From an uncultured Methanosarcinales archaeon (lineage in GTDB: Archaea; Nanobdellota; Nanobdellia; Woesearchaeales; CAZYIM01), in contig CAZYIM010000006.1 of assembly GCA_964647565.1 (NCBI GenBank), positions 25,045 through 89,044 on the forward strand: DNA of 64,000 bases, written 5' to 3'. How positions within the stretch are numbered: position 1 is the stretch's first letter; each line of letters starts with the position of its first letter. The position numbers were made by a program, and so were the translations under genes. A model generated the notes under the pieces. It saw only the letters and a list, made by a program, of their open reading frames with translations. It had not been told where the DNA came from and ran no database searches. This document shows positions 1-64,000 of this stretch, piece by piece.

Positions 1-63
1 TATTAACGCATACACGCCCTTTTTTTCAAGCCATTGCTCTGGAAACAGGTGCTCTAGAACCAT
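1..63 (-). CDS. 5' end of a gene running off the window (MVLEHLFPEQWLEKKGVYALI...), probably a membrane protein, possibly SpoIIM-like
   Basis: ATG at 63-61 opens a frame to the window edge; AT-rich promoter-like sequence upstream; family resemblance is from memory only. Confidence 0.4.
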   Translation of the reverse strand, partial: MVLEHLFPEQWLEKKGVYALI

Positions 64-173
64 GATCTGATATTAAGAACGAAAGTTTTTAAATTTTTCT
101 AATTGAAATTTTATTATTGTGGAGGGGTGACAATGGTAATATTTAAATAAAGTTAAGTGTTTCCCCTATTAAA

Positions 174-1427
174 ATGAAGCTTAATGAATCAACAAAAGAC
201 CTAATAGACCTAGGTGTTGAATACGATGAAATCAAGATCCCTCCATTCAAGATAATAAATGCATGTACCTTGGGTTATCTAAATAAAATGTCACATGAAG
301 AAATGGAGCCATTGATCGATGATATCTGCAATATTATTAAAAAACAGGACTCAATTAAACATTATAGGAATAAACTAGAAGATTACAGTCTTAAACCTGC
401 TGATATTGAAAGGTTCTATGACATCAACTTCGCCAAGGTAGTATTTAGGGGCGGTACAGAAAAGTTCCCGTTTGCTCTTGATGTATATTTCACTTTCAAT
501 GAACAAAATCATTTTCTACAGATAGGCCACAGGAGACAGAAACAAGATGAAGCGACAATGGGTTCACGCTCTAATGTAACTGAATATCTATTGGATACAC
601 AGCCATTAGGAGAAACTGTTGAACATAGGAAAAACCTTACTTCAAGAATCAAGGCGGCCATCGATCACTCAGTCTATATGGCAGAAGCAGAGAAGTTTGC
701 ACAGGATAACAAGCAAAGAATAGGCGAATTCCTATTAGGATTGATCGAGAATGATCCGATCGTGAACATCTTTGGAAATGCACCTACATTTTCAATTGAA
801 CTTACCAAGAATACAGAACTCAGCCATCTTAAAAAAATGCTCTATCCCGGAGCTCCTACTATTGTGACAACATTAAAGAATACCATGCCTAGCGGAGCAG
901 AAGTCAGCACCAGCATAAAGGGCGATGTATTCTACATCCCTGGTAATCGTTTTGGTCTGTTTGGATATACTAAAGAGGAAAGAAGACTTATGTCAGGTGA
1001 TTTCCAGTCTGAAAACGGTCAGGAAATGATCATGTACTTTGATAGGGATGGAACAGAGATTAAGAATCCGGTCTATAAGGTAAATCTGCTGGATTCAAAG
1101 ATAATGCACACAACTAAACCTTATTCAACCTCTCAAAAAGCCAATGATGCCAATTTAGTGATGGCAGAAAATATAGGAGAGACTAGCAATTTCCTTCTTG
1201 ATGTTCGGTATGATGCTAAAGTCAACGACGACCATTCCATCAGTATTACAGTAGATCTTTCACCCAAAGAAAGAGCTAAATATCATGAGCTGCTCAAAGA
1301 AGGACCAAGTTTAAAGAGCAGGGAACAGTTTACAGCGAGAGCATTTGAACTCGGGGGCAATCTCTCCAGATACAAACCCCTAAAAGATGCAGTTGTTAAG
1401 ATAGATAATATTCTCGGTGGCAACTAA
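174..1427 (+). CDS. hypothetical protein (417 aa)
   Basis: Long ORF; TTTAAATA TATA-like box about 25-30 nt upstream; no recognisable motif. Confidence 0.8.
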   Translation: MKLNESTKDLIDLGVEYDEIKIPPFKIINACTLGYLNKMSHEEMEPLIDDICNIIKKQDSIKHYRNKLEDYSLKPADIERFYDINFAKVVFRGGTEKFPFALDVYFTFNEQNHFLQIGHRRQKQDEATMGSRSNVTEYLLDTQPLGETVEHRKNLTSRIKAAIDHSVYMAEAEKFAQDNKQRIGEFLLGLIENDPIVNIFGNAPTFSIELTKNTELSHLKKMLYPGAPTIVTTLKNTMPSGAEVSTSIKGDVFYIPGNRFGLFGYTKEERRLMSGDFQSENGQEMIMYFDRDGTEIKNPVYKVNLLDSKIMHTTKPYSTSQKANDANLVMAENIGETSNFLLDVRYDAKVNDDHSISITVDLSPKERAKYHELLKEGPSLKSREQFTARAFELGGNLSRYKPLKDAVVKIDNILGGN

Positions 1428-2560
1428 CCAAACAGCTTTCCAAAGAAGCTTTTCTGGGGCTTGACATCTTTGCCAGAGGCTTTTGCAAACTCCTTTAGTG
1501 CGTCTTTTTGTTTACCAGAAAGTTTCTTAGGCACTTGCACGTCCACTCTTATAAGCTGGTCTCCTGAGCCATAGCTGTTTAAGTAGGGTATTCCCTTGCT
1601 GCGCATCTTGAATATGGTTCCAGACTGGGTTCCACTCGGGATCTTCAGATCTGCCTTACCCTTTAATGTCGGCACTTCAATCTCATCACCCATCGATGCC
1701 TGCACAAAGCTGATTGGCACCTCTAATAGAATATCATTACCATGCCTTTCAAAATATTTATGAGCTTTCACATGTATGAATATATATAGATCTCCTGTCC
1801 TTCCATTCCTGTAACCAGCTTCACCTTCTCCCGAAAGCCTTAGCTGTTGGCCATCCTCCACACCTTCAGGAATTGTGATTTCTATCTTCTTGGTCTTAAC
1901 AGACTTGCCTGTACCCTCGCATTCTGCACAAGGATTGGTAATTACCTGGCCTGAGCCACTACAGTTTCTGCAAGTGGTGGTTGTCTGGAAGAGCCCAAAT
2001 GGCGTCCTCCTGGTTTGTCTCACATGACCTGTGCCCTGGCACTCTTCACAGCTTTCTAAATTAGTGCCTCCTGCGCCATTGCACTTATCACATTTATCAG
2101 CTTTCTTTACTGATATGGTTTTCTTGATTCCAAAGGCAGCCTCATTAAGGGTTATCTCAATATCATATCTAAGGTCATTACCCCTTCGAGATGAGTTTCT
2201 TCTTGAACGGCCGCCACCTCCAAAAAAGGTGTCAAATATATCGCCAAAGTCAAACTCTCCTCCAAAACCAAAGTCCCTGAAGTCAAAATTATTATAGTCA
2301 AAGCCGCCAGGACCTCTCTTCAAACCCTCGCTACCATATTGATTATAAGTCTCCCTTTTCCTATCATCACCCAATACAGACGCAGCCTCATTGATCTCCT
2401 TGAACTTCTCCTCTGCTTCTTTCTTTTCTGAATCTGAAGCATTTGCAATCTTATCAGGATGATATTTCATGGCCAGCTTTTTATAGGCTTTCTTAATCTC
2501 ATCTTTAGTTGCGTCCTTACTAACACCCAGAATCTTGTAGTAGTCTTTCTCTGCCATCAT
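1424..2560 (-). CDS. dnaJ: molecular chaperone DnaJ
   Basis: J domain with HPD, G/F-rich region, four CxxCxGxG zinc-finger repeats, C-terminal domain. Confidence 0.98.
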   Translation of the reverse strand: MMAEKDYYKILGVSKDATKDEIKKAYKKLAMKYHPDKIANASDSEKKEAEEKFKEINEAASVLGDDRKRETYNQYGSEGLKRGPGGFDYNNFDFRDFGFGGEFDFGDIFDTFFGGGGRSRRNSSRRGNDLRYDIEITLNEAAFGIKKTISVKKADKCDKCNGAGGTNLESCEECQGTGHVRQTRRTPFGLFQTTTTCRNCSGSGQVITNPCAECEGTGKSVKTKKIEITIPEGVEDGQQLRLSGEGEAGYRNGRTGDLYIFIHVKAHKYFERHGNDILLEVPISFVQASMGDEIEVPTLKGKADLKIPSGTQSGTIFKMRSKGIPYLNSYGSGDQLIRVDVQVPKKLSGKQKDALKEFAKASGKDVKPQKSFFGKLFG

Positions 2561-4191
2561 AATGCCTCAATAACTTCTTTGATGTCTTTCATCCTGTTTG
2601 AATTGTATTCATCCTTTGTTATATTATGGGCTGCATACAATGCATCCAATGGTTTGGTCTGACCTCTCCTGTATCTTACAGGATACGATTGCTCAAGAGC
2701 TCCCTTTGAAAGCACAAAGATATTCTTTGTCTTCAGATATGCAATCCTCTCATTCCTGGATTGAATCTTCTTTCTTGCTTTCTTGAGCTCTTCATATATT
2801 ACTTTCGGCCAGAACCTGCCTTTGATAGAATCCAGGTCTGTCATGATCATGTAAGGTATGTGGAATATCTTCAGTAGAGCAACATAAACAGTGAAGTTGT
2901 CCTTACTGTAGCTACTGACTACTTTTATCTCTTCAGTTGATTTTGAGAACTTGCCCATCAGGATCTCCATGAACATCTTATCTGATATTCCTTCAACCAG
3001 AAGCACTTTGTCGGCAAAGAACATCTCACAGTTCTCTGCGTTAAGTTCCTGCTCCAATCTGTCGACGTTGACAAAATCCTGTTCTGCCATGCCATAGACA
3101 AATGTTTTCTCATCTTTTTTTATAACCCTGTAAAGACCTCTGATAATCTTGGGATCTACAAAGACAGACGAATGAGTGATTAATATGATTTGGGAAGCCT
3201 TTGAAAACTCTGCCACCATATCGAACAGCTTTCTTTGGGCTTCAGGATGCAGATGTATCTCAGGCTCTTCAATTGCAATAATTGAACCGCCAGACATAAT
3301 AAGAGCATGCATCAAGAGTAAGAGTTCATAATTGCCACCGCCTATCGAGGTTAGGGGTATTTCTACGCCCTCGTTGGTCTCAAACCTGACATCAACCACC
3401 TTATTGCCTCTTTTCACCTGCACGACCTTCTCAATCAGGGTTGACATCCTGTTGATGAAGCTTGTGAACTGTTGAAACATCAGCCTCTTGTCCCTGTCCT
3501 CACTGTTGGCAAGATTGATTAAAGAAGTTTTTATGAAACCCTCTGCTTTGGTCTTCTGTGAAGCGGGCATAGGATCCCTGATAATATTTCGCTCAGCAGG
3601 AATGAACTCAAAATGGTTGCCAAGATTCTTAAGAAACGTCTCTATGACCAATCCTTTTTTCTTCACATCAAAATCCTTAAACTCGATACTCTTATCAGTA
3701 TAATATAAGACTCTCTGTTTTTCATATGAGGGTTTTACGAGCATTATACGGTCCAGGCTTACAAAGTCAAGATTGCACCTGGTTTTATTGCTTTTCGAGT
3801 CAGTGCTTATCCGTCTCTTGATCACCAATTCATGACCTGATTCATAGCCAGAAAAATTAGCCTTTTCCAACACTTTAGACAAGTTAAGTTTCTTCAATTC
3901 AATTGTTGACAGCTCCAGATGTAAAGAAATGTCAAAATAATCCTTAAGCCGATCATGCAGGATAAGAGATAGATCTCCCTTATACCGTTTTGCAATCAGG
4001 TTTTTTTCTTCTAACACCAATTCAGGGAAATGTGTCTGCAGGTCTGCATTGAAAATAATGTCAATAGCGTCTAGAATATTAGACTTACCTGCATCGTTCT
4101 TGCCAATAAAGATGTTAAGATTAGAGAGGTCAGTGATCTCTAAATGATCGATGCTTTTGAAATTCTCGATAATAATCTTCTTAATCCGCAT
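2557..4191 (-). CDS. OLD-family ATP-dependent endonuclease (ABC ATPase + TOPRIM)
   Basis: MRIKKIIIENFKS start after AGGTG SD; Walker A GKNDAGKS; IEEPEIHLHP; THS; TOPRIM LLVEGISD and DLD. Confidence 0.9.
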   Translation of the reverse strand: MRIKKIIIENFKSIDHLEITDLSNLNIFIGKNDAGKSNILDAIDIIFNADLQTHFPELVLEEKNLIAKRYKGDLSLILHDRLKDYFDISLHLELSTIELKKLNLSKVLEKANFSGYESGHELVIKRRISTDSKSNKTRCNLDFVSLDRIMLVKPSYEKQRVLYYTDKSIEFKDFDVKKKGLVIETFLKNLGNHFEFIPAERNIIRDPMPASQKTKAEGFIKTSLINLANSEDRDKRLMFQQFTSFINRMSTLIEKVVQVKRGNKVVDVRFETNEGVEIPLTSIGGGNYELLLLMHALIMSGGSIIAIEEPEIHLHPEAQRKLFDMVAEFSKASQIILITHSSVFVDPKIIRGLYRVIKKDEKTFVYGMAEQDFVNVDRLEQELNAENCEMFFADKVLLVEGISDKMFMEILMGKFSKSTEEIKVVSSYSKDNFTVYVALLKIFHIPYMIMTDLDSIKGRFWPKVIYEELKKARKKIQSRNERIAYLKTKNIFVLSKGALEQSYPVRYRRGQTKPLDALYAAHNITKDEYNSNRMKDIKEVIEAL

Positions 4192-4257
4192 ATAACACCT
4201 CTGATGATGCATTAATGTCTGGTAATTAAAAAGGTTACGAAAAGGAAATAAGTTAGC

Positions 4258-4388
4258 ATTAGGAAAAATAACAACAACAGTGGCACAGACGGCCAGAGCC
4301 TAGCTCTATCCTACTCCACTTACTCGAACACCACACTCCGCATGGCAACCGAGTAAGCTGCGTCTGACCAGGTTGTCATTTTTCTAAT
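4258..4388. repeat. structured palindromic intergenic element, family A copy 1
   Basis: Imperfect terminal inverted repeat ATTAGGAAAAATAACAAC / GTTGTCATTTTTCTAAT; nested stems CAGACG/CGTCTG, CTTACTCG/CGAGTAAG, AGAGC/GCTCT; shares TGGCACRGAYG with copies at 36.9 and 41.2 kb. Confidence 0.75.
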
Positions 4389-6292
4389 TACTTTTTATCT
4401 TCTTTTTTATCGTCCTTTTTATCTTCTTTCTTTTCTTCGAATTCTGCGTCGACAACCTTTTCTTCTTCTTTCTCTGACTTCTTACCTTTTCCCTTTTCAT
4501 CAGCTTTCTGTTGAGCTTGCTGTGCTTTTGCCTGCTCTGCAGCAGCCTTTTGGTAAAGCTCAGTTGAGAGTTTTTGCATCCTCTCGTTGATCTCATCCAT
4601 CTTCTTCTTGATGGCTTCTGTATCTTTTTTCTCAGGTTCAAGAAGTTTTTTCACTTCTTCAATCTCTTTCTTGATGTCGTCAAGCTCCTTGGCATCGACC
4701 TTGCCTTCCATCTCCTTGAAGATATTGTTCGAAGTATGGACCAGAGTCTCTGCCTGGTTAATAACTTCAGCCTCGTCTTTTCGCTTCTTGTCTTCATCTG
4801 CATGAGCCTCTGCATCTTTCTTCATCTTCTCAACTTCATCTTCTGAGAGCTTGTTTGGTGCAGTTATTTTTATAGACTGTTCTTTGCCAGTTCCAAGATC
4901 CTTTGCAGAGACATGCATAATTCCGTTTGAATCAATATCAAATGTCACCTCAATTTGAGGTATGCCTCTTGGTGCAGGTGGGATTCCCACCAGATCGAAT
5001 CGGCCTAATGACTTATTATCCTGTGCCATGCTTCGTTCACCTTGAAGTACATGTATTGTTACAGCTGGCTGGTTGTCGGCTGCTGTACTGAATGTCTGGG
5101 ATTTTTTAGTCGGGATGGTGGTGTTCCTCTCTATCAATTTAGTGCATACACCTCCCAATGTCTCTATTCCAAGACTCAAAGGTGTTACATCCAGCAAAAG
5201 GACGTCTTTTACATCACCTGCCAAGACTCCTCCCTGGATTGCTGCACCCATTGCAACACATTCCATAGGATCAAGACCTCTTTCCGCAGGTTTGCCTATT
5301 GTATCTTCAACAAATTTTCTTACACTTGGCATCCTTGTTGGCCCACCTACCATGATAACTTTATTGATATCACTGTTTGACATCTTGGCATCCTTGATAG
5401 ATTGCATCAATGGATCCTTGCACTTCTGGATAATCGGGTAGACCAGCTCTTCAAGCTTAGATCTCTTGATCTTCATGACCAAGTGCTTTGGACCTGAACC
5501 ATCTGCAGTTATATATGGCAAGTTGATCTCAGTCTCTAAAGTTGTAGAAAGCTCAATCTTGGCTTTTTCAGCAGCTTCTTTTAGCCTCTGAATGGCAGTA
5601 GTATCTTTGCTAATGTCAACACCCTGTTCTTTTTTGAACTCTTCAACAATGAAATCTACAATGGTCTGATCCATGTCAGTACCACCTAGCTTGGTATCTC
5701 CTGATGTTGACTTTACTTCAAAGACTCCATCTCCAAACTCCATCACTGTAACATCCAAGGTTCCGCCTCCAAAGTCAAAGACCAAGATCTTCTGTTCTTT
5801 GGCATCTTTGTCCAAGCCGAATGCTAGGGCTGCAGCTGTAGGCTCGTTTATAATTCGGATAACTTCTAGGCCTGCAATGGTTCCTGCATCTTTGGTTGCC
5901 TGCCGCTGGTTGTCATCAAAATAAGCAGGCACTGTAATGACTGCTTTTTCAACCTTGTCTCCTAAAAATTCTTCTGCATCCTTCTTTATCTTTTGAAGGA
6001 TAAAAGCAGATATTTGTTGTGGAGTGTATTCCTTACCATCTACTTTATATTTATCACTGGTGCCCATCTTTCGTTTGGCAGCGGTGATTGTACCTTCAGG
6101 ATTGCTTACAGCCTGCCTCTTTGCAGGCTCTCCTACCAACATCTGACCTTTTGAAAAGGCCACTACTGATGGAAATGCTTTTCCGTATTGACTTGCTCCT
6201 TCAGCGCTGGGTATGATCTTAGGCTTTCCAGCCTCTAATACAGCAGCAGCCGAGTTGCTTGTTCCTAAATCTATTCCAATAATCTTAGACAT
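4388..6292 (-). CDS. dnaK: molecular chaperone DnaK (Hsp70)
   Basis: [41 protein letters not shown] motifs. Confidence 0.99.
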
Positions 6293-6629
6293 TTTTACCT
6301 CCTGACTCGTCTGAGTCTTGTTTTTTTGTTAATGCTAATTTTCTCAACTCTTTAACCCTATCATGAGTGAGTATGATTTTTTCTTTTCCAGGCATAAGCT
6401 TGATTTTTTCAAACAATTTAACCAGTTTGGTCCTGTTGAACTCATCTTTATCTTCAATCGAACCTAGCGCCTGATATATCTGGGTGTCTGTGGAAACAAT
6501 ATCCGGTCCAGATCCCTGATATATTAACAGATTGTTCAGTGTCTCGTCCTCGGTTATAAAGAATCTAAGGATGTTCTCAGCATTCAGGAATATCCTTTTT
6601 CTTGGTTGAGTCGGTTTTGGTTGGTTCAT
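6285..6629 (-). CDS. small hypothetical protein between grpE and dnaK, possibly a degenerate PIN-like fold
   Basis: Overlaps both neighbours in operon fashion; IFLNAENIL loosely resembles a PIN N-terminal strand without the Asp. Confidence 0.6.
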
Positions 6630-7080
6630 TTTTTTTTGCTATTTTTACCTTCGAGTGTCTTATAACTCGATCCTTGAAGCAGTATCCTGACTGTAATTCT
6701 TCAAGGATAGTCTCCTCTTCTTTGTTTGATGGTTCTGTTAAAAGAACTTCATGAAAATAGGGATCAAACTTCTTATGATCACACTCTATTTTCTTCAGGC
6801 CTTGCTTTTCAAGTAATGCCCTGAATTGTGCATATACTAGTTCCATACCTTTTATGAACTCTTCTGGCTTGGACTGGCTCTTGAAGGCTAGTTCAAAGCT
6901 GTCAAGAATAGGCAGGATTTGGCACATGAGTTCTGCCTGCGAAAAATCGCATAATTGGCTGTTCTGTTTTTCCTGTCTTTTCTTATAGTTCTCAAACTCA
7001 GCCTGCAGTCTTTGGAGCATATCTGTCAATTCGCCTATCTTCTGTTCTTTTTCTTCCAATGCTTTGTTTTTTTCTTTCAT
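6577..7080 (-). CDS. grpE: nucleotide exchange factor GrpE
   Basis: RLQAEFENYKKR, LPILDSFE, FDPYFHE, GY...RVIR.SKV; AGGTGA SD. Confidence 0.95.
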   Translation of the reverse strand: MKEKNKALEEKEQKIGELTDMLQRLQAEFENYKKRQEKQNSQLCDFSQAELMCQILPILDSFELAFKSQSKPEEFIKGMELVYAQFRALLEKQGLKKIECDHKKFDPYFHEVLLTEPSNKEEETILEELQSGYCFKDRVIRHSKVKIAKKNEPTKTDSTKKKDIPEC

Positions 7081-7111
7081 TGTCTCACCTGTAATAATAA
7101 GAAAAAAAAAA

Positions 7112-7564
7112 TTAATCTATGTTGATCTTTGTTGCTTGGTTCTCTGGTTTAGCTTCTTTCTTGGCCATCTCTACCTTCAGGATGCCATCCTTGAATTCAG
7201 CTTTTGTGTTATCTGGCATGACTTCTGCAGGCAAAGGCATTCTTCTATAGAAGCTGTTTGTGCAGCTTTCGAAGCGGTAATATCCTTTCTTTTGATCTTC
7301 TTTTTCCACTTCAGACTTTTTTTCTACCTTGACCTCAATCTCAGTTTCAGTCACGTTCAGCTCAATATTTTCTTTTTGAACTCCAGGCAGCTCAAAGCTT
7401 GCTATAACTGCTGTTTCAGTCTCGTAGATGTCTGTTACAGCACGTCTGCAACACTTGCCATTCTGGGGACGTCTTACTGGTATTGCGCCACCTCTCATTG
7501 TTTCGTCAACCATATTCCAAATACCCTCGGGTATTCTTCCAAGTTCCCATACTGAGTCACTCAT
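7112..7564 (-). CDS. hsp20: small heat shock protein Hsp20
   Basis: Alpha-crystallin motifs DIYET, ELPGV.KE, F.R...LP, AEFKDGILKV; ATG at 7564 after GGGGGTG SD. Confidence 0.93.
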   Translation of the reverse strand: MSDSVWELGRIPEGIWNMVDETMRGGAIPVRRPQNGKCCRRAVTDIYETETAVIASFELPGVQKENIELNVTETEIEVKVEKKSEVEKEDQKKGYYRFESCTNSFYRRMPLPAEVMPDNTKAEFKDGILKVEMAKKEAKPENQATKINID

Positions 7565-7690
7565 ATCAATCACCCCCGAAGCTTTTCTCGTCGAAAACTC
7601 CAGTGTTGTTTTGTGTATATTTTTCGTCGACTTTAAGTCAACAAAGAAGGGGTAGAATGTACTTATTTATAAATATTTCGGTTGGCGGAG

Positions 7691-8512
7691 CTTTGTGTAG
7701 AAACTAATTATGTTTTTACACAAGATGAGAACGTTTTTACACAGGATTCATTTGTTATAAAGAGAAAATCGTTTGAAGGTTGGGCAGAATGTGTTGCCTC
7801 CTTGGATGACAGAAAATTCAGTTTTCTTGACAACACCTAAAATATGTTTCAGCGAGTGTGCATAAAGTGTTACGCCAAGATACTGCTTTGAAATAAATAA
7901 TCGTATCCTGTCAATGATTCTTCCCCAGAACGAGCTACTGGCAAAAGCGCGTAAAGTAATTATCCCATCTATTTTTAATATTCGTTTCCATTCCTTAAAA
8001 AGAAGATAGATATCCTCCTTAGAAAAATATTCTAGGAGTCCATCTGTCTCTAAATAATCTATAGAATTATCCTCAATTTGAGTTGCTTTTGCATCAGATA
8101 GAATATACCTTATTTTCGCATTCAGGAATTTCTCAGAGAGTACTTCCTTGCTCTTCTCTAGCTGTGTCAATGAAACATCCAATATCCTAACTTCTGCGTT
8201 AGGATTTTTAGAAAATACGAATTTTACAAACTCCTGCGAAGTAACGTCTCCACTTGTACCACATAATAAAGCTGTAAAATCTTTTTTCGAAAAATTAAAA
8301 TCATGAGATACTTTCTTCAAATCCTCAATACACTTTTTATAGGCCCAACGTAAATATATCTTCCAAAAAAGATTATGACTTACAATCTTAAAACGAGAAT
8401 AATATTTTTCATGCACGAGTACTTTTTACGATACCATCTATATAAATTATGTGTTTCGGTATTTTTACACAGAATCCTTTCTTTTTACACAGAACCCAGT
8501 TTTTACACAAAG
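7691..8512. mobile_element. putative non-autonomous cassette bounded by TTTTTACACA repeats, carrying a methyltransferase gene
   Basis: Outer inverted repeats CTTTGTGTAGAAACT (7691-7705) and AGTTTTTACACAAAG (8498-8512), 14/15 match; direct TTTTTACACA copies at 7713, 7734, 8462, 8482. Confidence 0.5.
7748..8416 (-). CDS. class I SAM-dependent methyltransferase-like protein
   Basis: LLCGTSG (degenerate motif I), ILDVS, DNSIDY, WKRILKIDG; GTG start uncertain. Confidence 0.7.
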   Translation of the reverse strand: MHEKYYSRFKIVSHNLFWKIYLRWAYKKCIEDLKKVSHDFNFSKKDFTALLCGTSGDVTSQEFVKFVFSKNPNAEVRILDVSLTQLEKSKEVLSEKFLNAKIRYILSDAKATQIEDNSIDYLETDGLLEYFSKEDIYLLFKEWKRILKIDGIITLRAFASSSFWGRIIDRIRLFISKQYLGVTLYAHSLKHILGVVKKTEFSVIQGGNTFCPTFKRFSLYNK

Positions 8513-8556
8513 TCGGTATTGAGCACAGTTTCATACTAACAACACATATCCTAAAA

Positions 8557-8961
8557 TCAAATCACAGAGGCTAAAACCGCAGAAATAAAACCTACCACTG
8601 GCAACTGCAACAGGGGCGAAACACCAACACCCAAGATCAAAGGCATCTTGTCTGTATATTCCCAGAATTCAAAGCTAAGAGCATCTTTCTCATAGATGTA
8701 TGCAAAACCAAGACATAATACCAGGAACAGTATGATGCTGCCTGCCTGTTCAAGAATCATCTCGTTGCCGAATGCAAATATGGATATCACTGCAAAGACA
8801 ACAATCCAGGCTCCGTCAGACAAGGCTGCCAACAATATCCTGTTGATTTTCTTTTTCTTTGAAAGCCTATTGCAGGTTATATAAAGAGGTGAATGCAACC
8901 ATTCCCAGATGAAATTAAGAAAAAAAGCTATTATGAACATTTTGATCAGTAAAATAAACAT
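8557..8961 (-). CDS. hypothetical integral membrane protein
   Basis: About four hydrophobic segments; LNFIWEWLH and GVGVSPLLQ motifs. Confidence 0.75.
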   Translation of the reverse strand: MFILLIKMFIIAFFLNFIWEWLHSPLYITCNRLSKKKKINRILLAALSDGAWIVVFAVISIFAFGNEMILEQAGSIILFLVLCLGFAYIYEKDALSFEFWEYTDKMPLILGVGVSPLLQLPVVGFISAVLASVI

Positions 8962-8994
8962 ATTTATTCAAAAGAACTCATCTTTTTATATTTT

Positions 8995-9837
8995 GTGCGT
9001 TCATCAACCACACAAAATATGCCTAATAAACCGAAACATTTATATACTAATATTACAAATTTACTACTTATAAGTCATAAAAAGGTGATAATAATAGCCG
9101 AACTCAATCCAAATAAAGTTTATGCAAATGATGTCATGATGGAAGACAGCGATGTTGTTACAAAAAGTGAAGGGAGATTTTTAAAATTCCCAACTTTAAG
9201 AGAATTCATAGGGAACTATGGAACTCCAAGATTGGTACATGGTAAGGTTGTCAAAGGATTCTATGGAGGCACCGTAGAAACACTGGCAAATCTAAAAAAA
9301 CTCCACCAATTATACAACACAGCAATATCTAACCACATGAGTGTTGTTCCTAGTATCCCAATTATCGACGGCCAATTCTTCCACATAGAACAAGTGTTTG
9401 AACAAGGAAAAACGTTTCAAACCATGTTATTAGATCCAACAGTATCAAGCAAAAAAAAGGAAGAAGCCTTTGAAATCATCCTCGATAATTCGTTAAGATT
9501 AGTCACCCAATCTGACGAGAAGATCGGTATTGATTGCAAGCCAGAAAATTTTATCCAAAAAGAGGATGGATCATGGTATCTACTCGACACATTTCCACCC
9601 ATCATTAAAAATAAGGATAATTTGTTAGGACAGGTATTTACAAGGTCCTTTGAGTCACAATCAGTAAAGAAATTTGAAAAATCATTCTATAGCGATCCAA
9701 TAAAGATTTCTAGGCGTTTATGGTTAAAATCACAAGAATTTGATCCTAAACCTGATTTTGGAGCATGTGCCATCTCAATTTTAGAAAAATATCATCCTCC
9801 AGGGGCAAAGGTATTGGTAAGATTCTATAATAATTAA
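8995..9837 (+). CDS. protein-kinase-like fold protein (true start probably downstream, about 9085-9136)
   Basis: Catalytic-loop-like IDCKPENF followed by LLDTFP; AGGTGA SD at 9083. Confidence 0.55.
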   Translation: MRSSTTQNMPNKPKHLYTNITNLLLISHKKVIIIAELNPNKVYANDVMMEDSDVVTKSEGRFLKFPTLREFIGNYGTPRLVHGKVVKGFYGGTVETLANLKKLHQLYNTAISNHMSVVPSIPIIDGQFFHIEQVFEQGKTFQTMLLDPTVSSKKKEEAFEIILDNSLRLVTQSDEKIGIDCKPENFIQKEDGSWYLLDTFPPIIKNKDNLLGQVFTRSFESQSVKKFEKSFYSDPIKISRRLWLKSQEFDPKPDFGACAISILEKYHPPGAKVLVRFYNN

Positions 9838-9838
9838 A

Positions 9839-10726
9839 ATGGCCCAACCACAAGTTACTCGAAGAATTGAGGCTAGAGAGATGCTTTTAGAATGTCATAA
9901 TAAGATATTGTTAAACATCTACGGATTGCCAGAAGGAAAACTTCATTTTGACGATGCAATTATAAATGTACTATTTAATGGAAAGCCTGTAGAAAAATTA
10001 CTTGTCCCCAATTTTCTAGATGATCAAAGAAGAGAAACAATAGTAGAAAAAATTTCGCAATCTAGAGAAAATGCGGAAAATTCAATAAACACACCATCAG
10101 GTAATAAAACAGATAAATTAAACAGGCATTTAGATTATGAGATGTTTATCATTGACAAACTAGTTGATTTATCAATTGTCCCTTCAGACATCCAGATGCC
10201 ACCCTCAGGAAAAACATTCTACAAGCAATTTATCATGTACAGCCTAATGAATCAAGGTTTTCAGCTAACCAAGTACGAACCTTATCATAAATCTGCACAA
10301 TGGTTTTCACAATGGACAGATTCATGGTTTGTCAAGCACACCCTTGCCAGGTATGGAACCCTTCATATACTCGAAAACCACCAGAATGATTGGCAAAAGA
10401 AATTTAGTGAGAGCAACACGCCAAAACACAAGGACTTAGATGGCACATTCGAAGCGATGAAAAATCTTAGGCGAGAAATGATAGAAACGCAATCCAAAGC
10501 AAGAAATGGATATAAAACCTTTATCCGTCAAAAACCTGAAATGACAGGATATGCAAGTCTTGTGGCATTGTCAATGGAATACAACGAGCATCTTCGCTTG
10601 GTAAGAGGGCCTGCAGTTTATAACTTTATCAGACAATGTGAAAAAGAAAGGCTCGAACCTTTAACAGAATGCAGAAGAATTCTTGCTCAAAGGAGAGAAT
10701 CTCTCCAGCAAACAATTATAAATTAA
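9839..10726 (+). CDS. hypothetical protein (295 aa)
   Basis: Long ORF starting 1 nt after the upstream stop. Confidence 0.75.
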   Translation: MAQPQVTRRIEAREMLLECHNKILLNIYGLPEGKLHFDDAIINVLFNGKPVEKLLVPNFLDDQRRETIVEKISQSRENAENSINTPSGNKTDKLNRHLDYEMFIIDKLVDLSIVPSDIQMPPSGKTFYKQFIMYSLMNQGFQLTKYEPYHKSAQWFSQWTDSWFVKHTLARYGTLHILENHQNDWQKKFSESNTPKHKDLDGTFEAMKNLRREMIETQSKARNGYKTFIRQKPEMTGYASLVALSMEYNEHLRLVRGPAVYNFIRQCEKERLEPLTECRRILAQRRESLQQTIIN

Positions 10727-10745
10727 ACCTCATTACCTTTATCTG

Positions 10746-11282
10746 ATGGTCAGCCTTAAAGCTATACGGACTATAGGCGTCACTTTATCTATCAGTGTTT
10801 TGCTCTCATATTCTGTGTATTGGGGTATTATTGAACCTCGCAATGACAAGATAGACACTATTATCCAGACAACTGGTATGAGTAAGCATATGGTGGAAAG
10901 CTATCGTGATGTTGGTGTTGATTATGATCTCATCTCTGCGTTTTATATCAGAGAGATCGACCCCGATCTATGGTATGATCTACAGCAAGACAGCACTGCT
11001 ACAAAAGACGACCAATATCGAGTGGCTGATAACAACATATTCTATGGAAATGACTATGTTAAATGGGCAGAGGGTGGTTTTAATGTTGAAACAAGCTGCA
11101 ATTTTGCAGATTATGGAATAAATAATCTTGAAGATGCAATAGCCATCAAGAAGAGGATAGGCATTCCTGATCTTTCTAAGTTAATCCAGAACAGGATTTC
11201 GGCAGACGAATCAATCCCCCTTATGCTTGAAGGAAAGAGTGTTGACACTATTGTTACAGAATATCTAAAACAGAAAAAATAA
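10746..11282 (+). CDS. hypothetical protein with N-terminal membrane anchor
   Basis: Hydrophobic N-terminal helix followed by a soluble domain. Confidence 0.7.
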   Translation: MVSLKAIRTIGVTLSISVLLSYSVYWGIIEPRNDKIDTIIQTTGMSKHMVESYRDVGVDYDLISAFYIREIDPDLWYDLQQDSTATKDDQYRVADNNIFYGNDYVKWAEGGFNVETSCNFADYGINNLEDAIAIKKRIGIPDLSKLIQNRISADESIPLMLEGKSVDTIVTEYLKQKK

Positions 11283-11284
11283 CA

Positions 11285-12019
11285 TCATTCCTTAGTCGGG
11301 AAATCATATGTTCCATGTCTAAAGTTGACATCTTTGGCAATGAAGTTGTGCATGCCGAGAGGTGGAATGTCTCCATCAACTTTAATCCCTTCTTGCTTAT
11401 CAATCTTGACAAATTTATTATCGTCAAGGATAGCATCCAGATACATTGTATCGATGAATGTGCCTCTTGCAGCTGCACGAAGCTGTTCTGCTTTTTGAAT
11501 CGTGTGCTGATAGATAGCTGTTGGTTCATCAAGCTTTTCAACATCATCCATTATCATAAAGGACTTTGCTATCTGGTAGAACTCCACAAGCTTATCATCA
11601 CCTTCTAATTCCCTCGGTGGTTTTGAAGCCATATTCTTTTTAACTGTCTGGACAAAGTTATCCGCCATTTTCCCATAGAACTGGTTTTTAGATTCTTCTA
11701 AACTCTGGGAATATGCCATTGCTGTTGCATCGAACATATTCTGGAACATTCCTGAAGTAGTTTTTAATGTTTTCATAAAAGCATGCATTGTTGATTCGAA
11801 AATCCTTTTCTGCTTATCAATATCGCCATTTTCCTTAGCTGAATCCACCATCAAGTTAATCCTTCTTTCAAATGCTTCATATCGCTTTGTCAAACTTTTC
11901 ATCGACGCTTCAACCTCAGGAAACTGCATAGCGGGCATTGAAGAAAAAATCACACATTCATTGTACATCTGACGGGTGCCTTCAAGGGCTTTATTCACTT
12001 GTTCAATATTAGGTTCCAT
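11285..12019 (-). CDS. hypothetical protein (helical)
   Basis: 244-aa ORF with upstream TTTATAT box. Confidence 0.7.
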   Translation of the reverse strand: MEPNIEQVNKALEGTRQMYNECVIFSSMPAMQFPEVEASMKSLTKRYEAFERRINLMVDSAKENGDIDKQKRIFESTMHAFMKTLKTTSGMFQNMFDATAMAYSQSLEESKNQFYGKMADNFVQTVKKNMASKPPRELEGDDKLVEFYQIAKSFMIMDDVEKLDEPTAIYQHTIQKAEQLRAAARGTFIDTMYLDAILDDNKFVKIDKQEGIKVDGDIPPLGMHNFIAKDVNFRHGTYDFPTKE

Positions 12020-12072
12020 TTTATGGTGGTGAATCTTAGTTTAAATATAAAGTTTTCTAGAAAATAGAGAAT

Positions 12073-12327
12073 TCAGCTCTTCTTGTAAATGTTTTTCCTA
12101 TGGCCGATCTGGATTATAAGTATAATAAGCCTCCCGTTATCCATATCCATAATTATTCTATAATTTCCGATCCTAAGCTTATAACCAGGATCTCCGACCA
12201 GCTTAGTAATGAATGAATAAGGTCTTATCTTTATACGATTCAAAACAGCATATATCCTTTCTCTGACTGCTTTATCTAATTTCCTTAACTGCTTCGAAGC
12301 TTTTATCGAATAGATTATTTCATACAA
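12073..12327 (-). CDS. relE: type II toxin, RelE/ParE family
   Basis: 84 aa, basic; YKLRIGNYRII and IGHRKNIY motifs. Confidence 0.9.
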   Translation of the reverse strand: MYEIIYSIKASKQLRKLDKAVRERIYAVLNRIKIRPYSFITKLVGDPGYKLRIGNYRIIMDMDNGRLIILIIQIGHRKNIYKKS

Positions 12328-12339
12328 ATTAATACACCA

Positions 12340-12558
12340 TCATAGACCTAGCTCTTTTTTAACTTGCTCATGAGTATAAACTTTACCTTGTGCTATTTCT
12401 TTTCGTGCTTCCTCTAATTCTTTCTTAGTCTCTTCAGAAAGTTCCATAGTATCCTCTATCAGATCCCAAATAACGTCCTCATAGCTTTCGTTATCAAATT
12501 GCTTTCTTTTGGCCAGCTCTTTTTGCAATGTTCTGCTTATCTGGATTGTAGTCACCAT
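12340..12558 (-). CDS. putative antitoxin for the RelE toxin
   Basis: 72 aa, upstream of toxin; N-terminal TTIQIS strand, acidic C-terminus ending GKVYTHEQVKKELGL. Confidence 0.8.
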   Translation of the reverse strand: MVTTIQISRTLQKELAKRKQFDNESYEDVIWDLIEDTMELSEETKKELEEARKEIAQGKVYTHEQVKKELGL

Positions 12559-12564
12559 ACCAAT

Positions 12565-12580
12565 CTATAGTCTGCTATAG
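12565..12580. promoter_or_regulatory. putative TA autoregulatory operator CTATAG-N4-CTATAG
   Basis: Palindrome immediately upstream of the antitoxin start codon. Confidence 0.45.
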
Positions 12581-12700
12581 TTTTAATAGTTTTCGGTGAT
12601 ATAATGCTAAAGTTCAGCTTAATAATGATTACTTAAGAAAAAACAGAAGATTTCCGAATCTGAGAAAAGCTTATATATTTAGCTGTATTCCCTTGTTAAA

Positions 12701-13108
12701 ATGACAATCAATCTTGATGATCTGATGAAAGAAGGAGCACTGCAAGTTGCCATAAACTATGCAGTTATTCCGGGCGGTACAATTGACACAGACCAAATAG
12801 GTATTGATAGAGAGCACTTCAGGCCTGATGGAAATTCAGAAAGAGCACCTGAAAAATGCCCATATAAAGAAGGGGATGAGGTTTATGCTTTCACCCCTAC
12901 TCAAGCCTCTAACTTCAAATCCGAGATACTGAAGATTGCTAAGGTCTATAAAGTTACAATCATCAACACGGGTGGAGAGGTGGAGATGCCTGATTTTAAG
13001 GCAGCCTTCAATCCTAAGGTAGCTGCGTTATATCATTCTGTAAATATCCAACAGCTCTTCATTGTCAAAAAAGATGATATGGACAGGGTCTTCAAATACA
13101 GTAAATAA
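12701..13108 (+). CDS. hypothetical protein
   Basis: 135-aa ORF after GAAAAGCTTATATA BRE/TATA-like element. Confidence 0.7.
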   Translation: MTINLDDLMKEGALQVAINYAVIPGGTIDTDQIGIDREHFRPDGNSERAPEKCPYKEGDEVYAFTPTQASNFKSEILKIAKVYKVTIINTGGEVEMPDFKAAFNPKVAALYHSVNIQQLFIVKKDDMDRVFKYSK

Positions 13109-13157
13109 ATATTTTCTATTGACAAACTTTATATAATTAAAAGTCCCAGTTCTATTA

Positions 13158-13577
13158 ATGAAGAAATCTCTGTTGAAGATAGTGGGAATTACCGCTGTTG
13201 TAGGTTCTTGCTTATTATCTTCTGCTTCTGCATCTGATAAGAAACCAGGCGGTATAGTTGGAAATCCCATATCCAATAGAATAACTCTTCTAAAACCATT
13301 GACTCTAGCTGCTTATTATGAAAAACCTGCATTAGAGATACCAATCTTGAACTATCAAAGTCCAACAAGACCAGCAAAGAAAGGAGGTTTTTTATCAGAT
13401 ATTACAGAAAAGGTCGATGAATTAAAATCAGTCTTAGATTTTACACAATATCTGAAATTCCCGCTCGGTGAATTCAGAAATAACACCTACTATATTCGAT
13501 TTAAAGATATCACTTTCGAACCGCGTAAGAATAAATATTTCATCGGAGCTCAGATATATTGGGCGCCCAAGAGATAG
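13158..13577 (+). CDS. hypothetical secreted protein
   Basis: Signal peptide MKKSLLKIVG...ASA. Confidence 0.65.
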   Translation: MKKSLLKIVGITAVVGSCLLSSASASDKKPGGIVGNPISNRITLLKPLTLAAYYEKPALEIPILNYQSPTRPAKKGGFLSDITEKVDELKSVLDFTQYLKFPLGEFRNNTYYIRFKDITFEPRKNKYFIGAQIYWAPKR

Positions 13578-13592
13578 GCTAGTTAATTTTAT

Positions 13593-14111
13593 CTAGGAAT
13601 ACTCCACACATGCTGCTGCAAGATCATGGAAGTTTTTCTTTTGCTTGCTAAGCATCAGTTTTATGGGTGTTTTGAGAAATACTGTTTCTGTCCTATTGGT
13701 TTTTGTAGCATCAATAACCTCTGACTGTTGTTGTATGAGATCTGCCATCTTCTGGAAATACGCTCCGTAATTTTCAAGGGACCCATAGACATCTTTAATA
13801 ATCTCAGGCACTTTTCTTGAAAACTCTTCTCTCGAAATATCGTTAGCGAGCCTGGCCACCTCATACTCTTTGACAATCTCTTCTCCAATCTCATCAACAG
13901 GTAGAACCACACATTTAATATAGAGCTTTCTGCCTTTTTCCCAATCAACCTTGGACCTAAGAAATTTAGGTCTTACCAGTTTTTTAGCCTCAGCAATGCC
14001 TGTATCAGCGTAGCCTTTGACATATTCCCTAAGATCGTCAACTGTCTGAATGTTCTCTTTAAAAGAAGGATTTGAGATAATTTTTCTTATTCTTGCTTCT
14101 AGGATATCCAT
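13593..14111 (-). CDS. hypothetical protein
   Basis: 172-aa ORF with AGGTGG SD. Confidence 0.7.
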   Translation of the reverse strand: MDILEARIRKIISNPSFKENIQTVDDLREYVKGYADTGIAEAKKLVRPKFLRSKVDWEKGRKLYIKCVVLPVDEIGEEIVKEYEVARLANDISREEFSRKVPEIIKDVYGSLENYGAYFQKMADLIQQQSEVIDATKTNRTETVFLKTPIKLMLSKQKKNFHDLAAACVEYS

Positions 14112-14209
14112 TTTACCACCTTGAACAGAAAGGAATGTAGATTTATTTATATAATTGTCTCATTTATGAATAAAAAAAGAAAAAAAATTAGTTCTTTAGG
14201 ACAGCAGTC

Positions 14210-16348
14210 TCAGCTAACACCGTAACAACCAGGTGTGAAACTGTAGCTTAGGGTGTAGGGCTCACAATCATATGCTGGCGAGTTATCGCCGTAGACCCTC
14301 ACATATCGATCGTACTCATCGTTCAATACGCAGGCACCATCCATCGACCAGGTCCATGAACGCGTCTGCCCAGCTAAGACTTCTTGGCAATTGCTGCCGA
14401 CGCTACCGCAGGTCTCACCTGTGCAGAACATGTATGATCCTGCCCCTGACGGTACAGTTAGCGTGATTTCAAGCTGATAGTCCTCGTCCAAGCAGAAAGC
14501 GTCACAGCACTCGCAACTGCCATCACTCTCTACAGCGTCGATTCTATAGTAATCATTATCGCCTAATCCAAAGATTGTCTTGTCTGTATATGTCCTAGTC
14601 TGATCGCTGCCAACAGTTGCAAGTGTTGTTGCAGAGCTGCAGGCGCCGTTAGGCTCGGACGAATCACTGAATGCACCGTTATCTACAGGTCCATCACAGT
14701 TATTATCTAAGTCATCACAGACCTCAGGATTTCCAGGAAATATATTTGCATTAGCATCATCACAGTCTCCTCCTCCAAATGGACAATCAGTTCCAGTACC
14801 ACACCAACCGTCTCCATCCTCATCAACACTTGGCGAGGTGCATACTCCCTCAGTACAAAAGTCTCCTGGCGCACACTGAATACCGCATCCACCACAATTT
14901 GTTACAGTTGTATAATCTGTCTCACAGCCGTCGCTTCCATCGCTATTGCAGTCACCCCATCCTGTCTGGCATATTGGATCACATAATCCTCCAGTACACT
15001 GCTGAATCGCCACATTTTCTGTACCACATGCATATTGGCATGCACCACAATGGTTTATATCACTCCACATGTGTATTTCGCAACCATCACCCTGGTCACC
15101 ATTACAGTCATCCCATTCTGAATCACAACTCCAAGCGCAATCTGCTGGTATCTCCCAGCCTGTTGCAGCCCAATAGAATATGGTCACAGGTACAATATTC
15201 GAAGATGAGTGCAAGGGTGCAACGTCGATGCAATCAACCTGTTTTTGATGTATGCAGTTATCTCCTTCATACACATAGTCAGCAGGACATCCAGATACAC
15301 AGTCAGAGTCAGCACCATCTATGTCGTTGTCGCAATCATTGTCTAGACCATCATTACACGTTGTTTCAGGAGTCTCAGTTGGTACGCCTGGATTACTATT
15401 GCAGATTGTTGGACCGTCAGGGAATGCTACATCGCAGATATAATTACCCATTCTCTGACAAACTCCTGCACCAACAACACATATCTCTCCTTTATTGGTC
15501 CATAACGGTCCCTCATCTATTTCACCATCACAATCATTATCATCACCATCACAGATTTCAGGGCCAGTTGATACGCATTGTCCTTCCAAAGCCTCAAGTC
15601 TTGATAACAAATCAGTATACATCTGTATTGTTATTGGACAGTCACATTCACCTGTATCTCCTTTATCACCAGGCGCACCATCCGCGCCAGGAAGACCTTG
15701 AATACCCTGATCACCTTTGTCACCCTGGCAATCATAGGCATTGCAACCTCCGTTAGCATCTACGTCTTCATGACCATCACACGCACTATTTCCATTTAAA
15801 TCCCAGCAATTAGTTCCGTCAACACCATCCCGACCATCAGCACCAGGGATACCAGGAAGACCATCAGTTCCGTCCTGACCATGTGCGCCAGGCAGACCAT
15901 CTGCACCATCAAGTCCGGGTTCTCCCTGTGGTCCTTGATCACCAGCGTCTCCTTTGTCACCCTTATCTCCCTTTTCACCAAGAGCTCCATTTGCACCATC
16001 CTCACCATCAGCACCAGGAGGACCGGGTGGACCTTCAGGACCAGGTGTCAGCTCAATCTCATCGATCTGGCCCTGAAGATTCATGATTATATCAAAGAAA
16101 CTGTCGACTTCATAGTAATTATAAGCAGTTGAAAAAACAGGAAGACAATTAACCAAACATGACTGGTATTGGTACTGGGCTGCAAAATCATTTCCATTGG
16201 GCGGATTCCCGCAACCATCAGTACAGTCCTTTGAACCCTTCAATGCCAAAGCATGGAAGTTTGAATCATCTTTTGCTGCTGTTGCAAAACCAGAAAAAGC
16301 AATAAACAATAGAATACATACAAATATAATAAGAATTTGTTGTCTCAT
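14210..16348 (-). CDS. secreted collagen-like, Cys/Asp-rich surface protein
   Basis: Signal peptide; Gly-X-Y runs (GPPGPPGADGEDG...); ExCDGxDNDCDG and DCDDxxxxIxPGxxExC putative metal-binding repeats; NCGGCG Cys-rich modules; GGGGGTG SD. Confidence 0.85.
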   Translation of the reverse strand: MRQQILIIFVCILLFIAFSGFATAAKDDSNFHALALKGSKDCTDGCGNPPNGNDFAAQYQYQSCLVNCLPVFSTAYNYYEVDSFFDIIMNLQGQIDEIELTPGPEGPPGPPGADGEDGANGALGEKGDKGDKGDAGDQGPQGEPGLDGADGLPGAHGQDGTDGLPGIPGADGRDGVDGTNCWDLNGNSACDGHEDVDANGGCNAYDCQGDKGDQGIQGLPGADGAPGDKGDTGECDCPITIQMYTDLLSRLEALEGQCVSTGPEICDGDDNDCDGEIDEGPLWTNKGEICVVGAGVCQRMGNYICDVAFPDGPTICNSNPGVPTETPETTCNDGLDNDCDNDIDGADSDCVSGCPADYVYEGDNCIHQKQVDCIDVAPLHSSSNIVPVTIFYWAATGWEIPADCAWSCDSEWDDCNGDQGDGCEIHMWSDINHCGACQYACGTENVAIQQCTGGLCDPICQTGWGDCNSDGSDGCETDYTTVTNCGGCGIQCAPGDFCTEGVCTSPSVDEDGDGWCGTGTDCPFGGGDCDDANANIFPGNPEVCDDLDNNCDGPVDNGAFSDSSEPNGACSSATTLATVGSDQTRTYTDKTIFGLGDNDYYRIDAVESDGSCECCDAFCLDEDYQLEITLTVPSGAGSYMFCTGETCGSVGSNCQEVLAGQTRSWTWSMDGACVLNDEYDRYVRVYGDNSPAYDCEPYTLSYSFTPGCYGVS

Positions 16349-16487
16349 CTAAACACCCCCCACTAATTTATGCTTGGGAGAGATTGAACTATAAATATTT
16401 TTCGCAAAAGCCAAAAAGGAATGTAACAATCAATAAGAGACAAAATTGAGGTAAAGTTTATATAAAATTTCAACTTCCCCCTCCTCT

Positions 16488-17333
16488 ATGATAAGGTATC
16501 TTTGCAGGCAGGGCCAAAATCTCTTGGTTTTGGATGAGATTAAGCAGCATAAGTGGAAGATCAAGTGCTATCCAAAAGGTCTGACAAGAATCAAGAAAAG
16601 ACTTGATGGCTACTTCGGAGATGAATTCAGAGATATCATCAACATCCCCCACGGTTGTAGAGGTACTTTGAACCCAATACTGTCCAAAGCGCAATATAAA
16701 GATGCAGAATTGGTTGATGTCAGCAGAAAAGTGGCTTTTTGTTTCTATAGGAAGTTCATCGATGATATCTTTTTGAAAGCAGATACAGATAATTCATTCG
16801 AGGTTTTTCTGACTCAAAACAGTGAGCGCGGATCAGGTTATAGTTCTCACATTATTAGACGGATCAATGAAGATCTCAATTTTGAGATCGAAAAAACTCC
16901 TTACATAATCGGCATACCTGATGAGGATAGGTTAGCCTATCATGAAGTCTCATTGCCTAACAGATTATCCGGATGTTTTGATGACTTACAGGAGTTCCGC
17001 CGCTATCTTAACAATGACATGGAACCTACAATTACCAAACGTATGGGTATTGCAAAGCCAGACCTTGTTCTTTATTCCCCTGGAAAAGTATATATCATTG
17101 AGATCAAGACATTGCATAGCTACAATCCTAAAAAGATAACTGAGATTAGAAGAGTTATGCGAAAGCAACTGCTTTTATCTTCTTTATTTATTAAAAAGAA
17201 TTTTGATATCCAGGTTGTACCTGTTGGTGTCCAGTTCTGTTATACTGGAAGTAAAGAGAGTCTCAGGTACACACACTTCAAGCTAAATGAAGAGGAAAGG
17301 AAGCTTGAGGTCAGGATTGATTCAAGTGGGTAA
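16488..17333 (+). CDS. PD-(D/E)XK nuclease-like protein
   Basis: KPDLVLY...YIIEIK motif in the C-terminal third. Confidence 0.6.
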   Translation: MIRYLCRQGQNLLVLDEIKQHKWKIKCYPKGLTRIKKRLDGYFGDEFRDIINIPHGCRGTLNPILSKAQYKDAELVDVSRKVAFCFYRKFIDDIFLKADTDNSFEVFLTQNSERGSGYSSHIIRRINEDLNFEIEKTPYIIGIPDEDRLAYHEVSLPNRLSGCFDDLQEFRRYLNNDMEPTITKRMGIAKPDLVLYSPGKVYIIEIKTLHSYNPKKITEIRRVMRKQLLLSSLFIKKNFDIQVVPVGVQFCYTGSKESLRYTHFKLNEEERKLEVRIDSSG

Positions 17334-17346
17334 TATAACCACTGCG

Positions 17347-17460
17347 AAGTCTGTCAGTTCACGATGTTCTCTGTCACTTCGTTGCACTCGTTCCTTGACT
17401 TTTGACTCTTCATATGAATCAAAAGTTTCCTCGACTTCCAAGTTTTTACAACTTAGAAGT
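17347..17460. repeat. structured intergenic element, family B copy 1
   Basis: AAGTCTGTCA...TCGTTCCTTGACTT stem shared with 40272-40304, followed by hairpins ACTTTTGA/TCAAAAGT and ACTTCCAAGT/ACTTAGAAGT. Confidence 0.55.
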
Positions 17461-17507
17461 AGTAAAAAAGCGAAAGGTTTATAAAGGGCTGAGGTTTCTA
17501 CTGACTT

Positions 17508-18263
17508 ATGATCTCAGATATAATTGAAACAATCCACAATGGAGATGGTCGACAGAAAAGAGCATGGTCAGAGACTCTTTTTAACAATATCCAAACTTAT
17601 TATGACAAAGAATCTGAGGATTCTGTAATATCAAATGAAATGAGTCAGCTTCTAGCCAAGGGCAAGATGGAAGAAACCATGAACAATGTAACTGTTGCAT
17701 TGCTGAATGTTGCAGGATATGAGGATCATGCTGTCAAGCTTGCAAAAATGGCAAATATGTCTGTCTATTCCGGACCTGCACTGTCCTCACTACCTAAAGA
17801 TATGAGGGCAAAAGTCGTATCGATCATAAAGAATTCTATTACACTTCCTGGAAGCAATCTTGGCGTCAGTGTCAGAGACATGAGAAATAAAGACGACGCA
17901 AGAGGTGCAGAAACAGAAGATGTAATTCGTTTTGGAGAATTCGAAGATATCTATGTATTTGATCATGGAAAAGGCCATTGTGATTATGCATATTTTAAGG
18001 AGGGAGATAGTTGCATAGAAGTCAGTTTCTGGGGAAGCTCAAATTGCGGAACCAAGAATCATGTCTTTGGACTGGATATAAAAGAAAAACCTCCAATATA
18101 TCAAGCAGGCGATGTCCGCAAGAATGGTGTCAAGCTACAGATGATTCCAGGAGAGGGATTTTCAGAAGAACTTCAGGGCGATCCCACATTCTACCTGAGG
18201 TTTGAATATCAATGCGGCGCTTCAGGACCATATCTTAAGTTACCTGTAAGAAAAGCTGCTTGA
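17508..18263 (+). CDS. hypothetical protein
   Basis: 251-aa ORF after CGAAAGGTTTATAA promoter-like element. Confidence 0.7.
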   Translation: MISDIIETIHNGDGRQKRAWSETLFNNIQTYYDKESEDSVISNEMSQLLAKGKMEETMNNVTVALLNVAGYEDHAVKLAKMANMSVYSGPALSSLPKDMRAKVVSIIKNSITLPGSNLGVSVRDMRNKDDARGAETEDVIRFGEFEDIYVFDHGKGHCDYAYFKEGDSCIEVSFWGSSNCGTKNHVFGLDIKEKPPIYQAGDVRKNGVKLQMIPGEGFSEELQGDPTFYLRFEYQCGASGPYLKLPVRKAA

Positions 18264-18266
18264 ACA

Positions 18267-18704
18267 ATGATTCCTCGTCCAAAAGAGTTTCCTAAAAGCA
18301 AGTACAGGCTAATCAGACTGCCTGGCGAAGAAGACTCGCAGTTGCTCTATCTGCAATTCAAAACTATAGAAAAAAAAAGGCATACTCCCAAATTCTGGAA
18401 AGTAAGTGAAAATGAAGTCTGGCGATTTGTGCCAACTCCTGATGCTTATACTCTCAAAAACATTTATTTCCGGGAAGATAACTGTCCAGAATGGGATGAG
18501 AAACATCGCAAGTTCATCAAAACAAACTGCATTGGCACATTCGAACCACATATGGATCTTGCCTTCAGACTAAACGGCATAAAACCATTCCTGGACAAAT
18601 TCCCTGCTGTTGGCGAATATCTCTATCAGCTAAGATCGCTGGCCGCAGATTATCATTCCAGTGGCAAAAAAGGAAAGATAATAATTGATCAAGATGAACG
18701 ATAA
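18267..18704 (+). CDS. hypothetical protein
   Basis: 145-aa ORF with operon-like spacing. Confidence 0.65.
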   Translation: MIPRPKEFPKSKYRLIRLPGEEDSQLLYLQFKTIEKKRHTPKFWKVSENEVWRFVPTPDAYTLKNIYFREDNCPEWDEKHRKFIKTNCIGTFEPHMDLAFRLNGIKPFLDKFPAVGEYLYQLRSLAADYHSSGKKGKIIIDQDER

Positions 18705-19335
18705 AAAATTTGAATATTCAATATTCCTAAAAAAACTTCGACTTACAGATGATGTTAGAAACCTCAAGCAAGGTCTTGAAATAGAGTTCGATTCGCCCAT
18801 AACATTACTTGTTGGAGATATAGGTGTTGGCAAATCTACTCTTCTCGACCTGATAAGAAGTCAGTATAATATAGACAGCGGATCTTATATGAAACAAGAT
18901 ATGGATAAACATCTTGAAGTTGAGGATACGGGTTTTATAACAGAGAATATAAGATACTACGATTTCCATTCCCAAGACATGAAGTATTCAGGAAGTTTTG
19001 GCTCAGACATGGGCAGCCAGTTACAAGCGATGTGGCAATCCTCTGGACAAGGCGCATTGAGCCAGTTCGCAGCTACAGGGCTTCAACATACAAGAGAATC
19101 ACTGATAATATTGGATGAAATCGGAAGAGGAGCATCGCCAAAACTGAAGTATAGATTTAGGGATTTTTTAGCTAAGATGGCAATCATGAAAAATCAGGTC
19201 ATTGCCTCAACACACTCGGTAGAAATCATGAACATGGCAGGTCTTGATATATGCAAACTTTATTCTGTAGAGCACCTGCAATACATGACCTTGGATGCAT
19301 TTCTGGATGCACATCTTAAGTTGGATAAGAAATAA
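18694..19335 (+). CDS. stand-alone ABC/AAA-type ATPase
   Basis: Walker A GDIGVGKST, signature-like SSGQ, Walker B IILDE, H-loop STHS. Confidence 0.85.
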   Translation: MNDKKFEYSIFLKKLRLTDDVRNLKQGLEIEFDSPITLLVGDIGVGKSTLLDLIRSQYNIDSGSYMKQDMDKHLEVEDTGFITENIRYYDFHSQDMKYSGSFGSDMGSQLQAMWQSSGQGALSQFAATGLQHTRESLIILDEIGRGASPKLKYRFRDFLAKMAIMKNQVIASTHSVEIMNMAGLDICKLYSVEHLQYMTLDAFLDAHLKLDKK

Positions 19336-19367
19336 ATCAGGAATACCTAAAAAGAATTGTCGTTCTT

Positions 19368-20465
19368 TTATACTTTTCTTTCTACTTTTCTCAGCCAGCC
19401 TTTTGGAGCTACTACTCTGCCTCTCTGGATACCTGTGATTGTGTCGTAAAGGTACTTGGTGACTTCTCCGACGTTGCCATCGCCAACAGTTATCTCCCTG
19501 CCATTGTCAAGAACATATTTACCAACAGGCATTACAGATGCTGCTGTGCCAAGTCCCATGGCTTCAGGGATCTCTTTTAAACACAAGTCAACAATAAATT
19601 CATCATAGTAAACCGTCTCTTGACGGGCCCGGATTTCATATTCTGGCATCGTAGCTAACTCTAGTACTGAACGAGAGGTTATTGATTCTAATATGTTTTC
19701 TGTAAATGCAGGAATAATGATATCTCCCGCCTTGGTCACATGTGCAATATTATTGGAACCTGCTTCTTCCAAGGTCTGGTTCGCGGGATCCAGATAGACT
19801 ACCTGATCAGCATCAAACTCTCTTTTAGCATATTTGCTAGCAGGAATAGATGCATTATAGTTGCCTCCAGTCTTGGCCTTACCTGTACCTCCCTGAGGCA
19901 CTCTTTTGAACTTCTTGGTTATAAGGAATTTAGAAGGGTCGTTGAATCCACCAGGAAAATACGACCCGCTAGGGCTTAGAACAATAGCAAATATGAAATC
20001 AACACCAGGTTTGAGGTAAAGTTCCTCTGTAACCCCTATTATATATGGCCGGATATATATTGATGCATCCTCTTGTTCAGGATACCAAAGGCGTTCAACA
20101 TCAAGCAAAGTATGCAGAGCCTGGACCTGATCCTCAACAGGAATTGTAGGAACATCAAACATCGCACCAGTTTGGTTCAATCTTTTAGCGTTTTGTTCAA
20201 ACCTAAATGTGTATATCTCTCCATCTTCATGCATAAAGGCTTTTGAACCTTCGAAATACTCATGAGCATAGTGATAGACCTTGGATTCGGGCATAATACC
20301 AAATGGTCCTCTGGGCTTGATAACCGGATTTCTCCATTCCCCATCAATATGTTCCATCATGAACATATGATCAACAGGGATCTTACCAAAAGGTAATATC
20401 TCTTCTGGTACAAACTGTTCTGTCCGCCTCTCTTGTTCTGGTTTTAATTCAATAGAAATTTCCAT
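19368..20465 (-). CDS. ilvE: branched-chain amino acid aminotransferase
   Basis: HYA..FEG.KA, YIRP, PLP lysine in AKTGGNY, EEAGSNN, ILESIT, GTAA. Confidence 0.93.
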   Translation of the reverse strand: MEISIELKPEQERRTEQFVPEEILPFGKIPVDHMFMMEHIDGEWRNPVIKPRGPFGIMPESKVYHYAHEYFEGSKAFMHEDGEIYTFRFEQNAKRLNQTGAMFDVPTIPVEDQVQALHTLLDVERLWYPEQEDASIYIRPYIIGVTEELYLKPGVDFIFAIVLSPSGSYFPGGFNDPSKFLITKKFKRVPQGGTGKAKTGGNYNASIPASKYAKREFDADQVVYLDPANQTLEEAGSNNIAHVTKAGDIIIPAFTENILESITSRSVLELATMPEYEIRARQETVYYDEFIVDLCLKEIPEAMGLGTAASVMPVGKYVLDNGREITVGDGNVGEVTKYLYDTITGIQRGRVVAPKGWLRKVERKV

Positions 20466-20511
20466 ATTTCGCGCCCGTTAAAAAAAGAAAGTACACTAAA
20501 TATTTAAGCTT

Positions 20512-21078
20512 TTAGGTCGAGAGCCTGCTAAGGACGTTTCCCAGTCCTTGCTGCATCTTTTCCCTGGCTTTGTTAATAGCATTTTGGGCTTGTGTAGCTG
20601 CAAAACTCTTGAGATATGACTCTATATTAACCTCCTTTTCAAAAGGCAGCGTTATTGTGAAGATAAAAAATTTTAATGTGATTTCACCCTCCAAAATGGC
20701 TGTTGTCTCTCCTGCATTAAGCATATCCCAGAAAAGAGCGACTGTTCTCTCCCAGCTTGATTCAGATGAGAACTCTAACTCTGTTTTTGTTTTGGGAGAT
20801 AGGGTTTCGCCTTGGACAGTCCCTTTATAATAGCTCTGGTTGTGCAGATAGACATCATAGTCCACGCTAGTTAGTTTGATTGCAAAGATTGACGGATTCT
20901 CAAGGGTTAAGGTTCCTGCTAATGTAAAACCTGACAGATCAACACTCTCAACATTAGTTATTTCAATCTCAGATATTTTGACTTGTTTTAAGGATGTATA
21001 AGAATAACTGAAGAAGACAATGATCAATAGAACTAATATTCCTATTCCGATCAGCCAAACACTCTTTTTCATGTTCAC
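20512..21078 (-). CDS. LEA type 2 (WHy) domain membrane-anchored protein
   Basis: N-terminal transmembrane helix; ENPS...YDVY beta-sandwich pattern. Confidence 0.75.
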   Translation of the reverse strand: MNMKKSVWLIGIGILVLLIIVFFSYSYTSLKQVKISEIEITNVESVDLSGFTLAGTLTLENPSIFAIKLTSVDYDVYLHNQSYYKGTVQGETLSPKTKTELEFSSESSWERTVALFWDMLNAGETTAILEGEITLKFFIFTITLPFEKEVNIESYLKSFAATQAQNAINKAREKMQQGLGNVLSRLST

Positions 21079-21530
21079 ATGTCCTTTAAGGTATCGAACA
21101 ATTTCTTGATCTCTTCATAATGGGCCTTTTCCTGCTCCATCATAAACCTAAAGAATGTCTGTACATCTTCACCCTCTGCTTCTGCGAGGTTGCTGTTGTA
21201 GAAATCATAGGCGTTCTGTTCTAAATCAAGAGCTACCTCTAATACCATCATCTCATCTTCTGCAGCCTTAACCTCTGCACTGAACTCATCTGTTGTTGTG
21301 CTGAAGAAATCCTTTATTGCTTCAGGATTGTCACCTGTCAATTCAAACTTGAAATCGTTCTGTTCGACGGCCTTAGAAATGGTGCCTACGTGCAAGACTT
21401 CCTGGTCTGCAAGATACTGGAATATTTTCTGCAGCACTTCATTTGTAGCAGTCTTAGCTGCATCAGAGTACATCTGATATCCCTTTCTCTCGAATTCCAG
21501 TGCTGTGTGTAGTGCTTGTTGAATGTCCAT
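21075..21530 (-). CDS. rubrerythrin/ferritin-like di-iron protein
   Basis: Duplicated ALxxE...ExxH motifs (QEVLH, QEKAH). Confidence 0.85.
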   Translation of the reverse strand: MDIQQALHTALEFERKGYQMYSDAAKTATNEVLQKIFQYLADQEVLHVGTISKAVEQNDFKFELTGDNPEAIKDFFSTTTDEFSAEVKAAEDEMMVLEVALDLEQNAYDFYNSNLAEAEGEDVQTFFRFMMEQEKAHYEEIKKLFDTLKDM

Positions 21531-21572
21531 AAAATCACCTCAATTATTATCTTAAATATTTAGTATTTAAAT

Positions 21573-21917
21573 TTATTCATGTTCATAAAAAACATCAGCA
21601 GTATCATATTTAGGATAGGTAACCACAAATACTTCCAGGGGTTCTTCCCCAGCTATACTTTCAAGATAATGGAATTCATTCTTGGGTAAAGGGATGATGT
21701 CTCCTGGTTTAACATCAAAGCTGGCATCTCCTATATGACAAATTCCAATACCCTTTTCTATAGAATAGACCTCTTCCATCTTCTTATGCATATGTGGTCT
21801 GGCAGTGCTTGTTATGATTGCATAGGCAATGCTCATATTATCTGAGCTGTATAATTCCTGCAGTTTACCACAAGCATCATCGATGAACTCAATCTCAGAA
21901 CGGTTTCTTATTTCCAT
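21573..21917 (-). CDS. cupin domain protein
   Basis: PHMHKKMEEVY and PGDII.LP...FH motifs. Confidence 0.85.
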   Translation of the reverse strand: MEIRNRSEIEFIDDACGKLQELYSSDNMSIAYAIITSTARPHMHKKMEEVYSIEKGIGICHIGDASFDVKPGDIIPLPKNEFHYLESIAGEEPLEVFVVTYPKYDTADVFYEHE

Positions 21918-21921
21918 GATT

Positions 21922-22248
21922 CTATCTCATTGGCGGCATAGTTTGGGGCTGTCTCGTAGGAGTTTTTCTTACAGGGGATTTGGCTCTTGTCTCCAGAGAT
22001 GGATCTCCCATATCTTGAAGAGGCACAGTGGGATCTCTCAAAAGTACTCTGTCACCTTCTTGCAGGCCTTCCAGTATGACAACGCGGTCTTTTGATCTCG
22101 GCCCCACTTTCACCGGAACTTCAGTCCAAGCAGGTTTAAGCATGTCATTAATCATATACCAGCCTAATGCAATCTCCAATGCAATGACAGGATATTGGTA
22201 GTATTCCTTCACATAGTATAGAGCTTTTTTTAGATAGGGTATTGCCAT
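21922..22248 (-). CDS. small membrane protein containing a fragment resembling the C-terminus of efflux periplasmic adaptor proteins
   Basis: Hydrophobic helix followed by EVPVKVG....VVILEGLQEGDRV. Confidence 0.5.
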   Translation of the reverse strand: MAIPYLKKALYYVKEYYQYPVIALEIALGWYMINDMLKPAWTEVPVKVGPRSKDRVVILEGLQEGDRVLLRDPTVPLQDMGDPSLETRAKSPVRKTPTRQPQTMPPMR

Positions 22249-22290
22249 TTTAAAACATAAAGAACTCGGAACTTAAAAATTTTGTTTATT

Positions 22291-23946
22291 TTATTGTTTC
22301 AATGCCTGAATGTATGGCTCCCTGCCTCTCTGAACAAGAGTCCATCCAAGAAAGTTCTGGTCATCCTGCTCAGGATAATCACATCTGACATGGCATGCCC
22401 GAGTCTCTTTTCTCAGATAGGCACTCTTCATTATCTGCTTAGCCAAATCTGCAATGTTCCTTAACTCAAGAAAATCTTTGTTGACATGGTACTTCCAATA
22501 TAGTTTATTGATAGTTGTTTGAAAAGAATCAATATCTTCTAATCCTGCTTCTAATCTCTGTTCATTCCTGACCATACCGCATAACGAATTCATGGTCCGC
22601 CTTATACTCTCCCAGTAATGATTCACAGTTGTCTGATCTCGTGACTCAGTGGCTTCCCCCACATCCCAGAGAGGCACTTTCTGGATATTTGACTGTTTAT
22701 CGACATGTTTCAGGTAATGATTTGTTGAGCGATCGGCAAACTCAATACATTCTGTGCCTGAGTTGCTTGCAAGCCTGGTTGCTCCATGAACTCCTGTGTA
22801 AGCGACTTCCCCGACAACATAGCAGCCTTCAAGAGCGGTCTCGCCATGATGTCCACAAAGAACACCCCCATTTGAATAATGGACAGCATATACAACTGGC
22901 ACAGGTTCTTTTGCAAGATCAATTCCTCTTTCCAAACAAAAATCATAAGCACTCTTGAAATTCTTCTTAAGCCGTTCTTCTCCAATCGAGGTGCAATCCA
23001 GCCAGACATGGTCAAGGTTATGCTTTCGCATCTCCCCATCCTCTGCCCGGGTCACTACGTCCCTGGTTGATTTTGATCCATCAGGATGATATTTTAATAC
23101 CAAGTCATCTTTTGAATCCTTAAAGCACTTTAATATTGCACCTTCCCCCCTTAGACCCTCTGTAAAAAGCTGTCTTCTTCCAAATTCACCCTTTGCCGCA
23201 ACATCATAATAGACTGATGGATGGAACTGGATGAATTCCATGTTGGCCAAAGGCAGGCCTGCCCTGTAGCAGAATGCAAAACCATCACCTGATGCGACAT
23301 CAGGGTTTGATGTGTACATGAAAACCTTGCCCAGACCACCTGTTGCAACAAAGGTTCCTTTAGAAGCGACTGTCCGGACAGTTTCATTTTCTATATCATA
23401 AACATAAAATCCTCTGCAAGCATTCCTGTCCCTTAGAACATCATGAATCTTGTTATCAGTTATCAGATCAATGACCATATGATTCTCATGCATTGTTACA
23501 TTCGGATGCTGCCTGAGCTGTTCATCAAGAGTCTGCATAATTACAACGCCAGTAGTATCCTTACTATGTACGATCCTTTTGGCTGAATGGCCTCCTTCCT
23601 TGTGAAGGCTTTTATCAAATGAAACTCCCTGAGATCTAAGCCATTTTATATCCTTGTTGAAATTTTTCACGCAGAAATTCACAACCTCTTCATCACACAA
23701 GCCTTTCCCGGCTGCAATGGTGTCTTTGAAGTGTTTCCCAAATGAATCCGGAGGTATTGCCATACCAAATATACTCTTTACTCGTGAAAGGCCGCCAGCT
23801 ATAAGGTAGCTGTTGCAGTCCTCAAGCGAGTCTGTCTTGGTGAAGAAATCAACTTTTTTGTCTTTATCTGCCAACATCAAAGCTGTTGATTTCCCTGCAA
23901 GACCGCCGCCTATGACTGCACAATCTGTGTTAAGGGGTTTTTCCAT
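22291..23946 (-). CDS. nadB: L-aspartate oxidase
   Basis: GGGLAG FAD motif, EGGHSAKRI, EFIQFHP, TEGLRGEG, HYSNGG, GVHGATRLASNS. Confidence 0.9.
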   Translation of the reverse strand: MEKPLNTDCAVIGGGLAGKSTALMLADKDKKVDFFTKTDSLEDCNSYLIAGGLSRVKSIFGMAIPPDSFGKHFKDTIAAGKGLCDEEVVNFCVKNFNKDIKWLRSQGVSFDKSLHKEGGHSAKRIVHSKDTTGVVIMQTLDEQLRQHPNVTMHENHMVIDLITDNKIHDVLRDRNACRGFYVYDIENETVRTVASKGTFVATGGLGKVFMYTSNPDVASGDGFAFCYRAGLPLANMEFIQFHPSVYYDVAAKGEFGRRQLFTEGLRGEGAILKCFKDSKDDLVLKYHPDGSKSTRDVVTRAEDGEMRKHNLDHVWLDCTSIGEERLKKNFKSAYDFCLERGIDLAKEPVPVVYAVHYSNGGVLCGHHGETALEGCYVVGEVAYTGVHGATRLASNSGTECIEFADRSTNHYLKHVDKQSNIQKVPLWDVGEATESRDQTTVNHYWESIRRTMNSLCGMVRNEQRLEAGLEDIDSFQTTINKLYWKYHVNKDFLELRNIADLAKQIMKSAYLRKETRACHVRCDYPEQDDQNFLGWTLVQRGREPYIQALKQ

Positions 23947-24085
23947 GGTTTCAAACTGGAGGAAAACAAATACAATTTAAAAAGATTTAGGAAATAATCA
24001 TCGCTAAGTGATGAATTCTCAAAGACACAACTATGAGAGAAAAAGAGACAAAAATTTTATAAAGCGCTACTATTGAGAATGATGT

Positions 24086-24574
24086 ATGGACTGGTTTACG
24101 CATATCTCCTTACCCACACTCTTGTTTATTATTTTTTCAAGCATCTTCAAGATAGAATTCACCCTTATTCATTTGATGATAATCATGTTCTTTGCACTGC
24201 TTCCTGATCTGGATTTTATTTATGCTATCCTGACGAGCAAGAAGTATGATGACAATTTTCAGCATCATAACTGGATTAGCCACTGGCCTGTTACATACCT
24301 GCCTTTGCTAGCAGCAGTATTGTTCTTTCCCAAACTGTCTGTAATCATTGCTTGTTTAGGTATATTTTCCCATCTGATCATGGACACCTTCCTCGCAGGC
24401 GACGGCATCATGTGGTTCTATCCATTTTCAAAACAGTTTTTCAATTTCTATGCAAAAGACCTAAACGGCCACCATGGCAAGGATTGGTTCAGGATATACA
24501 GAAGGAAAAAGATTTTTAAGGTGAATGTTGCTGCCTTCACCATATTGATTGTTTTGATAGGTTTTAGAATATGA
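24086..24574 (+). CDS. membrane-bound metal-dependent hydrolase (YdjM-like)
   Basis: MDWFTH, LPDLD, HHNWISH, SHLIMD, G..W.YP. Confidence 0.85.
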   Translation: MDWFTHISLPTLLFIIFSSIFKIEFTLIHLMIIMFFALLPDLDFIYAILTSKKYDDNFQHHNWISHWPVTYLPLLAAVLFFPKLSVIIACLGIFSHLIMDTFLAGDGIMWFYPFSKQFFNFYAKDLNGHHGKDWFRIYRRKKIFKVNVAAFTILIVLIGFRI

Positions 24575-25227
24575 TACAAGCTGTAATCTTTGACATGGAT
24601 GGAGTAATTATTGATAGTGAGCCTTTACAGTCACAGGCATGGGAATCTATAATACGACAGTACGGTAAGGAGCCTGAACTTAATTCTGCAGGATTGGTAC
24701 ATTTTGTCGGCTTTAGGATCAGGGAAAACTGGGAGATCATCAAGGAAAGGTATGAAATAAATGAGGAGATAGAAGCTCTTGAAGAAAAAAGGAGTCAGAT
24801 CTATCTTATGCTACTAAGAAAGAATATGGCACCTATGCGAGGATTCATGGATCTGATTAAAACCTTAAAAGATAAAGGATTAAAACTGGCCATCGCATCT
24901 TCATCCCACAGGGATCATGTTGAGACTGTCTTGGATGATCTTGGCATCAGGGAATATATTGACGAATTTGTTTCTGGAGACATGGTCAAGAAAGGAAAAC
25001 CTCATCCAGACATCTATCTTGAGGCAGCCAATAGGCTAGATGTCGAGCCTGAAAAGTGTGTTGCCCTGGAGGATTCTGAGGTCGGGGTCGAGGCTGCCAA
25101 GAATGCAGATATGAAAGTGATTGCAGTACCCAACAAATATACTCGTTCTATGAACTTTTCAGATGCAGATCTGGTTCTTGAGTCTTTAGAAGATATATAT
25201 TGGGAGATGATATTGGCGTTAATCTAA
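24571..25227 (+). CDS. HAD-superfamily phosphatase
   Basis: FDMDGVI, ASSS, KPHPDIY, EDS..G. Confidence 0.92.
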   Translation: MIQAVIFDMDGVIIDSEPLQSQAWESIIRQYGKEPELNSAGLVHFVGFRIRENWEIIKERYEINEEIEALEEKRSQIYLMLLRKNMAPMRGFMDLIKTLKDKGLKLAIASSSHRDHVETVLDDLGIREYIDEFVSGDMVKKGKPHPDIYLEAANRLDVEPEKCVALEDSEVGVEAAKNADMKVIAVPNKYTRSMNFSDADLVLESLEDIYWEMILALI

Positions 25228-26300
25228 AGCAGCCTAATCTGATTATTTTTGATTTCTATCTTTTGTCCAGTTTTCAACATCCTAGTTGCTATCTTGGTGT
25301 CTGAGATAAAAGGCTTCTTGAACTCCTTGACCAAAGTATGAATATGCGAAAGGAAGCCCTCTTCATCAACAATTATAGCTGCCACTTTATCAAGAATAAC
25401 AGTATATTCAGGAGTTATCATATTGCTGACCAGGATTTCCCCTTTCTTGACTTCTTTTAATTCAGAAAGTTTGCGTACCAATCTCACTTTTCCAGATATT
25501 TCACCCTTGAAACTGGACTTACCAACAAATTTGTTAAGTTTCTCAGCTTTAAATTCTGTGTCCAGATTTTCATTAAGCATATCCAGTATCGTTTCTATCT
25601 TAACTGCATCAGTGGTTTCGTAATGTTTTTGACCATCATACCAAAGCAGGAATTTGTTTTCTCGTTTTGAAATTGTCTTTTTAATACTCTCACTGAATTT
25701 TTTGTTTTTTACTATTTGCATCAATTCTTCAGGCGTTGTAAATTTCAAGGCAATATCTTTTTTCTCTTGGCTCAGATCTGTATCGTCTAATATCTTTTTG
25801 AGCAACAGCTTCATTTTCTTGAATACAGGATAGCTTCTTACAGAATCTATTTCTTTTTTATACCTCTTTATAGCTGATGCACGTTCTTTGGAGCTGATTG
25901 ATGTATCAAGACCCCAGAGTTGCAATGAAAGATGCGGTCCAGCATATCTTCCTAGCCAGTTATCCAATTCGCATAACGTTTTGGATGCTAAATCAGGATC
26001 ATTATAATCTTTATTGATTCCATCTTCTAAAAACCTAACAAACTGTTTCAATAGTAATGCTGTTCCTTTGAAATCAACATTATGTCTCTTGCTAAAGCTT
26101 CTTGCAGTATCTTTTGTCTTGTACCCGGTAATTAATCCGTTTTCTGCATATGTAATCATTCCAATCCCGAAAAAGTCATTAGCTTCGATGAATCTTGGTA
26201 CTAGAAAAAGAGGTATCTGGCCAAGATCCCTTGTGGCGTGTATCCACCAAAGATTGTTCTTGATGGTTTTCTTAATTGCATCAAACTTGGTTTTTTGCAT
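25224..26300 (-). CDS. protein with C-terminal PEP-utilizing (phosphohistidine swivel) domain
   Basis: GKVRLV...GEILV...TPE...AIIVDEEGFLSH; no ATP-grasp domain evident. Confidence 0.75.
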   Translation of the reverse strand: MQKTKFDAIKKTIKNNLWWIHATRDLGQIPLFLVPRFIEANDFFGIGMITYAENGLITGYKTKDTARSFSKRHNVDFKGTALLLKQFVRFLEDGINKDYNDPDLASKTLCELDNWLGRYAGPHLSLQLWGLDTSISSKERASAIKRYKKEIDSVRSYPVFKKMKLLLKKILDDTDLSQEKKDIALKFTTPEELMQIVKNKKFSESIKKTISKRENKFLLWYDGQKHYETTDAVKIETILDMLNENLDTEFKAEKLNKFVGKSSFKGEISGKVRLVRKLSELKEVKKGEILVSNMITPEYTVILDKVAAIIVDEEGFLSHIHTLVKEFKKPFISDTKIATRMLKTGQKIEIKNNQIRLL

Positions 26301-26317
26301 TTTGGATGATTTTGTTT

Positions 26318-27352
26318 TCAGTGATTAATTAATATATCCTTATACAACGTCTCTTTTTTGCCTTCTTTGATCTCTTTTAGCATCTCTTCATATCGCTCTT
26401 TGTTTGAGGCATTCTTGGGTGACTGTGCAATACATTGTTTGCAAAAGTCGAATACTGGATTGCCTTTCGAAAATTCATTTATTACTTCTTTTGCTTTATC
26501 TGATTGAAGGACGTCCATTAAGGGTTGTTTTGTAACATTACCTATAGCTGTCTTGCCGTCATAATCCACACAGCACAATGTTACATCTCCATTGGGCAGA
26601 ATTCCAAAGGACTGGATAAGTGCCCTTTCACAGTAGCCGCTTTGGGCTTGGTCTGGTTTTAAACCAGGCCAGGTATACTTGCAATGGAGTTCTAGGTAAA
26701 GATTCTTATGTATCTGGATCAATCTTAACTGGTCAATATTTCCAACTTGTTTTAACTTTTGGAAGAACACCTGCTGGCTGTCAAAAGGGATTTTTAAGTC
26801 ATTGCAAATCCTGGCCAACAGACTCTCAAAATCATTGTAGCTGCTTGAGTCCTTAAGAATCTTGTTGTTAAACATCCAGAACCTTAACGAGATGTTTGAT
26901 TTGCATTTGAATCCAACATTTCTTATGAAGTCAAGAATTTTTTCATAGTACTGATCAAATGTAATGTCCTTGGCGTGTCTGCGCTCGAAGTTTTTATAGC
27001 CGACTGACTGGAACGATATTATAAGGTTAAGTTTGTGGAAATCCATCCTCTTGATCTCTTCTGCAAATGTCTTGTCCAAGAGAAGTCCGTTGGTACAAAG
27101 GCCGAGTTTTAAGTCCTTTGATAATGCATATTCAGTTGCTCCTAGAATTTGAGGGTATAATAAAGGCTCGCCCATGTTATGGAAGGTTATGAACTCTACA
27201 AGATTGTTTTTTTTAATCTCATCTATCATTCTCTTGAAGAGATCAAAATCCATGTGCGCTTTTTTTCGTTCCATAACACTGTTTATGCAAAAATCACAAT
27301 CCATGTTGCAGAAGTTGGTCAGCTCCAGCATAGCAGATTCAAAAGCAGGCAT
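26318..27352 (-). CDS. radical SAM protein with SPASM/twitch domain
   Basis: CNMDCDFC, GEPLL, TNG; C-terminal C...NGDVTLCC...IGNV...CKQC. Confidence 0.92.
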   Translation of the reverse strand: MPAFESAMLELTNFCNMDCDFCINSVMERKKAHMDFDLFKRMIDEIKKNNLVEFITFHNMGEPLLYPQILGATEYALSKDLKLGLCTNGLLLDKTFAEEIKRMDFHKLNLIISFQSVGYKNFERRHAKDITFDQYYEKILDFIRNVGFKCKSNISLRFWMFNNKILKDSSSYNDFESLLARICNDLKIPFDSQQVFFQKLKQVGNIDQLRLIQIHKNLYLELHCKYTWPGLKPDQAQSGYCERALIQSFGILPNGDVTLCCVDYDGKTAIGNVTKQPLMDVLQSDKAKEVINEFSKGNPVFDFCKQCIAQSPKNASNKERYEEMLKEIKEGKKETLYKDILINH

Positions 27353-27396
27353 GATTTATAGAAAGATGAAATGTTTTTATAATTTGTTAAAAATAA

Positions 27397-28986
27397 TTAG
27401 CTTTTAGGAAAATATGTGGTCCTAATCCGTTCAATAGTCTGATTGATCGCCTCAGATTTGTAGCCAGATGTTTGGTTTATGGCACTGATGCCATCAAGAT
27501 AATATGATATGGCTTCCATTTTTCTTGGATTCTTTTTAATCCTTTTTTTGGTACTCATCAAATTTTCAAGATCATCTAGTTTTCCTATTAGTTTTCTTTT
27601 GCCAACAACAACCACATCATCGACTTCGATAATTCGTCTTGCTGCGTCTCTTTGGATCATATAGATATAAGGGCCGCCAGATCCACAAGTATCACCTGCA
27701 TAGCCCATCTTCCTGGCATGAGAATTATTATCATCGAACAGTACTTCTTCCTTAAATCCGAATTTTACTGCCAGCTCTTGTATTTCTCTCTCACCAATAC
27801 CGATCTTCTTGATTCCATATTTCTTGGCGACATAGATAGCTGAAGCCATAGAATATAGTAATTCTTTTCCACGATTTGCATTTGTCCATTCTTTGACTGC
27901 GTTCCAGCCAGTATCTCCTCCTTCGACTGCGTCGTAGAACAGGATGGTTTCATCATCCTTGGTCTTTGCCAGGTAAAGTCTAGTCTGTACATCTCGCGAA
28001 AACTTTTTTAGACTTTTAGGAGTTTCGCTGAACATCATCACGCACGCACCTATATCAATGTCCTTTTTCTGCCATCGAAGTTTTTTTCTGACATCTCTAT
28101 CTCTTTTATTGCCAGGGGAAATCCAACAGTTTTCAACTGATGCAAGATCTGTTGCCAACCTGGCAATAGAATATTTTGGCTTGATGATTCTGACCCTGTA
28201 TCCTGATTTTACTGTCTGTTGGAATAGTCCTTTCATGGAATCGTCCTGTTCAACTTCTGCGCCTTTCCGAAACTGGCTTTGCACCCTTTCCCGCGTGTTT
28301 TTATTCAGATCTATTCCTTTTTGCATAATAACTGGCTCCAGCTCTTCAATTGCCATCTTGTAGAAAATAGTGAACAAACCTCTGATGATCGGTTCGATCT
28401 GTCGCGACGTCAAGTAATCTGGTAGACGTTCTAATTTTCTTTTATATTGGTCGCAAATTTCTGGATAAGTTAAGGCTCCAGTCTGTATTCTTGGAATAGG
28501 CTCAGGAGTTATTTTCTGTGGTTCCGGAGTTATTGTGATTTGTTCAGCTATCTCTGCAATTGTTTTTGTCTCATCTTTTACTATCTTTTCAGGTTCTTTT
28601 TCTTTTTGAGTTATTACGTTCTTTAAAATTTCAGGATTTTTTGGTATATAGTTTAGATTTTTAGTAGTATTAAGACATGTTAAATATTCTTTAACTATTG
28701 TCTCGTGGTCTTCTTCACTCAGGCCAGGAGCCAAATTAAGATGCTCTTTTATTGTTTTTTGGGGAGTATGAGAAGGCTCTATTTTCGCCTTTTTTAGAAT
28801 GGTATAATTTTTATGAAAGTATTTCTTGATGTAAGGCTCAGGCTCTATCTCTTCTTTAAACTCCTCATCAAATTTAGATAATTTCTCTGGTTCTATAGAT
28901 TTTGTGATGTTTTTAGAAACAACAGTATCTTCCTTTTTTCCATTCAATAATGCATATATCTTCTCTATATCTGTAACTGCTTCCAT
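27397..28986 (-). CDS. hypothetical protein (529 aa)
   Basis: Long ORF with low-complexity E/K/P-rich N-half; upstream TTTATAAA. Confidence 0.75.
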   Translation of the reverse strand: MEAVTDIEKIYALLNGKKEDTVVSKNITKSIEPEKLSKFDEEFKEEIEPEPYIKKYFHKNYTILKKAKIEPSHTPQKTIKEHLNLAPGLSEEDHETIVKEYLTCLNTTKNLNYIPKNPEILKNVITQKEKEPEKIVKDETKTIAEIAEQITITPEPQKITPEPIPRIQTGALTYPEICDQYKRKLERLPDYLTSRQIEPIIRGLFTIFYKMAIEELEPVIMQKGIDLNKNTRERVQSQFRKGAEVEQDDSMKGLFQQTVKSGYRVRIIKPKYSIARLATDLASVENCWISPGNKRDRDVRKKLRWQKKDIDIGACVMMFSETPKSLKKFSRDVQTRLYLAKTKDDETILFYDAVEGGDTGWNAVKEWTNANRGKELLYSMASAIYVAKKYGIKKIGIGEREIQELAVKFGFKEEVLFDDNNSHARKMGYAGDTCGSGGPYIYMIQRDAARRIIEVDDVVVVGKRKLIGKLDDLENLMSTKKRIKKNPRKMEAISYYLDGISAINQTSGYKSEAINQTIERIRTTYFPKS

Positions 28987-29117
28987 CGGTCAAGGAAAAC
29001 ATTTTTTTATTTATAAATCTTTCGGTTTTTAACCACTTAATAGTGGTAAAATTACTAATATTGAGCACTGGACATCATTAGAAAAGCTTTTTAAAGCTTG
29101 TTCAACTTTAATTTTTC

Positions 29118-30308
29118 ATGTCGAATTATTCACATTCTAGGATATCCACATATGAGACCTGCCCTTTACAGTTTAAGTTCCAGTATGTTGATAAAACTGA
29201 GGTTGAGATCGAGAACACTGTTGAGGCATTCCTTGGAAGCCTGGTGCATGATGTACTTGAGAAGCTGTACAAGGATCTGACCTTCCAGAAGATGAACACA
29301 TTGCAAGATCTGCTCGACCACTTCAACAAGCTCTGGGATGAGCAATGGACAGACAATATTTTAATTGTCAGGAAGGAATATACTATTGAAAACTGGAAGA
29401 AGATGGGCGAGAAGTATATCACAGATTATTATGAACATTACAAGCCATTTGACCAGCATAAGACAATCAAGCTAGAGACAGAGGAGTTTGTTGATCTGGA
29501 CGAATTTAAGTTCCATGTCAGGATCGATCGATTAGTCGATGCAGGAAACGGAGTCTATGAGATCCACGATTACAAGACAGCCAGGGACCTACCCTCTCAG
29601 GAAAAACTTGACCAGGACAGGCAGTTGGCATTATACTCATTATGGGTGTTCCAAAAGTACAAGGACGCCAAGAAAGTCATCTTGATCTGGCACTATCTGG
29701 CCTTTGACAAGGAAGTGAGTTCCCAAAGGAGCTCAGAGCAGCTCGAGCAATTGAAAAAAGAGACTCTTGAGACCATAAGGGAAATTGAGAAAGCAACTGA
29801 CTTTCCTGCAAAACAAAGCGCACTTTGCAGCTGGTGTGTCTTCAAGCAGCTATGTCCTAAATTCAAGCACCTCTTCAAGACTCAAGAACTGGAAGAAAAT
29901 GAATATCTTAATGATCCTGGTGTTAAGTTGGTCGATAAATACATAAAGGCGATGGATAAGAAAAAAGAGATCAATGACAAGATAGACATAATACTTGATA
30001 AGATCAAAGAAGCTATGTTTAGGCTGGGCAAAAAAGAAGGTGTCAGTGTACTCTATGGCACGGATCAGCGAGCAACTTTATGGAGCAAGAAAGTCTCTAA
30101 GTTTCCCCAGAAGAACACTCTCGAATATATCAAGCTTGTAAAGAAGCTTAAGGAATTGAAAAAATTCGATGAAGTGGCCCAGTTAGACAGCTTTGCGCTC
30201 AGCAAGATAGTGCAGGACAAGCGATGGACAGCAGATATCCTTAAAGAACTCGAGCCTTTTGAGACCAAAGAACAACTTGAAAGGATATATGCAGGAAAAA
30301 AGAAATAA
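29118..30308 (+). CDS. RecB/AddB/Cas4-like PD-(D/E)XK nuclease with putative Fe-S staple
   Basis: SHSRI..YETCP, GSLVH, RIDRL, HDYKT, QLALY, CSWC.....CP. Confidence 0.88.
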   Translation: MSNYSHSRISTYETCPLQFKFQYVDKTEVEIENTVEAFLGSLVHDVLEKLYKDLTFQKMNTLQDLLDHFNKLWDEQWTDNILIVRKEYTIENWKKMGEKYITDYYEHYKPFDQHKTIKLETEEFVDLDEFKFHVRIDRLVDAGNGVYEIHDYKTARDLPSQEKLDQDRQLALYSLWVFQKYKDAKKVILIWHYLAFDKEVSSQRSSEQLEQLKKETLETIREIEKATDFPAKQSALCSWCVFKQLCPKFKHLFKTQELEENEYLNDPGVKLVDKYIKAMDKKKEINDKIDIILDKIKEAMFRLGKKEGVSVLYGTDQRATLWSKKVSKFPQKNTLEYIKLVKKLKELKKFDEVAQLDSFALSKIVQDKRWTADILKELEPFETKEQLERIYAGKKK

Positions 30309-30326
30309 ACCAGAGGTTTACAAAAC

Positions 30327-30629
30327 ATGCCAGCAGCACAATACAAGCAAAAATGTATAAGGTGCAGGAAGAATTATGTCCTGGTCACCTGGAGATCCAA
30401 GAACAGGATATGTTATGAATGCCTGAAGAAAGAAATGCAAGGGGAGATCAAGGATCCTAAGATGAAAAAACTCTTTGACCTGCCAGAGCAATATTATATG
30501 GACGTTCCTTTCTTATGCAGCATAAGAATCAACTATCTTAGATATGGCAACCTGACTGAAAGACAGATCGAGGCTTTCAAGGAAACAGTAAAGAAGTATA
30601 AAGAAAAGAAAGCAGGTAACAAAATATAA
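30327..30629 (+). CDS. small zinc-ribbon protein
   Basis: CIRC...CYEC; C-terminal LTERQ. Confidence 0.7.
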   Translation: MPAAQYKQKCIRCRKNYVLVTWRSKNRICYECLKKEMQGEIKDPKMKKLFDLPEQYYMDVPFLCSIRINYLRYGNLTERQIEAFKETVKKYKEKKAGNKI

Positions 30630-30654
30630 AAAGCAGGGCATATCTATATAATAT

Positions 30655-30858
30655 ATGTCTAAAGATATTGATATTCTTCATACAGCTTTGTTCATGATAT
30701 TTCTAGATGTAGTTGCTATAGTTATCTATTATCACATCCTTAAATTTGGCTTAGAGGAACTTTCAATACTGGCCATTGTTGTGGCAGTGATGATCTTAGT
30801 AATATTTCTGATATTCAATGTCCACCTTTATGATCGTATGAAGCGGATCAGTCAATAG
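30655..30858 (+). CDS. small two-helix membrane protein
   Basis: Two hydrophobic segments. Confidence 0.55.
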   Translation: MSKDIDILHTALFMIFLDVVAIVIYYHILKFGLEELSILAIVVAVMILVIFLIFNVHLYDRMKRISQ

Positions 30859-32401
30859 AGCTCAATCTATAGAACCTGTATTTTTTAGCTGTTGCCAACA
30901 GCTTGAATTCATAATGGCTTTTCAGATGTTTTTCTATCTTTGCAGATGTTTCGGGCTGTGCATGCCAAGGTATATCCATATAAAGATATAACGATTCAGG
31001 TGCATATCCCTTTTCATGTAAAAGATCGAATTTATGGGGGGTCATAGCTCTCCTATGGGTTGTTGAGATAATGATAGCAGGATTGTAGGCAATTACAACA
31101 GCCTCCTCAGGGAGCTGGCCTCGTATCTTGACCAATAGCCAGTGTTCAGCTGTGAATTGGCTGGCTGTAAATATGAAATTAAAAGTTGGTATCACACTGA
31201 TCAGTAAAAATATTGCTATGGCAATAGAGAGCATCCACTTTTTCAACTTGATTATCTTCAATAGATACCGGCAACCTGCCCCCGCAATTAAAATCAGGGG
31301 GATATATAATACTAAGCTATATCTAACTGTGTCAGCAGGTTTTCCAATCAAGCTGCCGATGCTGTAACTCGAGTATAGAATAAGGAAAAAGAAGAAAAAT
31401 ATGAATAATGAACTTAATAATTTCTTATTGGTCTGGAAAAGATTCTTTGCACCAATAATAAAAAGAATTGTCAAAGTAATCGGAGTGTATATATAATAGA
31501 AGAAAAACAAAAGATTGTGTCCTAGTTGGTTACTTAGGTAACCCAGTCTTTCTGGTAAAGGATCGTTCCATCCTGGAGAGTGCACTATCTCTTTAGTATA
31601 ATACAGGGTCAGGATCGATGGGATAATTAATATTAATAAAACAAGGGTAAGCAGGATATGCTTAAAGTTCAACAACCTTATACGCTTGGGTTTACAAAGC
31701 AATATATAGATAAAAAAACAAGGGATGAATAAGAGGTTCTCAGGTCTGATATAGCTCAGATATAGTAAAGAGGTAAGGAACAACAGCAGACTTTTCAGTT
31801 GTCTAGAGCTGAAATAATATTCAAGGAACAAGAAAGTTAATAAGAAAAAAAATATTGAGAATATTCCAGTGGATGTTGTACCTGAGAATTTCAGATGTAC
31901 CGGAAGCACGGCTAACATCAGGCTACCAATTAGTGCTGAATTTGTATCCTTTAATAAAAGGTACAACAATAAGAATATCAACAAGATAGACAGGCTTCCT
32001 ATCACCGCATTGGTCATGAAAGCTGTATTCTCTGAGTCTCCAAATACTCCTAAAGTCATGCTCAAAACAGTATGATATCCTGGTGGCCAGGGTGTCAATG
32101 AACAACTGTTGCAATCTATATTCGAACCATCCAGACATCCACAGGCACTACCTGAGTAAAGTATATTCTGGGCAATGTTGATGTGTTCAAACTCATCGAA
32201 ATATATATGGTGGGTGTGAGGAATTACAAATATTCTTAACAACAAGGCAAAAAGGAATATGAAAAATAGCAGGATCCATGTGTTCTTGGTTATTTTCTTA
32301 AAAGGCTTAATCAGAATCTTGAAGTTGAGCACTATAAGCAGTGCTATTATTATTAGAATTACTCTCATGAAGACCGGATAAAACCCAATTAGGAAGTCCA
32401 C
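30848..32401 (-). CDS. GT-C fold glycosyltransferase (PMT/ArnT-like)
   Basis: Multi-pass membrane protein; YFDE loop, WPPGY, RPEN, RY motifs. Confidence 0.8.
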   Translation of the reverse strand: MDFLIGFYPVFMRVILIIIALLIVLNFKILIKPFKKITKNTWILLFFIFLFALLLRIFVIPHTHHIYFDEFEHINIAQNILYSGSACGCLDGSNIDCNSCSLTPWPPGYHTVLSMTLGVFGDSENTAFMTNAVIGSLSILLIFLLLYLLLKDTNSALIGSLMLAVLPVHLKFSGTTSTGIFSIFFFLLTFLFLEYYFSSRQLKSLLLFLTSLLYLSYIRPENLLFIPCFFIYILLCKPKRIRLLNFKHILLTLVLLILIIPSILTLYYTKEIVHSPGWNDPLPERLGYLSNQLGHNLLFFFYYIYTPITLTILFIIGAKNLFQTNKKLLSSLFIFFFFFLILYSSYSIGSLIGKPADTVRYSLVLYIPLILIAGAGCRYLLKIIKLKKWMLSIAIAIFLLISVIPTFNFIFTASQFTAEHWLLVKIRGQLPEEAVVIAYNPAIIISTTHRRAMTPHKFDLLHEKGYAPESLYLYMDIPWHAQPETSAKIEKHLKSHYEFKLLATAKKYRFYRLSSID

Positions 32402-32495
32402 AAAGGATTTAGTCTCTCTGACTATAAAAATGTTACTTCAATAATAAAAAAACTTAAAAGATACAATAGGTTAACCATTTCTAAATAGTAAAAAA

Positions 32496-33449
32496 ATGAC
32501 CAACATATATTATCCGCATTCCCAGACAGTATGTCATCACACATATAACAGAGGAGGCTGCTATTTTTGCGGTTTTAGATTGCAGAAAAGAAGTCTGTCT
32601 AAAGAGCCTGTTACAGACAAAGAGCAGATCAAGCACTTCAACCGGTTTGTCACAGATAAGAAAAACAGGGAAGACATTGAAAAAAAAGGCAGGCTTGTGA
32701 TTGCACCTAATGGGAGCTGGTTTGTTCAAGTACCATTTAAGTTAAGGGAACAGGTCTATGAATTTATTGAGAAGAAAGGTGTGCCTCTGCTACAATACGA
32801 AACTAGGGCAACCTTGTTCAATGATGTGAAAGCTGCCAAAGAATTTGAGATCATGTATAGTGGTCTCATCAGGACTGAGGCAGTACCAGAGATGGCTAAT
32901 AAATCATTAATGTATCTGGTTGAATCAAGGCAAGAGATTGATAAGAATCATGTGGTTGCTTTTGGACTGGAAGTTGCTAACAATAGAGATCTTAGGAAAT
33001 TGAACAAGGGATGTGAACTCGATGATTATATCCATGCCGCAAATCACATTCATGGAAGAGGTGCCAGGGCGTGTGCAAATATTCTGTTAAAGCCACCGCG
33101 TATTTTGAGAGCTGAAAGAAAAGCACTTCAGACAGCTAAATATGCAGCAGAGGTCCTGAAAGTTGAAGAAATACTGATACAACCCTGCATCCCAATGCTT
33201 GGCACTCCTGCCATCGAAGATTGGCGAGAAGGAAAATGGAACCCGATAAGTCCTTCAGCAGCCTCCCAGATTTACAGGGAGATAAAGGAAAAGTATCCCA
33301 ATATTATCTATCAATATATCGATCTTGGTACCAGGAATTTTTCAGGTAGGAAAGGCAAGTTCAAACGAGACCATCTTTGGACAGATGAAGAGAAAAACAA
33401 AGAAAGGGAAAGGGTTAAGAGGATTGCTAGAAGGGTGTTCAAGAAATGA
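32496..33449 (+). CDS. radical SAM protein related to archaeosine-synthesis RaSEA
   Basis: CX8CX2C (CHHTYNRGGCYFC), GLEVAN...NKG, LLKPP, W..G.W.P. Confidence 0.7.
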   Translation: MTNIYYPHSQTVCHHTYNRGGCYFCGFRLQKRSLSKEPVTDKEQIKHFNRFVTDKKNREDIEKKGRLVIAPNGSWFVQVPFKLREQVYEFIEKKGVPLLQYETRATLFNDVKAAKEFEIMYSGLIRTEAVPEMANKSLMYLVESRQEIDKNHVVAFGLEVANNRDLRKLNKGCELDDYIHAANHIHGRGARACANILLKPPRILRAERKALQTAKYAAEVLKVEEILIQPCIPMLGTPAIEDWREGKWNPISPSAASQIYREIKEKYPNIIYQYIDLGTRNFSGRKGKFKRDHLWTDEEKNKERERVKRIARRVFKK

Positions 33450-34006
33450 AACTCTTTAACGATCCATTCTATCATATCTGCATAAGTCTTGCGACATTCA
33501 GTAAGAGCGAAACTGAAAGATACGGCAGTTTCCTGATTGATAAGAACAGGTTCATCTATGGCATGGGATTCAACAGGGCCATCCACCACCCTAAGTTCCA
33601 CTTACAGAGGGTCATCAACATGGGTTATGCCAATCATGCTGAGATTGAGGCGATGGATCAGGGAATACGGCTGGGTGCTTCTCCTGATGACTGTGATATC
33701 TACGTTGCAGGTTATTTTCCCAAAGCACACAATGGTTTTAATGGAAAGAACAGGTTGCTGTTGAAAGATGATGCCTGGTTCACATGCGATAGATGCCCAC
33801 CTATAATGAAAAAGTGGGGGATAAACAAAGTATATGTGCCAACACTTAATGGATGGCAAGGCCTAACAATTGATGAATCGATGGAATGTGGAAAATCATT
33901 CTCCAAGGGTAAACATGAAAAGAGGATTGCGGCTGTCAGCACAGAATATACCATCGATGTGCTAGCTGGCAAGTTGTTTACAAAAGAAGAACTGGGGGTA
34001 AAATGA
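33446..34006 (+). CDS. zinc-dependent nucleoside/nucleotide deaminase
   Basis: HAEIEA and TCDRC motifs; ATGA overlap with upstream gene. Confidence 0.8.
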   Translation: MKLFNDPFYHICISLATFSKSETERYGSFLIDKNRFIYGMGFNRAIHHPKFHLQRVINMGYANHAEIEAMDQGIRLGASPDDCDIYVAGYFPKAHNGFNGKNRLLLKDDAWFTCDRCPPIMKKWGINKVYVPTLNGWQGLTIDESMECGKSFSKGKHEKRIAAVSTEYTIDVLAGKLFTKEELGVK

Positions 34007-34551
34007 TTACACAAATAGATCCTGGGATTATTCAGTACAACAAGAAGATACAGGAATGGTGCAAGCTGCCCTATCCCAAACACCCCAATGGTTGTCCTAA
34101 TTATGGATCTGAAAGATCTTTAAGAGGTATAAGAAAAGATCTACAGGAAAGAGTGATAAGGGAGTGCCCTCCTGTTGACCGACTAATAGATGATATTTTT
34201 GATTTCACTCAAAATGTAGCTATTATATACAAGACATATCCTGTTGGCCTGGATGCCGAAAAAAGAAGGATTTCCAATCCAAAACTCAAGACACCCGGCG
34301 ATTGGTATAACTTCAGGTATTGGCAGGACAGGGCCCGAAAAGAACTTTATGCAGAGGTGGCAAATTATTTAGATAGGGACGAAAGTACCATTGTTGATCT
34401 CTGCCCAGAAGCGCATGGCGTTAATCTTGTCAAACTTATGAGACAGGTTTGTGTCAAGTTGGATTTTGGGAAGTGGCCCCCCGAACATAATCTAGACAAT
34501 ATCGAGTACCAGATTGCTATGGGCGGATATGCTCCAAAGAAAAAGAACTAA
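34003..34551 (+). CDS. Cys-rich putative metal-binding protein (DUF2284-like)
   Basis: C...GCPNYG...CPP...PEAHGVN; ATGA overlap. Confidence 0.65.
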   Translation: MITQIDPGIIQYNKKIQEWCKLPYPKHPNGCPNYGSERSLRGIRKDLQERVIRECPPVDRLIDDIFDFTQNVAIIYKTYPVGLDAEKRRISNPKLKTPGDWYNFRYWQDRARKELYAEVANYLDRDESTIVDLCPEAHGVNLVKLMRQVCVKLDFGKWPPEHNLDNIEYQIAMGGYAPKKKN

Positions 34552-34590
34552 TAAATAGATTTATAAAAAAGTTTCTTCAGAAAGTTCTAT

Positions 34591-35844
34591 ATGGGCTTTT
34601 TTAAGAAAGGCGAATGGAAACTTTTTGGCAAGATCTATTCTGCGATGTTCTTTGGCATTGCAATGCCCGATATTGACATTCTCTTGATGCTGTTTTTCTT
34701 TGCCAAGGGTTTTTCTGCAACGCAAGTTGGTATTGGTTTTGGCTTACTCTCTTTGTTTGTCATCATTTCTGAAGTTCCTACAGGAGCAATTGCAGACCTT
34801 TACGGAAAAAAAGTTTCGATTCAGATCCATTGGCTTGTCCACGGCATCTCCACTATCATGTTCTTCTTTGTGACAGAACCCTGGCATATGTGGATACTGT
34901 TTTCGATCTGGGGCATATCCCAAACATTTGCGTCAGGGGCATTAGATGCCTTACCTGTTGATATCGCTTCGGAGGCCAAGAGAAAGGATCTGATCAAGGA
35001 ATTCTACTCCAAGATGTTTATTGTTTGCAGACTTGCCATGTCAGTCAGCTACTTTCTGAGCCTGGGATTCCTTTTATTGGTGGGCTCAACAAATACATAT
35101 CAGTTCCTTGGGGAAAGACAAGGACTTGATTTCCTCTGGTTCACAACAGCCTCAGGTTATTTGGTAGCTTTCTTCATTATATTAAGACTGAAGGAAAAAG
35201 TAAAAAAGAAAGCATTCAGTCTCAAAAAAAGTTTCAAAGAAACCTACAAGCAAAGTATTGAAGGTATAAAATACTCAAAAAAACATCCTGTGATAAGAAA
35301 ATTGTTCCTTGCAAGTTTCTTTATGGTTATTGCACAATTGTTTTTTAGTGATATTGTATTTCAACCGTTTTTAATTGATATAGGATTCAAGGCTGAGAAT
35401 ATCGCCATGCTTATTGCGTTTGCTTCAATCCTGGGTGCAGTCTTCAGCTATATTGCAAATCACATGGAGAAAAGATTCAGGACAGAAAAACATTTTCTAC
35501 AGGCAGTAATATTAACCGAGATTTTAATGCTGATATTATTGTTCTTTTTCACAGGTCCAATATTCAGTATAGTATTCTTCTTTATATATTATAATCTAAA
35601 AGATTTAAGATTACCTCTCTGGTCATCTTTCAGCCAACTATTTTATAAAAATGAACTAAGAGCAACCATAGGATCTGTGGGCAGTATTTTTAATCATTTA
35701 GGTAATGTTATTTTCATCCCGTTGATTGGCTTCTTAGTAGACAATATAGGTGCCAAATCAACAACAGTCATAGGAATATTGCCATTCTTTATAGTATTCT
35801 TTGTCCTCAGATCTATTAGACATGAAAAACGTATAGAACATTAA
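34591..35844 (+). CDS. MFS transporter
   Basis: About 12 transmembrane helices; EVPTGAIADLYGKK, SGALDA, RAT..S. Confidence 0.9.
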   Translation: MGFFKKGEWKLFGKIYSAMFFGIAMPDIDILLMLFFFAKGFSATQVGIGFGLLSLFVIISEVPTGAIADLYGKKVSIQIHWLVHGISTIMFFFVTEPWHMWILFSIWGISQTFASGALDALPVDIASEAKRKDLIKEFYSKMFIVCRLAMSVSYFLSLGFLLLVGSTNTYQFLGERQGLDFLWFTTASGYLVAFFIILRLKEKVKKKAFSLKKSFKETYKQSIEGIKYSKKHPVIRKLFLASFFMVIAQLFFSDIVFQPFLIDIGFKAENIAMLIAFASILGAVFSYIANHMEKRFRTEKHFLQAVILTEILMLILLFFFTGPIFSIVFFFIYYNLKDLRLPLWSSFSQLFYKNELRATIGSVGSIFNHLGNVIFIPLIGFLVDNIGAKSTTVIGILPFFIVFFVLRSIRHEKRIEH

Positions 35845-35886
35845 CCTGTAATAAAATTTTTAAACAGTTTGTGATTCTATCTACTT

Positions 35887-36861
35887 ATGATAGTACTAGG
35901 CATTGAATCAACAGCACACACATTCGGAGTGAGTGTCATCGATAATAAAAAGGTCTTATCTAATCATAAGGATTCCTACTCGACTATGAAAGGAGGTATG
36001 ATACCTGCGAAAGTTGCGGATCATCACATAGAGGTTTGTTCTGATGTTGTTAAGAAAGCTCTTGAGATTGCCGGGAAATCGATTAAAGATGTTGAATTGA
36101 TCGCTTATTCAAGATCACCAGGCGTCGGCCATAGTCTAAGAGTGGGTGCGTTTGCTGCCAGAACATTATCTTTACTTCATGATATTCCTCTTATGGGTGT
36201 CAACCATTGTATTGCGCATTTAGAGATAGGCAATATGTTGACTGGCTGTAAAGATCCTGTGTTGTTATATGCTTCTGGAGCCAATACACAAGTCATTGCC
36301 TTTGATGCTCATAAATATCGGGTTTTTGGAGAAACCCTGGATGTTGGTATAGGTAATTTTCTAGACACTTTTGGAAGAGATATGGGCCTTGGCTTTCCTG
36401 CTGGGCCTGCAATTGATAAGTTGGCAAAGGAAGGGAAGACATACATCAATTTACCTTACTCTGTGAAGGGGATGGATGTAAGCTTTGCAGGAATGAGAAC
36501 CAACCTAAAACAGAAGATCGAAAAATTCAGTAAAGAGGATCTGTGCTATTCAGTACAAGAAACTGTGTTTGCAATGTTGCTAGAGGTCAGTGAGAGGGCG
36601 ATGGCACACTGCGATAAGAATGAGTTGCTGCTGGGCGGAGGAGTGGCTTGCAATTCCCGGTTGAAGGAGATGGCCCAGATTATGTGTGAAGAGAGGGGTA
36701 GTAAGTGTTTTATTCCTGAAAATCAGTTTTTGGTTGATAATGCTGCCATGATAGCCTGGACAGGATTGGTGATGTATAATTCGGGTATAAGGATGAAACT
36801 AGAGGACTCAGATATAGATCCTTATGAACGGACTGATGATGTAGACGTTAGTTGGCGATGA
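35887..36861 (+). CDS. kae1: tRNA N6-threonylcarbamoyladenosine synthase Kae1 (KEOPS)
   Basis: GIESTAHTFG, VNHCIAHLE, SGANTQ, GETLD.GIGN, LPYSVKGMD, DNAAMIA. Confidence 0.97.
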   Translation: MIVLGIESTAHTFGVSVIDNKKVLSNHKDSYSTMKGGMIPAKVADHHIEVCSDVVKKALEIAGKSIKDVELIAYSRSPGVGHSLRVGAFAARTLSLLHDIPLMGVNHCIAHLEIGNMLTGCKDPVLLYASGANTQVIAFDAHKYRVFGETLDVGIGNFLDTFGRDMGLGFPAGPAIDKLAKEGKTYINLPYSVKGMDVSFAGMRTNLKQKIEKFSKEDLCYSVQETVFAMLLEVSERAMAHCDKNELLLGGGVACNSRLKEMAQIMCEERGSKCFIPENQFLVDNAAMIAWTGLVMYNSGIRMKLEDSDIDPYERTDDVDVSWR

Positions 36862-36887
36862 GGTGTTAAGTAGATAATTCTTATTTT

Positions 36888-37023
36888 AAAAATAACAGCA
36901 GCAATGGCACGGACGCGCTTTATGTAAAAGCGCTCTTTCAAATCCTTTGGATTTGTAAGCCTTCACCTTCCTTCGGAAGCTGAAGTATTCGCCTTCGGCT
37001 CACCCAACCATGCTGTTATTTTT
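36888..37023. repeat. structured palindromic intergenic element, family A copy 2
   Basis: Perfect 13-bp terminal inverted repeat AAAAATAACAGCA/TGCTGTTATTTTT; four internal hairpins; TGGCACGGACG core. Confidence 0.78.
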
Positions 37024-37042
37024 CCTGGCCGTATTGTGATTT

Positions 37043-37396
37043 TTAGCCTGTTAAGTCCATTATCAAGAAAGGAGTCTTTATCTTTGGTGTTTTTGTACGA
37101 CCATTCTTTTCAAGGTTTATTATATCTAATCGTTCAAGTATCTTTATGTCTCTGTCTACTGCCTGCTTGGTCCTGCCTGTCATCTTGGCCATCACCACTA
37201 TCGAAGGCGGTTTCTCTTTTCTGATCAGATCTATTAATTCCAATCTTTTAGTCGTAAAGAATTCTTTAAAGTCGTCATTATCTATGATCAATGAATTATT
37301 AGGTAGGTCAATTGTTTCATTAATCGTTGCATCTACAAGGGCCATTATCTGCTGAAGTTTTCTTTCTCTTTTCTGTTTTGAAAGTCCTTTTTTCAT
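37043..37396 (-). CDS. winged-helix DNA-binding protein, putative antitoxin (HVO_A0114-like)
   Basis: FTTKRLELI..IR...P.SI..MA..TGR...AVDRDIKILE. Confidence 0.7.
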   Translation of the reverse strand: MKKGLSKQKRERKLQQIMALVDATINETIDLPNNSLIIDNDDFKEFFTTKRLELIDLIRKEKPPSIVVMAKMTGRTKQAVDRDIKILERLDIINLEKNGRTKTPKIKTPFLIMDLTG

Positions 37397-37397
37397 T

Positions 37398-37715
37398 TTA
37401 TTTTCTTAATGATGTTTTATAAAACTCTTTGTATTGTTTAAATTCTGATAGGATCTTATTGGTATATTTGAATACCAATAATTTTATTGGTAAATGCTCG
37501 TCATGTCTTATCGGAATTGGTTTTTTAGTCCTCCATAGCATCTGTTCATGTAAAAAACCATGGTAATTATCAACTCTATATATTTGTTTGAAGTTACCAT
37601 CAATCAAACTTCGATAGTTCAATGCAAATTTGAACATTTGGTTATTTTGCCAAATAATTATTATATCGAGTAGGTCATCACGTTCAATGGTGATCGTGTA
37701 TTTTACTCGTTTCAT
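37398..37715 (-). CDS. putative toxin partner (R.DN.HG..H motif, DUF6516-like)
   Basis: IYRVDNYHGFLHE; lies 1 nt upstream of the HTH gene. Confidence 0.55.
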   Translation of the reverse strand: MKRVKYTITIERDDLLDIIIIWQNNQMFKFALNYRSLIDGNFKQIYRVDNYHGFLHEQMLWRTKKPIPIRHDEHLPIKLLVFKYTNKILSEFKQYKEFYKTSLRK

Positions 37716-37854
37716 TCTTCACAAGCATCACCATCCTAATCTAACAGTAAACATAAAATGATGACGTTTTATATAAATTTATCGTTTTTAAGAGTTTGAA
37801 TTTAAAGCTTAAATAAAGTTATCATAGAATGATCGGAAAGATTCCGGAGAAAAG

Positions 37855-38808
37855 TTATGGTAGGCTATTTATTGTTAATTCTTCCTCTACAAATAAATAT
37901 TCGAAGTTTTTTAGCTTGACTTCCGACTTTATATTATCTATCAGTTCTAAGAGTTCCTTTGCACTTTTGAACTCCGCCTCAAACTCAAGATCATACTTGC
38001 CGTATGCCTCTGTAATATAGATCACACTCGGCATCTCTTTTAGTAAATTGACCAATGCATATTTATTATTATAATCCATAAGTTGAATCAAGACCTTATA
38101 ATGATCATAGCCTAATTCAGATACGCCCACTTCTGCCCGGAACCCAAGAATTACTTTTTGTTTTTGAAGAGCCTCTAATCTATACTTGATTGCATTTACA
38201 GAAACATCAAGTTTATTTGCCAAGTTGGTTAAAGACATCCGGCCGTCTTCGAATAAAAGCATTATCATCTTTCTTGAAATTGGATCAAGTTCAAAGTTGT
38301 TCTTATTCTTGCCAACAACATAGTTCACATGGTGTGTGTTGATGGTCGGGAAAAGGTAATTATGAGGTAAGTGATGGATGTTTTTCAACATGTTAAAGCT
38401 TAGTTCATCAATGTATGTGCTATATTTTTTCATCAAAAGATCATATGTGTTAAAGAAGTCTTGGGATTCCTTGGCAGCAATGATTAAGGAAAGATCCCAT
38501 CTGCCTGCGAACTTGACAATCCAGACCACCGAAGGGATTTTCCTTATATCTTGTATGAATTCTTCTTTTTCCTGATCTGTTATTGACTTGAAGCTTAACA
38601 ATATCCTGTAGTTGGTGCAACCAAGGGCTGTTTCATCAATTATAGGGATTATTTGTTTGAGATAGCCTTCTTTTTTTAATCGTTCTAGACGGTAGTGCAG
38701 TACTTCCTTGGATACGCCTATTCGTTTTGCTAAGGAAATCTTACTTGCTCTGCCGTCTGTGAAGAGTTCTAGTAGTAATTTCTTATCTTTAACGTCTAAT
38801 TTTAACAT
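37855..38808 (-). CDS. tandem-duplicated Lrp/AsnC family regulator
   Basis: Two HTH+RAM units (LD..D.K...L..DGR...LA...GVS; G.WDL / GKYDL). Confidence 0.9.
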   Translation of the reverse strand: MLKLDVKDKKLLLELFTDGRASKISLAKRIGVSKEVLHYRLERLKKEGYLKQIIPIIDETALGCTNYRILLSFKSITDQEKEEFIQDIRKIPSVVWIVKFAGRWDLSLIIAAKESQDFFNTYDLLMKKYSTYIDELSFNMLKNIHHLPHNYLFPTINTHHVNYVVGKNKNNFELDPISRKMIMLLFEDGRMSLTNLANKLDVSVNAIKYRLEALQKQKVILGFRAEVGVSELGYDHYKVLIQLMDYNNKYALVNLLKEMPSVIYITEAYGKYDLEFEAEFKSAKELLELIDNIKSEVKLKNFEYLFVEEELTINSLP

Positions 38809-38809
38809 T

Positions 38810-38839
38810 TTTGAAGTAAAAATAAGTAATTACTTCAAA
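38810..38839. promoter_or_regulatory. putative operator, inverted repeat TTTGAAGTAA-N10-TTACTTCAAA
   Basis: Perfect 10-bp arms between the TATA-like box and the Lrp/AsnC start codon. Confidence 0.55.
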
Positions 38840-38898
38840 TATATAAATTTTTCGATAAAAAGTTTTATATATTAGTTTTCATTTTATAGTAGTAACTT

Positions 38899-39064
38899 GT
38901 TCGACCGAACCGGTTGTGGGCTTCCTTACTAGAGGGAGTATAAGGGGCTCTTACCCGAGGGCCCCTTTATTTTTTCATGCTTACAACGGCCTCCCCCACT
39001 ATAACCTCTTATCTCGGTTTGCCACCGGTGGGAGGCCGATCCTTATCCAATAAAACCGAGGTGA
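38899..39064 (+). ncRNA. putative structured 5' leader RNA with terminator-like hairpin and RBS-covering pseudoknot
   Basis: GC-rich island: stems 38913-21/38979-87, 38942-52/38957-67 followed by a T-rich run, 38987-95/39030-38; loop segment 39011-20 complementary to 39053-62. Confidence 0.5.
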
Positions 39065-39068
39065 AAAA

Positions 39069-39965
39069 ATGAAACTTTCAAAGAAAGGTTTAGGAAAGAA
39101 AAAATCTTTTCAAAAACTAAAAACATTGGGAAGAATAATTACAACAGCAGGAATAATCGGGGCGACTGCAATTGCAGGTGCACAAGAAAAGAGCAACAGG
39201 TACACACAGATGTTATCCGGGAGCACTGCTAAATTAGCGCCGTTTTCAACTGCCAAGGTAGAGGTTGGAATCAGGGATTTCAACATCAACAACAGCTTTG
39301 CCAATATCAGCGTTAGAGGTATGGATAATATCGAAGGAATCTATTACAACTACAACTCCCTGGTCAACTCTTCAAGAGAGAAGAAGGCCAACAGCCACTG
39401 GCTGGGCTTTAACTACATCCTACCCTTGGAAAAGGACGGCACAAGAGGGATACTGGCTGCAGAATTACCAATCGGCAATCCGTTCAAGGCAGAGGACGTA
39501 AATTTGAACATAGATCAGCATATTACTTCTTACGGAGCACTAGGCTTGGGTTTTGTAATGAAGGAAAATGCTTACTTGCTGGCAATGCTTGACTTCTTGG
39601 ATAAGGATGCTGACTTGGTCTCTGCATTGGCTGAAAGCAGGCCAGCTTTTGTCCCAAGAGGCATTGCAGACAAAGTAGGACTTGGTGGCAGAGTAAAGGT
39701 ATCAATCCCAATCACACCAAAAAAAAGCGATATCCAAGCATATCTTAATCTATATGGCCAGATGGTTTGGGCTGAGGGTTCTGAAGATAAGAATCATGTT
39801 GGTAAAATAGGATTCAATGTTGAAGCTTTCCTGGGAAAGATTCATCAAGTTAGTTTAAGGCTGGGGCTTGAGAAATGTACCGGCATACATGATTCTGTCG
39901 TTGGCAACGTAGGTCTAGCATACAGTTTCTATCAACGTCCATGGTATGAAACTAAATACAACTAA
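39069..39965 (+). CDS. hypothetical secreted beta-strand-rich protein
   Basis: Basic N-terminus and signal-like helix; alternating hydrophobic strands; GAGGTGA SD. Confidence 0.75.
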   Translation: MKLSKKGLGKKKSFQKLKTLGRIITTAGIIGATAIAGAQEKSNRYTQMLSGSTAKLAPFSTAKVEVGIRDFNINNSFANISVRGMDNIEGIYYNYNSLVNSSREKKANSHWLGFNYILPLEKDGTRGILAAELPIGNPFKAEDVNLNIDQHITSYGALGLGFVMKENAYLLAMLDFLDKDADLVSALAESRPAFVPRGIADKVGLGGRVKVSIPITPKKSDIQAYLNLYGQMVWAEGSEDKNHVGKIGFNVEAFLGKIHQVSLRLGLEKCTGIHDSVVGNVGLAYSFYQRPWYETKYN

Positions 39966-39983
39966 CGAGGTTAAAAAAACGAG

Positions 39984-40226
39984 GTGAATAACATGTTAGG
40001 ACATCCATTAACAGCACATAGGAGCATGAGAAAATATCAGATAAGGCGGATTGGACGGGCCAAGGCCGCTGTCAAGGCAGTTAAAAGGCGAAGAAAACTT
40101 GTTGAAGAGCAATCTCTCGAAGGCTCAGTAAACAATGCATTGCCTGAGCAGAAACAAGTTCCAACACAGGATAACAACACTAGCGTCCCCTATCTGCCTA
40201 AGGATAACAAAGACTACAAGGTCTAA
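39984..40226 (+). CDS. small basic hypothetical protein
   Basis: GAGGTGA SD followed by an in-frame ATG near 39993. Confidence 0.5.
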   Translation: MNNMLGHPLTAHRSMRKYQIRRIGRAKAAVKAVKRRRKLVEEQSLEGSVNNALPEQKQVPTQDNNTSVPYLPKDNKDYKV

Positions 40227-40271
40227 TTAGATTGTTTTTTATTTTTTTCTTCTTCTCGTCTGAAAAAACCA

Positions 40272-40304
40272 AAAGTCTGTCATCGAAAAATCGTTCCTTG
40301 ACTT
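40272..40304. repeat. structured intergenic element, family B copy 2 (minimal)
   Basis: AAAGTCTGTCATCGAAAAATCGTTCCTTGACTTT; same ends as the 17.35 kb copy. Confidence 0.5.
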
Positions 40305-40374
40305 TCAATTTTTCTTTGAAAAACCGAAAGCTTTTTATAGTAAATTCACCACTATATAGTAGATACTATTTAAA

Positions 40375-41157
40375 ATGACGAAATATGTGATTGAGAAGAC
40401 AAAATTTGGAAAAGTTATGGATAAAGTATTGATCGGATTAGGTATAGTTCTAGGCGTATACGTTTCTGCATTGGGCATCAAGAACAAGATAGAATACGAC
40501 GCTGCAGTTGAAAGGGTAATTGAAAGATCTGAAGGCCACAACATCATATTGACAGGAGAAGAGCATCACAACGGTCAGCACAAGAAGCTCATAGGCATGC
40601 TTGACGACTTCAAGAAAAAAGGAGTAAATGACCTTGCTATAGAAATAGACAGAGGATACCAATCAGATGTCGATGCATACATGCGAGGCGAGATGAGTTT
40701 TAAAGAGATGTGCATTCACAATATAAACTCCCCAGAATATATTTTCGAAGTTGTCAAGAAATGTAAAAAGCTGAAAATCAACGTACATTGTATAGACTAC
40801 AAACGAAAAGAGGCTTGGACATCCAGATATGGTGTCTTCATAGATCAACAAGGAACATACATCCGGGACAAGAAAATGTTTGAACAGCTAGATGAGCGGA
40901 TTTTCAGTAAAAATCCTGATGCTAAGTTGATATACTTCGGAGGTAGATGGCACATCCACAAAGAGCCATTGATCTGGAAAAGGCCAGCCACAGAAGAAGA
41001 AGCTAAGAAGTATGGAAGGACGTTTATTTATGCAGTAGAAGAAGCAGGTCCAGACACAACAATCGGCTGCTATTTGGCAGACAAAGGAAAAGTATTCTCG
41101 CTTTCTTTATTAGAGATGCAAGACAAGAAGACCATAGACATGGTCTTCGGCGAGTAA
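40375..41157 (+). CDS. membrane-anchored EreA/ChaN/Tiki-superfamily protein
   Basis: N-terminal transmembrane helix; GEEHH, LAIE, RDKKM, GGRWH motifs. Confidence 0.6.
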   Translation: MTKYVIEKTKFGKVMDKVLIGLGIVLGVYVSALGIKNKIEYDAAVERVIERSEGHNIILTGEEHHNGQHKKLIGMLDDFKKKGVNDLAIEIDRGYQSDVDAYMRGEMSFKEMCIHNINSPEYIFEVVKKCKKLKINVHCIDYKRKEAWTSRYGVFIDQQGTYIRDKKMFEQLDERIFSKNPDAKLIYFGGRWHIHKEPLIWKRPATEEEAKKYGRTFIYAVEEAGPDTTIGCYLADKGKVFSLSLLEMQDKKTIDMVFGE

Positions 41158-41165
41158 GTTAGTTC

Positions 41166-41257
41166 TAGGAAAATAACTATTCTTGGCCAGGCGAACCGAA
41201 GGTGAGTAGCATTCTTCACGGGAGTGCATCTGTGCCAGAAATAAATTGTTATTTTTC
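41166..41257. repeat. structured palindromic intergenic element, family A copy 3 (opposite orientation)
   Basis: GAAAATAAC/GTTATTTTTC ends; CATCTGTGCCA is the reverse complement of the TGGCACAGATG core; GCGAACCGAAGGTGAGTA matches a copy-2 hairpin. Confidence 0.75.
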
Positions 41258-41313
41258 ATTTCTGAATAGTTCCTTACGCAATATTTATAAATAAGTCCTC
41301 ATCTTCTCGTCTT

Positions 41314-43371
41314 ATGGCAAAAAAGGGTGAGCTGGCTTTTAAGACTACAAAGGAGATTAAAGTTTCTAAAAAGATCGTCGACCAGGTCATAGGCCAGGAG
41401 GATGCTGTCAATCTTATCAGGAAGGCATCTGCCCAGAGAAGGCACGTCCTATTAATAGGTGAGCCTGGTACTGGAAAGAGCATGCTTGGCCTTGCATTGG
41501 CAGAGCTTTTACCAAAAGAGAAACTGGTAGACGTCCTAGCATTTCCAAATCCCAACGACGAGAACCAGCCTCTAATTCGCACTGTTCCAGGCGGCAAGGG
41601 CAGGGATGTTTCGATAAAAGCAAAACTACAGGGTGGCGGCGCCTTCAAGAACCAAAATATCCTTATGTTTGTGATTGCAATTGCAGCCATGCTAATACCC
41701 TGGTGGATCCGTACCAAATACAATTCTGATATCATGTTTGCGGCATTTTTCCTAGGAGGTATGATGTTTCTTGCTGCTTTCATAATATTCCTTAATCTTG
41801 GCAAGAGAATGGATAATAATAAGAATGGAGTGCCAAAAGTCATTGTCGATAATTTCAAGAAGAAACAAGCGCCTTTTTTAGATGCTACCGGAGCACATGC
41901 AGGAGCTCTTCTCGGCGATGTACTTCATGACCCGTTTCAGTCACTGGGAAAAAGTGATAGATTGACAATTCTCAACGATGATTATACCCTGAAATGTATA
42001 ACTGTGAACAAATTAATAGACTCGCTCATGGTAAAGAATAAAGAAAAAATCATAAAGAAAGCAAAGAACAACTATGAAGCCATCTTCCTTCCAAAAAACC
42101 AGCTTTTTATACTGGGAGAAAATAATGGCTTTGGGTCTGCTGTTGAGGTTTTATCATCCAACAGATATGATTACAAGGGCGAAATGATAAAACTCATAAC
42201 ATCTGAAAACAAAGAAATTATTATCACCCCCGAGCATAAAATAGCTGTTTGGAAAAATAATAAGATCACTTATATTGAAGCGAATAAAATAAAATCAGGA
42301 GATGAAGTTGTTGGAAAAGCAGAAGATATCATCATCGATGAACAGGACATCATCAACACATACAATGAAAGACAGCAAGAACAATGCAGATTATATTATC
42401 AATATTTGGAAACCAAAAAACAACATCCTGATTGGGGTTATAAGAGAATCGCCAAGGCAATGGACCAGCCAATAGGCAAGACCAGATGGTGGCATGCCAA
42501 AAAGCACATCCCTGTGCCAATACAGACAACCAACTGGCTGAAAGAAAAGGGCTTGCTGCCTCTAAAAACAAATAATCCTAAATTAGCATTAATATCAAAG
42601 GTTCTAGGAACAACATTTGGAGATGGAGGCATCTTTGAAAACCTAAATGGACTTTTCCTATCAAGCTCTGAGAAGGAAGCTGTAAAAGAGTTTGGAAGGG
42701 ATATTGAAAAAATCTTTGATTTAAAGCAAGATTCAAATTCAAGGATTATTGAAGGTGGAGAACATGGCCATTCATGGTGCTTCCAGAATACCAACAGAAA
42801 CATCATCAGATTTTTTCTTGCAGCAGGAGCTCCAAAAGGCAATAAGACCCAAATTCCCTTGAACATACCAGGATGGGTGAAAATTAATCAAAACCTGGAA
42901 GATGAATTCTTTGGCTCTTTATTTGGCAGTGAGATAGGCATTCCCAAGATTCATATAAGTGGAAAGCATACCAACACCTTTGATTTTGCCATCACAGGAA
43001 TAGAAAAAACCAAAAAAAACAGGCAGCAATTCTTGCAGGAGATTAAACAGTATCTAAATAAAAAAGACATTCAAACAGGCAAGTTCATCCAAAGCAGACT
43101 CAAAAATCAAAACACACTTTTCCGCCTCTTAATATCTATTAAATTTACAAACATGGCAACGTTCTACTCTATATGTAAATTGAATTACTGCAACTATAAA
43201 AAAAAGAAGCTAGAAAAATGCCTTAATGAATTCAGCCAAATTAAAAGAGACAGCTATGCAGAACTAATTAAAAGAGGCTATGGCGCTGAGCATGCCATGC
43301 ACCTCTTGAACCTTGATCCTACATCACTTTATATAATACTCAATTATGAAAAATTTGGTGAAACCGCATGA
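41314..43371 (+). CDS. lonB: ATP-dependent protease LonB, N-terminal precursor: N-extein (209 aa) + N-intein with LAGLIDADG endonuclease
   Basis: DQVIGQE, Walker A GEPGTGKS, two transmembrane helices, [11 protein letters not shown], then intein starting Ser at 41941. Confidence 0.92.
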
Positions 43372-43484
43372 AGCTTACTAGGCAAAAAATAAGTAAAGTT
43401 GAAAGGATCCCTTATAATGGAAAAGCCTATAACCTCACCACCAGCTCAGGCAATGTCATTGTTAATGGTATTCTATGTTCCAAC
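41941..43484 (+). mobile_element. split intein with homing endonuclease in LonB (N-part 41941-43368, C-part 43368-43484)
   Basis: Block A SLGKSDRL, block [18 protein letters not shown]-like [10 protein letters not shown] and FFGSLFGSE, block F AYNLTT, block G NGILCSN|S. Confidence 0.88.
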
Positions 43485-44747
43485 TCAGGAGGCCTGGGCA
43501 CACCTGCACACGAACGTATCGTTGCTGGAATGATACACAAGGCTCACATGGGAGTATTGTTTATTGATGAAATAGCCACGTTACAACCCGGAACACAGCA
43601 GGAGTTATTAACTGCAGTACAAGAAGGTAAATACTCGATAACCGGCCAATCTGAAAGAAGTGCTGGCGCCATGGTAAGGACAGAACCAGTTCCTTGCAGG
43701 TTCATCTTGGTTGCAGCAGGAAACATGGAGACATTAAAGAACATGCATCCAGCTCTCAGATCAAGGATCAGGGGCTATGGTTACGAGATCTATATGAAGG
43801 AGACCATCGAAGACAATGCTGAGAACAGAGAGAAGATTGCCATCTTCGTTGCTCAGGAGATAGTCAAGGATGAAAAGATACCTCATTTCTCAAGAGAAGC
43901 GGTTCTATATATAATAGAGGAAGCCAGGAAAAGAGCCAACAGGAAAGGTCACCTAACATTACGATTAAGGGATCTTGGAGGATTGATAAGAGCTGCAGGA
44001 GACATTGCCATGGAAGAAAAGGCCAAGGTTGTTGAGAAAAAGCATATCATACAGGCCAAGAAGGTTGCAAGAACTCTAGAGCAGCAGATTGCGGACAAAT
44101 ACATAGAACGTAAAAAGGAATATGAAGTTATTATTGTCAAAGGTAAGGCAATAGGACGAGTAAATGGTCTTGCAGTCATTGGAGGTGGAGGCAGCTACTC
44201 AGGAATCATTTTACCGATCGAGTCAGAAGTCACACCTGGCGGAAAGGAATCCGAGATCATAGCCACTGGAAAGCTTGGTGAAATCGCCAAGGAAGCTGTC
44301 AAGAATGTATCTGCTATAATCAAGAAATACTTTGGCTTGGACATCAAGGAAACTTATGATATTCACGTTCAATTTTTACAGACATATGAAGGTGTTGAAG
44401 GAGACTCTGCATCAATTGCAGTGGCAACCTCAATAATATCCGCCCTTAAGGGAATACCTATCAAGCAGAACTATGCCATGACAGGTTCACTCTCAGTAAG
44501 AGGGGAAGTATTGCCTGTCGGCGGAGTCAGCAGCAAGGTAGAAGCTGCAATAGACGCAGGCATGGAAAAGGTATTGGTTCCAAAAAGCAACCTTCAGGAC
44601 ATAATCATAGACAAGGACAGGATTTCCAGGATAAAAATAATACCAGTCGATACTATCATCGACGTTCTTAAAGAAGCTCTTGATTGGAAAGGCAAGGAAA
44701 AGATCCTAAAAAAGATCGTACATAGTTCTAAGAAGAGTCTGATCTGA
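43368..44747 (+). CDS. lonB: LonB C-terminal precursor: 39-aa C-intein + C-extein (Walker B and protease domain)
   Basis: [29 protein letters not shown], catalytic EGDSAS and GGVSSK; GGTGA SD at 43357 and ATGA overlap. Confidence 0.93.
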
Positions 44748-44749
44748 AT

Positions 44750-45508
44750 TTAAGAGGTCGCTGTCTTCCAGAGAGTGTTAAAAAACTTCCTAAATGAGTC
44801 TGCAGCTTCTAAATTCTTAACTCTTATGATTATTGGTTTAGATAGCAACATAATAAAATTCACTGTGTCTTTATAGAAGTTGAATTCAGCGAATGTATCC
44901 TGGTAAAGATATTTAACCTCGTGCAACTTGCTTTCTGAAGGATAACCCATTCGTTCCTTATGGCCCCTGACATTCTCATTAAATATTATCTTGATCTTAT
45001 ATCCCGCGTTTTCTACTTTTTTATAATATTGTGAAAAAAATATGTCTGCCTGTCTTGAAGCTTGTCCCATGCTTGCCCCAAAAATATAGTTTTCATCACC
45101 TTTTTTCAGAGTCCTGGCAATATCATAGAAAACTGTTTTCATACCTTCCCAACCATAGAACACCTCTACATCAGATTCTTCTTTGGTTTTCTGGAACTTG
45201 AGAAGCAGCTGCGGCATTATTTCGTCGACTACATGCTTCTCTTTTTGTAGTTCTTCCTCTTTCCTTTCAATAAAATCTTTTATCCTTTCTGGATCTGCAG
45301 CGCTAAAATGGATGACTCCTTGTTTTTTTACAGAGGAAATGATGCCTTTTTCAAGCAACCTGTTGGCAACATCATATATCTTTGAGGGCGAGATGCCTGA
45401 TTTCTTTGCCAGTTTGGTCCGCGTTGTTTCTCCCAATTCCAATAAGGCATCATATATCTTGATCTCACCATCTGTCAAGCCAACTCTCTTAAGCTCTATT
45501 AACTTCAT
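44750..45508 (-). CDS. TrmB-family transcriptional regulator
   Basis: GLTDGEIKIY.ALL, KIYDV..RL.EKGII, YGWEG. Confidence 0.88.
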   Translation of the reverse strand: MKLIELKRVGLTDGEIKIYDALLELGETTRTKLAKKSGISPSKIYDVANRLLEKGIISSVKKQGVIHFSAADPERIKDFIERKEEELQKEKHVVDEIMPQLLLKFQKTKEESDVEVFYGWEGMKTVFYDIARTLKKGDENYIFGASMGQASRQADIFFSQYYKKVENAGYKIKIIFNENVRGHKERMGYPSESKLHEVKYLYQDTFAEFNFYKDTVNFIMLLSKPIIIRVKNLEAADSFRKFFNTLWKTATS

Positions 45509-45511
45509 AAT

Positions 45512-45528
45512 TGTCCCCTAAAGGGACA
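45512..45528. promoter_or_regulatory. putative operator TGTCCC-N5-GGGACA
   Basis: Perfect palindrome immediately upstream of the TrmB start codon. Confidence 0.5.
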
Positions 45529-45597
45529 CTAATATTTAAATACTTGCTTCCACTATATAGTAGTAATATAAAAGAGATCGAAAATGAGGTGAAAATA

Positions 45598-45927
45598 ATG
45601 GGAAACAACAAACAAAAAAAAGAATATCCTAAGTTAGAAAAAATTTTGAATAATGTGCATAAAATATTGCATGAAGGACACTATACAAGAAAAGCAATAT
45701 TAGATGCTGAACTTGAATATTGGCATGCAGAAAGGTTTCTTCGAGATTATGTCACAAACCACTCAATGGATGCATATGGAAAACTAATGATGAGTTCTAC
45801 ATATAGGAATTTCGAAAAAGTAGGAAATGATCTTCGAGAAAGACATGCAGAATCAGATTTTCAAAAGAGACACGGTTGTGCGAGTTGGTGTTTCAAAGAT
45901 AGTCATAATGGATATTTAAGAGACTAA
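45598..45927 (+). CDS. hypothetical protein
   Basis: ATG at 45598 after GAGGTGA SD. Confidence 0.65.
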   Translation: MGNNKQKKEYPKLEKILNNVHKILHEGHYTRKAILDAELEYWHAERFLRDYVTNHSMDAYGKLMMSSTYRNFEKVGNDLRERHAESDFQKRHGCASWCFKDSHNGYLRD

Positions 45928-45971
45928 GACGCTGAGCAGTAAGCTACCAGCATTGGAAAGAGGTGATACCT

Positions 45972-46679
45972 ATGATAGAAAAACCAAAATTTAACCTAGA
46001 ATTTGTATGTACAGGCAACAACGGCAGGAGTACGCTAAGTTCTGCAGCAGCACAGGCTCTCCTTCGGGAAAACTGCGATGATGACATATTTCAGGCAATA
46101 TCATCTGGGACTCATGTAGATGCAATAATGCAAGGCACCTGGCCAATAGCTCTGAAGAAGAAAACATTCGTATCGGGTGCTCAATATGGGATATTTGATC
46201 CTTCAGGTAAAAATGAGGCACTAGTAAAATATGTTCTTGAGCATGAATCTTATCAGCTCGAACAGAAATGCTTCGAGGATAATGACTTCAGTTTAGAATT
46301 CAACAACTTGGTCGAGATATCAAGACAATACTATGCAAAAGATGAAGAGAGCCATTGCCTGGAATTGGCAAAGGATCTTTGGATAGAACCGTATCTTGAT
46401 GGCAACTTCAAACAAACTCGACCTAACGAACAGACAGTAGCGATTTTTACAATGGGCGCTAGTAACTTAACAGAGGTTCAGCGAATCTACGATCAGGCAG
46501 GATGCAAAAGGCCATTGGTTATGGATGTTATCTCTAAATATGTTGGAGGCCAAGATGCTAAAGATATACCAAATACCTTTGCTCAAGGCCGAGATGCCTA
46601 CAGGAAGATGGCTGAAATACTGCTGCCCATGGTTGTTGACGCAACTGAAAAGTTTGTCTGGGAACATAATCAAGGATAG
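45972..46679 (+). CDS. low-molecular-weight phosphatase-like protein with insertion
   Basis: P-loop FVCTGNNGRS, SSGT; AGGTGA SD before ATG 45972. Confidence 0.7.
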   Translation: MIEKPKFNLEFVCTGNNGRSTLSSAAAQALLRENCDDDIFQAISSGTHVDAIMQGTWPIALKKKTFVSGAQYGIFDPSGKNEALVKYVLEHESYQLEQKCFEDNDFSLEFNNLVEISRQYYAKDEESHCLELAKDLWIEPYLDGNFKQTRPNEQTVAIFTMGASNLTEVQRIYDQAGCKRPLVMDVISKYVGGQDAKDIPNTFAQGRDAYRKMAEILLPMVVDATEKFVWEHNQG

Positions 46680-46732
46680 ACTTGTGAACCTGGCAATACT
46701 GAATTGAATATTTAAAAAAAGAGGTGAATTAA

Positions 46733-47824
46733 ATGACAAAATCAGCTGATCTGACCATTCCGAATATACTGAAAAACACCAAGAAGTTTTTCACAACACA
46801 CGGATTGATCACATGTCTGCAATCAGACTTCTTGATGAGAGGATCATTGGGTCAGACAGATATGGTCCTGGCGTTCAAGGATGGAGTCTATAACATTTTC
46901 CTTGGTAAGAGCGTCCATAAATGCCATGATGCAGGAGTAGAGCTGTTCAGTAAGAAAGAGAATTTTGAGAGATACATCTCTGAATTCAAGGCATATGTAA
47001 AAAGGGTTAAAGAACACATAATTCCCAAGTACAGTATTGTACCTGAAGCAATGAGCAAGCAGGAGTTGATTGAAGATGTCAGGTTCATCGGTAAGTTCTG
47101 GTATTACTACGGCATAACAGAATTTCCATACTTGGACAAGGCCCATGCAGTCATGGAAAAAACTAAAGATCAGAAGATGAAAGAAAGGCTTGACTTCCTA
47201 AGCAAGTATAAGTTCAAGGGAAGGGATATCCTCAACGCATTCTTCTTTAAGAATGGTGTGCTTGAAAACCTGTTGAAATATATAACACTCAAATATGACA
47301 TCGATGCAAGATTCTTGTTTTTAGATGAGCTTTTTGAGATATTTGATGGTAAGGCATTTGATAAGAAACTAATAAAAGAGAGATCTATATGCTATGCCGC
47401 CTCCATAACTGACGGTAAGATTCAAAAGCATTGTCTAAAGGAAGCAATCGAAGTCAACAAATTGCTTTCTCATGTAGAGGCTAAGGACGAGATCAAGGGT
47501 ATGATTGTCAGCCCAGGTAAAGCCAAAGGAAGAGCCATCATCTGCCCTATGCTTACAGATCATGATGAGATTGCTAAATTGGACAAGAGAATGAAGAAAG
47601 GAGATATCCTGATAGCTGAAACCACCTCTCCTGATGTCATGGTCTTAGTGAACAAGGCCGCTGCCATTGTTGCTGAACAGGGAGGCGTCCTAAGCCACGC
47701 TGCTGTAGTCTCAAGAGAACTTGGCCTGCCATGTATTGTCCAGGCTAAAGATGCAATTAAAATCTTCAAGGACGGAGACATAGTCGAGGTAGATGCAGAA
47801 AAAGGGATTGTAAAGAGAGTATAA
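46733..47824 (+). CDS. protein with C-terminal PEP-utilizing (phosphohistidine swivel) domain
   Basis: SPGKAKG...GDILIA..TSPD...EQGGVLSHAAVVSRELGLPC...DAEKG. Confidence 0.85.
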   Translation: MTKSADLTIPNILKNTKKFFTTHGLITCLQSDFLMRGSLGQTDMVLAFKDGVYNIFLGKSVHKCHDAGVELFSKKENFERYISEFKAYVKRVKEHIIPKYSIVPEAMSKQELIEDVRFIGKFWYYYGITEFPYLDKAHAVMEKTKDQKMKERLDFLSKYKFKGRDILNAFFFKNGVLENLLKYITLKYDIDARFLFLDELFEIFDGKAFDKKLIKERSICYAASITDGKIQKHCLKEAIEVNKLLSHVEAKDEIKGMIVSPGKAKGRAIICPMLTDHDEIAKLDKRMKKGDILIAETTSPDVMVLVNKAAAIVAEQGGVLSHAAVVSRELGLPCIVQAKDAIKIFKDGDIVEVDAEKGIVKRV

Positions 47825-47874
47825 AGTCTCAATCCAAAACATATAAATACTTCATTATTCTTTCGATTGGAACA

Positions 47875-48657
47875 GTGGTTGTCAATCATACAAAACATGA
47901 AGGAGAAGGCAGTATACGGAAATTAAATCAGCTTAGTTTCAGCAAAGCCAAAAGAAACTCTATTTTACGAGATCAGTTCTGTTACCAATTGGAGACTAGA
48001 GTCACAGATGCAATTGGTTTTCAAATCTTTATCGAATATGATCCTACTAGAGAGAAGCTTATCAATCTATGCCAGTATCAGCTAGAACCATATTTTAAGG
48101 ATAAAGAGGACGAACTACATGATCAAGTCGACCAGGCATTCATGAAGGCATTGACAGGAAACCTTTATGTGGGTAATGTCAATAATGAGACAGGATATGC
48201 ACTGCCTCAGTGGATCATGACAACAGCAGGGGCATTCAGGCTTAGGCTGCATGATTTTTTAGGAGGTTTGGCCCACGAGATAATACACTGTGAACAGAAT
48301 TATTATGGTATGTGGATCTGTGACAATAAGCTCGAGAACGACGATGATGACAAGGATAAACAAAGATTCTATGATGCAGTAACCGAGACTGGTGCTCTTT
48401 ATACTGAAATCATCTATCACATACATAGCCACAACCATAACTCCAAGGATTTTGGTTCTACACTGAAGCAATATTTTGACAAATATATGATCCTAAAAGA
48501 TTTGTCAGAAGATCCTGAATTTCCGCAACAAGAGCTTGCACTAAAGCATATCGAACATCTAGAAGGTATCACTGCTTTTAAGAATAAAGAAGGAGACTTT
48601 GTGGATATAGATGATAATATCCTTGATAAAACTCCTCATTGGTTCAGCCATTTCTGA
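47875..48657 (+). CDS. HExxH zincin-like protein, paralog 1 (start uncertain)
   Basis: YDPT, AHEIIHCE, downstream E.GA. Confidence 0.6.
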   Translation: MVVNHTKHEGEGSIRKLNQLSFSKAKRNSILRDQFCYQLETRVTDAIGFQIFIEYDPTREKLINLCQYQLEPYFKDKEDELHDQVDQAFMKALTGNLYVGNVNNETGYALPQWIMTTAGAFRLRLHDFLGGLAHEIIHCEQNYYGMWICDNKLENDDDDKDKQRFYDAVTETGALYTEIIYHIHSHNHNSKDFGSTLKQYFDKYMILKDLSEDPEFPQQELALKHIEHLEGITAFKNKEGDFVDIDDNILDKTPHWFSHF

Positions 48658-48694
48658 GAAACTTTATAAATATTAATCATTTCTTAGTGGTGAA

Positions 48695-49594
48695 ATGAAG
48701 TGGATTAAACGGGCGACCACTACTGTCTTGGCAATAGCAGCTTTGCTATCAACATCATGCGCAGAAAAGGAACCTTCAGACTATTGGTTCCAAGTGGCCA
48801 AGAAGCATGAGAACAGAAGAGTTGAATTTGTAGAGAACGTAGAGAAATCTCTGGATGAAGATATGTATTATGATATAGATGTAATCTACGATCCGGATAA
48901 TGAGCAGTATAAAAAAGACTATTTTGAAATTTATAAAAATGATTATCCTGAGTTCAGCAAAGAAGAAGTGCAAAAATTCTACGAGGAAGGACTAGCTAAA
49001 TCAGAAATAATGTTCATGCACACACTCTGCTCTCCAAAGGCACTTGGGAAAAAAATTGAACCTCAAAAGATATATGTATCACCTAACAGTTTCGGATCTA
49101 ATTTTACTCTCCAGAATTTCTGGACAGTTATACAACATGAAATCGCCCATACCAAGGATCATTACGAAGGCATAGAACTTGTAACAGGTAAAATAGATTA
49201 TCAGAACGAACAGTATATCCAAAGCAAAACAATAACCAACCTTAAAGAGATCAAGGCATATTTCTTTAATATTGAGCAATTATTATCTCAAAATCCTTCA
49301 GATACTTCTTCAATTTTCTATGATGTATTAAATCGTTATGCAGACCATTACTATAATCTTGTAAAAGACCTAAAAAATGATGCTCAACTGGATTCTTCAG
49401 CATATTATGTTGCAGCAGCACAAGTCTATTTCGGAAAAAGAATAAAGCCTACAGCCAAACTTGCAAAAGGCTATGCCTTCGAGGTAGACAATGATTGGTT
49501 AATACAGCTAATTGATCCAGAAGGATATGCAAAGATTACAGATGAATTTGACAGCGGCGGCATCATAGTAAAACAACAGTGGAGGATTTATTGA
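48695..49594 (+). CDS. HExxH zincin-like lipoprotein, paralog 2
   Basis: Signal with STSC lipobox-like end; YDPD, QHEIAHTKD, EIKAY. Confidence 0.7.
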   Translation: MKWIKRATTTVLAIAALLSTSCAEKEPSDYWFQVAKKHENRRVEFVENVEKSLDEDMYYDIDVIYDPDNEQYKKDYFEIYKNDYPEFSKEEVQKFYEEGLAKSEIMFMHTLCSPKALGKKIEPQKIYVSPNSFGSNFTLQNFWTVIQHEIAHTKDHYEGIELVTGKIDYQNEQYIQSKTITNLKEIKAYFFNIEQLLSQNPSDTSSIFYDVLNRYADHYYNLVKDLKNDAQLDSSAYYVAAAQVYFGKRIKPTAKLAKGYAFEVDNDWLIQLIDPEGYAKITDEFDSGGIIVKQQWRIY

Positions 49595-49604
49595 TTAAAT
49601 AAAA

Positions 49605-50342
49605 ATGAAATGGGTAAAAAAAGCTGCAATAACTGCATTGACAATAGCCAGTGTTATGGCATCAGCACAATCTAAAGTACTGCCTCAAGATAAGAACAAC
49701 AAAGCTTTCCAGATAGCAGTTGAAGACAGCACAAAAAGAGAAATGTTTGTTGATCTATTCGATAGTATATTGACAAAAGGATATGGCTTTGAAATAGATG
49801 CAGTCTATGATCCTGACTTTAAGAAAATAAGAAAATATCAAAGGGACAAACTAAAAGAGGCTTTCCCCAATATGACTGAGACTTCCATTGACAGCAGCAT
49901 ATATGCTACACCGTTAAAAACTAATGAAGCAGCTACACCCACATTTTTATTTGAACTAGGAGATCATAAGGCCCAGAAGATATTCGTTAGCAGATATGCA
50001 TTTGAAAAACTACCATCTTATGCGGATTTTAAGGCTGTGATAAAACATGAAGGCCAGCACTGTGAAGATCTCTATCATGGCATAATAATAGGTAATGAAA
50101 TAATAACCAAGAAAAGTAGCTCTTATTTGAACATAAAAACACTTGTTGCTCTATTCGAGATCCGAGCACAAATGGCAACCATGGATCACATCAACGAACA
50201 CAGTCCAGAAGCCATATATGCTTACAAAAGATCCCATAAACAATATAACCTTCTCTCTTATCAACTAGCAATCACCGCATTGGACACAACCAATATCAAT
50301 GGACATGTTGCAAACAAGCAGCTTAATGAAATTGTGAAATAA
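49605..50342 (+). CDS. secreted HExxH zincin-like protein, paralog 3
   Basis: Signal peptide; YDPD, KHEGQHCED, EIRA. Confidence 0.7.
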   Translation: MKWVKKAAITALTIASVMASAQSKVLPQDKNNKAFQIAVEDSTKREMFVDLFDSILTKGYGFEIDAVYDPDFKKIRKYQRDKLKEAFPNMTETSIDSSIYATPLKTNEAATPTFLFELGDHKAQKIFVSRYAFEKLPSYADFKAVIKHEGQHCEDLYHGIIIGNEIITKKSSSYLNIKTLVALFEIRAQMATMDHINEHSPEAIYAYKRSHKQYNLLSYQLAITALDTTNINGHVANKQLNEIVK

Positions 50343-50361
50343 AAAGAGCTAATTAAATAAT

Positions 50362-51177
50362 ATGAAAAATTCCCTAAGAACTAAACTCGCATCATTAACC
50401 CTAGCAGCCTCATTAATTATTCCATCTCTAAACATCCTAAGCCAAACCAAACCAAACCAATCTTATTACAAACAGGCCCAGGATAATCCAAAACAAAGAA
50501 AAAAGTTTGTTGATCAATGGGATGAAAAAGCAAGCCAAAAAGCAGGATTCCCTATCGACTTCGAGTATGATCCTGACTTCACAACATATGATAGCATATA
50601 TACGATTCGAATAAAAAAAGCATATCCAGAAAAAAGCAGTGATGAAGTCAAAGAGATGCTATCTGAAGTACAACTGGCAACAAAAAACTTTTCTTTTTAT
50701 ACACCAGTCATCTCAGCAGAAATAGGAAAGAAAAAACCACAGTATGTTTTTGTAAAAGAAACTGCGTTCTTAGAAAGATTTCTCGTTGATTTTGAAGCTG
50801 CAACAGATCATGAGATTCAACACTGCAAAGACATTCGCGATGGGATTAAATTAGGAAAAATAGTGATTATAGATCATTCAATGATAGACAAATTTAATTA
50901 TGAAACCGCAGAGGCTTTGTTCGAATCAAGAGCATACCATAGTCAGTTAAAATTTTATCATCATAATCAACCTCTGAAGGAAAGCGGATACAACTCAACA
51001 GTCCGAAAATATGCACAGCATTACAACCTTCTTAAAAACCTTGCACAGAAAGATCCTACTTTCAGCAGTATGTTTGCAAGATTACAACTCCAACAATTAC
51101 AAGACATGATTCCGACAATCAAGCAGGATGGTTCAATTTATCTGGTCACTCCAGAAAAAAAGTTCTATATTCATTGA
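50362..51177 (+). CDS. secreted HExxH zincin-like protein, paralog 4
   Basis: Signal peptide; YDPD, DHEIQHCKD, ESRAY. Confidence 0.7.
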   Translation: MKNSLRTKLASLTLAASLIIPSLNILSQTKPNQSYYKQAQDNPKQRKKFVDQWDEKASQKAGFPIDFEYDPDFTTYDSIYTIRIKKAYPEKSSDEVKEMLSEVQLATKNFSFYTPVISAEIGKKKPQYVFVKETAFLERFLVDFEAATDHEIQHCKDIRDGIKLGKIVIIDHSMIDKFNYETAEALFESRAYHSQLKFYHHNQPLKESGYNSTVRKYAQHYNLLKNLAQKDPTFSSMFARLQLQQLQDMIPTIKQDGSIYLVTPEKKFYIH

Positions 51178-51258
51178 ATCTGATTCTAACGACCCTGGTC
51201 TGCTAAGAATCACCAAATCAGGAAAAGTTTAAATAAAACAATAGCATCCTATACAGTT

Positions 51259-51489
51259 ATGTTAAGAATCTACCATAGAAAGCTTCTATTGTCCCTGCTG
51301 GTCTTTCTTTTCATGTTTGCAGTGATAACCATAGCTGCACTGCTACATCTGAAAAAAGGAGTGGCTCTTTTGGGTACAGGCCTGGAAGCTGCAACTGAAA
51401 ACTGGATCATAATGGTGCTTTCGCTATTATCTCTAATTAAGGTAGTGCATGAGATCTGGAAATTAGAGCACCCTCATGAACTGGAATAA
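51259..51489 (+). CDS. small two-helix membrane protein
   Basis: Two hydrophobic segments; GAAAAGTTTAAATA promoter-like element upstream. Confidence 0.6.
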   Translation: MLRIYHRKLLLSLLVFLFMFAVITIAALLHLKKGVALLGTGLEAATENWIIMVLSLLSLIKVVHEIWKLEHPHELE

Positions 51490-51491
51490 AT

Positions 51492-51998
51492 CTAGCTAAC
51501 TGTCACCTTGCCATTAACAGGAGTCAGGATCAACTCATTAGTGTCATAATCAAGCACCTTGTAGCTGACAAAAGAGACAGCTGCTTCTCCCTGTGCTTTT
51601 GCTTTAAATTTAAGGATTGCCAAGGTTCCGCTGCCATCAATACCAGTCTTTTCCATCCTGACATTGGCAATCTTTCGTATAAATCCAAGCTCAGCGCTGC
51701 TAGGGGTTATCCAGAAAGTACTGGCTACACCTTCCTCATTTAAAAACGATCCTTCACTTATAGAAACAAACTCAAGAATAGCAGGATCATAGGATACGTC
51801 CATCTGGTAACCAAACGCATTAGTTACTTCCTGTAGGTCTATGTTGACCTCGACCTCTTCACCAACAGCTGCTGCGCCAGATGTAAGTTTTAAGGCTGGT
51901 CCAGCAACTTCAGGTTCTGGTTCAGGAATGTTGCATGCCGCAACTAAAACCAGCATTGTCAAAACAGCAAGTATCGTCAAACTTTTTCCAATTCTCAT
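51492..51998 (-). CDS. single-cohesin lipoprotein
   Basis: Lipobox LVAA-C, PEPEPE linker, cohesin pattern VGEEVEV.I...YDPAILEFVSISEG...GSGTLA.LKFKAK..G...GKVTV. Confidence 0.82.
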   Translation of the reverse strand: MRIGKSLTILAVLTMLVLVAACNIPEPEPEVAGPALKLTSGAAAVGEEVEVNIDLQEVTNAFGYQMDVSYDPAILEFVSISEGSFLNEEGVASTFWITPSSAELGFIRKIANVRMEKTGIDGSGTLAILKFKAKAQGEAAVSFVSYKVLDYDTNELILTPVNGKVTVS

Positions 51999-54625
51999 TT
52001 TTTAATTACCTCTTTTTTTATTTTTAGTTTTTTATCATCAGCTTTAAACTCTTTTTTAATATTCTTAAGGTCTTTTTCCATGCTAACAAAACCATCAACG
52101 CCAACATCTTTCATGCTATCGATCATCTGGTCCATCTCATCCAGCTTTTTGGGCGGCGGTGCAGGAGGTGCAGATGGCTTATAGGCCTTATCTTCTTTAT
52201 TCTGGGCTGAGATGTTCTTTCGCATCTTAGTAACCACCTGTTTATGTAGATTTTGATTCATCTGTGGTCCCTGCAGCCTCTTTTTCTGGTTCAAAGCAAA
52301 GGCTCCTTTGAATATCTCATTGATCACCTTATCATCCCAACCTTTGTCAACAAATGCCATTCTCAGAGTACTATAATTGCTGCCCTGCACCAGCATATCA
52401 GCCACATAATCCCTCAATCTGACCATATCACTTACAGAAGGCTCGACAGCTGCATCTTGAGTATGGAATCTGGAATATGCGAAGTATATTATTGCGCCTG
52501 CTATGACCAAACCAAGAAGGATCCAGATAATAGTATATGCTGTACCTCCGCCAACACTACCCTCACCTCCAGTAACTGTTCCAGGTTGCTGGACTGTCCC
52601 ATTGGTTTTAGGGATGTCACCAGGTCTTGGAGGCGGAACAGGTGGTGGCCCTCTACCATTACCCCCTGTCGTTGTTGTTGTCTGGCACATCTCATCAACA
52701 TCGCCGTCACAATCATTGTCAAGAGTATCACATGCAGTTTCAATCCTCTGATAATTTCCCCCATATGTAGTCTTATCGCATGCAGACCATCCAAGCATAC
52801 CATCACAGCTCTTTGTGGTTCCTGCACACACACCTTCTGTCAAAGGACACGCCATTGAAGAAGGGAAATTATCTGCACTGCCATCACAGTCATTATCCAG
52901 ACCATCACACTTACTCTCTTCAGTCTCATAATTAGGTCCATATGTTGCTACAGTACAGGCTGCCCAACTACCATTGACACAACTCTGGGTTGTGCCTGTA
53001 CAAACACCCTCAATCAGAGAGCATTTTTTAACCTCCAGGTTATTATCGACTGTACCATCGCAATCATCATCAAGATTGTTGCAAGTCTCATTACCAGGGA
53101 AAGTACCATTACATTCTGTCCAGTTACCATCGAGACAAGTCTGGACGCCCATCACACAAGTTCCTACATTGACACTGCAGTTCCTGGTTGTATTGTCCTG
53201 GCAGGAACAACCCTCATCCACAACGCCATCGCAATTATCGTCTACGGTATTGCAGAGTTCAGTAGCTCCAGTATAGATGTTAGGATTTGTATCATCACAG
53301 TCATCTGCATTCGGACAGCTGCCAGACATATTATATGTGTCGTTATCATCATCAAGGCATCCAGGTGAATTGATAACCAATGCCGCAGTTCCAGTAGTAA
53401 GTGGAAGATTTGAACCATTCAACATAATCAATTCGGCATTGGAGAAACTCAGAGTTGAGTTTCCTGCAGACTTAGGTGTGAATGTGAATGTAGCAAATTT
53501 GCCAGAACCATTGACTCCGCTGTCATAAGATCTTGTACAGTTGATGTTCTTGACAATCCCAGGAGTTGAATTATCTAATGGCTGACAGTTCATTTGGACT
53601 GTACCCTTGGGAAATGGTCCGATAACAAAGGTTTTGAAAGTTAATTTAGTACCATAGTTCAAATCAAAGATGACAGTCTTAAGATTAGTTGCATTGGTTA
53701 TCATGACATCAAAATTGATGTCTGCTAAAGAATAATTTTTTACGAGTTGATCAGGATTAAATGAAAGTCTTGCTGTTTGCAACGGAACAGTTGCAGTTGG
53801 GGCAAGGGTTGTAAAAGTTTGATCCGAAGATAGTTTGCTTGTGCCTGACGCTGTTGTTGCATTGATACGATAATGATATGTTGTATTCGAAGCAAGTCCG
53901 TTGAGAGTGATACTATGATCTGTCAGCATACTGCTATCGATTTTGTTGGATCCATAATTCGTGTCAATACCATATTCTAAAATAGTGCTTGTAGAAACAT
54001 TGGTCTTCCATGTTATCACAGATGAATTCTTAGTAATCTGAGTTGCTGCTATATCAGTAATAGAAAATGTTTCAGGAGCAGTGGTTCTAATAGTAATGGT
54101 AGCATTGACCAATACAGGGTTAATCGAGTTGGTATCATTATCAGTGATCACACTATCATTGGTGAATCCTAAAACAGTTGTGCTCTCTTTTAAGGTCTTA
54201 AAAGTAAGTTTTCCAAAAACTCCGCTGCCAGTCACCAGATCGGTTGGCAGAGCAATAAACAACCTCTGGTCATCCCAGTACTGGTTCAGCATCGAAGGCT
54301 GGACAAATTCACCCATATCAGGCCTGACGAACTCTAAAGACGTGTTATCATAATCAATAACAGCTATTATGGACTTGGCATCAGCAACATTCTCAACTTT
54401 CAACTCAACCTCAAATGTTTCGCCTACAAGCTTATCAATTTGTGAAGGTACAAAGGACATCTTCTCGGTACCTGTAGCAGCCATACCTCCAATACTATCC
54501 TGCTGTGGAAACATGTAAAAATAACCTACCAGCATGACAAGAGCAAGAAGAGATATGGCCAAAGAAGTCTTTAAATGGGAATGGAAACTAGAATTATCTC
54601 TATTTGAAGGTTTTTTCCCTTTCAT
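51995..54625 (-). CDS. membrane-anchored scaffoldin-like protein: cohesin - FN3 - cohesin - Cys/Asp repeats - Pro linker - TM - tail
   Basis: Cohesin patterns at aa ~55-180 and ~285-419 (GSG.F..LTF/FTF); FN3 aa ~185-273 (ITWKTN...LNGLASNTTYHYRI); ExCxxxDxDCDGxxD repeats; TM AYTIIWILLGLVIAGAIIYFAY. Confidence 0.82.
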   Translation of the reverse strand: MKGKKPSNRDNSSFHSHLKTSLAISLLALVMLVGYFYMFPQQDSIGGMAATGTEKMSFVPSQIDKLVGETFEVELKVENVADAKSIIAVIDYDNTSLEFVRPDMGEFVQPSMLNQYWDDQRLFIALPTDLVTGSGVFGKLTFKTLKESTTVLGFTNDSVITDNDTNSINPVLVNATITIRTTAPETFSITDIAATQITKNSSVITWKTNVSTSTILEYGIDTNYGSNKIDSSMLTDHSITLNGLASNTTYHYRINATTASGTSKLSSDQTFTTLAPTATVPLQTARLSFNPDQLVKNYSLADINFDVMITNATNLKTVIFDLNYGTKLTFKTFVIGPFPKGTVQMNCQPLDNSTPGIVKNINCTRSYDSGVNGSGKFATFTFTPKSAGNSTLSFSNAELIMLNGSNLPLTTGTAALVINSPGCLDDDNDTYNMSGSCPNADDCDDTNPNIYTGATELCNTVDDNCDGVVDEGCSCQDNTTRNCSVNVGTCVMGVQTCLDGNWTECNGTFPGNETCNNLDDDCDGTVDNNLEVKKCSLIEGVCTGTTQSCVNGSWAACTVATYGPNYETEESKCDGLDNDCDGSADNFPSSMACPLTEGVCAGTTKSCDGMLGWSACDKTTYGGNYQRIETACDTLDNDCDGDVDEMCQTTTTTGGNGRGPPPVPPPRPGDIPKTNGTVQQPGTVTGGEGSVGGGTAYTIIWILLGLVIAGAIIYFAYSRFHTQDAAVEPSVSDMVRLRDYVADMLVQGSNYSTLRMAFVDKGWDDKVINEIFKGAFALNQKKRLQGPQMNQNLHKQVVTKMRKNISAQNKEDKAYKPSAPPAPPPKKLDEMDQMIDSMKDVGVDGFVSMEKDLKNIKKEFKADDKKLKIKKEVIKK

Positions 54626-54701
54626 TCTACTAACACTACCTTACTATCCTCTCCGACATTAGGATATATAAAGTTTTCCCAATTTTTAGCTTGAAATTGT
54701 C

Positions 54702-57224
54702 TCAAAGATGGTTGATTATCACCAACAGATCATGCACATCCACTACGCCATCATCATTGATATCATGTGTTTTTCCACTAATATCCCTGATTACCAGTAT
54801 CAGGTCAGAGATATCAACTGAGCCATCTTTGTTTACATCAGCTTTATTGGGCGGATTATTTGATTGGTTATTTAGAGGATTTGTTTGAATATTTTTAAAG
54901 CAGCTGTTACAATTCTGGACATGCAATGTTGTAGGATTGATAACATCCTCTGCCATTCCATTGTATCCAATCCTTGCTTTACTTATCGCGTAGCTCCCAT
55001 CATTTGTTCTAGTAGCAGTCAACTCGAAGGTCCTGTAGGGTCTGAGCCTCACATGGAGTGTTTTTCCGTCAGCAGACAAGCTGAACAGGTCATTCCCTTT
55101 TCCTGCAGAACTCTTGCTCAGTTTATATGGTATATTTATTTGATAAGCATGATAAGTGGCCTTATTGGCAGGGACATCATAATCAACCTTAGGAGATACT
55201 GGCGGCCAGCCAATAGTAAAATTAGCTAAGGATTCAAGATGAGGATTATGGACTGATAAACTGAATCTGTCATCACATGAACGATACAAGACATATACAG
55301 GAAGGTTTGAGCCAATCAATTGATGGTTGAAAGGTTCAAAAAAAGCAGCTCCTACCAAACATTGCGTAGTCTCCCTAACAATATGCGCTGTTTTATCATG
55401 CTTTATGATATCAATATCAGGATCAGCAGCATAACTCTGGGTTGCAGCGGAGTTTGCTGCAGGCAGGTATATCACTGCAAACTTACTATCAACAGGTTTA
55501 ATCCCATGATCAAGATAGTATCTGCGATGAGGAATCCTCTTATTGGTAGGGATGTCAGCTATGTTGTCATCGACCTTCTCTGCATTTACACTTAAGGATT
55601 CAGGAAATACAATCCCTGTTTCATCATGATGCAACCAGTCCAGTATTCCAAGATTCCCTTCGAAATCAATTGACTTTTGACCTCTTGAAGTACTCAGAGA
55701 GTTAACTTGCTCTTCAAAGGTATCCAGCCAAGTCAGCATCCTTTTATCGTTCGCATCTGTCGAAGTTATTCCACTGGCCAGGGCTACGATCTCATCATCT
55801 AAGAAGAACCAGGATTTTCTCATCTTGATGCTCTTGCCCTGTAGATTCTCAGCAGCAATCCCGTAATAACCCTCTAAAGTGCTTTGGCCATAGAAGTCCC
55901 AGCCCCCTGATTTGACTATATAACACCCATAACTACCCCATTCCTGCTTGCCAGGAGTGTGTATCTTATCCTCACAATTCTCTGCAAAGGTCACGCTTTT
56001 CAGCAGTACAGAAGGATAGTATTTGATGGCGTCTGTTCTCATCATCTCAGGATGGTTTGCAGTGACAAAATTGATGTTTCCAAAGATCGACTTAAATGAA
56101 GAGAACTCCTCTGCAGGCTTTCCAACGTTGGCCATCCTAACACTTGCAAAATAGTTTGGTCTTCTTACGAGAAGATAGTTTGCCACGGGATAAGCCATCG
56201 CACCCACAAGATTCTGGTTTTTGTCAATCAATTTCTTCATTTCAGGATGCAGAGGTTTCAGTTCAGAATAATCAGTTTCAAGAATGGCATTAAGGCCTCG
56301 TGTTAGATATGAAAAACAATTTCTGGGTTTCTTTGTGTCAGGATAAGGATCTGTGTACCCTTTGAAAGCCAGCCACCTCAAAAAATTAGTATACCAAGCT
56401 CCAAACAACTCAATGGCAGTCCTTTGCTGCGGATCATCAGGGGTGCTCCTGGCCACTAAAGACAAACTGGTGCCTTCTGTTATCCTCAGATAGTATCCAA
56501 AATCCCTGACACCAGACGCCCCGTAATGAAAGTTGGGCATCATGCCATGCTCAAAGAAACTCCAGTCTTTCTGTATATTTCCATAGCTCAAGCCTTCATC
56601 AATTGTTACAATCTGTTTATTGGCACGACTTGCTATCTCAGCTGATTTCTCCAAAAGGGCATCATCATCAAAATATAATCCATTTATCAGTTTAGCAAAG
56701 GTTGGGGACATCACATTGTGGCCTCCATATTTGGAATATAGAGAGGAACCAGCATTTCTTTCAAGAAATTGCTCTACTTTATCTCTTGATTTAGAAGATA
56801 TTGCATTCATATCGTAGGATTTCAGTTTAAGAAGAGCTTTTCCAAGGTTTTGAGGAAGGCCATAGTATTTTGAGTACCAATCCATACTTATGCAGTCATC
56901 AGAATACTCTACTGCCTGATCCAGCCTCTGGTTAACTGCACTAGATCCATAACCACAGCCTATTGCATAGATCAACTCAGCAGCTCTGTACCATTCTTCA
57001 GGAATTGCATCCTTTTTGTTGCAGTTTTGACCTTGACCAACAGGCATGTTGATAAGTTCATTGGCCCTTAATTGCAATTTGTTTGAGCAATCAAGATGGT
57101 AATCGATATATCTCTGTCTTATAGTGGCCTTGTCAGGGGAGCTGATTGAAATGACCTGCACACTAACCAGGGCTATGATCATTAACATGATGAAAAAGCC
57201 CCTGGAATAATTGTGAATCTTCAT
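54702..57224 (-). CDS. secreted polysaccharide lyase family 8 with C-terminal dockerin
   Basis: Signal peptide; IQKDWSFFEHG...HYG (His/Tyr region), KSWFFLDDEIVALASGI; DVNKDGSVDISDL...DINDDGVVDVHDL. Confidence 0.82.
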   Translation of the reverse strand: MKIHNYSRGFFIMLMIIALVSVQVISISSPDKATIRQRYIDYHLDCSNKLQLRANELINMPVGQGQNCNKKDAIPEEWYRAAELIYAIGCGYGSSAVNQRLDQAVEYSDDCISMDWYSKYYGLPQNLGKALLKLKSYDMNAISSKSRDKVEQFLERNAGSSLYSKYGGHNVMSPTFAKLINGLYFDDDALLEKSAEIASRANKQIVTIDEGLSYGNIQKDWSFFEHGMMPNFHYGASGVRDFGYYLRITEGTSLSLVARSTPDDPQQRTAIELFGAWYTNFLRWLAFKGYTDPYPDTKKPRNCFSYLTRGLNAILETDYSELKPLHPEMKKLIDKNQNLVGAMAYPVANYLLVRRPNYFASVRMANVGKPAEEFSSFKSIFGNINFVTANHPEMMRTDAIKYYPSVLLKSVTFAENCEDKIHTPGKQEWGSYGCYIVKSGGWDFYGQSTLEGYYGIAAENLQGKSIKMRKSWFFLDDEIVALASGITSTDANDKRMLTWLDTFEEQVNSLSTSRGQKSIDFEGNLGILDWLHHDETGIVFPESLSVNAEKVDDNIADIPTNKRIPHRRYYLDHGIKPVDSKFAVIYLPAANSAATQSYAADPDIDIIKHDKTAHIVRETTQCLVGAAFFEPFNHQLIGSNLPVYVLYRSCDDRFSLSVHNPHLESLANFTIGWPPVSPKVDYDVPANKATYHAYQINIPYKLSKSSAGKGNDLFSLSADGKTLHVRLRPYRTFELTATRTNDGSYAISKARIGYNGMAEDVINPTTLHVQNCNSCFKNIQTNPLNNQSNNPPNKADVNKDGSVDISDLILVIRDISGKTHDINDDGVVDVHDLLVIINHL

Positions 57225-57252
57225 TGTTTTCTCAGTTATAATTCAGACAGTC

Positions 57253-58914
57253 TTAAATAAATTTGATTATTTTAAGAAGGTCCTGCACATCTACATTGCC
57301 ATCCCCAGTAAGATCGTACTGCGTTGTTCCAAAAGACCTTATCAGTAAGATAAGATCAATAATGTCAACAATACCATCATTGTTGATATCTTCAGGAAGC
57401 TGCACAGAAGAACCATCATACACCCCATCCAAGGTCTTCCATAATCCGCCAGTACATTCATTGCCATTGTCTTCCCATGTTACAGAGATTCCAAGTTCAT
57501 CACACACTCTGTCTTCCATGGGCCATGGCCAGAGTCTCTGATTGGTCTTTACTCCATCTATATACATATATCTTAGGTCAGCACCAAGATATGTACCGTC
57601 CCCGCCGTTCATCCGATCTCCTTCAGGGAACATATACGCCCCCTTACCCCATTTGGCTGTGTTAAAAGAAGGATCTTTCATCTGCTCATTAGAATTTAGA
57701 GTGAAAGCATTGCCATACATATCAACACCAAGACTGCCAATATTCCAGTACTGGTTATAATCATGTTCCACAGTTTTGGGTTTGCCTTTCCATCTAAGCG
57801 CATAAACTTCTTCTCCAATGTCTGCAAAGATTGAATTGGTAAAGGTTGTTTTCAAGCTGAATCCGGGTTCATAACCATCAGCATACTTATCTTTGCAGTT
57901 GTATATCCATTCGTGGCCCGGAGGGCCACTCTCAGACATGTAGAAAGCAGGAGTTTCTTCACCATTGCCTACTGCAGTCATGTGATTAACTACCATAGAG
58001 CTGTCGCCCCTGTTTAAGTGTTGATACTTGTTATTCAATGATACAATATCTACAAACTGATTGTTCTCAGAGGCTTTGCATGTTCCAGAATCAAAGAAGC
58101 CATAATGGTGTCCGACATCAAATGTCATGCTTCCAAGTATTTTATTATTACTGCCTACCATTGTGTTGTATTCATGGTTCCATATTCCTATACCCTCCAA
58201 TGCTATATAATAACTCGGATCCCTGGTAGCTATCACATTCTCCACAATGCTGTCAGGGGTTCCGTACAACTGCAACACAATCCCATATATACCGTTACTG
58301 CCTTCATAAGGATGGTCCTGCCAATAGCCAAACATTCTTCGAATAGTCACTCTCTTGCTGCCCAGGGCACTCATCTGGGTCCGGGCTCTTCCGCCTGCAA
58401 TAAGATCTTCATAAAGTATATCCTCAGAGTTCCATGCGAGGAAATTATGGCAGTTGCAGTCTCCATCCTTAGTGTCATAAGAAGACACTTTCTTCACCTC
58501 TACAAACTGCGATTCAATTACAGAAACAACACCTTCTACAGAATTCCTGCAGACCAATCCTTCAAGATGAATATAGCTGCAGTTCCTGATATAGCAAGGC
58601 CTTAACCTAAACTCAGCATCAATCGTTACTTTGCCATCATTAAGGGCTTTTATTGTTATTGGTTTGTCCTGAGCTCCATTTTTATGTCTGATCTCGACCA
58701 TCGAATCCACATTCTTATAGGTGCCATCCAAAAGATAAAGAGTATCCCCAGGCGTTGCAAGGGATATGAAATCAGTCACCTTAAACGGGCTGGACTCTGA
58801 ACTTCCGTCACCAGCACCTGAAGGTGATGCATAGTAACTAACTGCAGAGGCTGCAACAGAACTGATTATAAAAACTATCAAGACAATTAAGCTAATCATA
58901 ATGTTATTTTTCAT
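57253..58914 (-). CDS. secreted right-handed beta-helix protein (pectin-lyase-like fold) with C-terminal dockerin
   Basis: YYASPSG.GDGS...PF...PGDTLYLLDGTY; Asn-rich coils; DINNDGIVDIIDL...DLTGDGNVDVQDL. Confidence 0.78.
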   Translation of the reverse strand: MKNNIMISLIVLIVFIISSVAASAVSYYASPSGAGDGSSESSPFKVTDFISLATPGDTLYLLDGTYKNVDSMVEIRHKNGAQDKPITIKALNDGKVTIDAEFRLRPCYIRNCSYIHLEGLVCRNSVEGVVSVIESQFVEVKKVSSYDTKDGDCNCHNFLAWNSEDILYEDLIAGGRARTQMSALGSKRVTIRRMFGYWQDHPYEGSNGIYGIVLQLYGTPDSIVENVIATRDPSYYIALEGIGIWNHEYNTMVGSNNKILGSMTFDVGHHYGFFDSGTCKASENNQFVDIVSLNNKYQHLNRGDSSMVVNHMTAVGNGEETPAFYMSESGPPGHEWIYNCKDKYADGYEPGFSLKTTFTNSIFADIGEEVYALRWKGKPKTVEHDYNQYWNIGSLGVDMYGNAFTLNSNEQMKDPSFNTAKWGKGAYMFPEGDRMNGGDGTYLGADLRYMYIDGVKTNQRLWPWPMEDRVCDELGISVTWEDNGNECTGGLWKTLDGVYDGSSVQLPEDINNDGIVDIIDLILLIRSFGTTQYDLTGDGNVDVQDLLKIIKFI

Positions 58915-58915
58915 T

Positions 58916-61153
58916 TTATATCAATTGTATCAATCTAAGTAAGTCCTGAACATCTACCCTACCGTCTCCTGTAAGATCATGTTGTGAAGTTCCAAAAGAC
59001 TTGACTAATAATACAAGGTCAATAACATCGACCGATCCATCCTTGTTTATGTCTTCGAGAACTAAGTTATCATCTTCAACATGGCAACTTCCACTCTTAA
59101 GCTTAAGATTCCTGGCCAGGTTTCCAGATAGTGCTGTCCTTCCCAACTCATGGTTCATCCTGTCTAGGCAGTTATTCCTCTTGCCATCCATCATCGCACG
59201 AAGGGTAGCATCCATAATTCTCTGGACTTCACCATTATGCTGACCTAATGTTACCCAGCCATGATATATCTGACCCATGCCGCCTAAGCCATATTTTTCA
59301 TAATAACCTTCTGCAAGATCATCACCTGACAGGAAGTTGACAAAATAGGGCACTCCATTTTTCGGCTGATAGACCACCTTAGTAATCAGGTTAGACAAGC
59401 CAAGCAGATCGGCTTCATCAAAGACATAACCATAGTTGTACAGGTCTGTTACAGCGTATGCATGCCTATTGGAATGAGATGTATCGTCTGAATCATAAAG
59501 ATCCCCATAACCAATTCCATAAGCCCATATTATAGAGTTATGATCATAGGACTCAAACCTGTCCTTGAAACCCTGAGCCAATTTGGTTATCATATCCTCA
59601 TACTTTCCATCCACTTCGTTCATATGCAATAAAATCCTAAGATAAAGCACTATCTTATCGCTGAATGTAATAGATTCATCAGTTATCTTGTTAACCATCC
59701 AGGTATCCATACCCCTTTTCTGCCATTTTTCTATTATTTGTTTGTCTACAAAATCATAAACCTTTTGGGCTCGGGCACCAAACTTTGCATTCAGTTGCGG
59801 ATCATTCAATACCAAGTCTGCCAGCCTTGCAAGTTCTGTGCTGCCCTGCAGGTCTTCAAGTTGATATGCTATACTGGAACTTGTGTATCCTGAGTTTTCC
59901 CAAGGACCACCCCAATTCAGGTATCCGTCCTTATCCTTAATTGTGGCCTTGGTTATCATAGTCTCCATCCAGGTCAAAGCTCTTTCAAGATAGACCTCAT
60001 CACCAGTAGCTTCATACATTGCCAGAGTTCCCATAAGCACATACTGGAACTCGTAATAACGGGTGCCATAGTTGCTAGCTGCTTTAGAATCTAATTTGCT
60101 CTTATCAGCCTCATATGTCCGGTCAACAACCTGCTTATAGTATGATATGTTTTCTGAATAGTCTGGACAGTTATCAGGGGGATCATCATTTGGACTATCA
60201 GAGGGATAAATTGGCTTAACCACCCGGAACTTATTCAAGGGAATATTATCTGCGAAGTTTTCCAAATCCATAATTCCCTGCCAGCTCTTGTCAGGATTAT
60301 CAGCCAATCTTTCAGCGTAAATACCATTGTTTCTTGGTCCGTTGTTCTCGACAAAGATCATGCCATACTCCTGCAGAGCTTTAGCAATAATTTTGTTTGC
60401 ACGATTCAAGCCCAAAGAGTCTATGTCCAGCTCGGGATCTAACTGCAGCCTGTATCCTAAAGACATCGCCCATTGCCGCTCACTCAGGCCGCCGTTATAT
60501 TTTTCACAAGGGTAAACCCCTCTATCAGGAGTTCTCATACCCCAATATGCAAAAGCTATCGCATGGTCAATATAGCCTTTTTCGATCTCATCATGCATCA
60601 CCAGACCATGTGTCAGAGGGACGGGACATACCCTACAGCTACCCCTAACATCATAGGGTGAGTTGATACCATCAGTTGTAAGATTCCAACGCCTTATTAC
60701 TGTTGCACTCCAACTTCCATCTGCAGCTTTTTTTGCCTGATAGAAATCCCATTCATGTTTACCGTCTGCACTAATAATGACCATGTGGCCATCAGCATCA
60801 GGCGCAGGCATTGCCTCTTGAGGGATTGGTACACTGTCATAACCATATTTGACAGGCCGATTGGTCTTGATCTCATCACCATAACAGCAAGCATCAAAAG
60901 ATGTCACTTTAATATAAGGGGTATCTGCCCGGGCATGCCAGACAGGCACACTCCAACTTCTATAACTTATTGACATACGCCTACTATTGATAAGAACATC
61001 ATTGATATAATTCAGAGAGTTCTCCATCAACTCAGGATTCTCAGGTATTTTCTCATACCATGTGCTGTGCTGCTGGAAAAACTTGGTCGCCGTTGCAGAA
61101 GGCAGCATAACTATCAAGACTAATATGATAAAAACTAGTACACCTCTTTTCAT
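58916..61153 (-). CDS. secreted two-domain protein (uncharacterised domain + alpha/alpha-toroid-like domain) with C-terminal dockerin
   Basis: Signal peptide; DGHM, IDHAIAF, ALQEYGM; Pro/Asp linker; MYEATGDEVYLERA; DINKDGSVDVIDL...DLTGDGRVDVQDL. Confidence 0.75.
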   Translation of the reverse strand: MKRGVLVFIILVLIVMLPSATATKFFQQHSTWYEKIPENPELMENSLNYINDVLINSRRMSISYRSWSVPVWHARADTPYIKVTSFDACCYGDEIKTNRPVKYGYDSVPIPQEAMPAPDADGHMVIISADGKHEWDFYQAKKAADGSWSATVIRRWNLTTDGINSPYDVRGSCRVCPVPLTHGLVMHDEIEKGYIDHAIAFAYWGMRTPDRGVYPCEKYNGGLSERQWAMSLGYRLQLDPELDIDSLGLNRANKIIAKALQEYGMIFVENNGPRNNGIYAERLADNPDKSWQGIMDLENFADNIPLNKFRVVKPIYPSDSPNDDPPDNCPDYSENISYYKQVVDRTYEADKSKLDSKAASNYGTRYYEFQYVLMGTLAMYEATGDEVYLERALTWMETMITKATIKDKDGYLNWGGPWENSGYTSSSIAYQLEDLQGSTELARLADLVLNDPQLNAKFGARAQKVYDFVDKQIIEKWQKRGMDTWMVNKITDESITFSDKIVLYLRILLHMNEVDGKYEDMITKLAQGFKDRFESYDHNSIIWAYGIGYGDLYDSDDTSHSNRHAYAVTDLYNYGYVFDEADLLGLSNLITKVVYQPKNGVPYFVNFLSGDDLAEGYYEKYGLGGMGQIYHGWVTLGQHNGEVQRIMDATLRAMMDGKRNNCLDRMNHELGRTALSGNLARNLKLKSGSCHVEDDNLVLEDINKDGSVDVIDLVLLVKSFGTSQHDLTGDGRVDVQDLLRLIQLI

Positions 61154-61177
61154 ATACTCAATTTTCAGGAGAACTAC

Positions 61178-61255
61178 TATAAAAATTTATAGTTTTTTAA
61201 CAATGACCAGCAGGTCCTTGACATCAACATTACCATCTCCTGTCAGATCATACTG
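61178..61255. repeat. 78-bp exact direct repeat, copy 1 (dockerin 3' half, stop and start of spacer)
   Basis: Identical to 63729-63806. Confidence 0.9.
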
Positions 61256-63706
61256 GGAAGTACCAAAAGCCCTTACCAATAATACTAAATCAATAATATC
61301 AACAACACCATCCAAATTCAGATCACCTGGCATAGCATCAGGAACAATATCAGGAACACAATCCTGAATAGACTCATTATAATGACCCGCATTACATTTG
61401 ACGCAATACGAAAAGCCGCTTCTTCCATAAGTACTGCAATATGCATCGCCTAACGATAAGTGAGATTCCCAAGCATCAACAACAGCAGTGCAACCAGAAC
61501 CGCCATGACCCATGCAAGTCCTCGATACACCACCATCAGAAGGACAACCATCATCTGAATTATCAATACAAGCGCATGCAGAATTAAAAGTTCCAGGACA
61601 ACTCTGACTAGTAGTACATGAATCACCTACTGAACAATTCAGAGGTGGATCCGGAGGAGGAGGAACAACCGCAGGACAATCATCACCTGCAGTGTCAACA
61701 CAAGCACATGCAAAATCATAAGTCCCAGGACAGTTCTGATATGTAGTGCAAACAGCACCACGGGTACAAAGTGGGACGTTGCCACCACCTTCACAACCAT
61801 TACCTGAATAGGACCATGCATTAAAATCATAAGTGCAAGTTTTTGAGCCTTTAGAAACAGTCATATTCTTATCATTCCACTTGACAGTTTTATTCCCGGA
61901 ATTGTCAATAATCTCCAGTCTTGAAAAATCACCAGGCAGATATTCAACACCATTCACATATGTCTTTCTATTTCTTGCCTCAATCACATCACCCTTGCCA
62001 GTCTCGAACCTGCCAGATGATACTAAACGAGATGCAGATTGAAATTCAGAGAAACTAGCATACTCAACACCTTCAGTAGCCACCTCAATCGCCTGCCAAC
62101 TGCTACCCCAATATATAGCCAACATCGTCTTCCCTTTCTTGAAATAATTCCAACCATCATTCAATTTGTACTCATTGAACCAAGAATCCCTGCACACATC
62201 AGCACCATCAACCGTTACACAGCCTGAACCTGCAGGTAACAAATTATCTTCGCCCTCATCAAAAACATCAGTAGTCTTCCACCAATACATCTCATTGTTC
62301 ACACGAGCAATATGCAATAAGGGATCATTATTCTGGACCAGTATTGCATTCTTATATTGATAACCATTATTACCATACTTAAAATAACACTCCTGGACAC
62401 CACAACCGTTTTTATGATCTGCATCGCCATGGATGCTGTTGATCCAGATCGAAAAAGGATTTCCCCTGACACGATAATCAGTCAACACACTCAAGATCCA
62501 AAGCTTCTGAACCTTTGAAGAGCCCAAATTATAATTCTTAGTGACAAATATCATTGAATTCTTGCTTCCTGAACTTCCACCAGCCTCAAGAACCAGGTGC
62601 CCATAATCATCAGATTTAGCAGCAACAACCAAGATACTCTCAATCAAGCCAGAGGGCCTGTAAGATGAAACCAAGATATCAGAATACTGTCCATCATCAG
62701 ATCCCTCACCTAAGATGTGCCAAAAGGGAAAAGTAAAACCTCCATCAACAACATTTCGCTTATAATAACGGCCCAAGATACCACCCTGATGTCCTGCTGA
62801 GTGCTGACCAAGCATGTCAAGCAAGATAAGATCCAACATCATCTTAGCTTTGCGCTTCATCACAGTACCCGCAGGATCATTTGTTCTCTCAGAAAAATCA
62901 TGAAGCAAGAGAAGTCCTCCCAAGGGTGCCAACATATAGCCACCATCATTCTCAGTCTTGGCACTATTGACAACATTATCAAACCACTTGTAAAGCCAAT
63001 CCCTTCTAAGTTCAAACGCATTGTAAGTCTGCCCGGTAGCATAGGTTCTGCCATTATAAGTAAAGCCATAATCGTGGCCAGAAACACTATACTGCATTGA
63101 TACATCCTTATTCTCAAGAGCCCCTAAATAGCCTATAGACTCTGACTGAATCTCAACCTCACTATCTGAATCAGGACCCCCTTTAAAGTAATACATATAC
63201 TTAAATTGGTTATTAATATCCACGCGTAGTTCATTTTTTTTAGCATCAGACAGAACATGAGAATACTGATACAGCAAACGAGTTAAGGTAACCTCTGCCA
63301 TAGATCCGGGCCAGTTCCACCTGTCAGTCATAGATGATTGAATATTCCCTTCTAGACAACGAAGATCTGCATATTCATTTTTTTCTTGATTAAACTCAAT
63401 ATTATTCACTTCATCTTTGCAAAGCATATAAGTACCATCCGCTTGCACATCTTTACACTCAGCATTAGCAGAATCATAAATGCTTTCAAGATTGCTCCTG
63501 CAGTTATTCAGATTTATTCCTTGCTCTGCCCAGGATAATATCTCAGTCCTGCCAAAATGAGGATGCGTACTTTTTCTTGTGTCAGAAGCTGAATATTTTG
63601 ATAGCCAGTGATCCTTTCTTTGATCAAAAGTCGCAGAAACTGAAAAAAAAGATATCAATATTAAAATAATCAAAAAGAACAGAACACTAATCAACCTCTT
63701 TTTCAT
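61187..63706 (-). CDS. secreted protein with helical and beta-rich domains, Cys-rich repeats and C-terminal dockerin
   Basis: Signal peptide; GGILGRYY; two C..G..CTT.Q.CPGT...ACAC.D...D.CP repeats; DLNLDGVVDIIDL...DLTGDGNVDVKDL. Confidence 0.75.
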   Translation of the reverse strand: MKKRLISVLFFLIILILISFFSVSATFDQRKDHWLSKYSASDTRKSTHPHFGRTEILSWAEQGINLNNCRSNLESIYDSANAECKDVQADGTYMLCKDEVNNIEFNQEKNEYADLRCLEGNIQSSMTDRWNWPGSMAEVTLTRLLYQYSHVLSDAKKNELRVDINNQFKYMYYFKGGPDSDSEVEIQSESIGYLGALENKDVSMQYSVSGHDYGFTYNGRTYATGQTYNAFELRRDWLYKWFDNVVNSAKTENDGGYMLAPLGGLLLLHDFSERTNDPAGTVMKRKAKMMLDLILLDMLGQHSAGHQGGILGRYYKRNVVDGGFTFPFWHILGEGSDDGQYSDILVSSYRPSGLIESILVVAAKSDDYGHLVLEAGGSSGSKNSMIFVTKNYNLGSSKVQKLWILSVLTDYRVRGNPFSIWINSIHGDADHKNGCGVQECYFKYGNNGYQYKNAILVQNNDPLLHIARVNNEMYWWKTTDVFDEGEDNLLPAGSGCVTVDGADVCRDSWFNEYKLNDGWNYFKKGKTMLAIYWGSSWQAIEVATEGVEYASFSEFQSASRLVSSGRFETGKGDVIEARNRKTYVNGVEYLPGDFSRLEIIDNSGNKTVKWNDKNMTVSKGSKTCTYDFNAWSYSGNGCEGGGNVPLCTRGAVCTTYQNCPGTYDFACACVDTAGDDCPAVVPPPPDPPLNCSVGDSCTTSQSCPGTFNSACACIDNSDDGCPSDGGVSRTCMGHGGSGCTAVVDAWESHLSLGDAYCSTYGRSGFSYCVKCNAGHYNESIQDCVPDIVPDAMPGDLNLDGVVDIIDLVLLVRAFGTSQYDLTGDGNVDVKDLLVIVKKL

Positions 63707-63728
63707 AATTGTTTCCTAGAACTTCAGA

Positions 63729-63806
63729 TATAAAAATTTATAGTTTTTTAACAATGACCAGCAGGTCCTTGACATCAACATTACCATCTCCTGTCAGATC
63801 ATACTG
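63729..63806. repeat. 78-bp exact direct repeat, copy 2
   Basis: Identical to 61178-61255. Confidence 0.9.
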
Positions 63807-64000
63807 TGAGGTTCCAAAAGCTCTAATCATTATTACTAAATCTATAATATTAACAATACCATCAGAATTCAGGTCGCCTAGCAAAACATCAGGAACATTA
63901 CATGTTCCACCAACACAACACGAGCTTCCATAATCACTAGAGTAGCTAAAGCTCCCACCATCACACTCTTCATCAGACTGGCAGGGAGTTCCTCCAAGCT
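63738..64000 (-). CDS. 3' end of a fifth dockerin-bearing protein (truncated by window edge; absent from ORF track)
   Basis: Manual translation: ...CQSDEECDGG...CCVGGTCNVPDVLLGDLNSDGIVNIIDLVIMIRAFGTSQYDLTGDGNVDVKDLLVIVKKL*. Confidence 0.85.
   Translation of the reverse strand, partial: LGGTPCQSDEECDGGSFSYSSDYGSSCCVGGTCNVPDVLLGDLNSDGIVNIIDLVIMIRAFGTSQYDLTGDGNVDVKDLLVIVKKL

Follow-up and report, generated by a model that had tools for sequence, protein, structure and literature searches.

Can an archaeal LonB protease be assembled from two genes that meet inside its intein? This question is raised by positions 41,314 to 44,747 of the window (the whole analysed stretch of 64,000 nucleotides), where a reading made from the sequence alone had seen a protease gene broken within its intein and had proposed that the two products are joined by protein trans-splicing. 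The host is a marine archaeon, and LonB is a membrane protease. We consider it likely that the AAA+ module of LonB is interrupted at this locus by a naturally split intein of class-1 type, and that the protease is joined by protein trans-splicing; sequencing reads, split homologues, varied junctions, kept residues and a docking model all support the sequence-only reading in this respect.

A LonB gene divided within its intein

The locus consists of the following parts; coordinates of the intein parts and motifs were derived by arithmetic from residue numbers.

41314..43371, plus strand: ORF1, 685 aa
41314..41940, plus strand: LonB N-extein, 209 aa, with the Walker A P-loop and a membrane hairpin, up to the intein insertion site
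41941..42363, plus strand: N-terminal splicing part of the intein, approximately residues 1-141 (Pfam PF14890)
42226-42237, plus strand: block B Thr and His, intein residues 96 and 99, within the N-terminal splicing part
42364..43368, plus strand: LAGLIDADG endonuclease part, 335 residues, in frame with the N-intein (AlphaFold, Foldseek)
near 42607-42630, plus strand: LAGLIDADG motif 1, Asp at intein residue 228 (approximate coordinates)
near 42907-42939, plus strand: LAGLIDADG motif 2, Glu at intein residue 331 (approximate coordinates)
43357-43361, plus strand: Shine-Dalgarno-like GGTGA, 6 nt 5' of the ORF2 start
43368-43371, plus strand: ATGA, the 4-nt overlap of the ORF1 stop codon TGA and the ORF2 start
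43368..44747, plus strand: ORF2, 459 aa
43368..43484, plus strand: C-intein, 39 aa, net charge +5, terminal Asn
43485..44747, plus strand: LonB C-extein, 420 aa plus stop, with the +1 Ser, the Walker B half of the AAA+ module, the AAA lid and the Lon S16 protease domain

The limits of both ORFs, the ATGA overlap with GGTGA 6 nt upstream, the basic C-intein of 39 aa and the extein sum of 209 + 420 = 629 aa had all been given by the sequence-only reading and were reproduced here, as was its assignment of Walker A to ORF1 and of Walker B to ORF2, which follows from the way in which the Pfam matches are divided between the ORFs. ORF1 matches P-loop families at residues 16-84 of the N-extein and the intein splicing domain PF14890 at 39.2 bits (cut-off 35.8); ORF2 matches Lon_C (E 1.2e-32), LonB_AAA-LID and, through partial AAA families, the latter half of the AAA module. 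The defining parts of archaeal LonB, an AAA+ module with a membrane hairpin and a C-terminal S16 protease, are thus all present, spread over both ORFs. In intein-less relatives the frame measures about 620-645 aa and is colinear with the exteins found here, with both extein ends, separated in our locus by an insert of 515 aa, directly joined. ORF2 is 60-80% identical to LonB in all 40 of 40 relatives. No second LonB was found in the genome with ORF2 as query, other matches being partial and 30-36% identical, and a six-frame scan for the Pfam intein family revealed no other inteins in the genome; only the LonB locus was matched, below the family cut-off.

The break is an old gene boundary

Since the ORF2 frame contains a stop at 43359-43361 and the remaining frames are rich in stops, any indel fusing the two ORFs would have to lie within 43362-43368. 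The contigs show no such base: the junction is bridged by a contig in three of four runs from two studies, with no differing letter and no gap, at a read depth of only about 3-4 and with one run that may be the source. Independent contigs of a second study have the identical junction. The junction is not an assembly artefact.

The second outcome that would have spoken against a split intein, contiguous close homologues, was not encountered either, as every homologue examined is split at the same place (23/23 carriers). In the database, 114 of the best 120 proteins have a length of 665-761 aa, which is that of the split N half, and in the two longest the sequence stops behind the endonuclease, an extra second intein lying upstream; the check covered these 116 proteins, the other four of the 120 being shorter. 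The N halves are named "ATP-binding protein" in the database. Contiguous LonB relatives exist at an identity of only 30-38%.

Within a sample of 401 genomes of the same order, a break after the endonuclease and before a short C-intein occurs in 23 genomes with 15 family codes. A near-full-length match (E 5.9e-129 or better; open frames of 680-737 aa) is found in 21 of the 401, and two further genomes have an endonuclease-less version with frames of 358 and 360 aa; 21 of the 23 members thus have the endonuclease fused in frame to the N-intein, and two have lost it. The halves are adjacent, in their original order and orientation. At the 21 of 23 loci at which both are visible, a stop codon is always followed by a start codon for the C-intein (ATG in 20 cases, TTG in one), which is 39 aa long at 20 loci and 37 aa at one. 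The junctions themselves differ: 12 of the 21 are 4-nt overlaps (11 ATGA, one TTGA), one is an 11-nt overlap, and eight have gaps of 3, 14, 34, 224, 225, 325, 330 and 439 nt, the larger of which contain unrelated small passenger ORFs. One junction consists of an in-frame stop, one codon and an ATG, and all three frame offsets are found among the 21. This variation in frame offset and spacing identifies the break as an old gene boundary rather than a recent indel, and such diverged junctions exclude frameshifting or read-through as a general mechanism. A strict Shine-Dalgarno-like word at -16 to -4 precedes the start at 12 of the 21 junctions (10 of the 13 of overlap type). The junction had also been described as styled like those of other coupled genes, and indeed, when scored by a liberal pattern, a Shine-Dalgarno-like word lies upstream in every one of the window's seven gene pairs whose stop and start overlap by 4 nt. 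The sequence-only reading, confined to this one locus, had not seen the family as a whole, its probable horizontal movement or the Cys/Ser/Thr variation at intein position 1.

Splicing residues and predicted association of the two fragments

The N-intein is recognisable by a profile match to the solved KlbA mini-intein of M. jannaschii (2jmz, E 1.1e-10). Its block B Thr-x-x-His is invariant (22/22 and 20/20 aligned rows), as are the terminal Asn of the C-intein and the +1 Ser (21/21). Position 1 is Ser in the window and Thr, Cys or Ser in nine, eight and six of the 23 members, respectively, with varying neighbouring residues. Thr is chemically possible as the nucleophile at this position. Only Cys or Ser is named as first nucleophile in the passage of a review that deals with it (PMC4031507). 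No usual block F acidic residue could be assigned with confidence in the intein sequence.

A penultimate His is common in inteins but not obligatory. In block G of the window this residue is replaced by Ser, and the 21 relatives have Lys (15) or Ser (6). The contiguous relatives likewise have no penultimate His, and its lack is therefore a family feature, which may slow C-terminal cleavage. Inteins without the penultimate His are known to splice, judging by a title cited in PMC4031507.

The charges of the two fragments are complementary. Net charge is +2 to +7 in the C-inteins (mean 5.0, n = 21) and -3 to -6 in the 18 residues directly preceding the endonuclease (mean -4.8, n = 21); the corresponding values in contiguous relatives are -4 to +4 for the last 39 intein residues (n = 5) and -1 to -4 for the stretch before the endonuclease (in the four of five in which it could be located). 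A complex model of the two intein parts reached a score of 0.85, compared with 0.00 for the best of three controls; solved complexes attain this mark in 116 of 157 cases and mismatched pairs in two of 215, counts that hold only roughly here, the alignments being self-made. Contact agreement between runs was at least 89% and partner pLDDT at least 66, and residues 1-40 of the C chain are all in the interface. The model thus supports association of the two fragments, with the qualification that its pass may reflect likeness to solved split-intein complexes.

A conserved endonuclease in an element that probably moves

The Pfam LAGLIDADG family gave no match in ORF1 at E 0.01, and the endonuclease was identified by its fold instead. 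The AlphaFold model of this part (pLDDT 86.5) is matched by Foldseek to the TliVMA intein, PI-PfuI, PI-TkoII, PI-SceI and I-DmoI; TM values to I-DmoI and I-Tsp061I are 0.62-0.68, normalised by target length. Both motifs of a two-motif LAGLIDADG enzyme are present in the alpha-beta-beta-alpha-beta-beta-alpha double fold, with Glu 331 invariant and Asp 228 in at least 90% of 20 rows. The helical segments flanking this part are probably DNA-binding.

In eight pairs, nonsynonymous differences amount to 0.05-0.33 per site in every part of the locus, compared with 0.47-0.94 for synonymous differences; they are 0.16-0.25 in the endonuclease and likewise below the synonymous ones in the C-intein. Synonymous sites are largely saturated, so that selection is visible only qualitatively, as a contrast of proportions and not as dN/dS. 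By this measure all parts, including the endonuclease, look to be under purifying selection. A few members are possibly in decay: from one relative (G286, L037) a portion of the strand that precedes the endonuclease is missing, and in another (G135, L035) the motif 1 Asp is absent.

Carriers are scattered on the extein tree, with 13 changes of state of which at least six are forced by well-supported branches. Two pairs of extein sisters (support 99) have inteins from different clades, and AU tests gave p = 1e-6 and 0.005 for these pairs, the groups having been named after the tree was seen. This conflict between intein and host-gene trees suggests that the element still moves horizontally. A single ancient gain followed by losses only would fit the scattered distribution but leaves the conflict unexplained. 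From purifying selection and the tree conflict together we infer homing endonuclease activity, with site-specific cleavage of intein-less alleles. In a tree of the endonuclease domain, the 24 split rows lie on one side of a branch with support 94 and are adjoined by contiguous LonB inteins; judged from this tree, the split probably arose in a contiguous LonB intein, and only once.

Proposed mechanism and alternative explanations

According to the mechanism we propose, gene 1 would be expressed as a single frame in which the LonB N-extein is followed by the N-terminal splicing part and then by the LAGLIDADG homing endonuclease, and gene 2, whose start within the ATGA overlap makes translational coupling to gene 1 probable, as the short basic C-intein with the rest of LonB. 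The C-intein would dock on the N-terminal splicing part and complete a HINT fold, in which the first residue of the intein (Ser) and its last (Asn), together with the +1 Ser, would perform trans-splicing, yielding the 629-aa LonB and releasing a two-chain intein-endonuclease. As the genes are adjacent and colinear, the endonuclease could still bring about transfer of the whole element to LonB alleles that lack it, a kind of movement with which the tree conflicts are consistent. The break itself has been retained in a large DPANN clade (Woesearchaeota-type archaea).

Two alternatives concern the nucleotide sequence at the junction. A recent frameshift, pseudogene formation or assembly error in a contiguous LonB intein is suggested by the fact that one inserted base within 43362-43368 would join the frames, and by the low read depth. 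We nevertheless regard it as practically negligible: the contig from an independent study has the same junction, the carriers with their 15 family codes share the place of the break but not the design of the junction, both halves are under apparent purifying selection, and no contiguous member of the clade was found among the best 120 database proteins. Ribosomal frameshifting or stop read-through, which would produce a contiguous precursor spliced in cis, is very unlikely. The 4-nt overlap at 12 of 21 junctions and the one in-frame stop followed by a codon and an ATG are what such recoding might use, and a minor fused product is possible at junctions of these kinds; however, recoding is hard to reconcile with the occurrence of all three frame offsets, with eight gaps of 3-439 nt that contain stops in all frames and foreign ORFs, and with a start codon at the conserved position in 21 of 21 cases, accompanied by Shine-Dalgarno-like words at 10 of 13 overlap-type junctions.

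The other two alternatives accept the break and dispute the splicing. The intein parts might hold the LonB halves together non-covalently, as a two-chain protease. Association is what the complex model supports, the penultimate His is missing, and a fragmented phage ribonucleotide reductase is described as assembling without splicing (PMC3045599). Yet over deep divergence all members have conserved the position 1 nucleophile, both block B residues (Thr and His), the Asn that ends the intein and Ser at +1, and mere docking needs no such residues; in addition, the 515-aa insert would presumably separate Walker A from Walker B in the hexameric AAA+ ring. We therefore rate this explanation as unlikely, though it is the least improbable of the four. 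Somewhat more improbable is that the halves are not joined at all, the N half being a membrane-anchored, endonuclease-bearing remnant and the C half an independent protease with a crippled ATPase. With Walker A and Walker B on different halves, neither would have a complete ATPase site; the intein's catalytic residues are conserved, and the exteins of carriers are 73-77% identical to this ORF2, compared with 60-80% for intein-less LonB. Trans-splicing of a split intein thus stays the likely explanation.

Relation to known inteins

The closest known system is formed by the fractured genes of marine metagenomes described by Dassa, London, Stoddard, Schueler-Furman and Pietrokovski in 2009; the following comparison draws on the parts of that paper that characterise them (PMC2677866). 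There, as here, a conserved enzyme gene is divided by a split intein, the halves are adjacent and colinear, and an endonuclease region lies between the splicing parts with its end overlapping the start of the downstream half; C-inteins of 33-54 aa include the length of 39 aa found here. In contrast, their endonuclease is a free-standing gene of GIY-YIG or Vsr-like type, whereas that of LonB is of LAGLIDADG type and in frame with the N-intein, so that no free-standing endonuclease gene lies between the LonB halves. Their hosts are enzymes of DNA metabolism at loci thought to be viral; the interrupted gene here is that of a protease, in a cellular archaeon. The LonB layout resembles a half-step of the model for fractured genes, with one boundary fused and one open. 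Free-standing relatives of the LonB-intein endonuclease exist elsewhere as separate proteins.

The split inteins of cyanobacterial DnaE and Nanoarchaeum equitans PolB also consist of two genes, each encoding an extein and an intein part, with a short C-intein and complementary charge, but in the passages of PMC2677866 and PMC4031507 devoted to them they are mini-inteins without endonuclease at distant loci, in contrast to the overlapping LonB genes with their 335-residue endonuclease part. Contiguous LonB inteins in the same host protein and at the same insertion site comprise the Pyrococcus abyssi Lon intein, as far as its available description goes, ten LonB inteins of Euryarchaeota tabulated by Novikova et al., and the database proteins P0130, P0139, P0144 and P0152. 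The four database proteins resemble the split LonB in that their endonuclease is related, position 1 is Cys, Ser or Thr, the penultimate His is lacking, and both the terminal Asn and the +1 Ser are present. They differ in being single polypeptides of 1070-1159 aa, with an identity to the query of only 30-36%, in which the equivalent of the C-intein is not consistently basic. Nesting of a double-motif LAGLIDADG enzyme in a splicing domain is further known from TliVMA (7qsu), PI-PfuI (1dq3), PI-TkoII (2cw7) and PI-SceI (1vde), with Foldseek E-values of 1.5e-9 to 3e-5 at a sequence identity of 10-13%, but there the C-terminal splicing strands are on the same chain and in LonB on a separate one.

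A split intein is usually defined, in the relevant passage of PMC4760082, as a mini-intein with the endonuclease on neither fragment; the LonB intein falls outside this definition, its N fragment carrying a LAGLIDADG domain. No description of a split Lon/LonB intein, or of a split intein retaining its endonuclease, was found in full-text searches, which covered few subscription journals.

Implications

The accepted categories of inteins as given in a review, full-length, mini and split, leave no room for a split intein with an endonuclease. The LonB locus suggests that splitting need not stop the mobility of an intein while its halves remain adjacent. For tool development, natural Ser and Thr variants beside Cys ones on one scaffold, from non-thermophilic habitats, are of value; cysteine-independent split inteins are few and in demand, according to the pertinent section of PMC10189870. 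Annotation pipelines, on the other hand, may score the LonB of carrier archaea as broken.

The origin of split inteins from contiguous ones is an open question, and the large, old LonB family makes its steps comparable, with contiguous, separate-endonuclease and endonuclease-less cousins or members. A more far-reaching reading, which we advance only tentatively and which is somewhat doubtful, is that a still-mobile split intein spreads by homing among DPANN LonB genes with its break included and selected, on a scaffold that works with Cys, Ser or Thr. If this is true, the Thr members would be the first natural Thr-initiated trans-splicing inteins, and the LonB intein, placed beside its relatives (contiguous, fully fractured or lacking the endonuclease), would form a living series of the origin of split inteins.

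Layout of the split LonB gene

The LonB gene of the archaeon under study (genome G000, 2.68 Mb in 86 contigs, with the window on contig 6) is broken in two inside an intein, and all observed elements of the sequence-only reading, which had proposed such a break, are borne out by the open reading frames, by Pfam and by intein-less relatives. ORF1 consists of 209 LonB residues followed by 476 intein residues, and matches P-loop families and, above the cut-off, the intein splicing domain. ORF2 consists of 39 intein residues followed by 420 LonB residues, and matches the second half of the AAA module, the LonB AAA lid and the Lon S16 protease domain. These counts agree with those proposed, as does the position of the P-loop in ORF1 and of the protease domain in ORF2. 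In the intein-less relatives the same two extein ends (the extein being the LonB host part) are joined directly, in frames of about 620-645 residues. The ATGA overlap and the GGTGA word 6 bases 5' of the ORF2 start, both noted in the earlier reading, are likewise present in the window.

Features of the split LonB locus and of the window
41314..43371, +, ORF1 (N half: LonB N-extein, N-intein, endonuclease), 685 aa
43368..44747, +, ORF2 (C half: C-intein, LonB C-extein), 459 aa
43368-43371, +, stop/start overlap of ORF1 and ORF2, ATGA (4 bases)
40375-41157, ChaN-like ORF (weak), upstream of the LonB genes
44750-45508, -, TrmB-type regulator gene, convergent, just 3' of ORF2
41274-41858, -, antisense ORF in the LonB N half, 194 residues
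42438-42866, -, antisense ORF in the LonB N half, 142 residues
24571, 33446, 34003, 43368 (+) and 51998, 21078, 2560 (-), gene pairs with a 4-nt overlap

The TrmB-type and ChaN-like neighbours appear to have no connection to the split LonB, and chance is the most likely explanation of both antisense ORFs. Stop and start codons overlap by 4 nt in seven gene pairs of the window, each with a purine-rich word upstream, in line with the claim that the LonB overlap follows the style of other coupled genes, and translational coupling by such overlaps seems to be common in G000.

Carriers across the order

LonB was found in all 40 relatives drawn from the same order, three of which (G013, G020, G038) have the same two-gene layout. 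When 401 genomes of the order were scanned with the 476-residue N-intein, 21 gave a near-full-length match (E 5.9e-129 or better), always in open frames of 680-737 residues, which is the size expected of an N half ending after the endonuclease. In G349 and G286 the match was limited to the first ~130 residues (frames of 360 and 358 residues), and 54 further genomes have other proteins that weakly match the endonuclease part. The same break, which the sequence-only reading suggested looking for in related genomes, is thus present in 23 of the 401 genomes (the carriers), spread over 15 family codes; judged from these sequences, it is a family trait and not private. G315 (locus L023), one of the carriers, has an unpublished flag; leaving it out gives 20 and 22 genomes, still in 15 families. 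It is also included in the tallies of junctions, Shine-Dalgarno-like words, position 1 and other residues and in the extein, intein and endonuclease trees, and was excluded from the model alignments. G131, also flagged unpublished, has a weak match alone and was not used. G000 (87% complete) is the largest genome of the sampled table, the other 40, relatives in the order, measuring 0.6-2.1 Mb, and its family code has no other sampled member.

Two translation units

In the frame of ORF2 a stop codon lies at 43359-43361, and upstream of the junction every frame is closed, so that an indel fusing the two frames is possible within seven bases only. We aligned Logan contigs of four runs from two studies to positions 42900-43900. 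Contigs of three of the four runs bridge the junction with zero differing letters and zero gaps, at a depth of only ~3-4, and one of these runs does not belong to the study that is the likely source of the window. The frame-fusing indel considered in the earlier reading is absent from these contigs, and an assembly error at the junction is therefore rejected. Frameshifting or read-through as a general route of expression is ruled out by the variety of junctions among the carriers, with their gaps, start codons and Shine-Dalgarno-like words. Junctions could be read in 21 of the 23 loci (in the other two, contig or locus stops short of the C half), and all 21 have a stop codon and then a start codon (ATG in 20, TTG in one). 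The overlap is 4 nt in 12 of them (eleven ATGA, one TTGA) and 11 nt in one; the remainder have gaps of 3, 14, 34, 224, 225, 325, 330 and 439 nt, the shortest being an in-frame stop, a single codon and ATG, and all three frame offsets occur. A strict Shine-Dalgarno-like word 4-16 nt 5' of the start was found at 12 of the 21 junctions and at 10 of the 13 overlapping ones. The universal stop and start codons, the different frame offsets, the gaps with ORFs and the Shine-Dalgarno-like words together indicate two translation units. The C-intein measures 39 residues in 20 of the 21 loci and 37 in one. Long gaps hold foreign or remnant ORFs, and the junction between the halves seems to be an insertion hot spot.

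Passenger ORFs in long junction gaps of LonB loci
L016:2902-3126 (gap), ORF of ~70 residues, intact
L021, 224-nt gap, -, ~70-residue ORF, broken
L026:2848-3172 (gap), Cys-rich ORF
L036, 439-nt gap, -, MazG-type pyrophosphohydrolase-like ORF (by eye) and a small ORF, a short relative of the ~70-residue ORF
L037, 330-nt gap, -, tail of the lost endonuclease and a helix-turn-helix-like ORF

Splicing part and endonuclease

At position 1, the first intein residue, nine of the 23 members have Thr, eight Cys and six Ser; several different codons are used for it, and the residues surrounding it vary freely. No aligned member departs from the block B Thr and His, the terminal Asn or the +1 Ser. The penultimate residue is Lys in 15 and Ser in 6 of 21 members and never His; because the contiguous relatives likewise have no penultimate His, this is a lineage trait of these LonB inteins and not decay after the split. 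In eight pairs, synonymous differences per site (0.47-0.94, largely saturated) greatly exceed nonsynonymous ones (0.05-0.33), a pattern that holds for the N-terminal splicing part, the endonuclease, the C-intein and the exteins.

Net charge is +2 to +7 in the C-inteins and -3 to -6 in the 18 residues directly preceding the endonuclease, a basic/acidic pairing as described for natural split inteins (PMC2677866). Among contiguous relatives, the final 39 intein residues range from -4 to +4 in five, and the stretch before the endonuclease from -1 to -4 in the four of these where it could be located. A complex of the N-terminal splicing part (153 residues, 22-row alignment) and the C-intein with 25 extein residues (64 residues, 20-row alignment) was predicted with a score of 0.85 (median of three runs), against 0.00 for the best of three controls. 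Among solved complexes 116 of 157 reach this mark, as do 2 of 215 mismatched pairs; the calibration is rough because we used our own alignments. Contacts agreed to at least 89% between runs, partner pLDDT was at least 66, and C-intein residues 1-40 all lie in the predicted interface. The score suggests likeness to split-intein complexes in the PDB and is not proof of binding.

The whole 476-residue N-intein, modelled with AlphaFold (mean pLDDT 86.5, pTM 0.73), is best defined in the endonuclease (pLDDT >90; 61-85 in the incomplete splicing part). Foldseek matched the model to the TliVMA intein (E 1.5e-9), PI-PfuI, PI-TkoII and PI-SceI and to free LAGLIDADG enzymes such as I-DmoI. The acidic residues of both LAGLIDADG motifs are conserved; the first is absent in one divergent member, L035.

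Mini, contiguous and free-standing relatives

The loci L036 (G349) and L037 (G286) have lost the endonuclease, and their N halves include just the first 146 or 137 intein residues. L037 retains the last ~50 endonuclease residues out of frame and has lost part of the last pre-endonuclease strand; the two may represent the split intein in a natural mini form, or one of them may be decaying. G011 (L003, -) contains another, canonical contiguous intein at the identical LonB site, with Cys at position 1, a penultimate His before the terminal Asn and a different LAGLIDADG endonuclease, so that the order has at least two intein lineages at this site.

A search of 5.8 billion proteins yielded at least 237 matches at E 1e-10 or better among 8000 candidates scored, and the best 120 of these are named by their sources as "ATP-binding protein" or Lon-like protease from Candidatus Woesearchaeota or Nanoarchaeota archaea. 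Of these 120, 114 have 665-761 residues and four are shorter, and the two longest (P0054, P0118) still terminate after the split intein's endonuclease. These two contain an extra contiguous intein in the P-loop (Walker A loop) with its own LAGLIDADG domain, suggesting that a single LonB can host one cis-splicing and one trans-splicing intein. An exhaustive search of 1.84 billion cluster representatives (328 matches at E 0.001 or better) recovered split N halves at 40-48% identity, contiguous LonB with a related intein at the same site at 30-38% identity (P0130, P0139, P0144, P0152; partial P0132, P0133), and related inteins in other host proteins. It also recovered free-standing endonucleases of ~330-410 residues, matching only from about query residue 128 on, and LonB N halves of ~300-380 residues ending before the endonuclease. 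Among P0137, P0165, P0168, P0169, P0173, P0180 and P0181, endonuclease-sized proteins start approximately where the intein's endonuclease part starts, and ~340-residue N halves stop shortly before this point. Such endonucleases and short N halves, seen here as separate database proteins, would fit fully fractured LonB genes elsewhere.

An unrooted tree of the endonuclease domain (quick method; 52 rows, 300 columns) places all 24 split-with-endonuclease rows together on one side of a branch (SH-aLRT 94, below star level), adjoined by a group of contiguous LonB inteins. This is compatible with, though no proof of, a single origin of the break from a contiguous LonB intein.

Mobility

The LonB extein tree comprises 48 rows, namely 21 carriers with both halves, 26 intein-less genomes and G011; two carriers with no visible C half, G032 and nine of the 40 relatives were left out. 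Carrier state changes 13 times on this tree, at least six changes being forced by well-supported branches, and clustering of carriers among the 48 rows was not significant (49 of 500 shuffles as low). Two carrier pairs, each within one family, are extein sisters (support 99) with inteins in different well-supported clades, and AU tests on the intein data reject both pairs as sisters (p = 1.1e-6 and 0.005, for pairs named after the tree had been seen). Three pairs differ less at synonymous sites of the intein parts (0.47-0.66) than at those of the exteins (0.71-0.82), which, with these small numbers, would fit a later arrival of the intein. We infer that the whole element, break included, may have been copied horizontally by its own endonuclease, which is possible because the halves stay adjacent.

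Comparison with known inteins

Reviews list full-length inteins with endonuclease, mini-inteins and split inteins (PMC7765530), and Novikova et al. describe split inteins as mini-inteins in two parts; the ten LonB inteins of their listing are all from Euryarchaeota (PMC4760082). In contrast to the split inteins so described, the LonB family keeps a homing endonuclease on its N fragment. Full-text literature searches, with subscription journals largely outside their scope, did not turn up a publication about split Lon or LonB inteins, nor one about a split intein retaining its endonuclease. Among described arrangements, the "fractured gene" of Dassa et al. (PMC2677866), with halves that are also adjacent, comes closest. 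As described there, however, the halves are separated by a free-standing GIY-YIG or Vsr-like endonuclease gene whose end overlaps the start of the downstream half, and the loci are mostly viral and the hosts DNA-metabolism genes. In one step of the model of Dassa et al. the endonuclease gene loses its flanks and ends up in frame within the intein (PMC2677866); with its upstream boundary fused and its downstream boundary open, the split LonB looks like half of this step, or its reverse.

Taken together, the split-intein interpretation of the sequence-only reading is supported. The two LonB halves would be produced by translational coupling and joined by trans-splicing, and the endonuclease would be active in homing of the element. 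The locus in the window belongs to a large, old family of natural split inteins in archaeal LonB, which is probably still mobile.

Follow-up and report, generated by a model that had tools for sequence, protein, structure and literature searches.

Cohesin and dockerin modules are known in archaea. In Archaeoglobus fulgidus, a cohesin and a dockerin were reported to bind specifically (Bayer 1999; Haimovitz 2008, via PMC9012536), and in the survey by Peer (2009, via PMC9012536), the archaea then known were without multi-cohesin scaffoldins. The ANME archaea, as presented in PMC9012536, have many dockerin and cohesin proteins, including scaffoldin-like ones with up to five cohesins, and their proposed role is cell-surface organisation. 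The locus analyzed here resembles both systems in its modules but differs in its cargo: the account of A. fulgidus in that source describes no multi-enzyme cargo cluster, and its account of ANME archaea gives mainly ABC-transporter substrate-binding and S-layer-domain proteins as cargo and describes no polysaccharide lyase cluster. The present genome further differs from those of ANME archaea in that it belongs to DPANN and that mcrA was not found in it. No account of a clustered enzyme-plus-scaffoldin locus in DPANN archaea turned up in literature searches, in line with the original prediction, made from this DNA, which knew of none in archaea. Our findings suggested that the locus is probably a cell-surface enzyme display system based on cohesin-dockerin docking.

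Organization and extent of the locus

The window (the whole stretch of DNA analyzed, 64,000 nucleotides) is part of an 89-kb contig, C6, and the edge of the window is the end of the contig. The open reading frames (ORFs) of the cluster were confirmed at the following coordinates, all on the minus strand; the domains of the scaffoldin are listed beneath it.

63738..64000, minus strand: edge fragment, C-terminal 86 aa, dockerin at 63741-63878 (Dockerin_1 32.6 bits)
63707..63737, minus strand: 31-nt spacer with a TATA-box-like element, ATTTTTATAT, directly past the upstream stop and ~25-30 nt before the next ATG
61187..63706, minus strand: member of unnamed family B, 839 aa, with Cys-rich linkers and a dockerin at 61190-61327 (Dockerin_1 26.4 bits)
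61154..61186, minus strand: 33-nt spacer with the same TATA-like element, ATTTTTATAG, preceding the 745-aa gene
58916..61153, minus strand: two-domain putative enzyme, 745 aa, dockerin at 58919-59056 (Dockerin_1 30.1 bits)
57253..58914, minus strand: beta-helix protein, 553 aa, dockerin at 57256-57393; its N-terminal part gives a chondroitinase-B-like (PL6-type) match
54702..57224, minus strand: putative PL8-family lyase, 840 aa, with a C-terminal dockerin at about 54705-54842 (Lyase_8 67.7 bits, Dockerin_1 32.9 bits)
51995..54625, minus strand: putative membrane-anchored scaffoldin, 876 aa (signal/anchor, Coh1, FN3, Coh2, Cys/Asp stalk, TM helix, Lys-rich tail)
54065..54463, minus strand: cohesin 1 (Coh1), scaffoldin residues ~55-187 (Pfam Cohesin 49.2 bits, E 8.3e-13)
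53825..54061, minus strand: FN3 spacer domain, scaffoldin residues 189-267 (Pfam fn3 32.3 bits, E 1.2e-7)
53366..53770, minus strand: cohesin 2 (Coh2), divergent, scaffoldin residues ~286-420, matched by the lineage profile
52646..53365, minus strand: Cys/Asp-rich stalk of four ~58-aa repeats (Pfam Cu-binding_MopE 73.1 bits)
52475..52537, minus strand: single predicted transmembrane (TM) helix, residues ~697-717 (Kyte-Doolittle window score 2.48 over residues 690-720)
51998-52465, minus strand: Lys-rich tail of the scaffoldin, ~155 aa, C-terminal to the TM helix and assigned as cytoplasmic
51492..51998, minus strand: CohLipo, 168-aa single-cohesin protein (Pfam Cohesin 65.7 bits, E 6.5e-18, residues 35-167)

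The cluster appears to extend onto two further contigs. C6 and C47 share an exact 55-bp overlap, and an in-frame 696-aa ORF runs across their junction. C25 shares no sequence overlap with C47; its placement after C47 by paralog alignment suggests that it continues the locus. The three contigs appear to form a single locus that, when joined, comprises 18 dockerin genes and three cohesins over ~43 kb, about four times the size visible in the window. A count beyond the window had been proposed with the original prediction; of the 18 dockerin genes, five lie in the window and the remainder on C47 and C25. Of the 17 spacers that follow dockerin genes on these contigs, 12 carry the TATA-like element (TTTTTATA/TTTAAATA).

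Elsewhere in the assembly (86.9% complete, 2.68 Mb), no further dockerin or cohesin module was detected. An HMM built from 17 dockerins added one ORF (C25:964-1221, E 6e-19) and, in the whole assembly, gave no match outside the three contigs at E<1e-3, while Pfam and lineage profile scans found exactly three cohesin modules genome-wide, all inside the window. Because all 18 dockerin ORFs and all three cohesins of a 2.68-Mb assembly share three apparently joined contigs, a chance association is implausible.

Host organism

Relatives of the same order with listed sizes have genomes of 0.6-2.1 Mb, and the present assembly (1.85% contamination) exceeds all of them. The genome is therefore not reduced, and the original prediction of a reduced-genome organism was incorrect. 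Kae1, DnaK, GrpE, and LonB are single-copy in the assembly, and the SSU rRNA scored 1405 bits with the archaeal model versus 1048 with the bacterial model. All nine loci at least 65% identical to the Kae1 gene of contig C6 were titled Ca. Woesearchaeota (six) or "archaeon" (three); the 20 loci at or above 59% identity comprised 15 Woesearchaeota, 1 Nanoarchaeota, 3 "archaeon," and 1 Thermoplasmatota, the last being a partial match on a 3-kb contig. The host is an uncultured marine archaeon; judged from these markers, it belongs to DPANN and is Woesearchaeota-like, which agreed with the DPANN affiliation proposed earlier.

The named homologs of the cargo's catalytic modules are mostly bacterial and the assembly breaks within the cluster, as might be seen if bacterial DNA had been misbinned or chimerically assembled into an archaeal genome. 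Such an artefact is contradicted by physical linkage, because the cohesins and five dockerin genes share contig C6 with genes for archaeal LonB, which has an intein, and for TrmB, DnaK, and Kae1, the last 60-71% identical to Woesearchaeota records. In addition, GC content is even along the window, archaeal TATA-like boxes occur in the spacers, and tiling with short contigs of four runs fills 28-30 of 30 bins (≥99% identity) and spans the gene junctions. We regard misbinning or chimeric assembly as extremely improbable.

Dockerin and cohesin modules

Dockerin_1 matched all five window genes at 26.4-32.9 bits (54702, 57253, 58916, 61187, and the edge fragment at 63738), above the curated Pfam cut-off of 22.9 bits (PF00404), which bore out the prediction of at least five consecutive, co-oriented genes ending in duplicated calcium-loop modules. 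Genome-wide, 14 genes exceeded this cut-off, and a further four ORFs were recognised only via a locus-specific HMM or direct reading. The module forms the final ~46 residues before the stop codon in each window gene and is made up of a pair of Ca-binding loop-helix (F-hand) segments in tandem, in which the Asp/Asn ligands are conserved; in an alignment of 27 rows, D12, D23, D37, D41, and D48 were invariant, and N14, D16, and G42 were conserved in at least 90%. On direct reading, the N-termini of the four complete genes pass from K/R-rich to hydrophobic to small residues, which fits the signal peptides predicted for them.

Canonical type I dockerins are ~60-70 aa long, and a linker or middle helix separates their two segments. 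The modules of this locus fall short of that length: they are a compact variant with a 4-residue linker, 9-12 residues shorter than the dockerins of other Woesearchaeotal genomes, and with those linker residues missing, the canonical binding mode should not be assumed. At the peptide level, the dockerins share 41-77% identity with the reference module; the corresponding DNA is only 48-88% identical, and many of the changes are synonymous. Among the GHL15+Golvesin_C paralogs, the catalytic parts mostly share 27-40% identity (63% for one pair). Conservation of the dockerin peptide against diverged DNA and catalytic parts points to selection on the docking module.

The two-cohesin protein with FN3, Cys/Asp stalk, and TM anchor was recovered as predicted, by Pfam, hhalign, and hydropathy, as was the overlapping single-cohesin protein, a putative lipoprotein whose gene starts with an ATG in a 4-nt overlap with the stop codon of the scaffoldin gene. 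CohLipo and Coh1 passed the curated Pfam Cohesin cut-off (PF00963, 24.1 bits). Coh2 was the one cohesin to fall below the Pfam threshold: when scanned alone, Cohesin was its top Pfam match, at 19.1 bits (E 0.0016). It matched a profile of 22 lineage cohesins from which it had been left out (hhalign probability 98.5%, E 1.6e-15, 136 columns; hmmsearch iE 1.4e-16), matched CohLipo by BLASTP (E 1e-7), and had only cohesin clusters among its atlas matches (30 of 30, best score 0.94). Coh1 matched the lineage HMM at iE 1.1e-27, with Coh1 itself in the training set; Coh1 and Coh2 are 25% and 19% identical to CohLipo, respectively. The lineage profile matched 36 distinct solved PDB sequences (best E 4.9e-22), nearly all of them cellulosomal cohesins or scaffoldins. 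A single-sequence AlphaFold2 model of scaffoldin residues 45-420 had a mean pLDDT of 35.5, too low for judging the nine-stranded beta-sandwich (jelly-roll) fold of cohesins. Among 5.8 billion proteins, there was no full-length homolog of the scaffoldin, and the matches obtained stemmed from FN3.

Both cohesin proteins are probably membrane-anchored, one by the TM helix and the other by a lipobox-like N-terminus. In addition to the TM helix, the scaffoldin has a hydrophobic segment at residues 18-41. Its stalk repeats share the core C-x-x-[LV]-D-[DN]-[DN]-C-D-G at residues 458, 515, 573, and 632, and residues 416-660 contain 26 Cys and 32 Asp. The N-terminus of CohLipo, MRIGKSLTILAVLTMLVLVAAC, is lipobox-like by eye and ends at Cys22, within a hydrophobic stretch of residues 1-27.

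Non-cellulosomal cohesins and dockerins are widespread, and section 32 of Chadwick et al. 2022 (PMC9012536) treats their role as not established. By analogy, the C-terminal modules could be plain calcium-binding or EF-hand-like tails and the cohesin-like domains adhesins or Ig-like spacers, with their co-location incidental. The shortened linker and weak EF-hand matches overlapping the modules (E 9e-4) would fit such tails, but Dockerin_1 outscored the EF-hand models in every gene, and a single locus holds every dockerin together with the sole three cohesins. The modules also co-occur in relatives: Pfam dockerins were found in 21 of 33 genomes with a cohesin, compared with 50 of 367 genomes lacking one, figures that are indicative only since kin are not independent, and at least nine genomes have a cohesin and a dockerin within 7 kb on one contig. 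We therefore consider plain tails very unlikely. Docking of the dockerins to one or more of the cohesins is likely, with the divergence of Coh1 and Coh2 from CohLipo and the short dockerin linker counting against it.

When the locus was sought across Woesearchaeota, as had been proposed, the anchor-plus-dockerin arrangement recurred. A Cohesin+MopE anchor occurs in seven of the 15 relatives sampled, three of which also have a small single-cohesin gene on the same contig, and the dockerin genes near these anchors are beta-helix, Polysacc_lyase, or GH39-like. The design of cohesin+MopE anchor and dockerin-bearing lyase thus appears to recur lineage-wide, beyond the present genome. In one relative, the dockerin cluster adjoins a Peptidase_S74 (endosialidase chaperone) protein. 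The anchor of one relative matched Disaggr_repeat at 35.8 bits against a full-sequence cut-off of 33.9, with no single stretch passing.

Dockerin-tagged cargo

The cargo is predicted to consist of secreted polysaccharide-active enzymes, as originally proposed, with several families of uncharacterised activity. It includes putative PL8 lyases, lyase-like beta-helix proteins, eight GHL15+Golvesin_C paralogs, and unnamed families, with Pfam matches to PL8, Chondroitinase_B-like, GHL15, Golvesin_C, Malectin, and DUF362 and a weak match to Pectate_lyase_4. In the 840-aa protein, Lyase_8, the super-sandwich domain, was well above its cut-off of 27 bits, while Lyase_8_N, the alpha-helical catalytic N-domain, and Lyase_8_C were sub-threshold (18.9 against 24 and 18.5 against 22). 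Among solved structures, xanthan lyases (6f2p, E 1.3e-17) come nearest to it, followed by chondroitinase AC (E 6e-13), in matches that span residues ~439-673 only. The 553-aa protein matched Chondroitinas_B at 36.2 bits over profile positions 7-100 only, and Dockerin_1 at 32.6 bits.

The 745-aa protein has 3264 homologs, and its N- and C-domains are also found separately. The N-domain model had a pLDDT of 90, and the top six VIA matches in a structure search were MltA-type transglycosylases (Z 4.1-5.1), weak evidence for an MltA-like fold. For the C-domain, atlas matches scoring ≤0.85 offer an (alpha/alpha)-barrel glycosidase or lyase as a lead only. For the 839-aa family B protein, a threshold of E<=1e-5 left just 12 homologs, and NPCBM, Golvesin_C, or CHB_HEX_C modules are fused to some of these; the protein's paralogs in the locus are C25_703 and a gene split between C47 and C25. 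The edge fragment is the end of the 696-aa Golvesin_C protein, whose N-terminal part and Golvesin_C lie on C47 and which aligns with the GHL15 paralogs at 29-40% identity, placing it in that family.

Proposed function

In the proposed system, 18 secreted proteins, each with a nearly identical 46-residue C-terminal dockerin of two calcium-loop/helix segments, would be exported and plug into three cohesin modules. Two of these would sit on the scaffoldin, which one TM helix would fix in the membrane and a Cys/Asp repeat stalk, stabilised by disulfides and calcium, would raise, and the third on the small protein with the lipobox-like N-terminus. With 18 cargo proteins for three sockets, the surface mixture of depolymerases could vary. 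This mixture of PL8 enzymes (xanthan/chondroitin-lyase-like), lyase-like beta-helix proteins, eight GHL15 TIM-barrel-type paralogs, which share a module with the C-terminus of a solved xanthan lyase, and unnamed families may cut acidic or amino-sugar exopolysaccharides near the cell.

As for the purpose, harvest of sugar from marine slime polysaccharides is nearly an even call, while breaching of a host or biofilm matrix seems rather doubtful. KduI, KDPG aldolase, and GH88, through which lyase products are usually consumed, did not turn up in the genome (86.9% complete), and this weakens the feeding reading. The absence of canonical uronate-utilisation genes, together with the DPANN lineage, would also suit an episymbiotic cell that uses the same docking for attack or attachment, its surface depolymerases clearing a partner's capsule, biofilm matrix, or wall polymer for access to the membrane, as do phage tail depolymerases. 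The weak resemblance of the 745-aa protein's N-domain to MltA-type lytic transglycosylases, the Peptidase_S74 neighbor, and the sub-threshold Disaggr_repeat match point the same way. However, a 2.68-Mb genome, larger than those of listed relatives and with single-copy housekeeping genes, fits autonomy better; eight paralogs of one CBM-bearing GH-like family recall saprotroph repertoires, and homologs of these GHL15+Golvesin_C paralogs occur in bacterial free-living degraders, some with T9SS tails. Overall, we consider a tool for attack or attachment unlikely.

A broader reading of surface display, somewhat less likely than not, is that Woesearchaeota own a lineage-wide system of cohesin+MopE anchors, a small lipid-anchored cohesin, and dockerin-tagged depolymerases, expanded here to a ~43-kb, 20-gene locus by a private 46-residue mini-dockerin placed on enzyme modules common with bacterial polymer degraders. 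If this is so, Archaea would have here their first true multi-enzyme "cellulosome-type" machine, which, with a 2.7-Mb genome, would mark a DPANN lineage living, or reaching partners, by surface-bound digestion of acidic exopolysaccharide.

Comparison with known systems

The clostridial cellulosome (Clostridium thermocellum CipA and its SLH-anchored partners), as outlined in Chadwick et al. 2022, resembles the present locus in its secreted enzymes with a duplicated Ca-loop dockerin, its cohesins on a non-catalytic, cell-bound scaffold, and its clustered genes, and the lineage cohesin profile matches solved cellulosomal cohesins. The original description of the locus as cellulosome-like therefore held for cohesins, dockerins, anchors, and enzymes but not in the strict sense, in which cellulases and hemicellulases would dominate the cargo and the scaffoldin would carry a cellulose-binding CBM: Pfam assigned no cargo protein to a classical cellulase GH family and found FN3 but no CBM in the scaffoldin. 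The locus also differs in having only 2+1 cohesins, a stalk of MopE-type Cys/Asp repeats, compact dockerins, and an archaeal host. Anchoring is predicted to run through a TM helix in one protein and a lipobox-like N-terminus in the other, versus the canonical SLH or sortase attachment; no SLH domain was matched by Pfam in the window proteins.

An ultra-small, uncultured organism, the CPR bacterium Ca. Shapirobacterales (bioRxiv 10.1101/2021.08.21.457207), expressed cohesin/dockerin proteins, also has GH and PL genes, and was interpreted as cellulosome-like. It differs in being bacterial, and the relevant passage of the preprint gives no locus architecture, anchor, or cargo tagging. The amylosome of Ruminococcus bromii (PMC4611034) and the mucinolysomes (PMC12997984, PMC12632915) likewise use a cohesin-dockerin scaffold for a polysaccharide other than cellulose. 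Those systems belong to Firmicutes of animal guts and carry amylases or mucin glycosidases, whereas the present locus combines predicted lyases and GHL15-type enzymes with other anchors in a marine DPANN archaeon.

Dockerin and cohesin genes at the contig end

Seven open reading frames (ORFs), all on the minus strand, were found where the original prediction had placed five dockerin genes and two cohesin proteins. Pfam confirmed both groups, with Dockerin_1 at the end of five of five genes (32.9, 32.6, 30.1, 26.4, and 32.6 bits; curated cut-off 22.9 bits) and Cohesin in both proteins.

51492-51998 (-): CohLipo, small single-cohesin protein, 168 aa
51995-54625 (-): scaffoldin, 876 aa; cohesin Coh1, FN3, cohesin Coh2, MopE-type Cys/Asp stalk, TM helix
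from 54702 (-): dockerin protein, PL8, 840 aa
from 57253 (-): dockerin protein, beta-helix, 553 aa
from 58916 (-): dockerin protein, 745 aa
from 61187 (-): dockerin protein, family B, 839 aa
from 63738 (-): dockerin gene running off the edge

The dockerins formed the terminal ~46 residues of each protein, with the consensus D[LI]NxDGxVDIxDLVLLVRAFGTSQ[YH]DLTGDGxVDV[QK]DLLxIIKKL, and the Asp ligands of both loops were invariant in a 27-row alignment. Compared with the dockerins of other genomes in the order, they were 9-12 residues shorter between the two segments and carried no C-terminal extension. Equivalent helix positions of the segments held V-R and I-K, a symmetry that would be compatible with a dual-binding mode. 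Recent gene conversion was considered as the source of the similarity among modules and was rejected as its general cause, since DNA identity among the dockerins was 48-88% and synonymous differences were numerous; purifying selection acting on the module was the better explanation. The 839-aa gene and the adjacent edge gene, at 88% DNA identity, may be an exception. For the catalytic regions of the cargo paralogs with GHL15 and Golvesin_C domains, most protein identities fell within 27-40%, and one pair reached 63%.

Pfam dockerins in the assembly amounted to 15 matches in 14 genes, every one on the window's contig (C6) or on contigs C47 and C25 of the same genome. An HMM of 17 locus dockerins, which recovers its own 17 modules by construction, added one ORF (C25:964-1221, E 6e-19), and a search of the whole assembly with it returned no dockerin outside these contigs at E<1e-3; the assembly was 86.9% complete, and extra module copies are possible in unassembled DNA.

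Scaffoldin and small cohesin protein

The scaffoldin had been predicted to carry two cohesins, an FN3 domain, a Cys/Asp stalk, and a TM anchor, and Pfam matches, profile matches, and a hydropathy scan agreed with this description. Pfam scored Cohesin at 49.2 bits, together with fn3 and Cu-binding_MopE repeats. The hydropathy scan gave a hydrophobic N-terminal stretch (residues 18-41) and a single TM-like segment inside 690-720, followed by a Lys-rich C-terminal tail of ~155 residues. The stalk held four C-x-x-[LV]-D-[DN]-[DN]-C-D-G cores at ~58-residue spacing, with 26 Cys within residues 416-660. Elsewhere in the window, a 712-aa protein (14210-16348, minus strand) contained both collagen triple-helix repeats and a MopE-type Cys/Asp motif like that of the stalk.

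Coh2 was the one doubtful item among the cohesins. Scanned alone, it had Cohesin as its top Pfam match below threshold (19.1 bits, E 0.0016), and a PDB sequence search returned 0 matches. Against a profile of 22 cohesins of the order, from which Coh2 was left out, hhalign gave 98.5% and E 1.6e-15 over 136 columns, and an HMM from the same alignment found Coh2 at iE 1.4e-16. BLASTP aligned it to CohLipo at E 1e-7, and 30 of its 30 language-model neighbours were cohesin clusters. Because these four results all supported Coh2, we accepted three predicted cohesins in the locus. A single-sequence AlphaFold2 model of scaffoldin residues 45-420 (mean pLDDT 35.5) was uninformative on the fold.

CohLipo scored 65.7 bits for Cohesin, its gene overlapped the scaffoldin gene by 4 nt, and its N-terminus was lipobox-like (...LVAAC). 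A predicted complex of CohLipo with one dockerin and 2 Ca, modelled without controls, had a score of 0.15 and a mark of 0.32, which speaks neither for nor against binding. Genome-wide, Cohesin matches were confined to the two window genes in an assembly that was 86.9% complete.

Convergent with the CohLipo gene stood four tandem paralogs of 245-299 aa (47875-51177, plus strand). Signal- or lipobox-like N-termini were present in three (48695, 49605, and 50362) and absent in the first (47875), and all four carried an HExxH-type motif (HEIIH, HEIAH, HEGQH, and HEIQH). No Pfam family matched them at E<=1e-5; they may represent an unnamed, mostly secreted zinc peptidase family.

Extent of the locus

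The end of the window was the exact end of C6, and 55 identical bases overlapped between that end and the start of C47. When the two contigs were joined, the edge gene became an unbroken 696-aa ORF whose start resembled a signal peptide and which ended in a dockerin. The count of dockerin genes upstream of the window, proposed with the original prediction, yielded five more complete genes and one 5'-truncated gene on C47 (15.2 kb), and six or seven more on C25. The truncated C47 gene aligned to residues 256-703 of a paralog on C25, C25_703, and the first, 3'-truncated gene of C25 aligned to residues 132-227 of the same paralog. No overlap of >=15 nt was found between C47 and C25. Since the truncated genes matched consecutive parts of C25_703, C25 probably follows C47 beyond a short gap. 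With that join inferred, we read the locus as 18 dockerin ORFs followed by two cohesin genes, co-oriented over about 43 kb on three contigs. The core of the original interpretation stood, and its scope had been too narrow.

In the analysed region of C25 (L004), a transglutaminase-like gene at 964-2719 (minus strand) contained a run of unknown residues (N) and was followed by an out-of-frame 86-codon dockerin ORF; the two probably belong to a single dockerin-tagged gene that a scaffold gap or a frameshift has interrupted. The same region carried, at 17442-20000 (plus strand), an ORF of >853 aa in which a class II Asp/Lys/Asn-type tRNA synthetase core was joined to B3_4 and an alanyl-tRNA-synthetase C-terminal-like part, an unusual fusion.

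DNA runs labelled as marine or seawater metagenomes, with no RNA run among them, matched the window stretch at >=99% identity; the matching contigs were short, of low depth, and spanned gene junctions. In runs X2-X4, some bins had no contig cover. X1/X2 and X3/X4 gave identical contig coordinates, and each pair may be a duplicate record of one dataset. One contig of run X1 joined 61177 to 63729 and left out the 2551 nt between them, and 78 letters at the joint were compatible with either side; the ends of this joint were near-identical dockerin/spacer cassettes of two neighbouring genes. The joint was rejected as a real deletion and read as a repeat collapse between these cassettes. Cassette repeats were likely behind the assembly breaks in the cluster.

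Spacers and expression signals

Twelve of the 17 spacers that follow a dockerin were about 31-35 nt long, each opening with TTTTTATA or TTTAAATA, ~25-30 nt before the next ATG. In archaeal promoters, TATA boxes drive leaderless mRNAs, and the two spacer elements would fit such boxes. At 61154-61186, 63707-63737, and the junctions in L004 and the C47 region (L003), the element stood directly after the dockerin stop codon and was often followed by ATGAAAAGAGG (MKRG...); this cassette looks like a duplicated unit of promoter and leaderless start. Other gene junctions were 1 nt apart or overlapping, which suggests that the genes at these tight junctions are co-transcribed.

Cargo proteins

The cargo was varied, and no classical cellulase family matched among it. 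Two proteins were predicted PL8 lyases, of which one also carried a Malectin module, and their nearest solved relatives were xanthan lyases and chondroitinase AC; NCBIfam added sub-threshold matches only on the window, to chondroitinase-AC and hyaluronate-lyase. The beta-helix protein had an N-terminal chondroitinase-B-like match, and a 503-aa protein gave weak pectate-lyase and beta-helix signals (E 0.019). Eight paralogs all carried Golvesin_C, with GHL15 scored by Pfam in five of them. The Golvesin_C part of the family profile matched the C-terminal module of a solved Paenibacillus xanthan lyase (6f2p) at E 4e-23, a module that we take to be a xanthan-binding CBM. Family B, which is unnamed, had three members, and among 5.8 billion proteins only 12 homologs of it turned up, several of them as fusions with carbohydrate-binding modules; for the 839-aa member, a PDB sequence search gave dockerin-level matches only. 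One DUF362 protein and one transglutaminase-like protein were also present.

The 745-aa protein was a fusion of two widespread unnamed domains, with 0 matches in a PDB sequence search. Its N-domain was modelled at pLDDT 90 from a 42-row alignment, and Foldseek returned no PDB match at E<=0.001. A wider structure aligner placed MltA-type lytic transglycosylases in the top six ranks (Z 4.1-5.1 over 168-186 residues), and other carbohydrate-active proteins with a double-psi beta-barrel ranked next; an MltA-like N-domain is thus a lead from the model. The C-domain, whose atlas neighbours all scored <=0.85, offered a similar lead towards (alpha/alpha)-barrel glycosidases and lyases. A full-length alignment of this protein (A4) was dropped, as its C-domain rows were misplaced at about 12% identity.

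Among 27 homologs of the GHL15 family, none had a dockerin in precomputed Pfam domains; some had T9SS tails, and the named ones were bacterial. None of nine metagenome loci with family-B homologs carried a cohesin or dockerin. It therefore seems that only this archaeon tags these enzymes with dockerins.

Host genome and relatives

The 16S gene scored 1405 bits with the archaeal model and 1048 with the bacterial one. Contig C6 also encoded archaeal LonB with an intein, TrmB, and Kae1, whose closest named relatives were Ca. Woesearchaeota records at 60-71% identity. An ANME or methanogen identity was rejected, as mcrA was not found. No other genome of its family was present in the collection. 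The reduced genome claimed originally was wrong: the assembly measured 2.68 Mb, its contamination was 1.85%, Kae1, DnaK, GrpE, and LonB each occurred once, and same-order relatives with listed sizes spanned 0.6-2.1 Mb. This DPANN group thus includes genomes far above the usual "reduced symbiont" size.

The window held no tRNA and no Rfam family. LonB was encoded by two ORFs with a 4-nt overlap (41314-44747, plus strand), the first with a short AAA N-terminus and an intein-splicing domain and the second with the LonB lid and protease domain; the pair may reflect a frame break in an intein-containing gene, or else an unusual way of splitting it. In the grpE-dnaK-dnaJ cluster, an OLD-family nuclease (AAA_15/AAA_21 ATPase and TOPRIM) lay between dnaJ and dnaK (2557-4212, minus strand).

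Of 400 other genomes sampled from the order, 33 had a cohesin at E<=1e-5, 71 a dockerin at E<=1e-4, and 21 both; the dockerin tally takes in two unpublished genomes, G315 and G273, which no other result uses. The proximity of the two modules recurred in the order, with a dockerin <7 kb from a cohesin on one contig in at least nine genomes among the matches listed. The present genome had the most dockerin matches, 14 vs <=11 elsewhere. At the scale of the phylum, a cohesin was present in 21 of 300 other genomes, of which 19 belonged to this order and 2 to other parts of the class.

We surveyed 20 regions from 15 relatives, with Pfam run on 66 of 188 ORFs, the longer ones near matches being chosen. 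An anchor combining Cohesin and MopE occurred in seven of these genomes and a small single-cohesin protein (173-212 aa) in four, in three of them on the anchor's contig. Neighbouring dockerin genes encoded beta-helix or Pel9A-like, Polysacc_lyase (PF14099), PL14-like, GH39-like, and large adhesin-like proteins. One relative, G160, had eight dockerin genes on contigs C8 and C3 (regions L083 and L084), mostly Polysacc_lyase or PL14-like, with the module N-terminal (residues ~25-80) or mid-protein and not C-terminal. L084 also encoded a leucyl-tRNA synthetase (3761-7039) with a Ser_hydrolase/alpha-beta-hydrolase domain inserted at residues ~455-640.

Possible role and comparison with known systems

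The gene content supports a mechanism in which mixed depolymerases would dock via their dockerins onto two membrane-anchored cohesin proteins. A feeding role would fit the large genome, the expansion of CBM-bearing paralogs, and the cargo's affinities to bacterial saprotrophs. KduI, KDPG aldolase, and GH88 were not found in the 86.9%-complete genome, which counts against feeding and would allow for a lifestyle tied to a partner, with the enzymes breaching a matrix or envelope. The locus is relevant to the way in which DPANN archaea deal with their environment, be it by feeding on slime polymers or by cutting a path through the coat of a partner.

Textbooks present cohesin-dockerin enzyme complexes as an invention of bacteria. 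Archaeal cohesin and dockerin modules have, to our knowledge, been known since 1999 without a clear multi-enzyme role. In the openly accessible full texts searched, no account of a cohesin-dockerin system from DPANN archaea was found. One section of an ANME survey (PMC9012536, section 32) states that archaeal cohesin and dockerin modules bind specifically, that earlier-known archaea were without multi-cohesin scaffoldins, and that ANME dockerin/cohesin cargo is mostly transporter binding proteins. A preprint describes a CPR bacterium that expresses cohesin/dockerin proteins (bioRxiv 10.1101/2021.08.21.457207), and passages of a DPANN vent study count few PLs and leave cohesins and dockerins unmentioned.

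With 18 tagged putative depolymerases, their own predicted membrane scaffold, and smaller versions recurring across the order, the function of archaeal cohesin-dockerin pairs becomes directly testable. Two of its components, the compact dockerin of 46 residues and the Cys/Asp stalk, are new and may be of interest to designers of synthetic enzyme scaffolds. As read from its genes, the system is a new version of the cohesin-dockerin multi-enzyme design, from which it differs in being archaeal, lyase-loaded, TM/lipid-anchored, and equipped with a compact dockerin.
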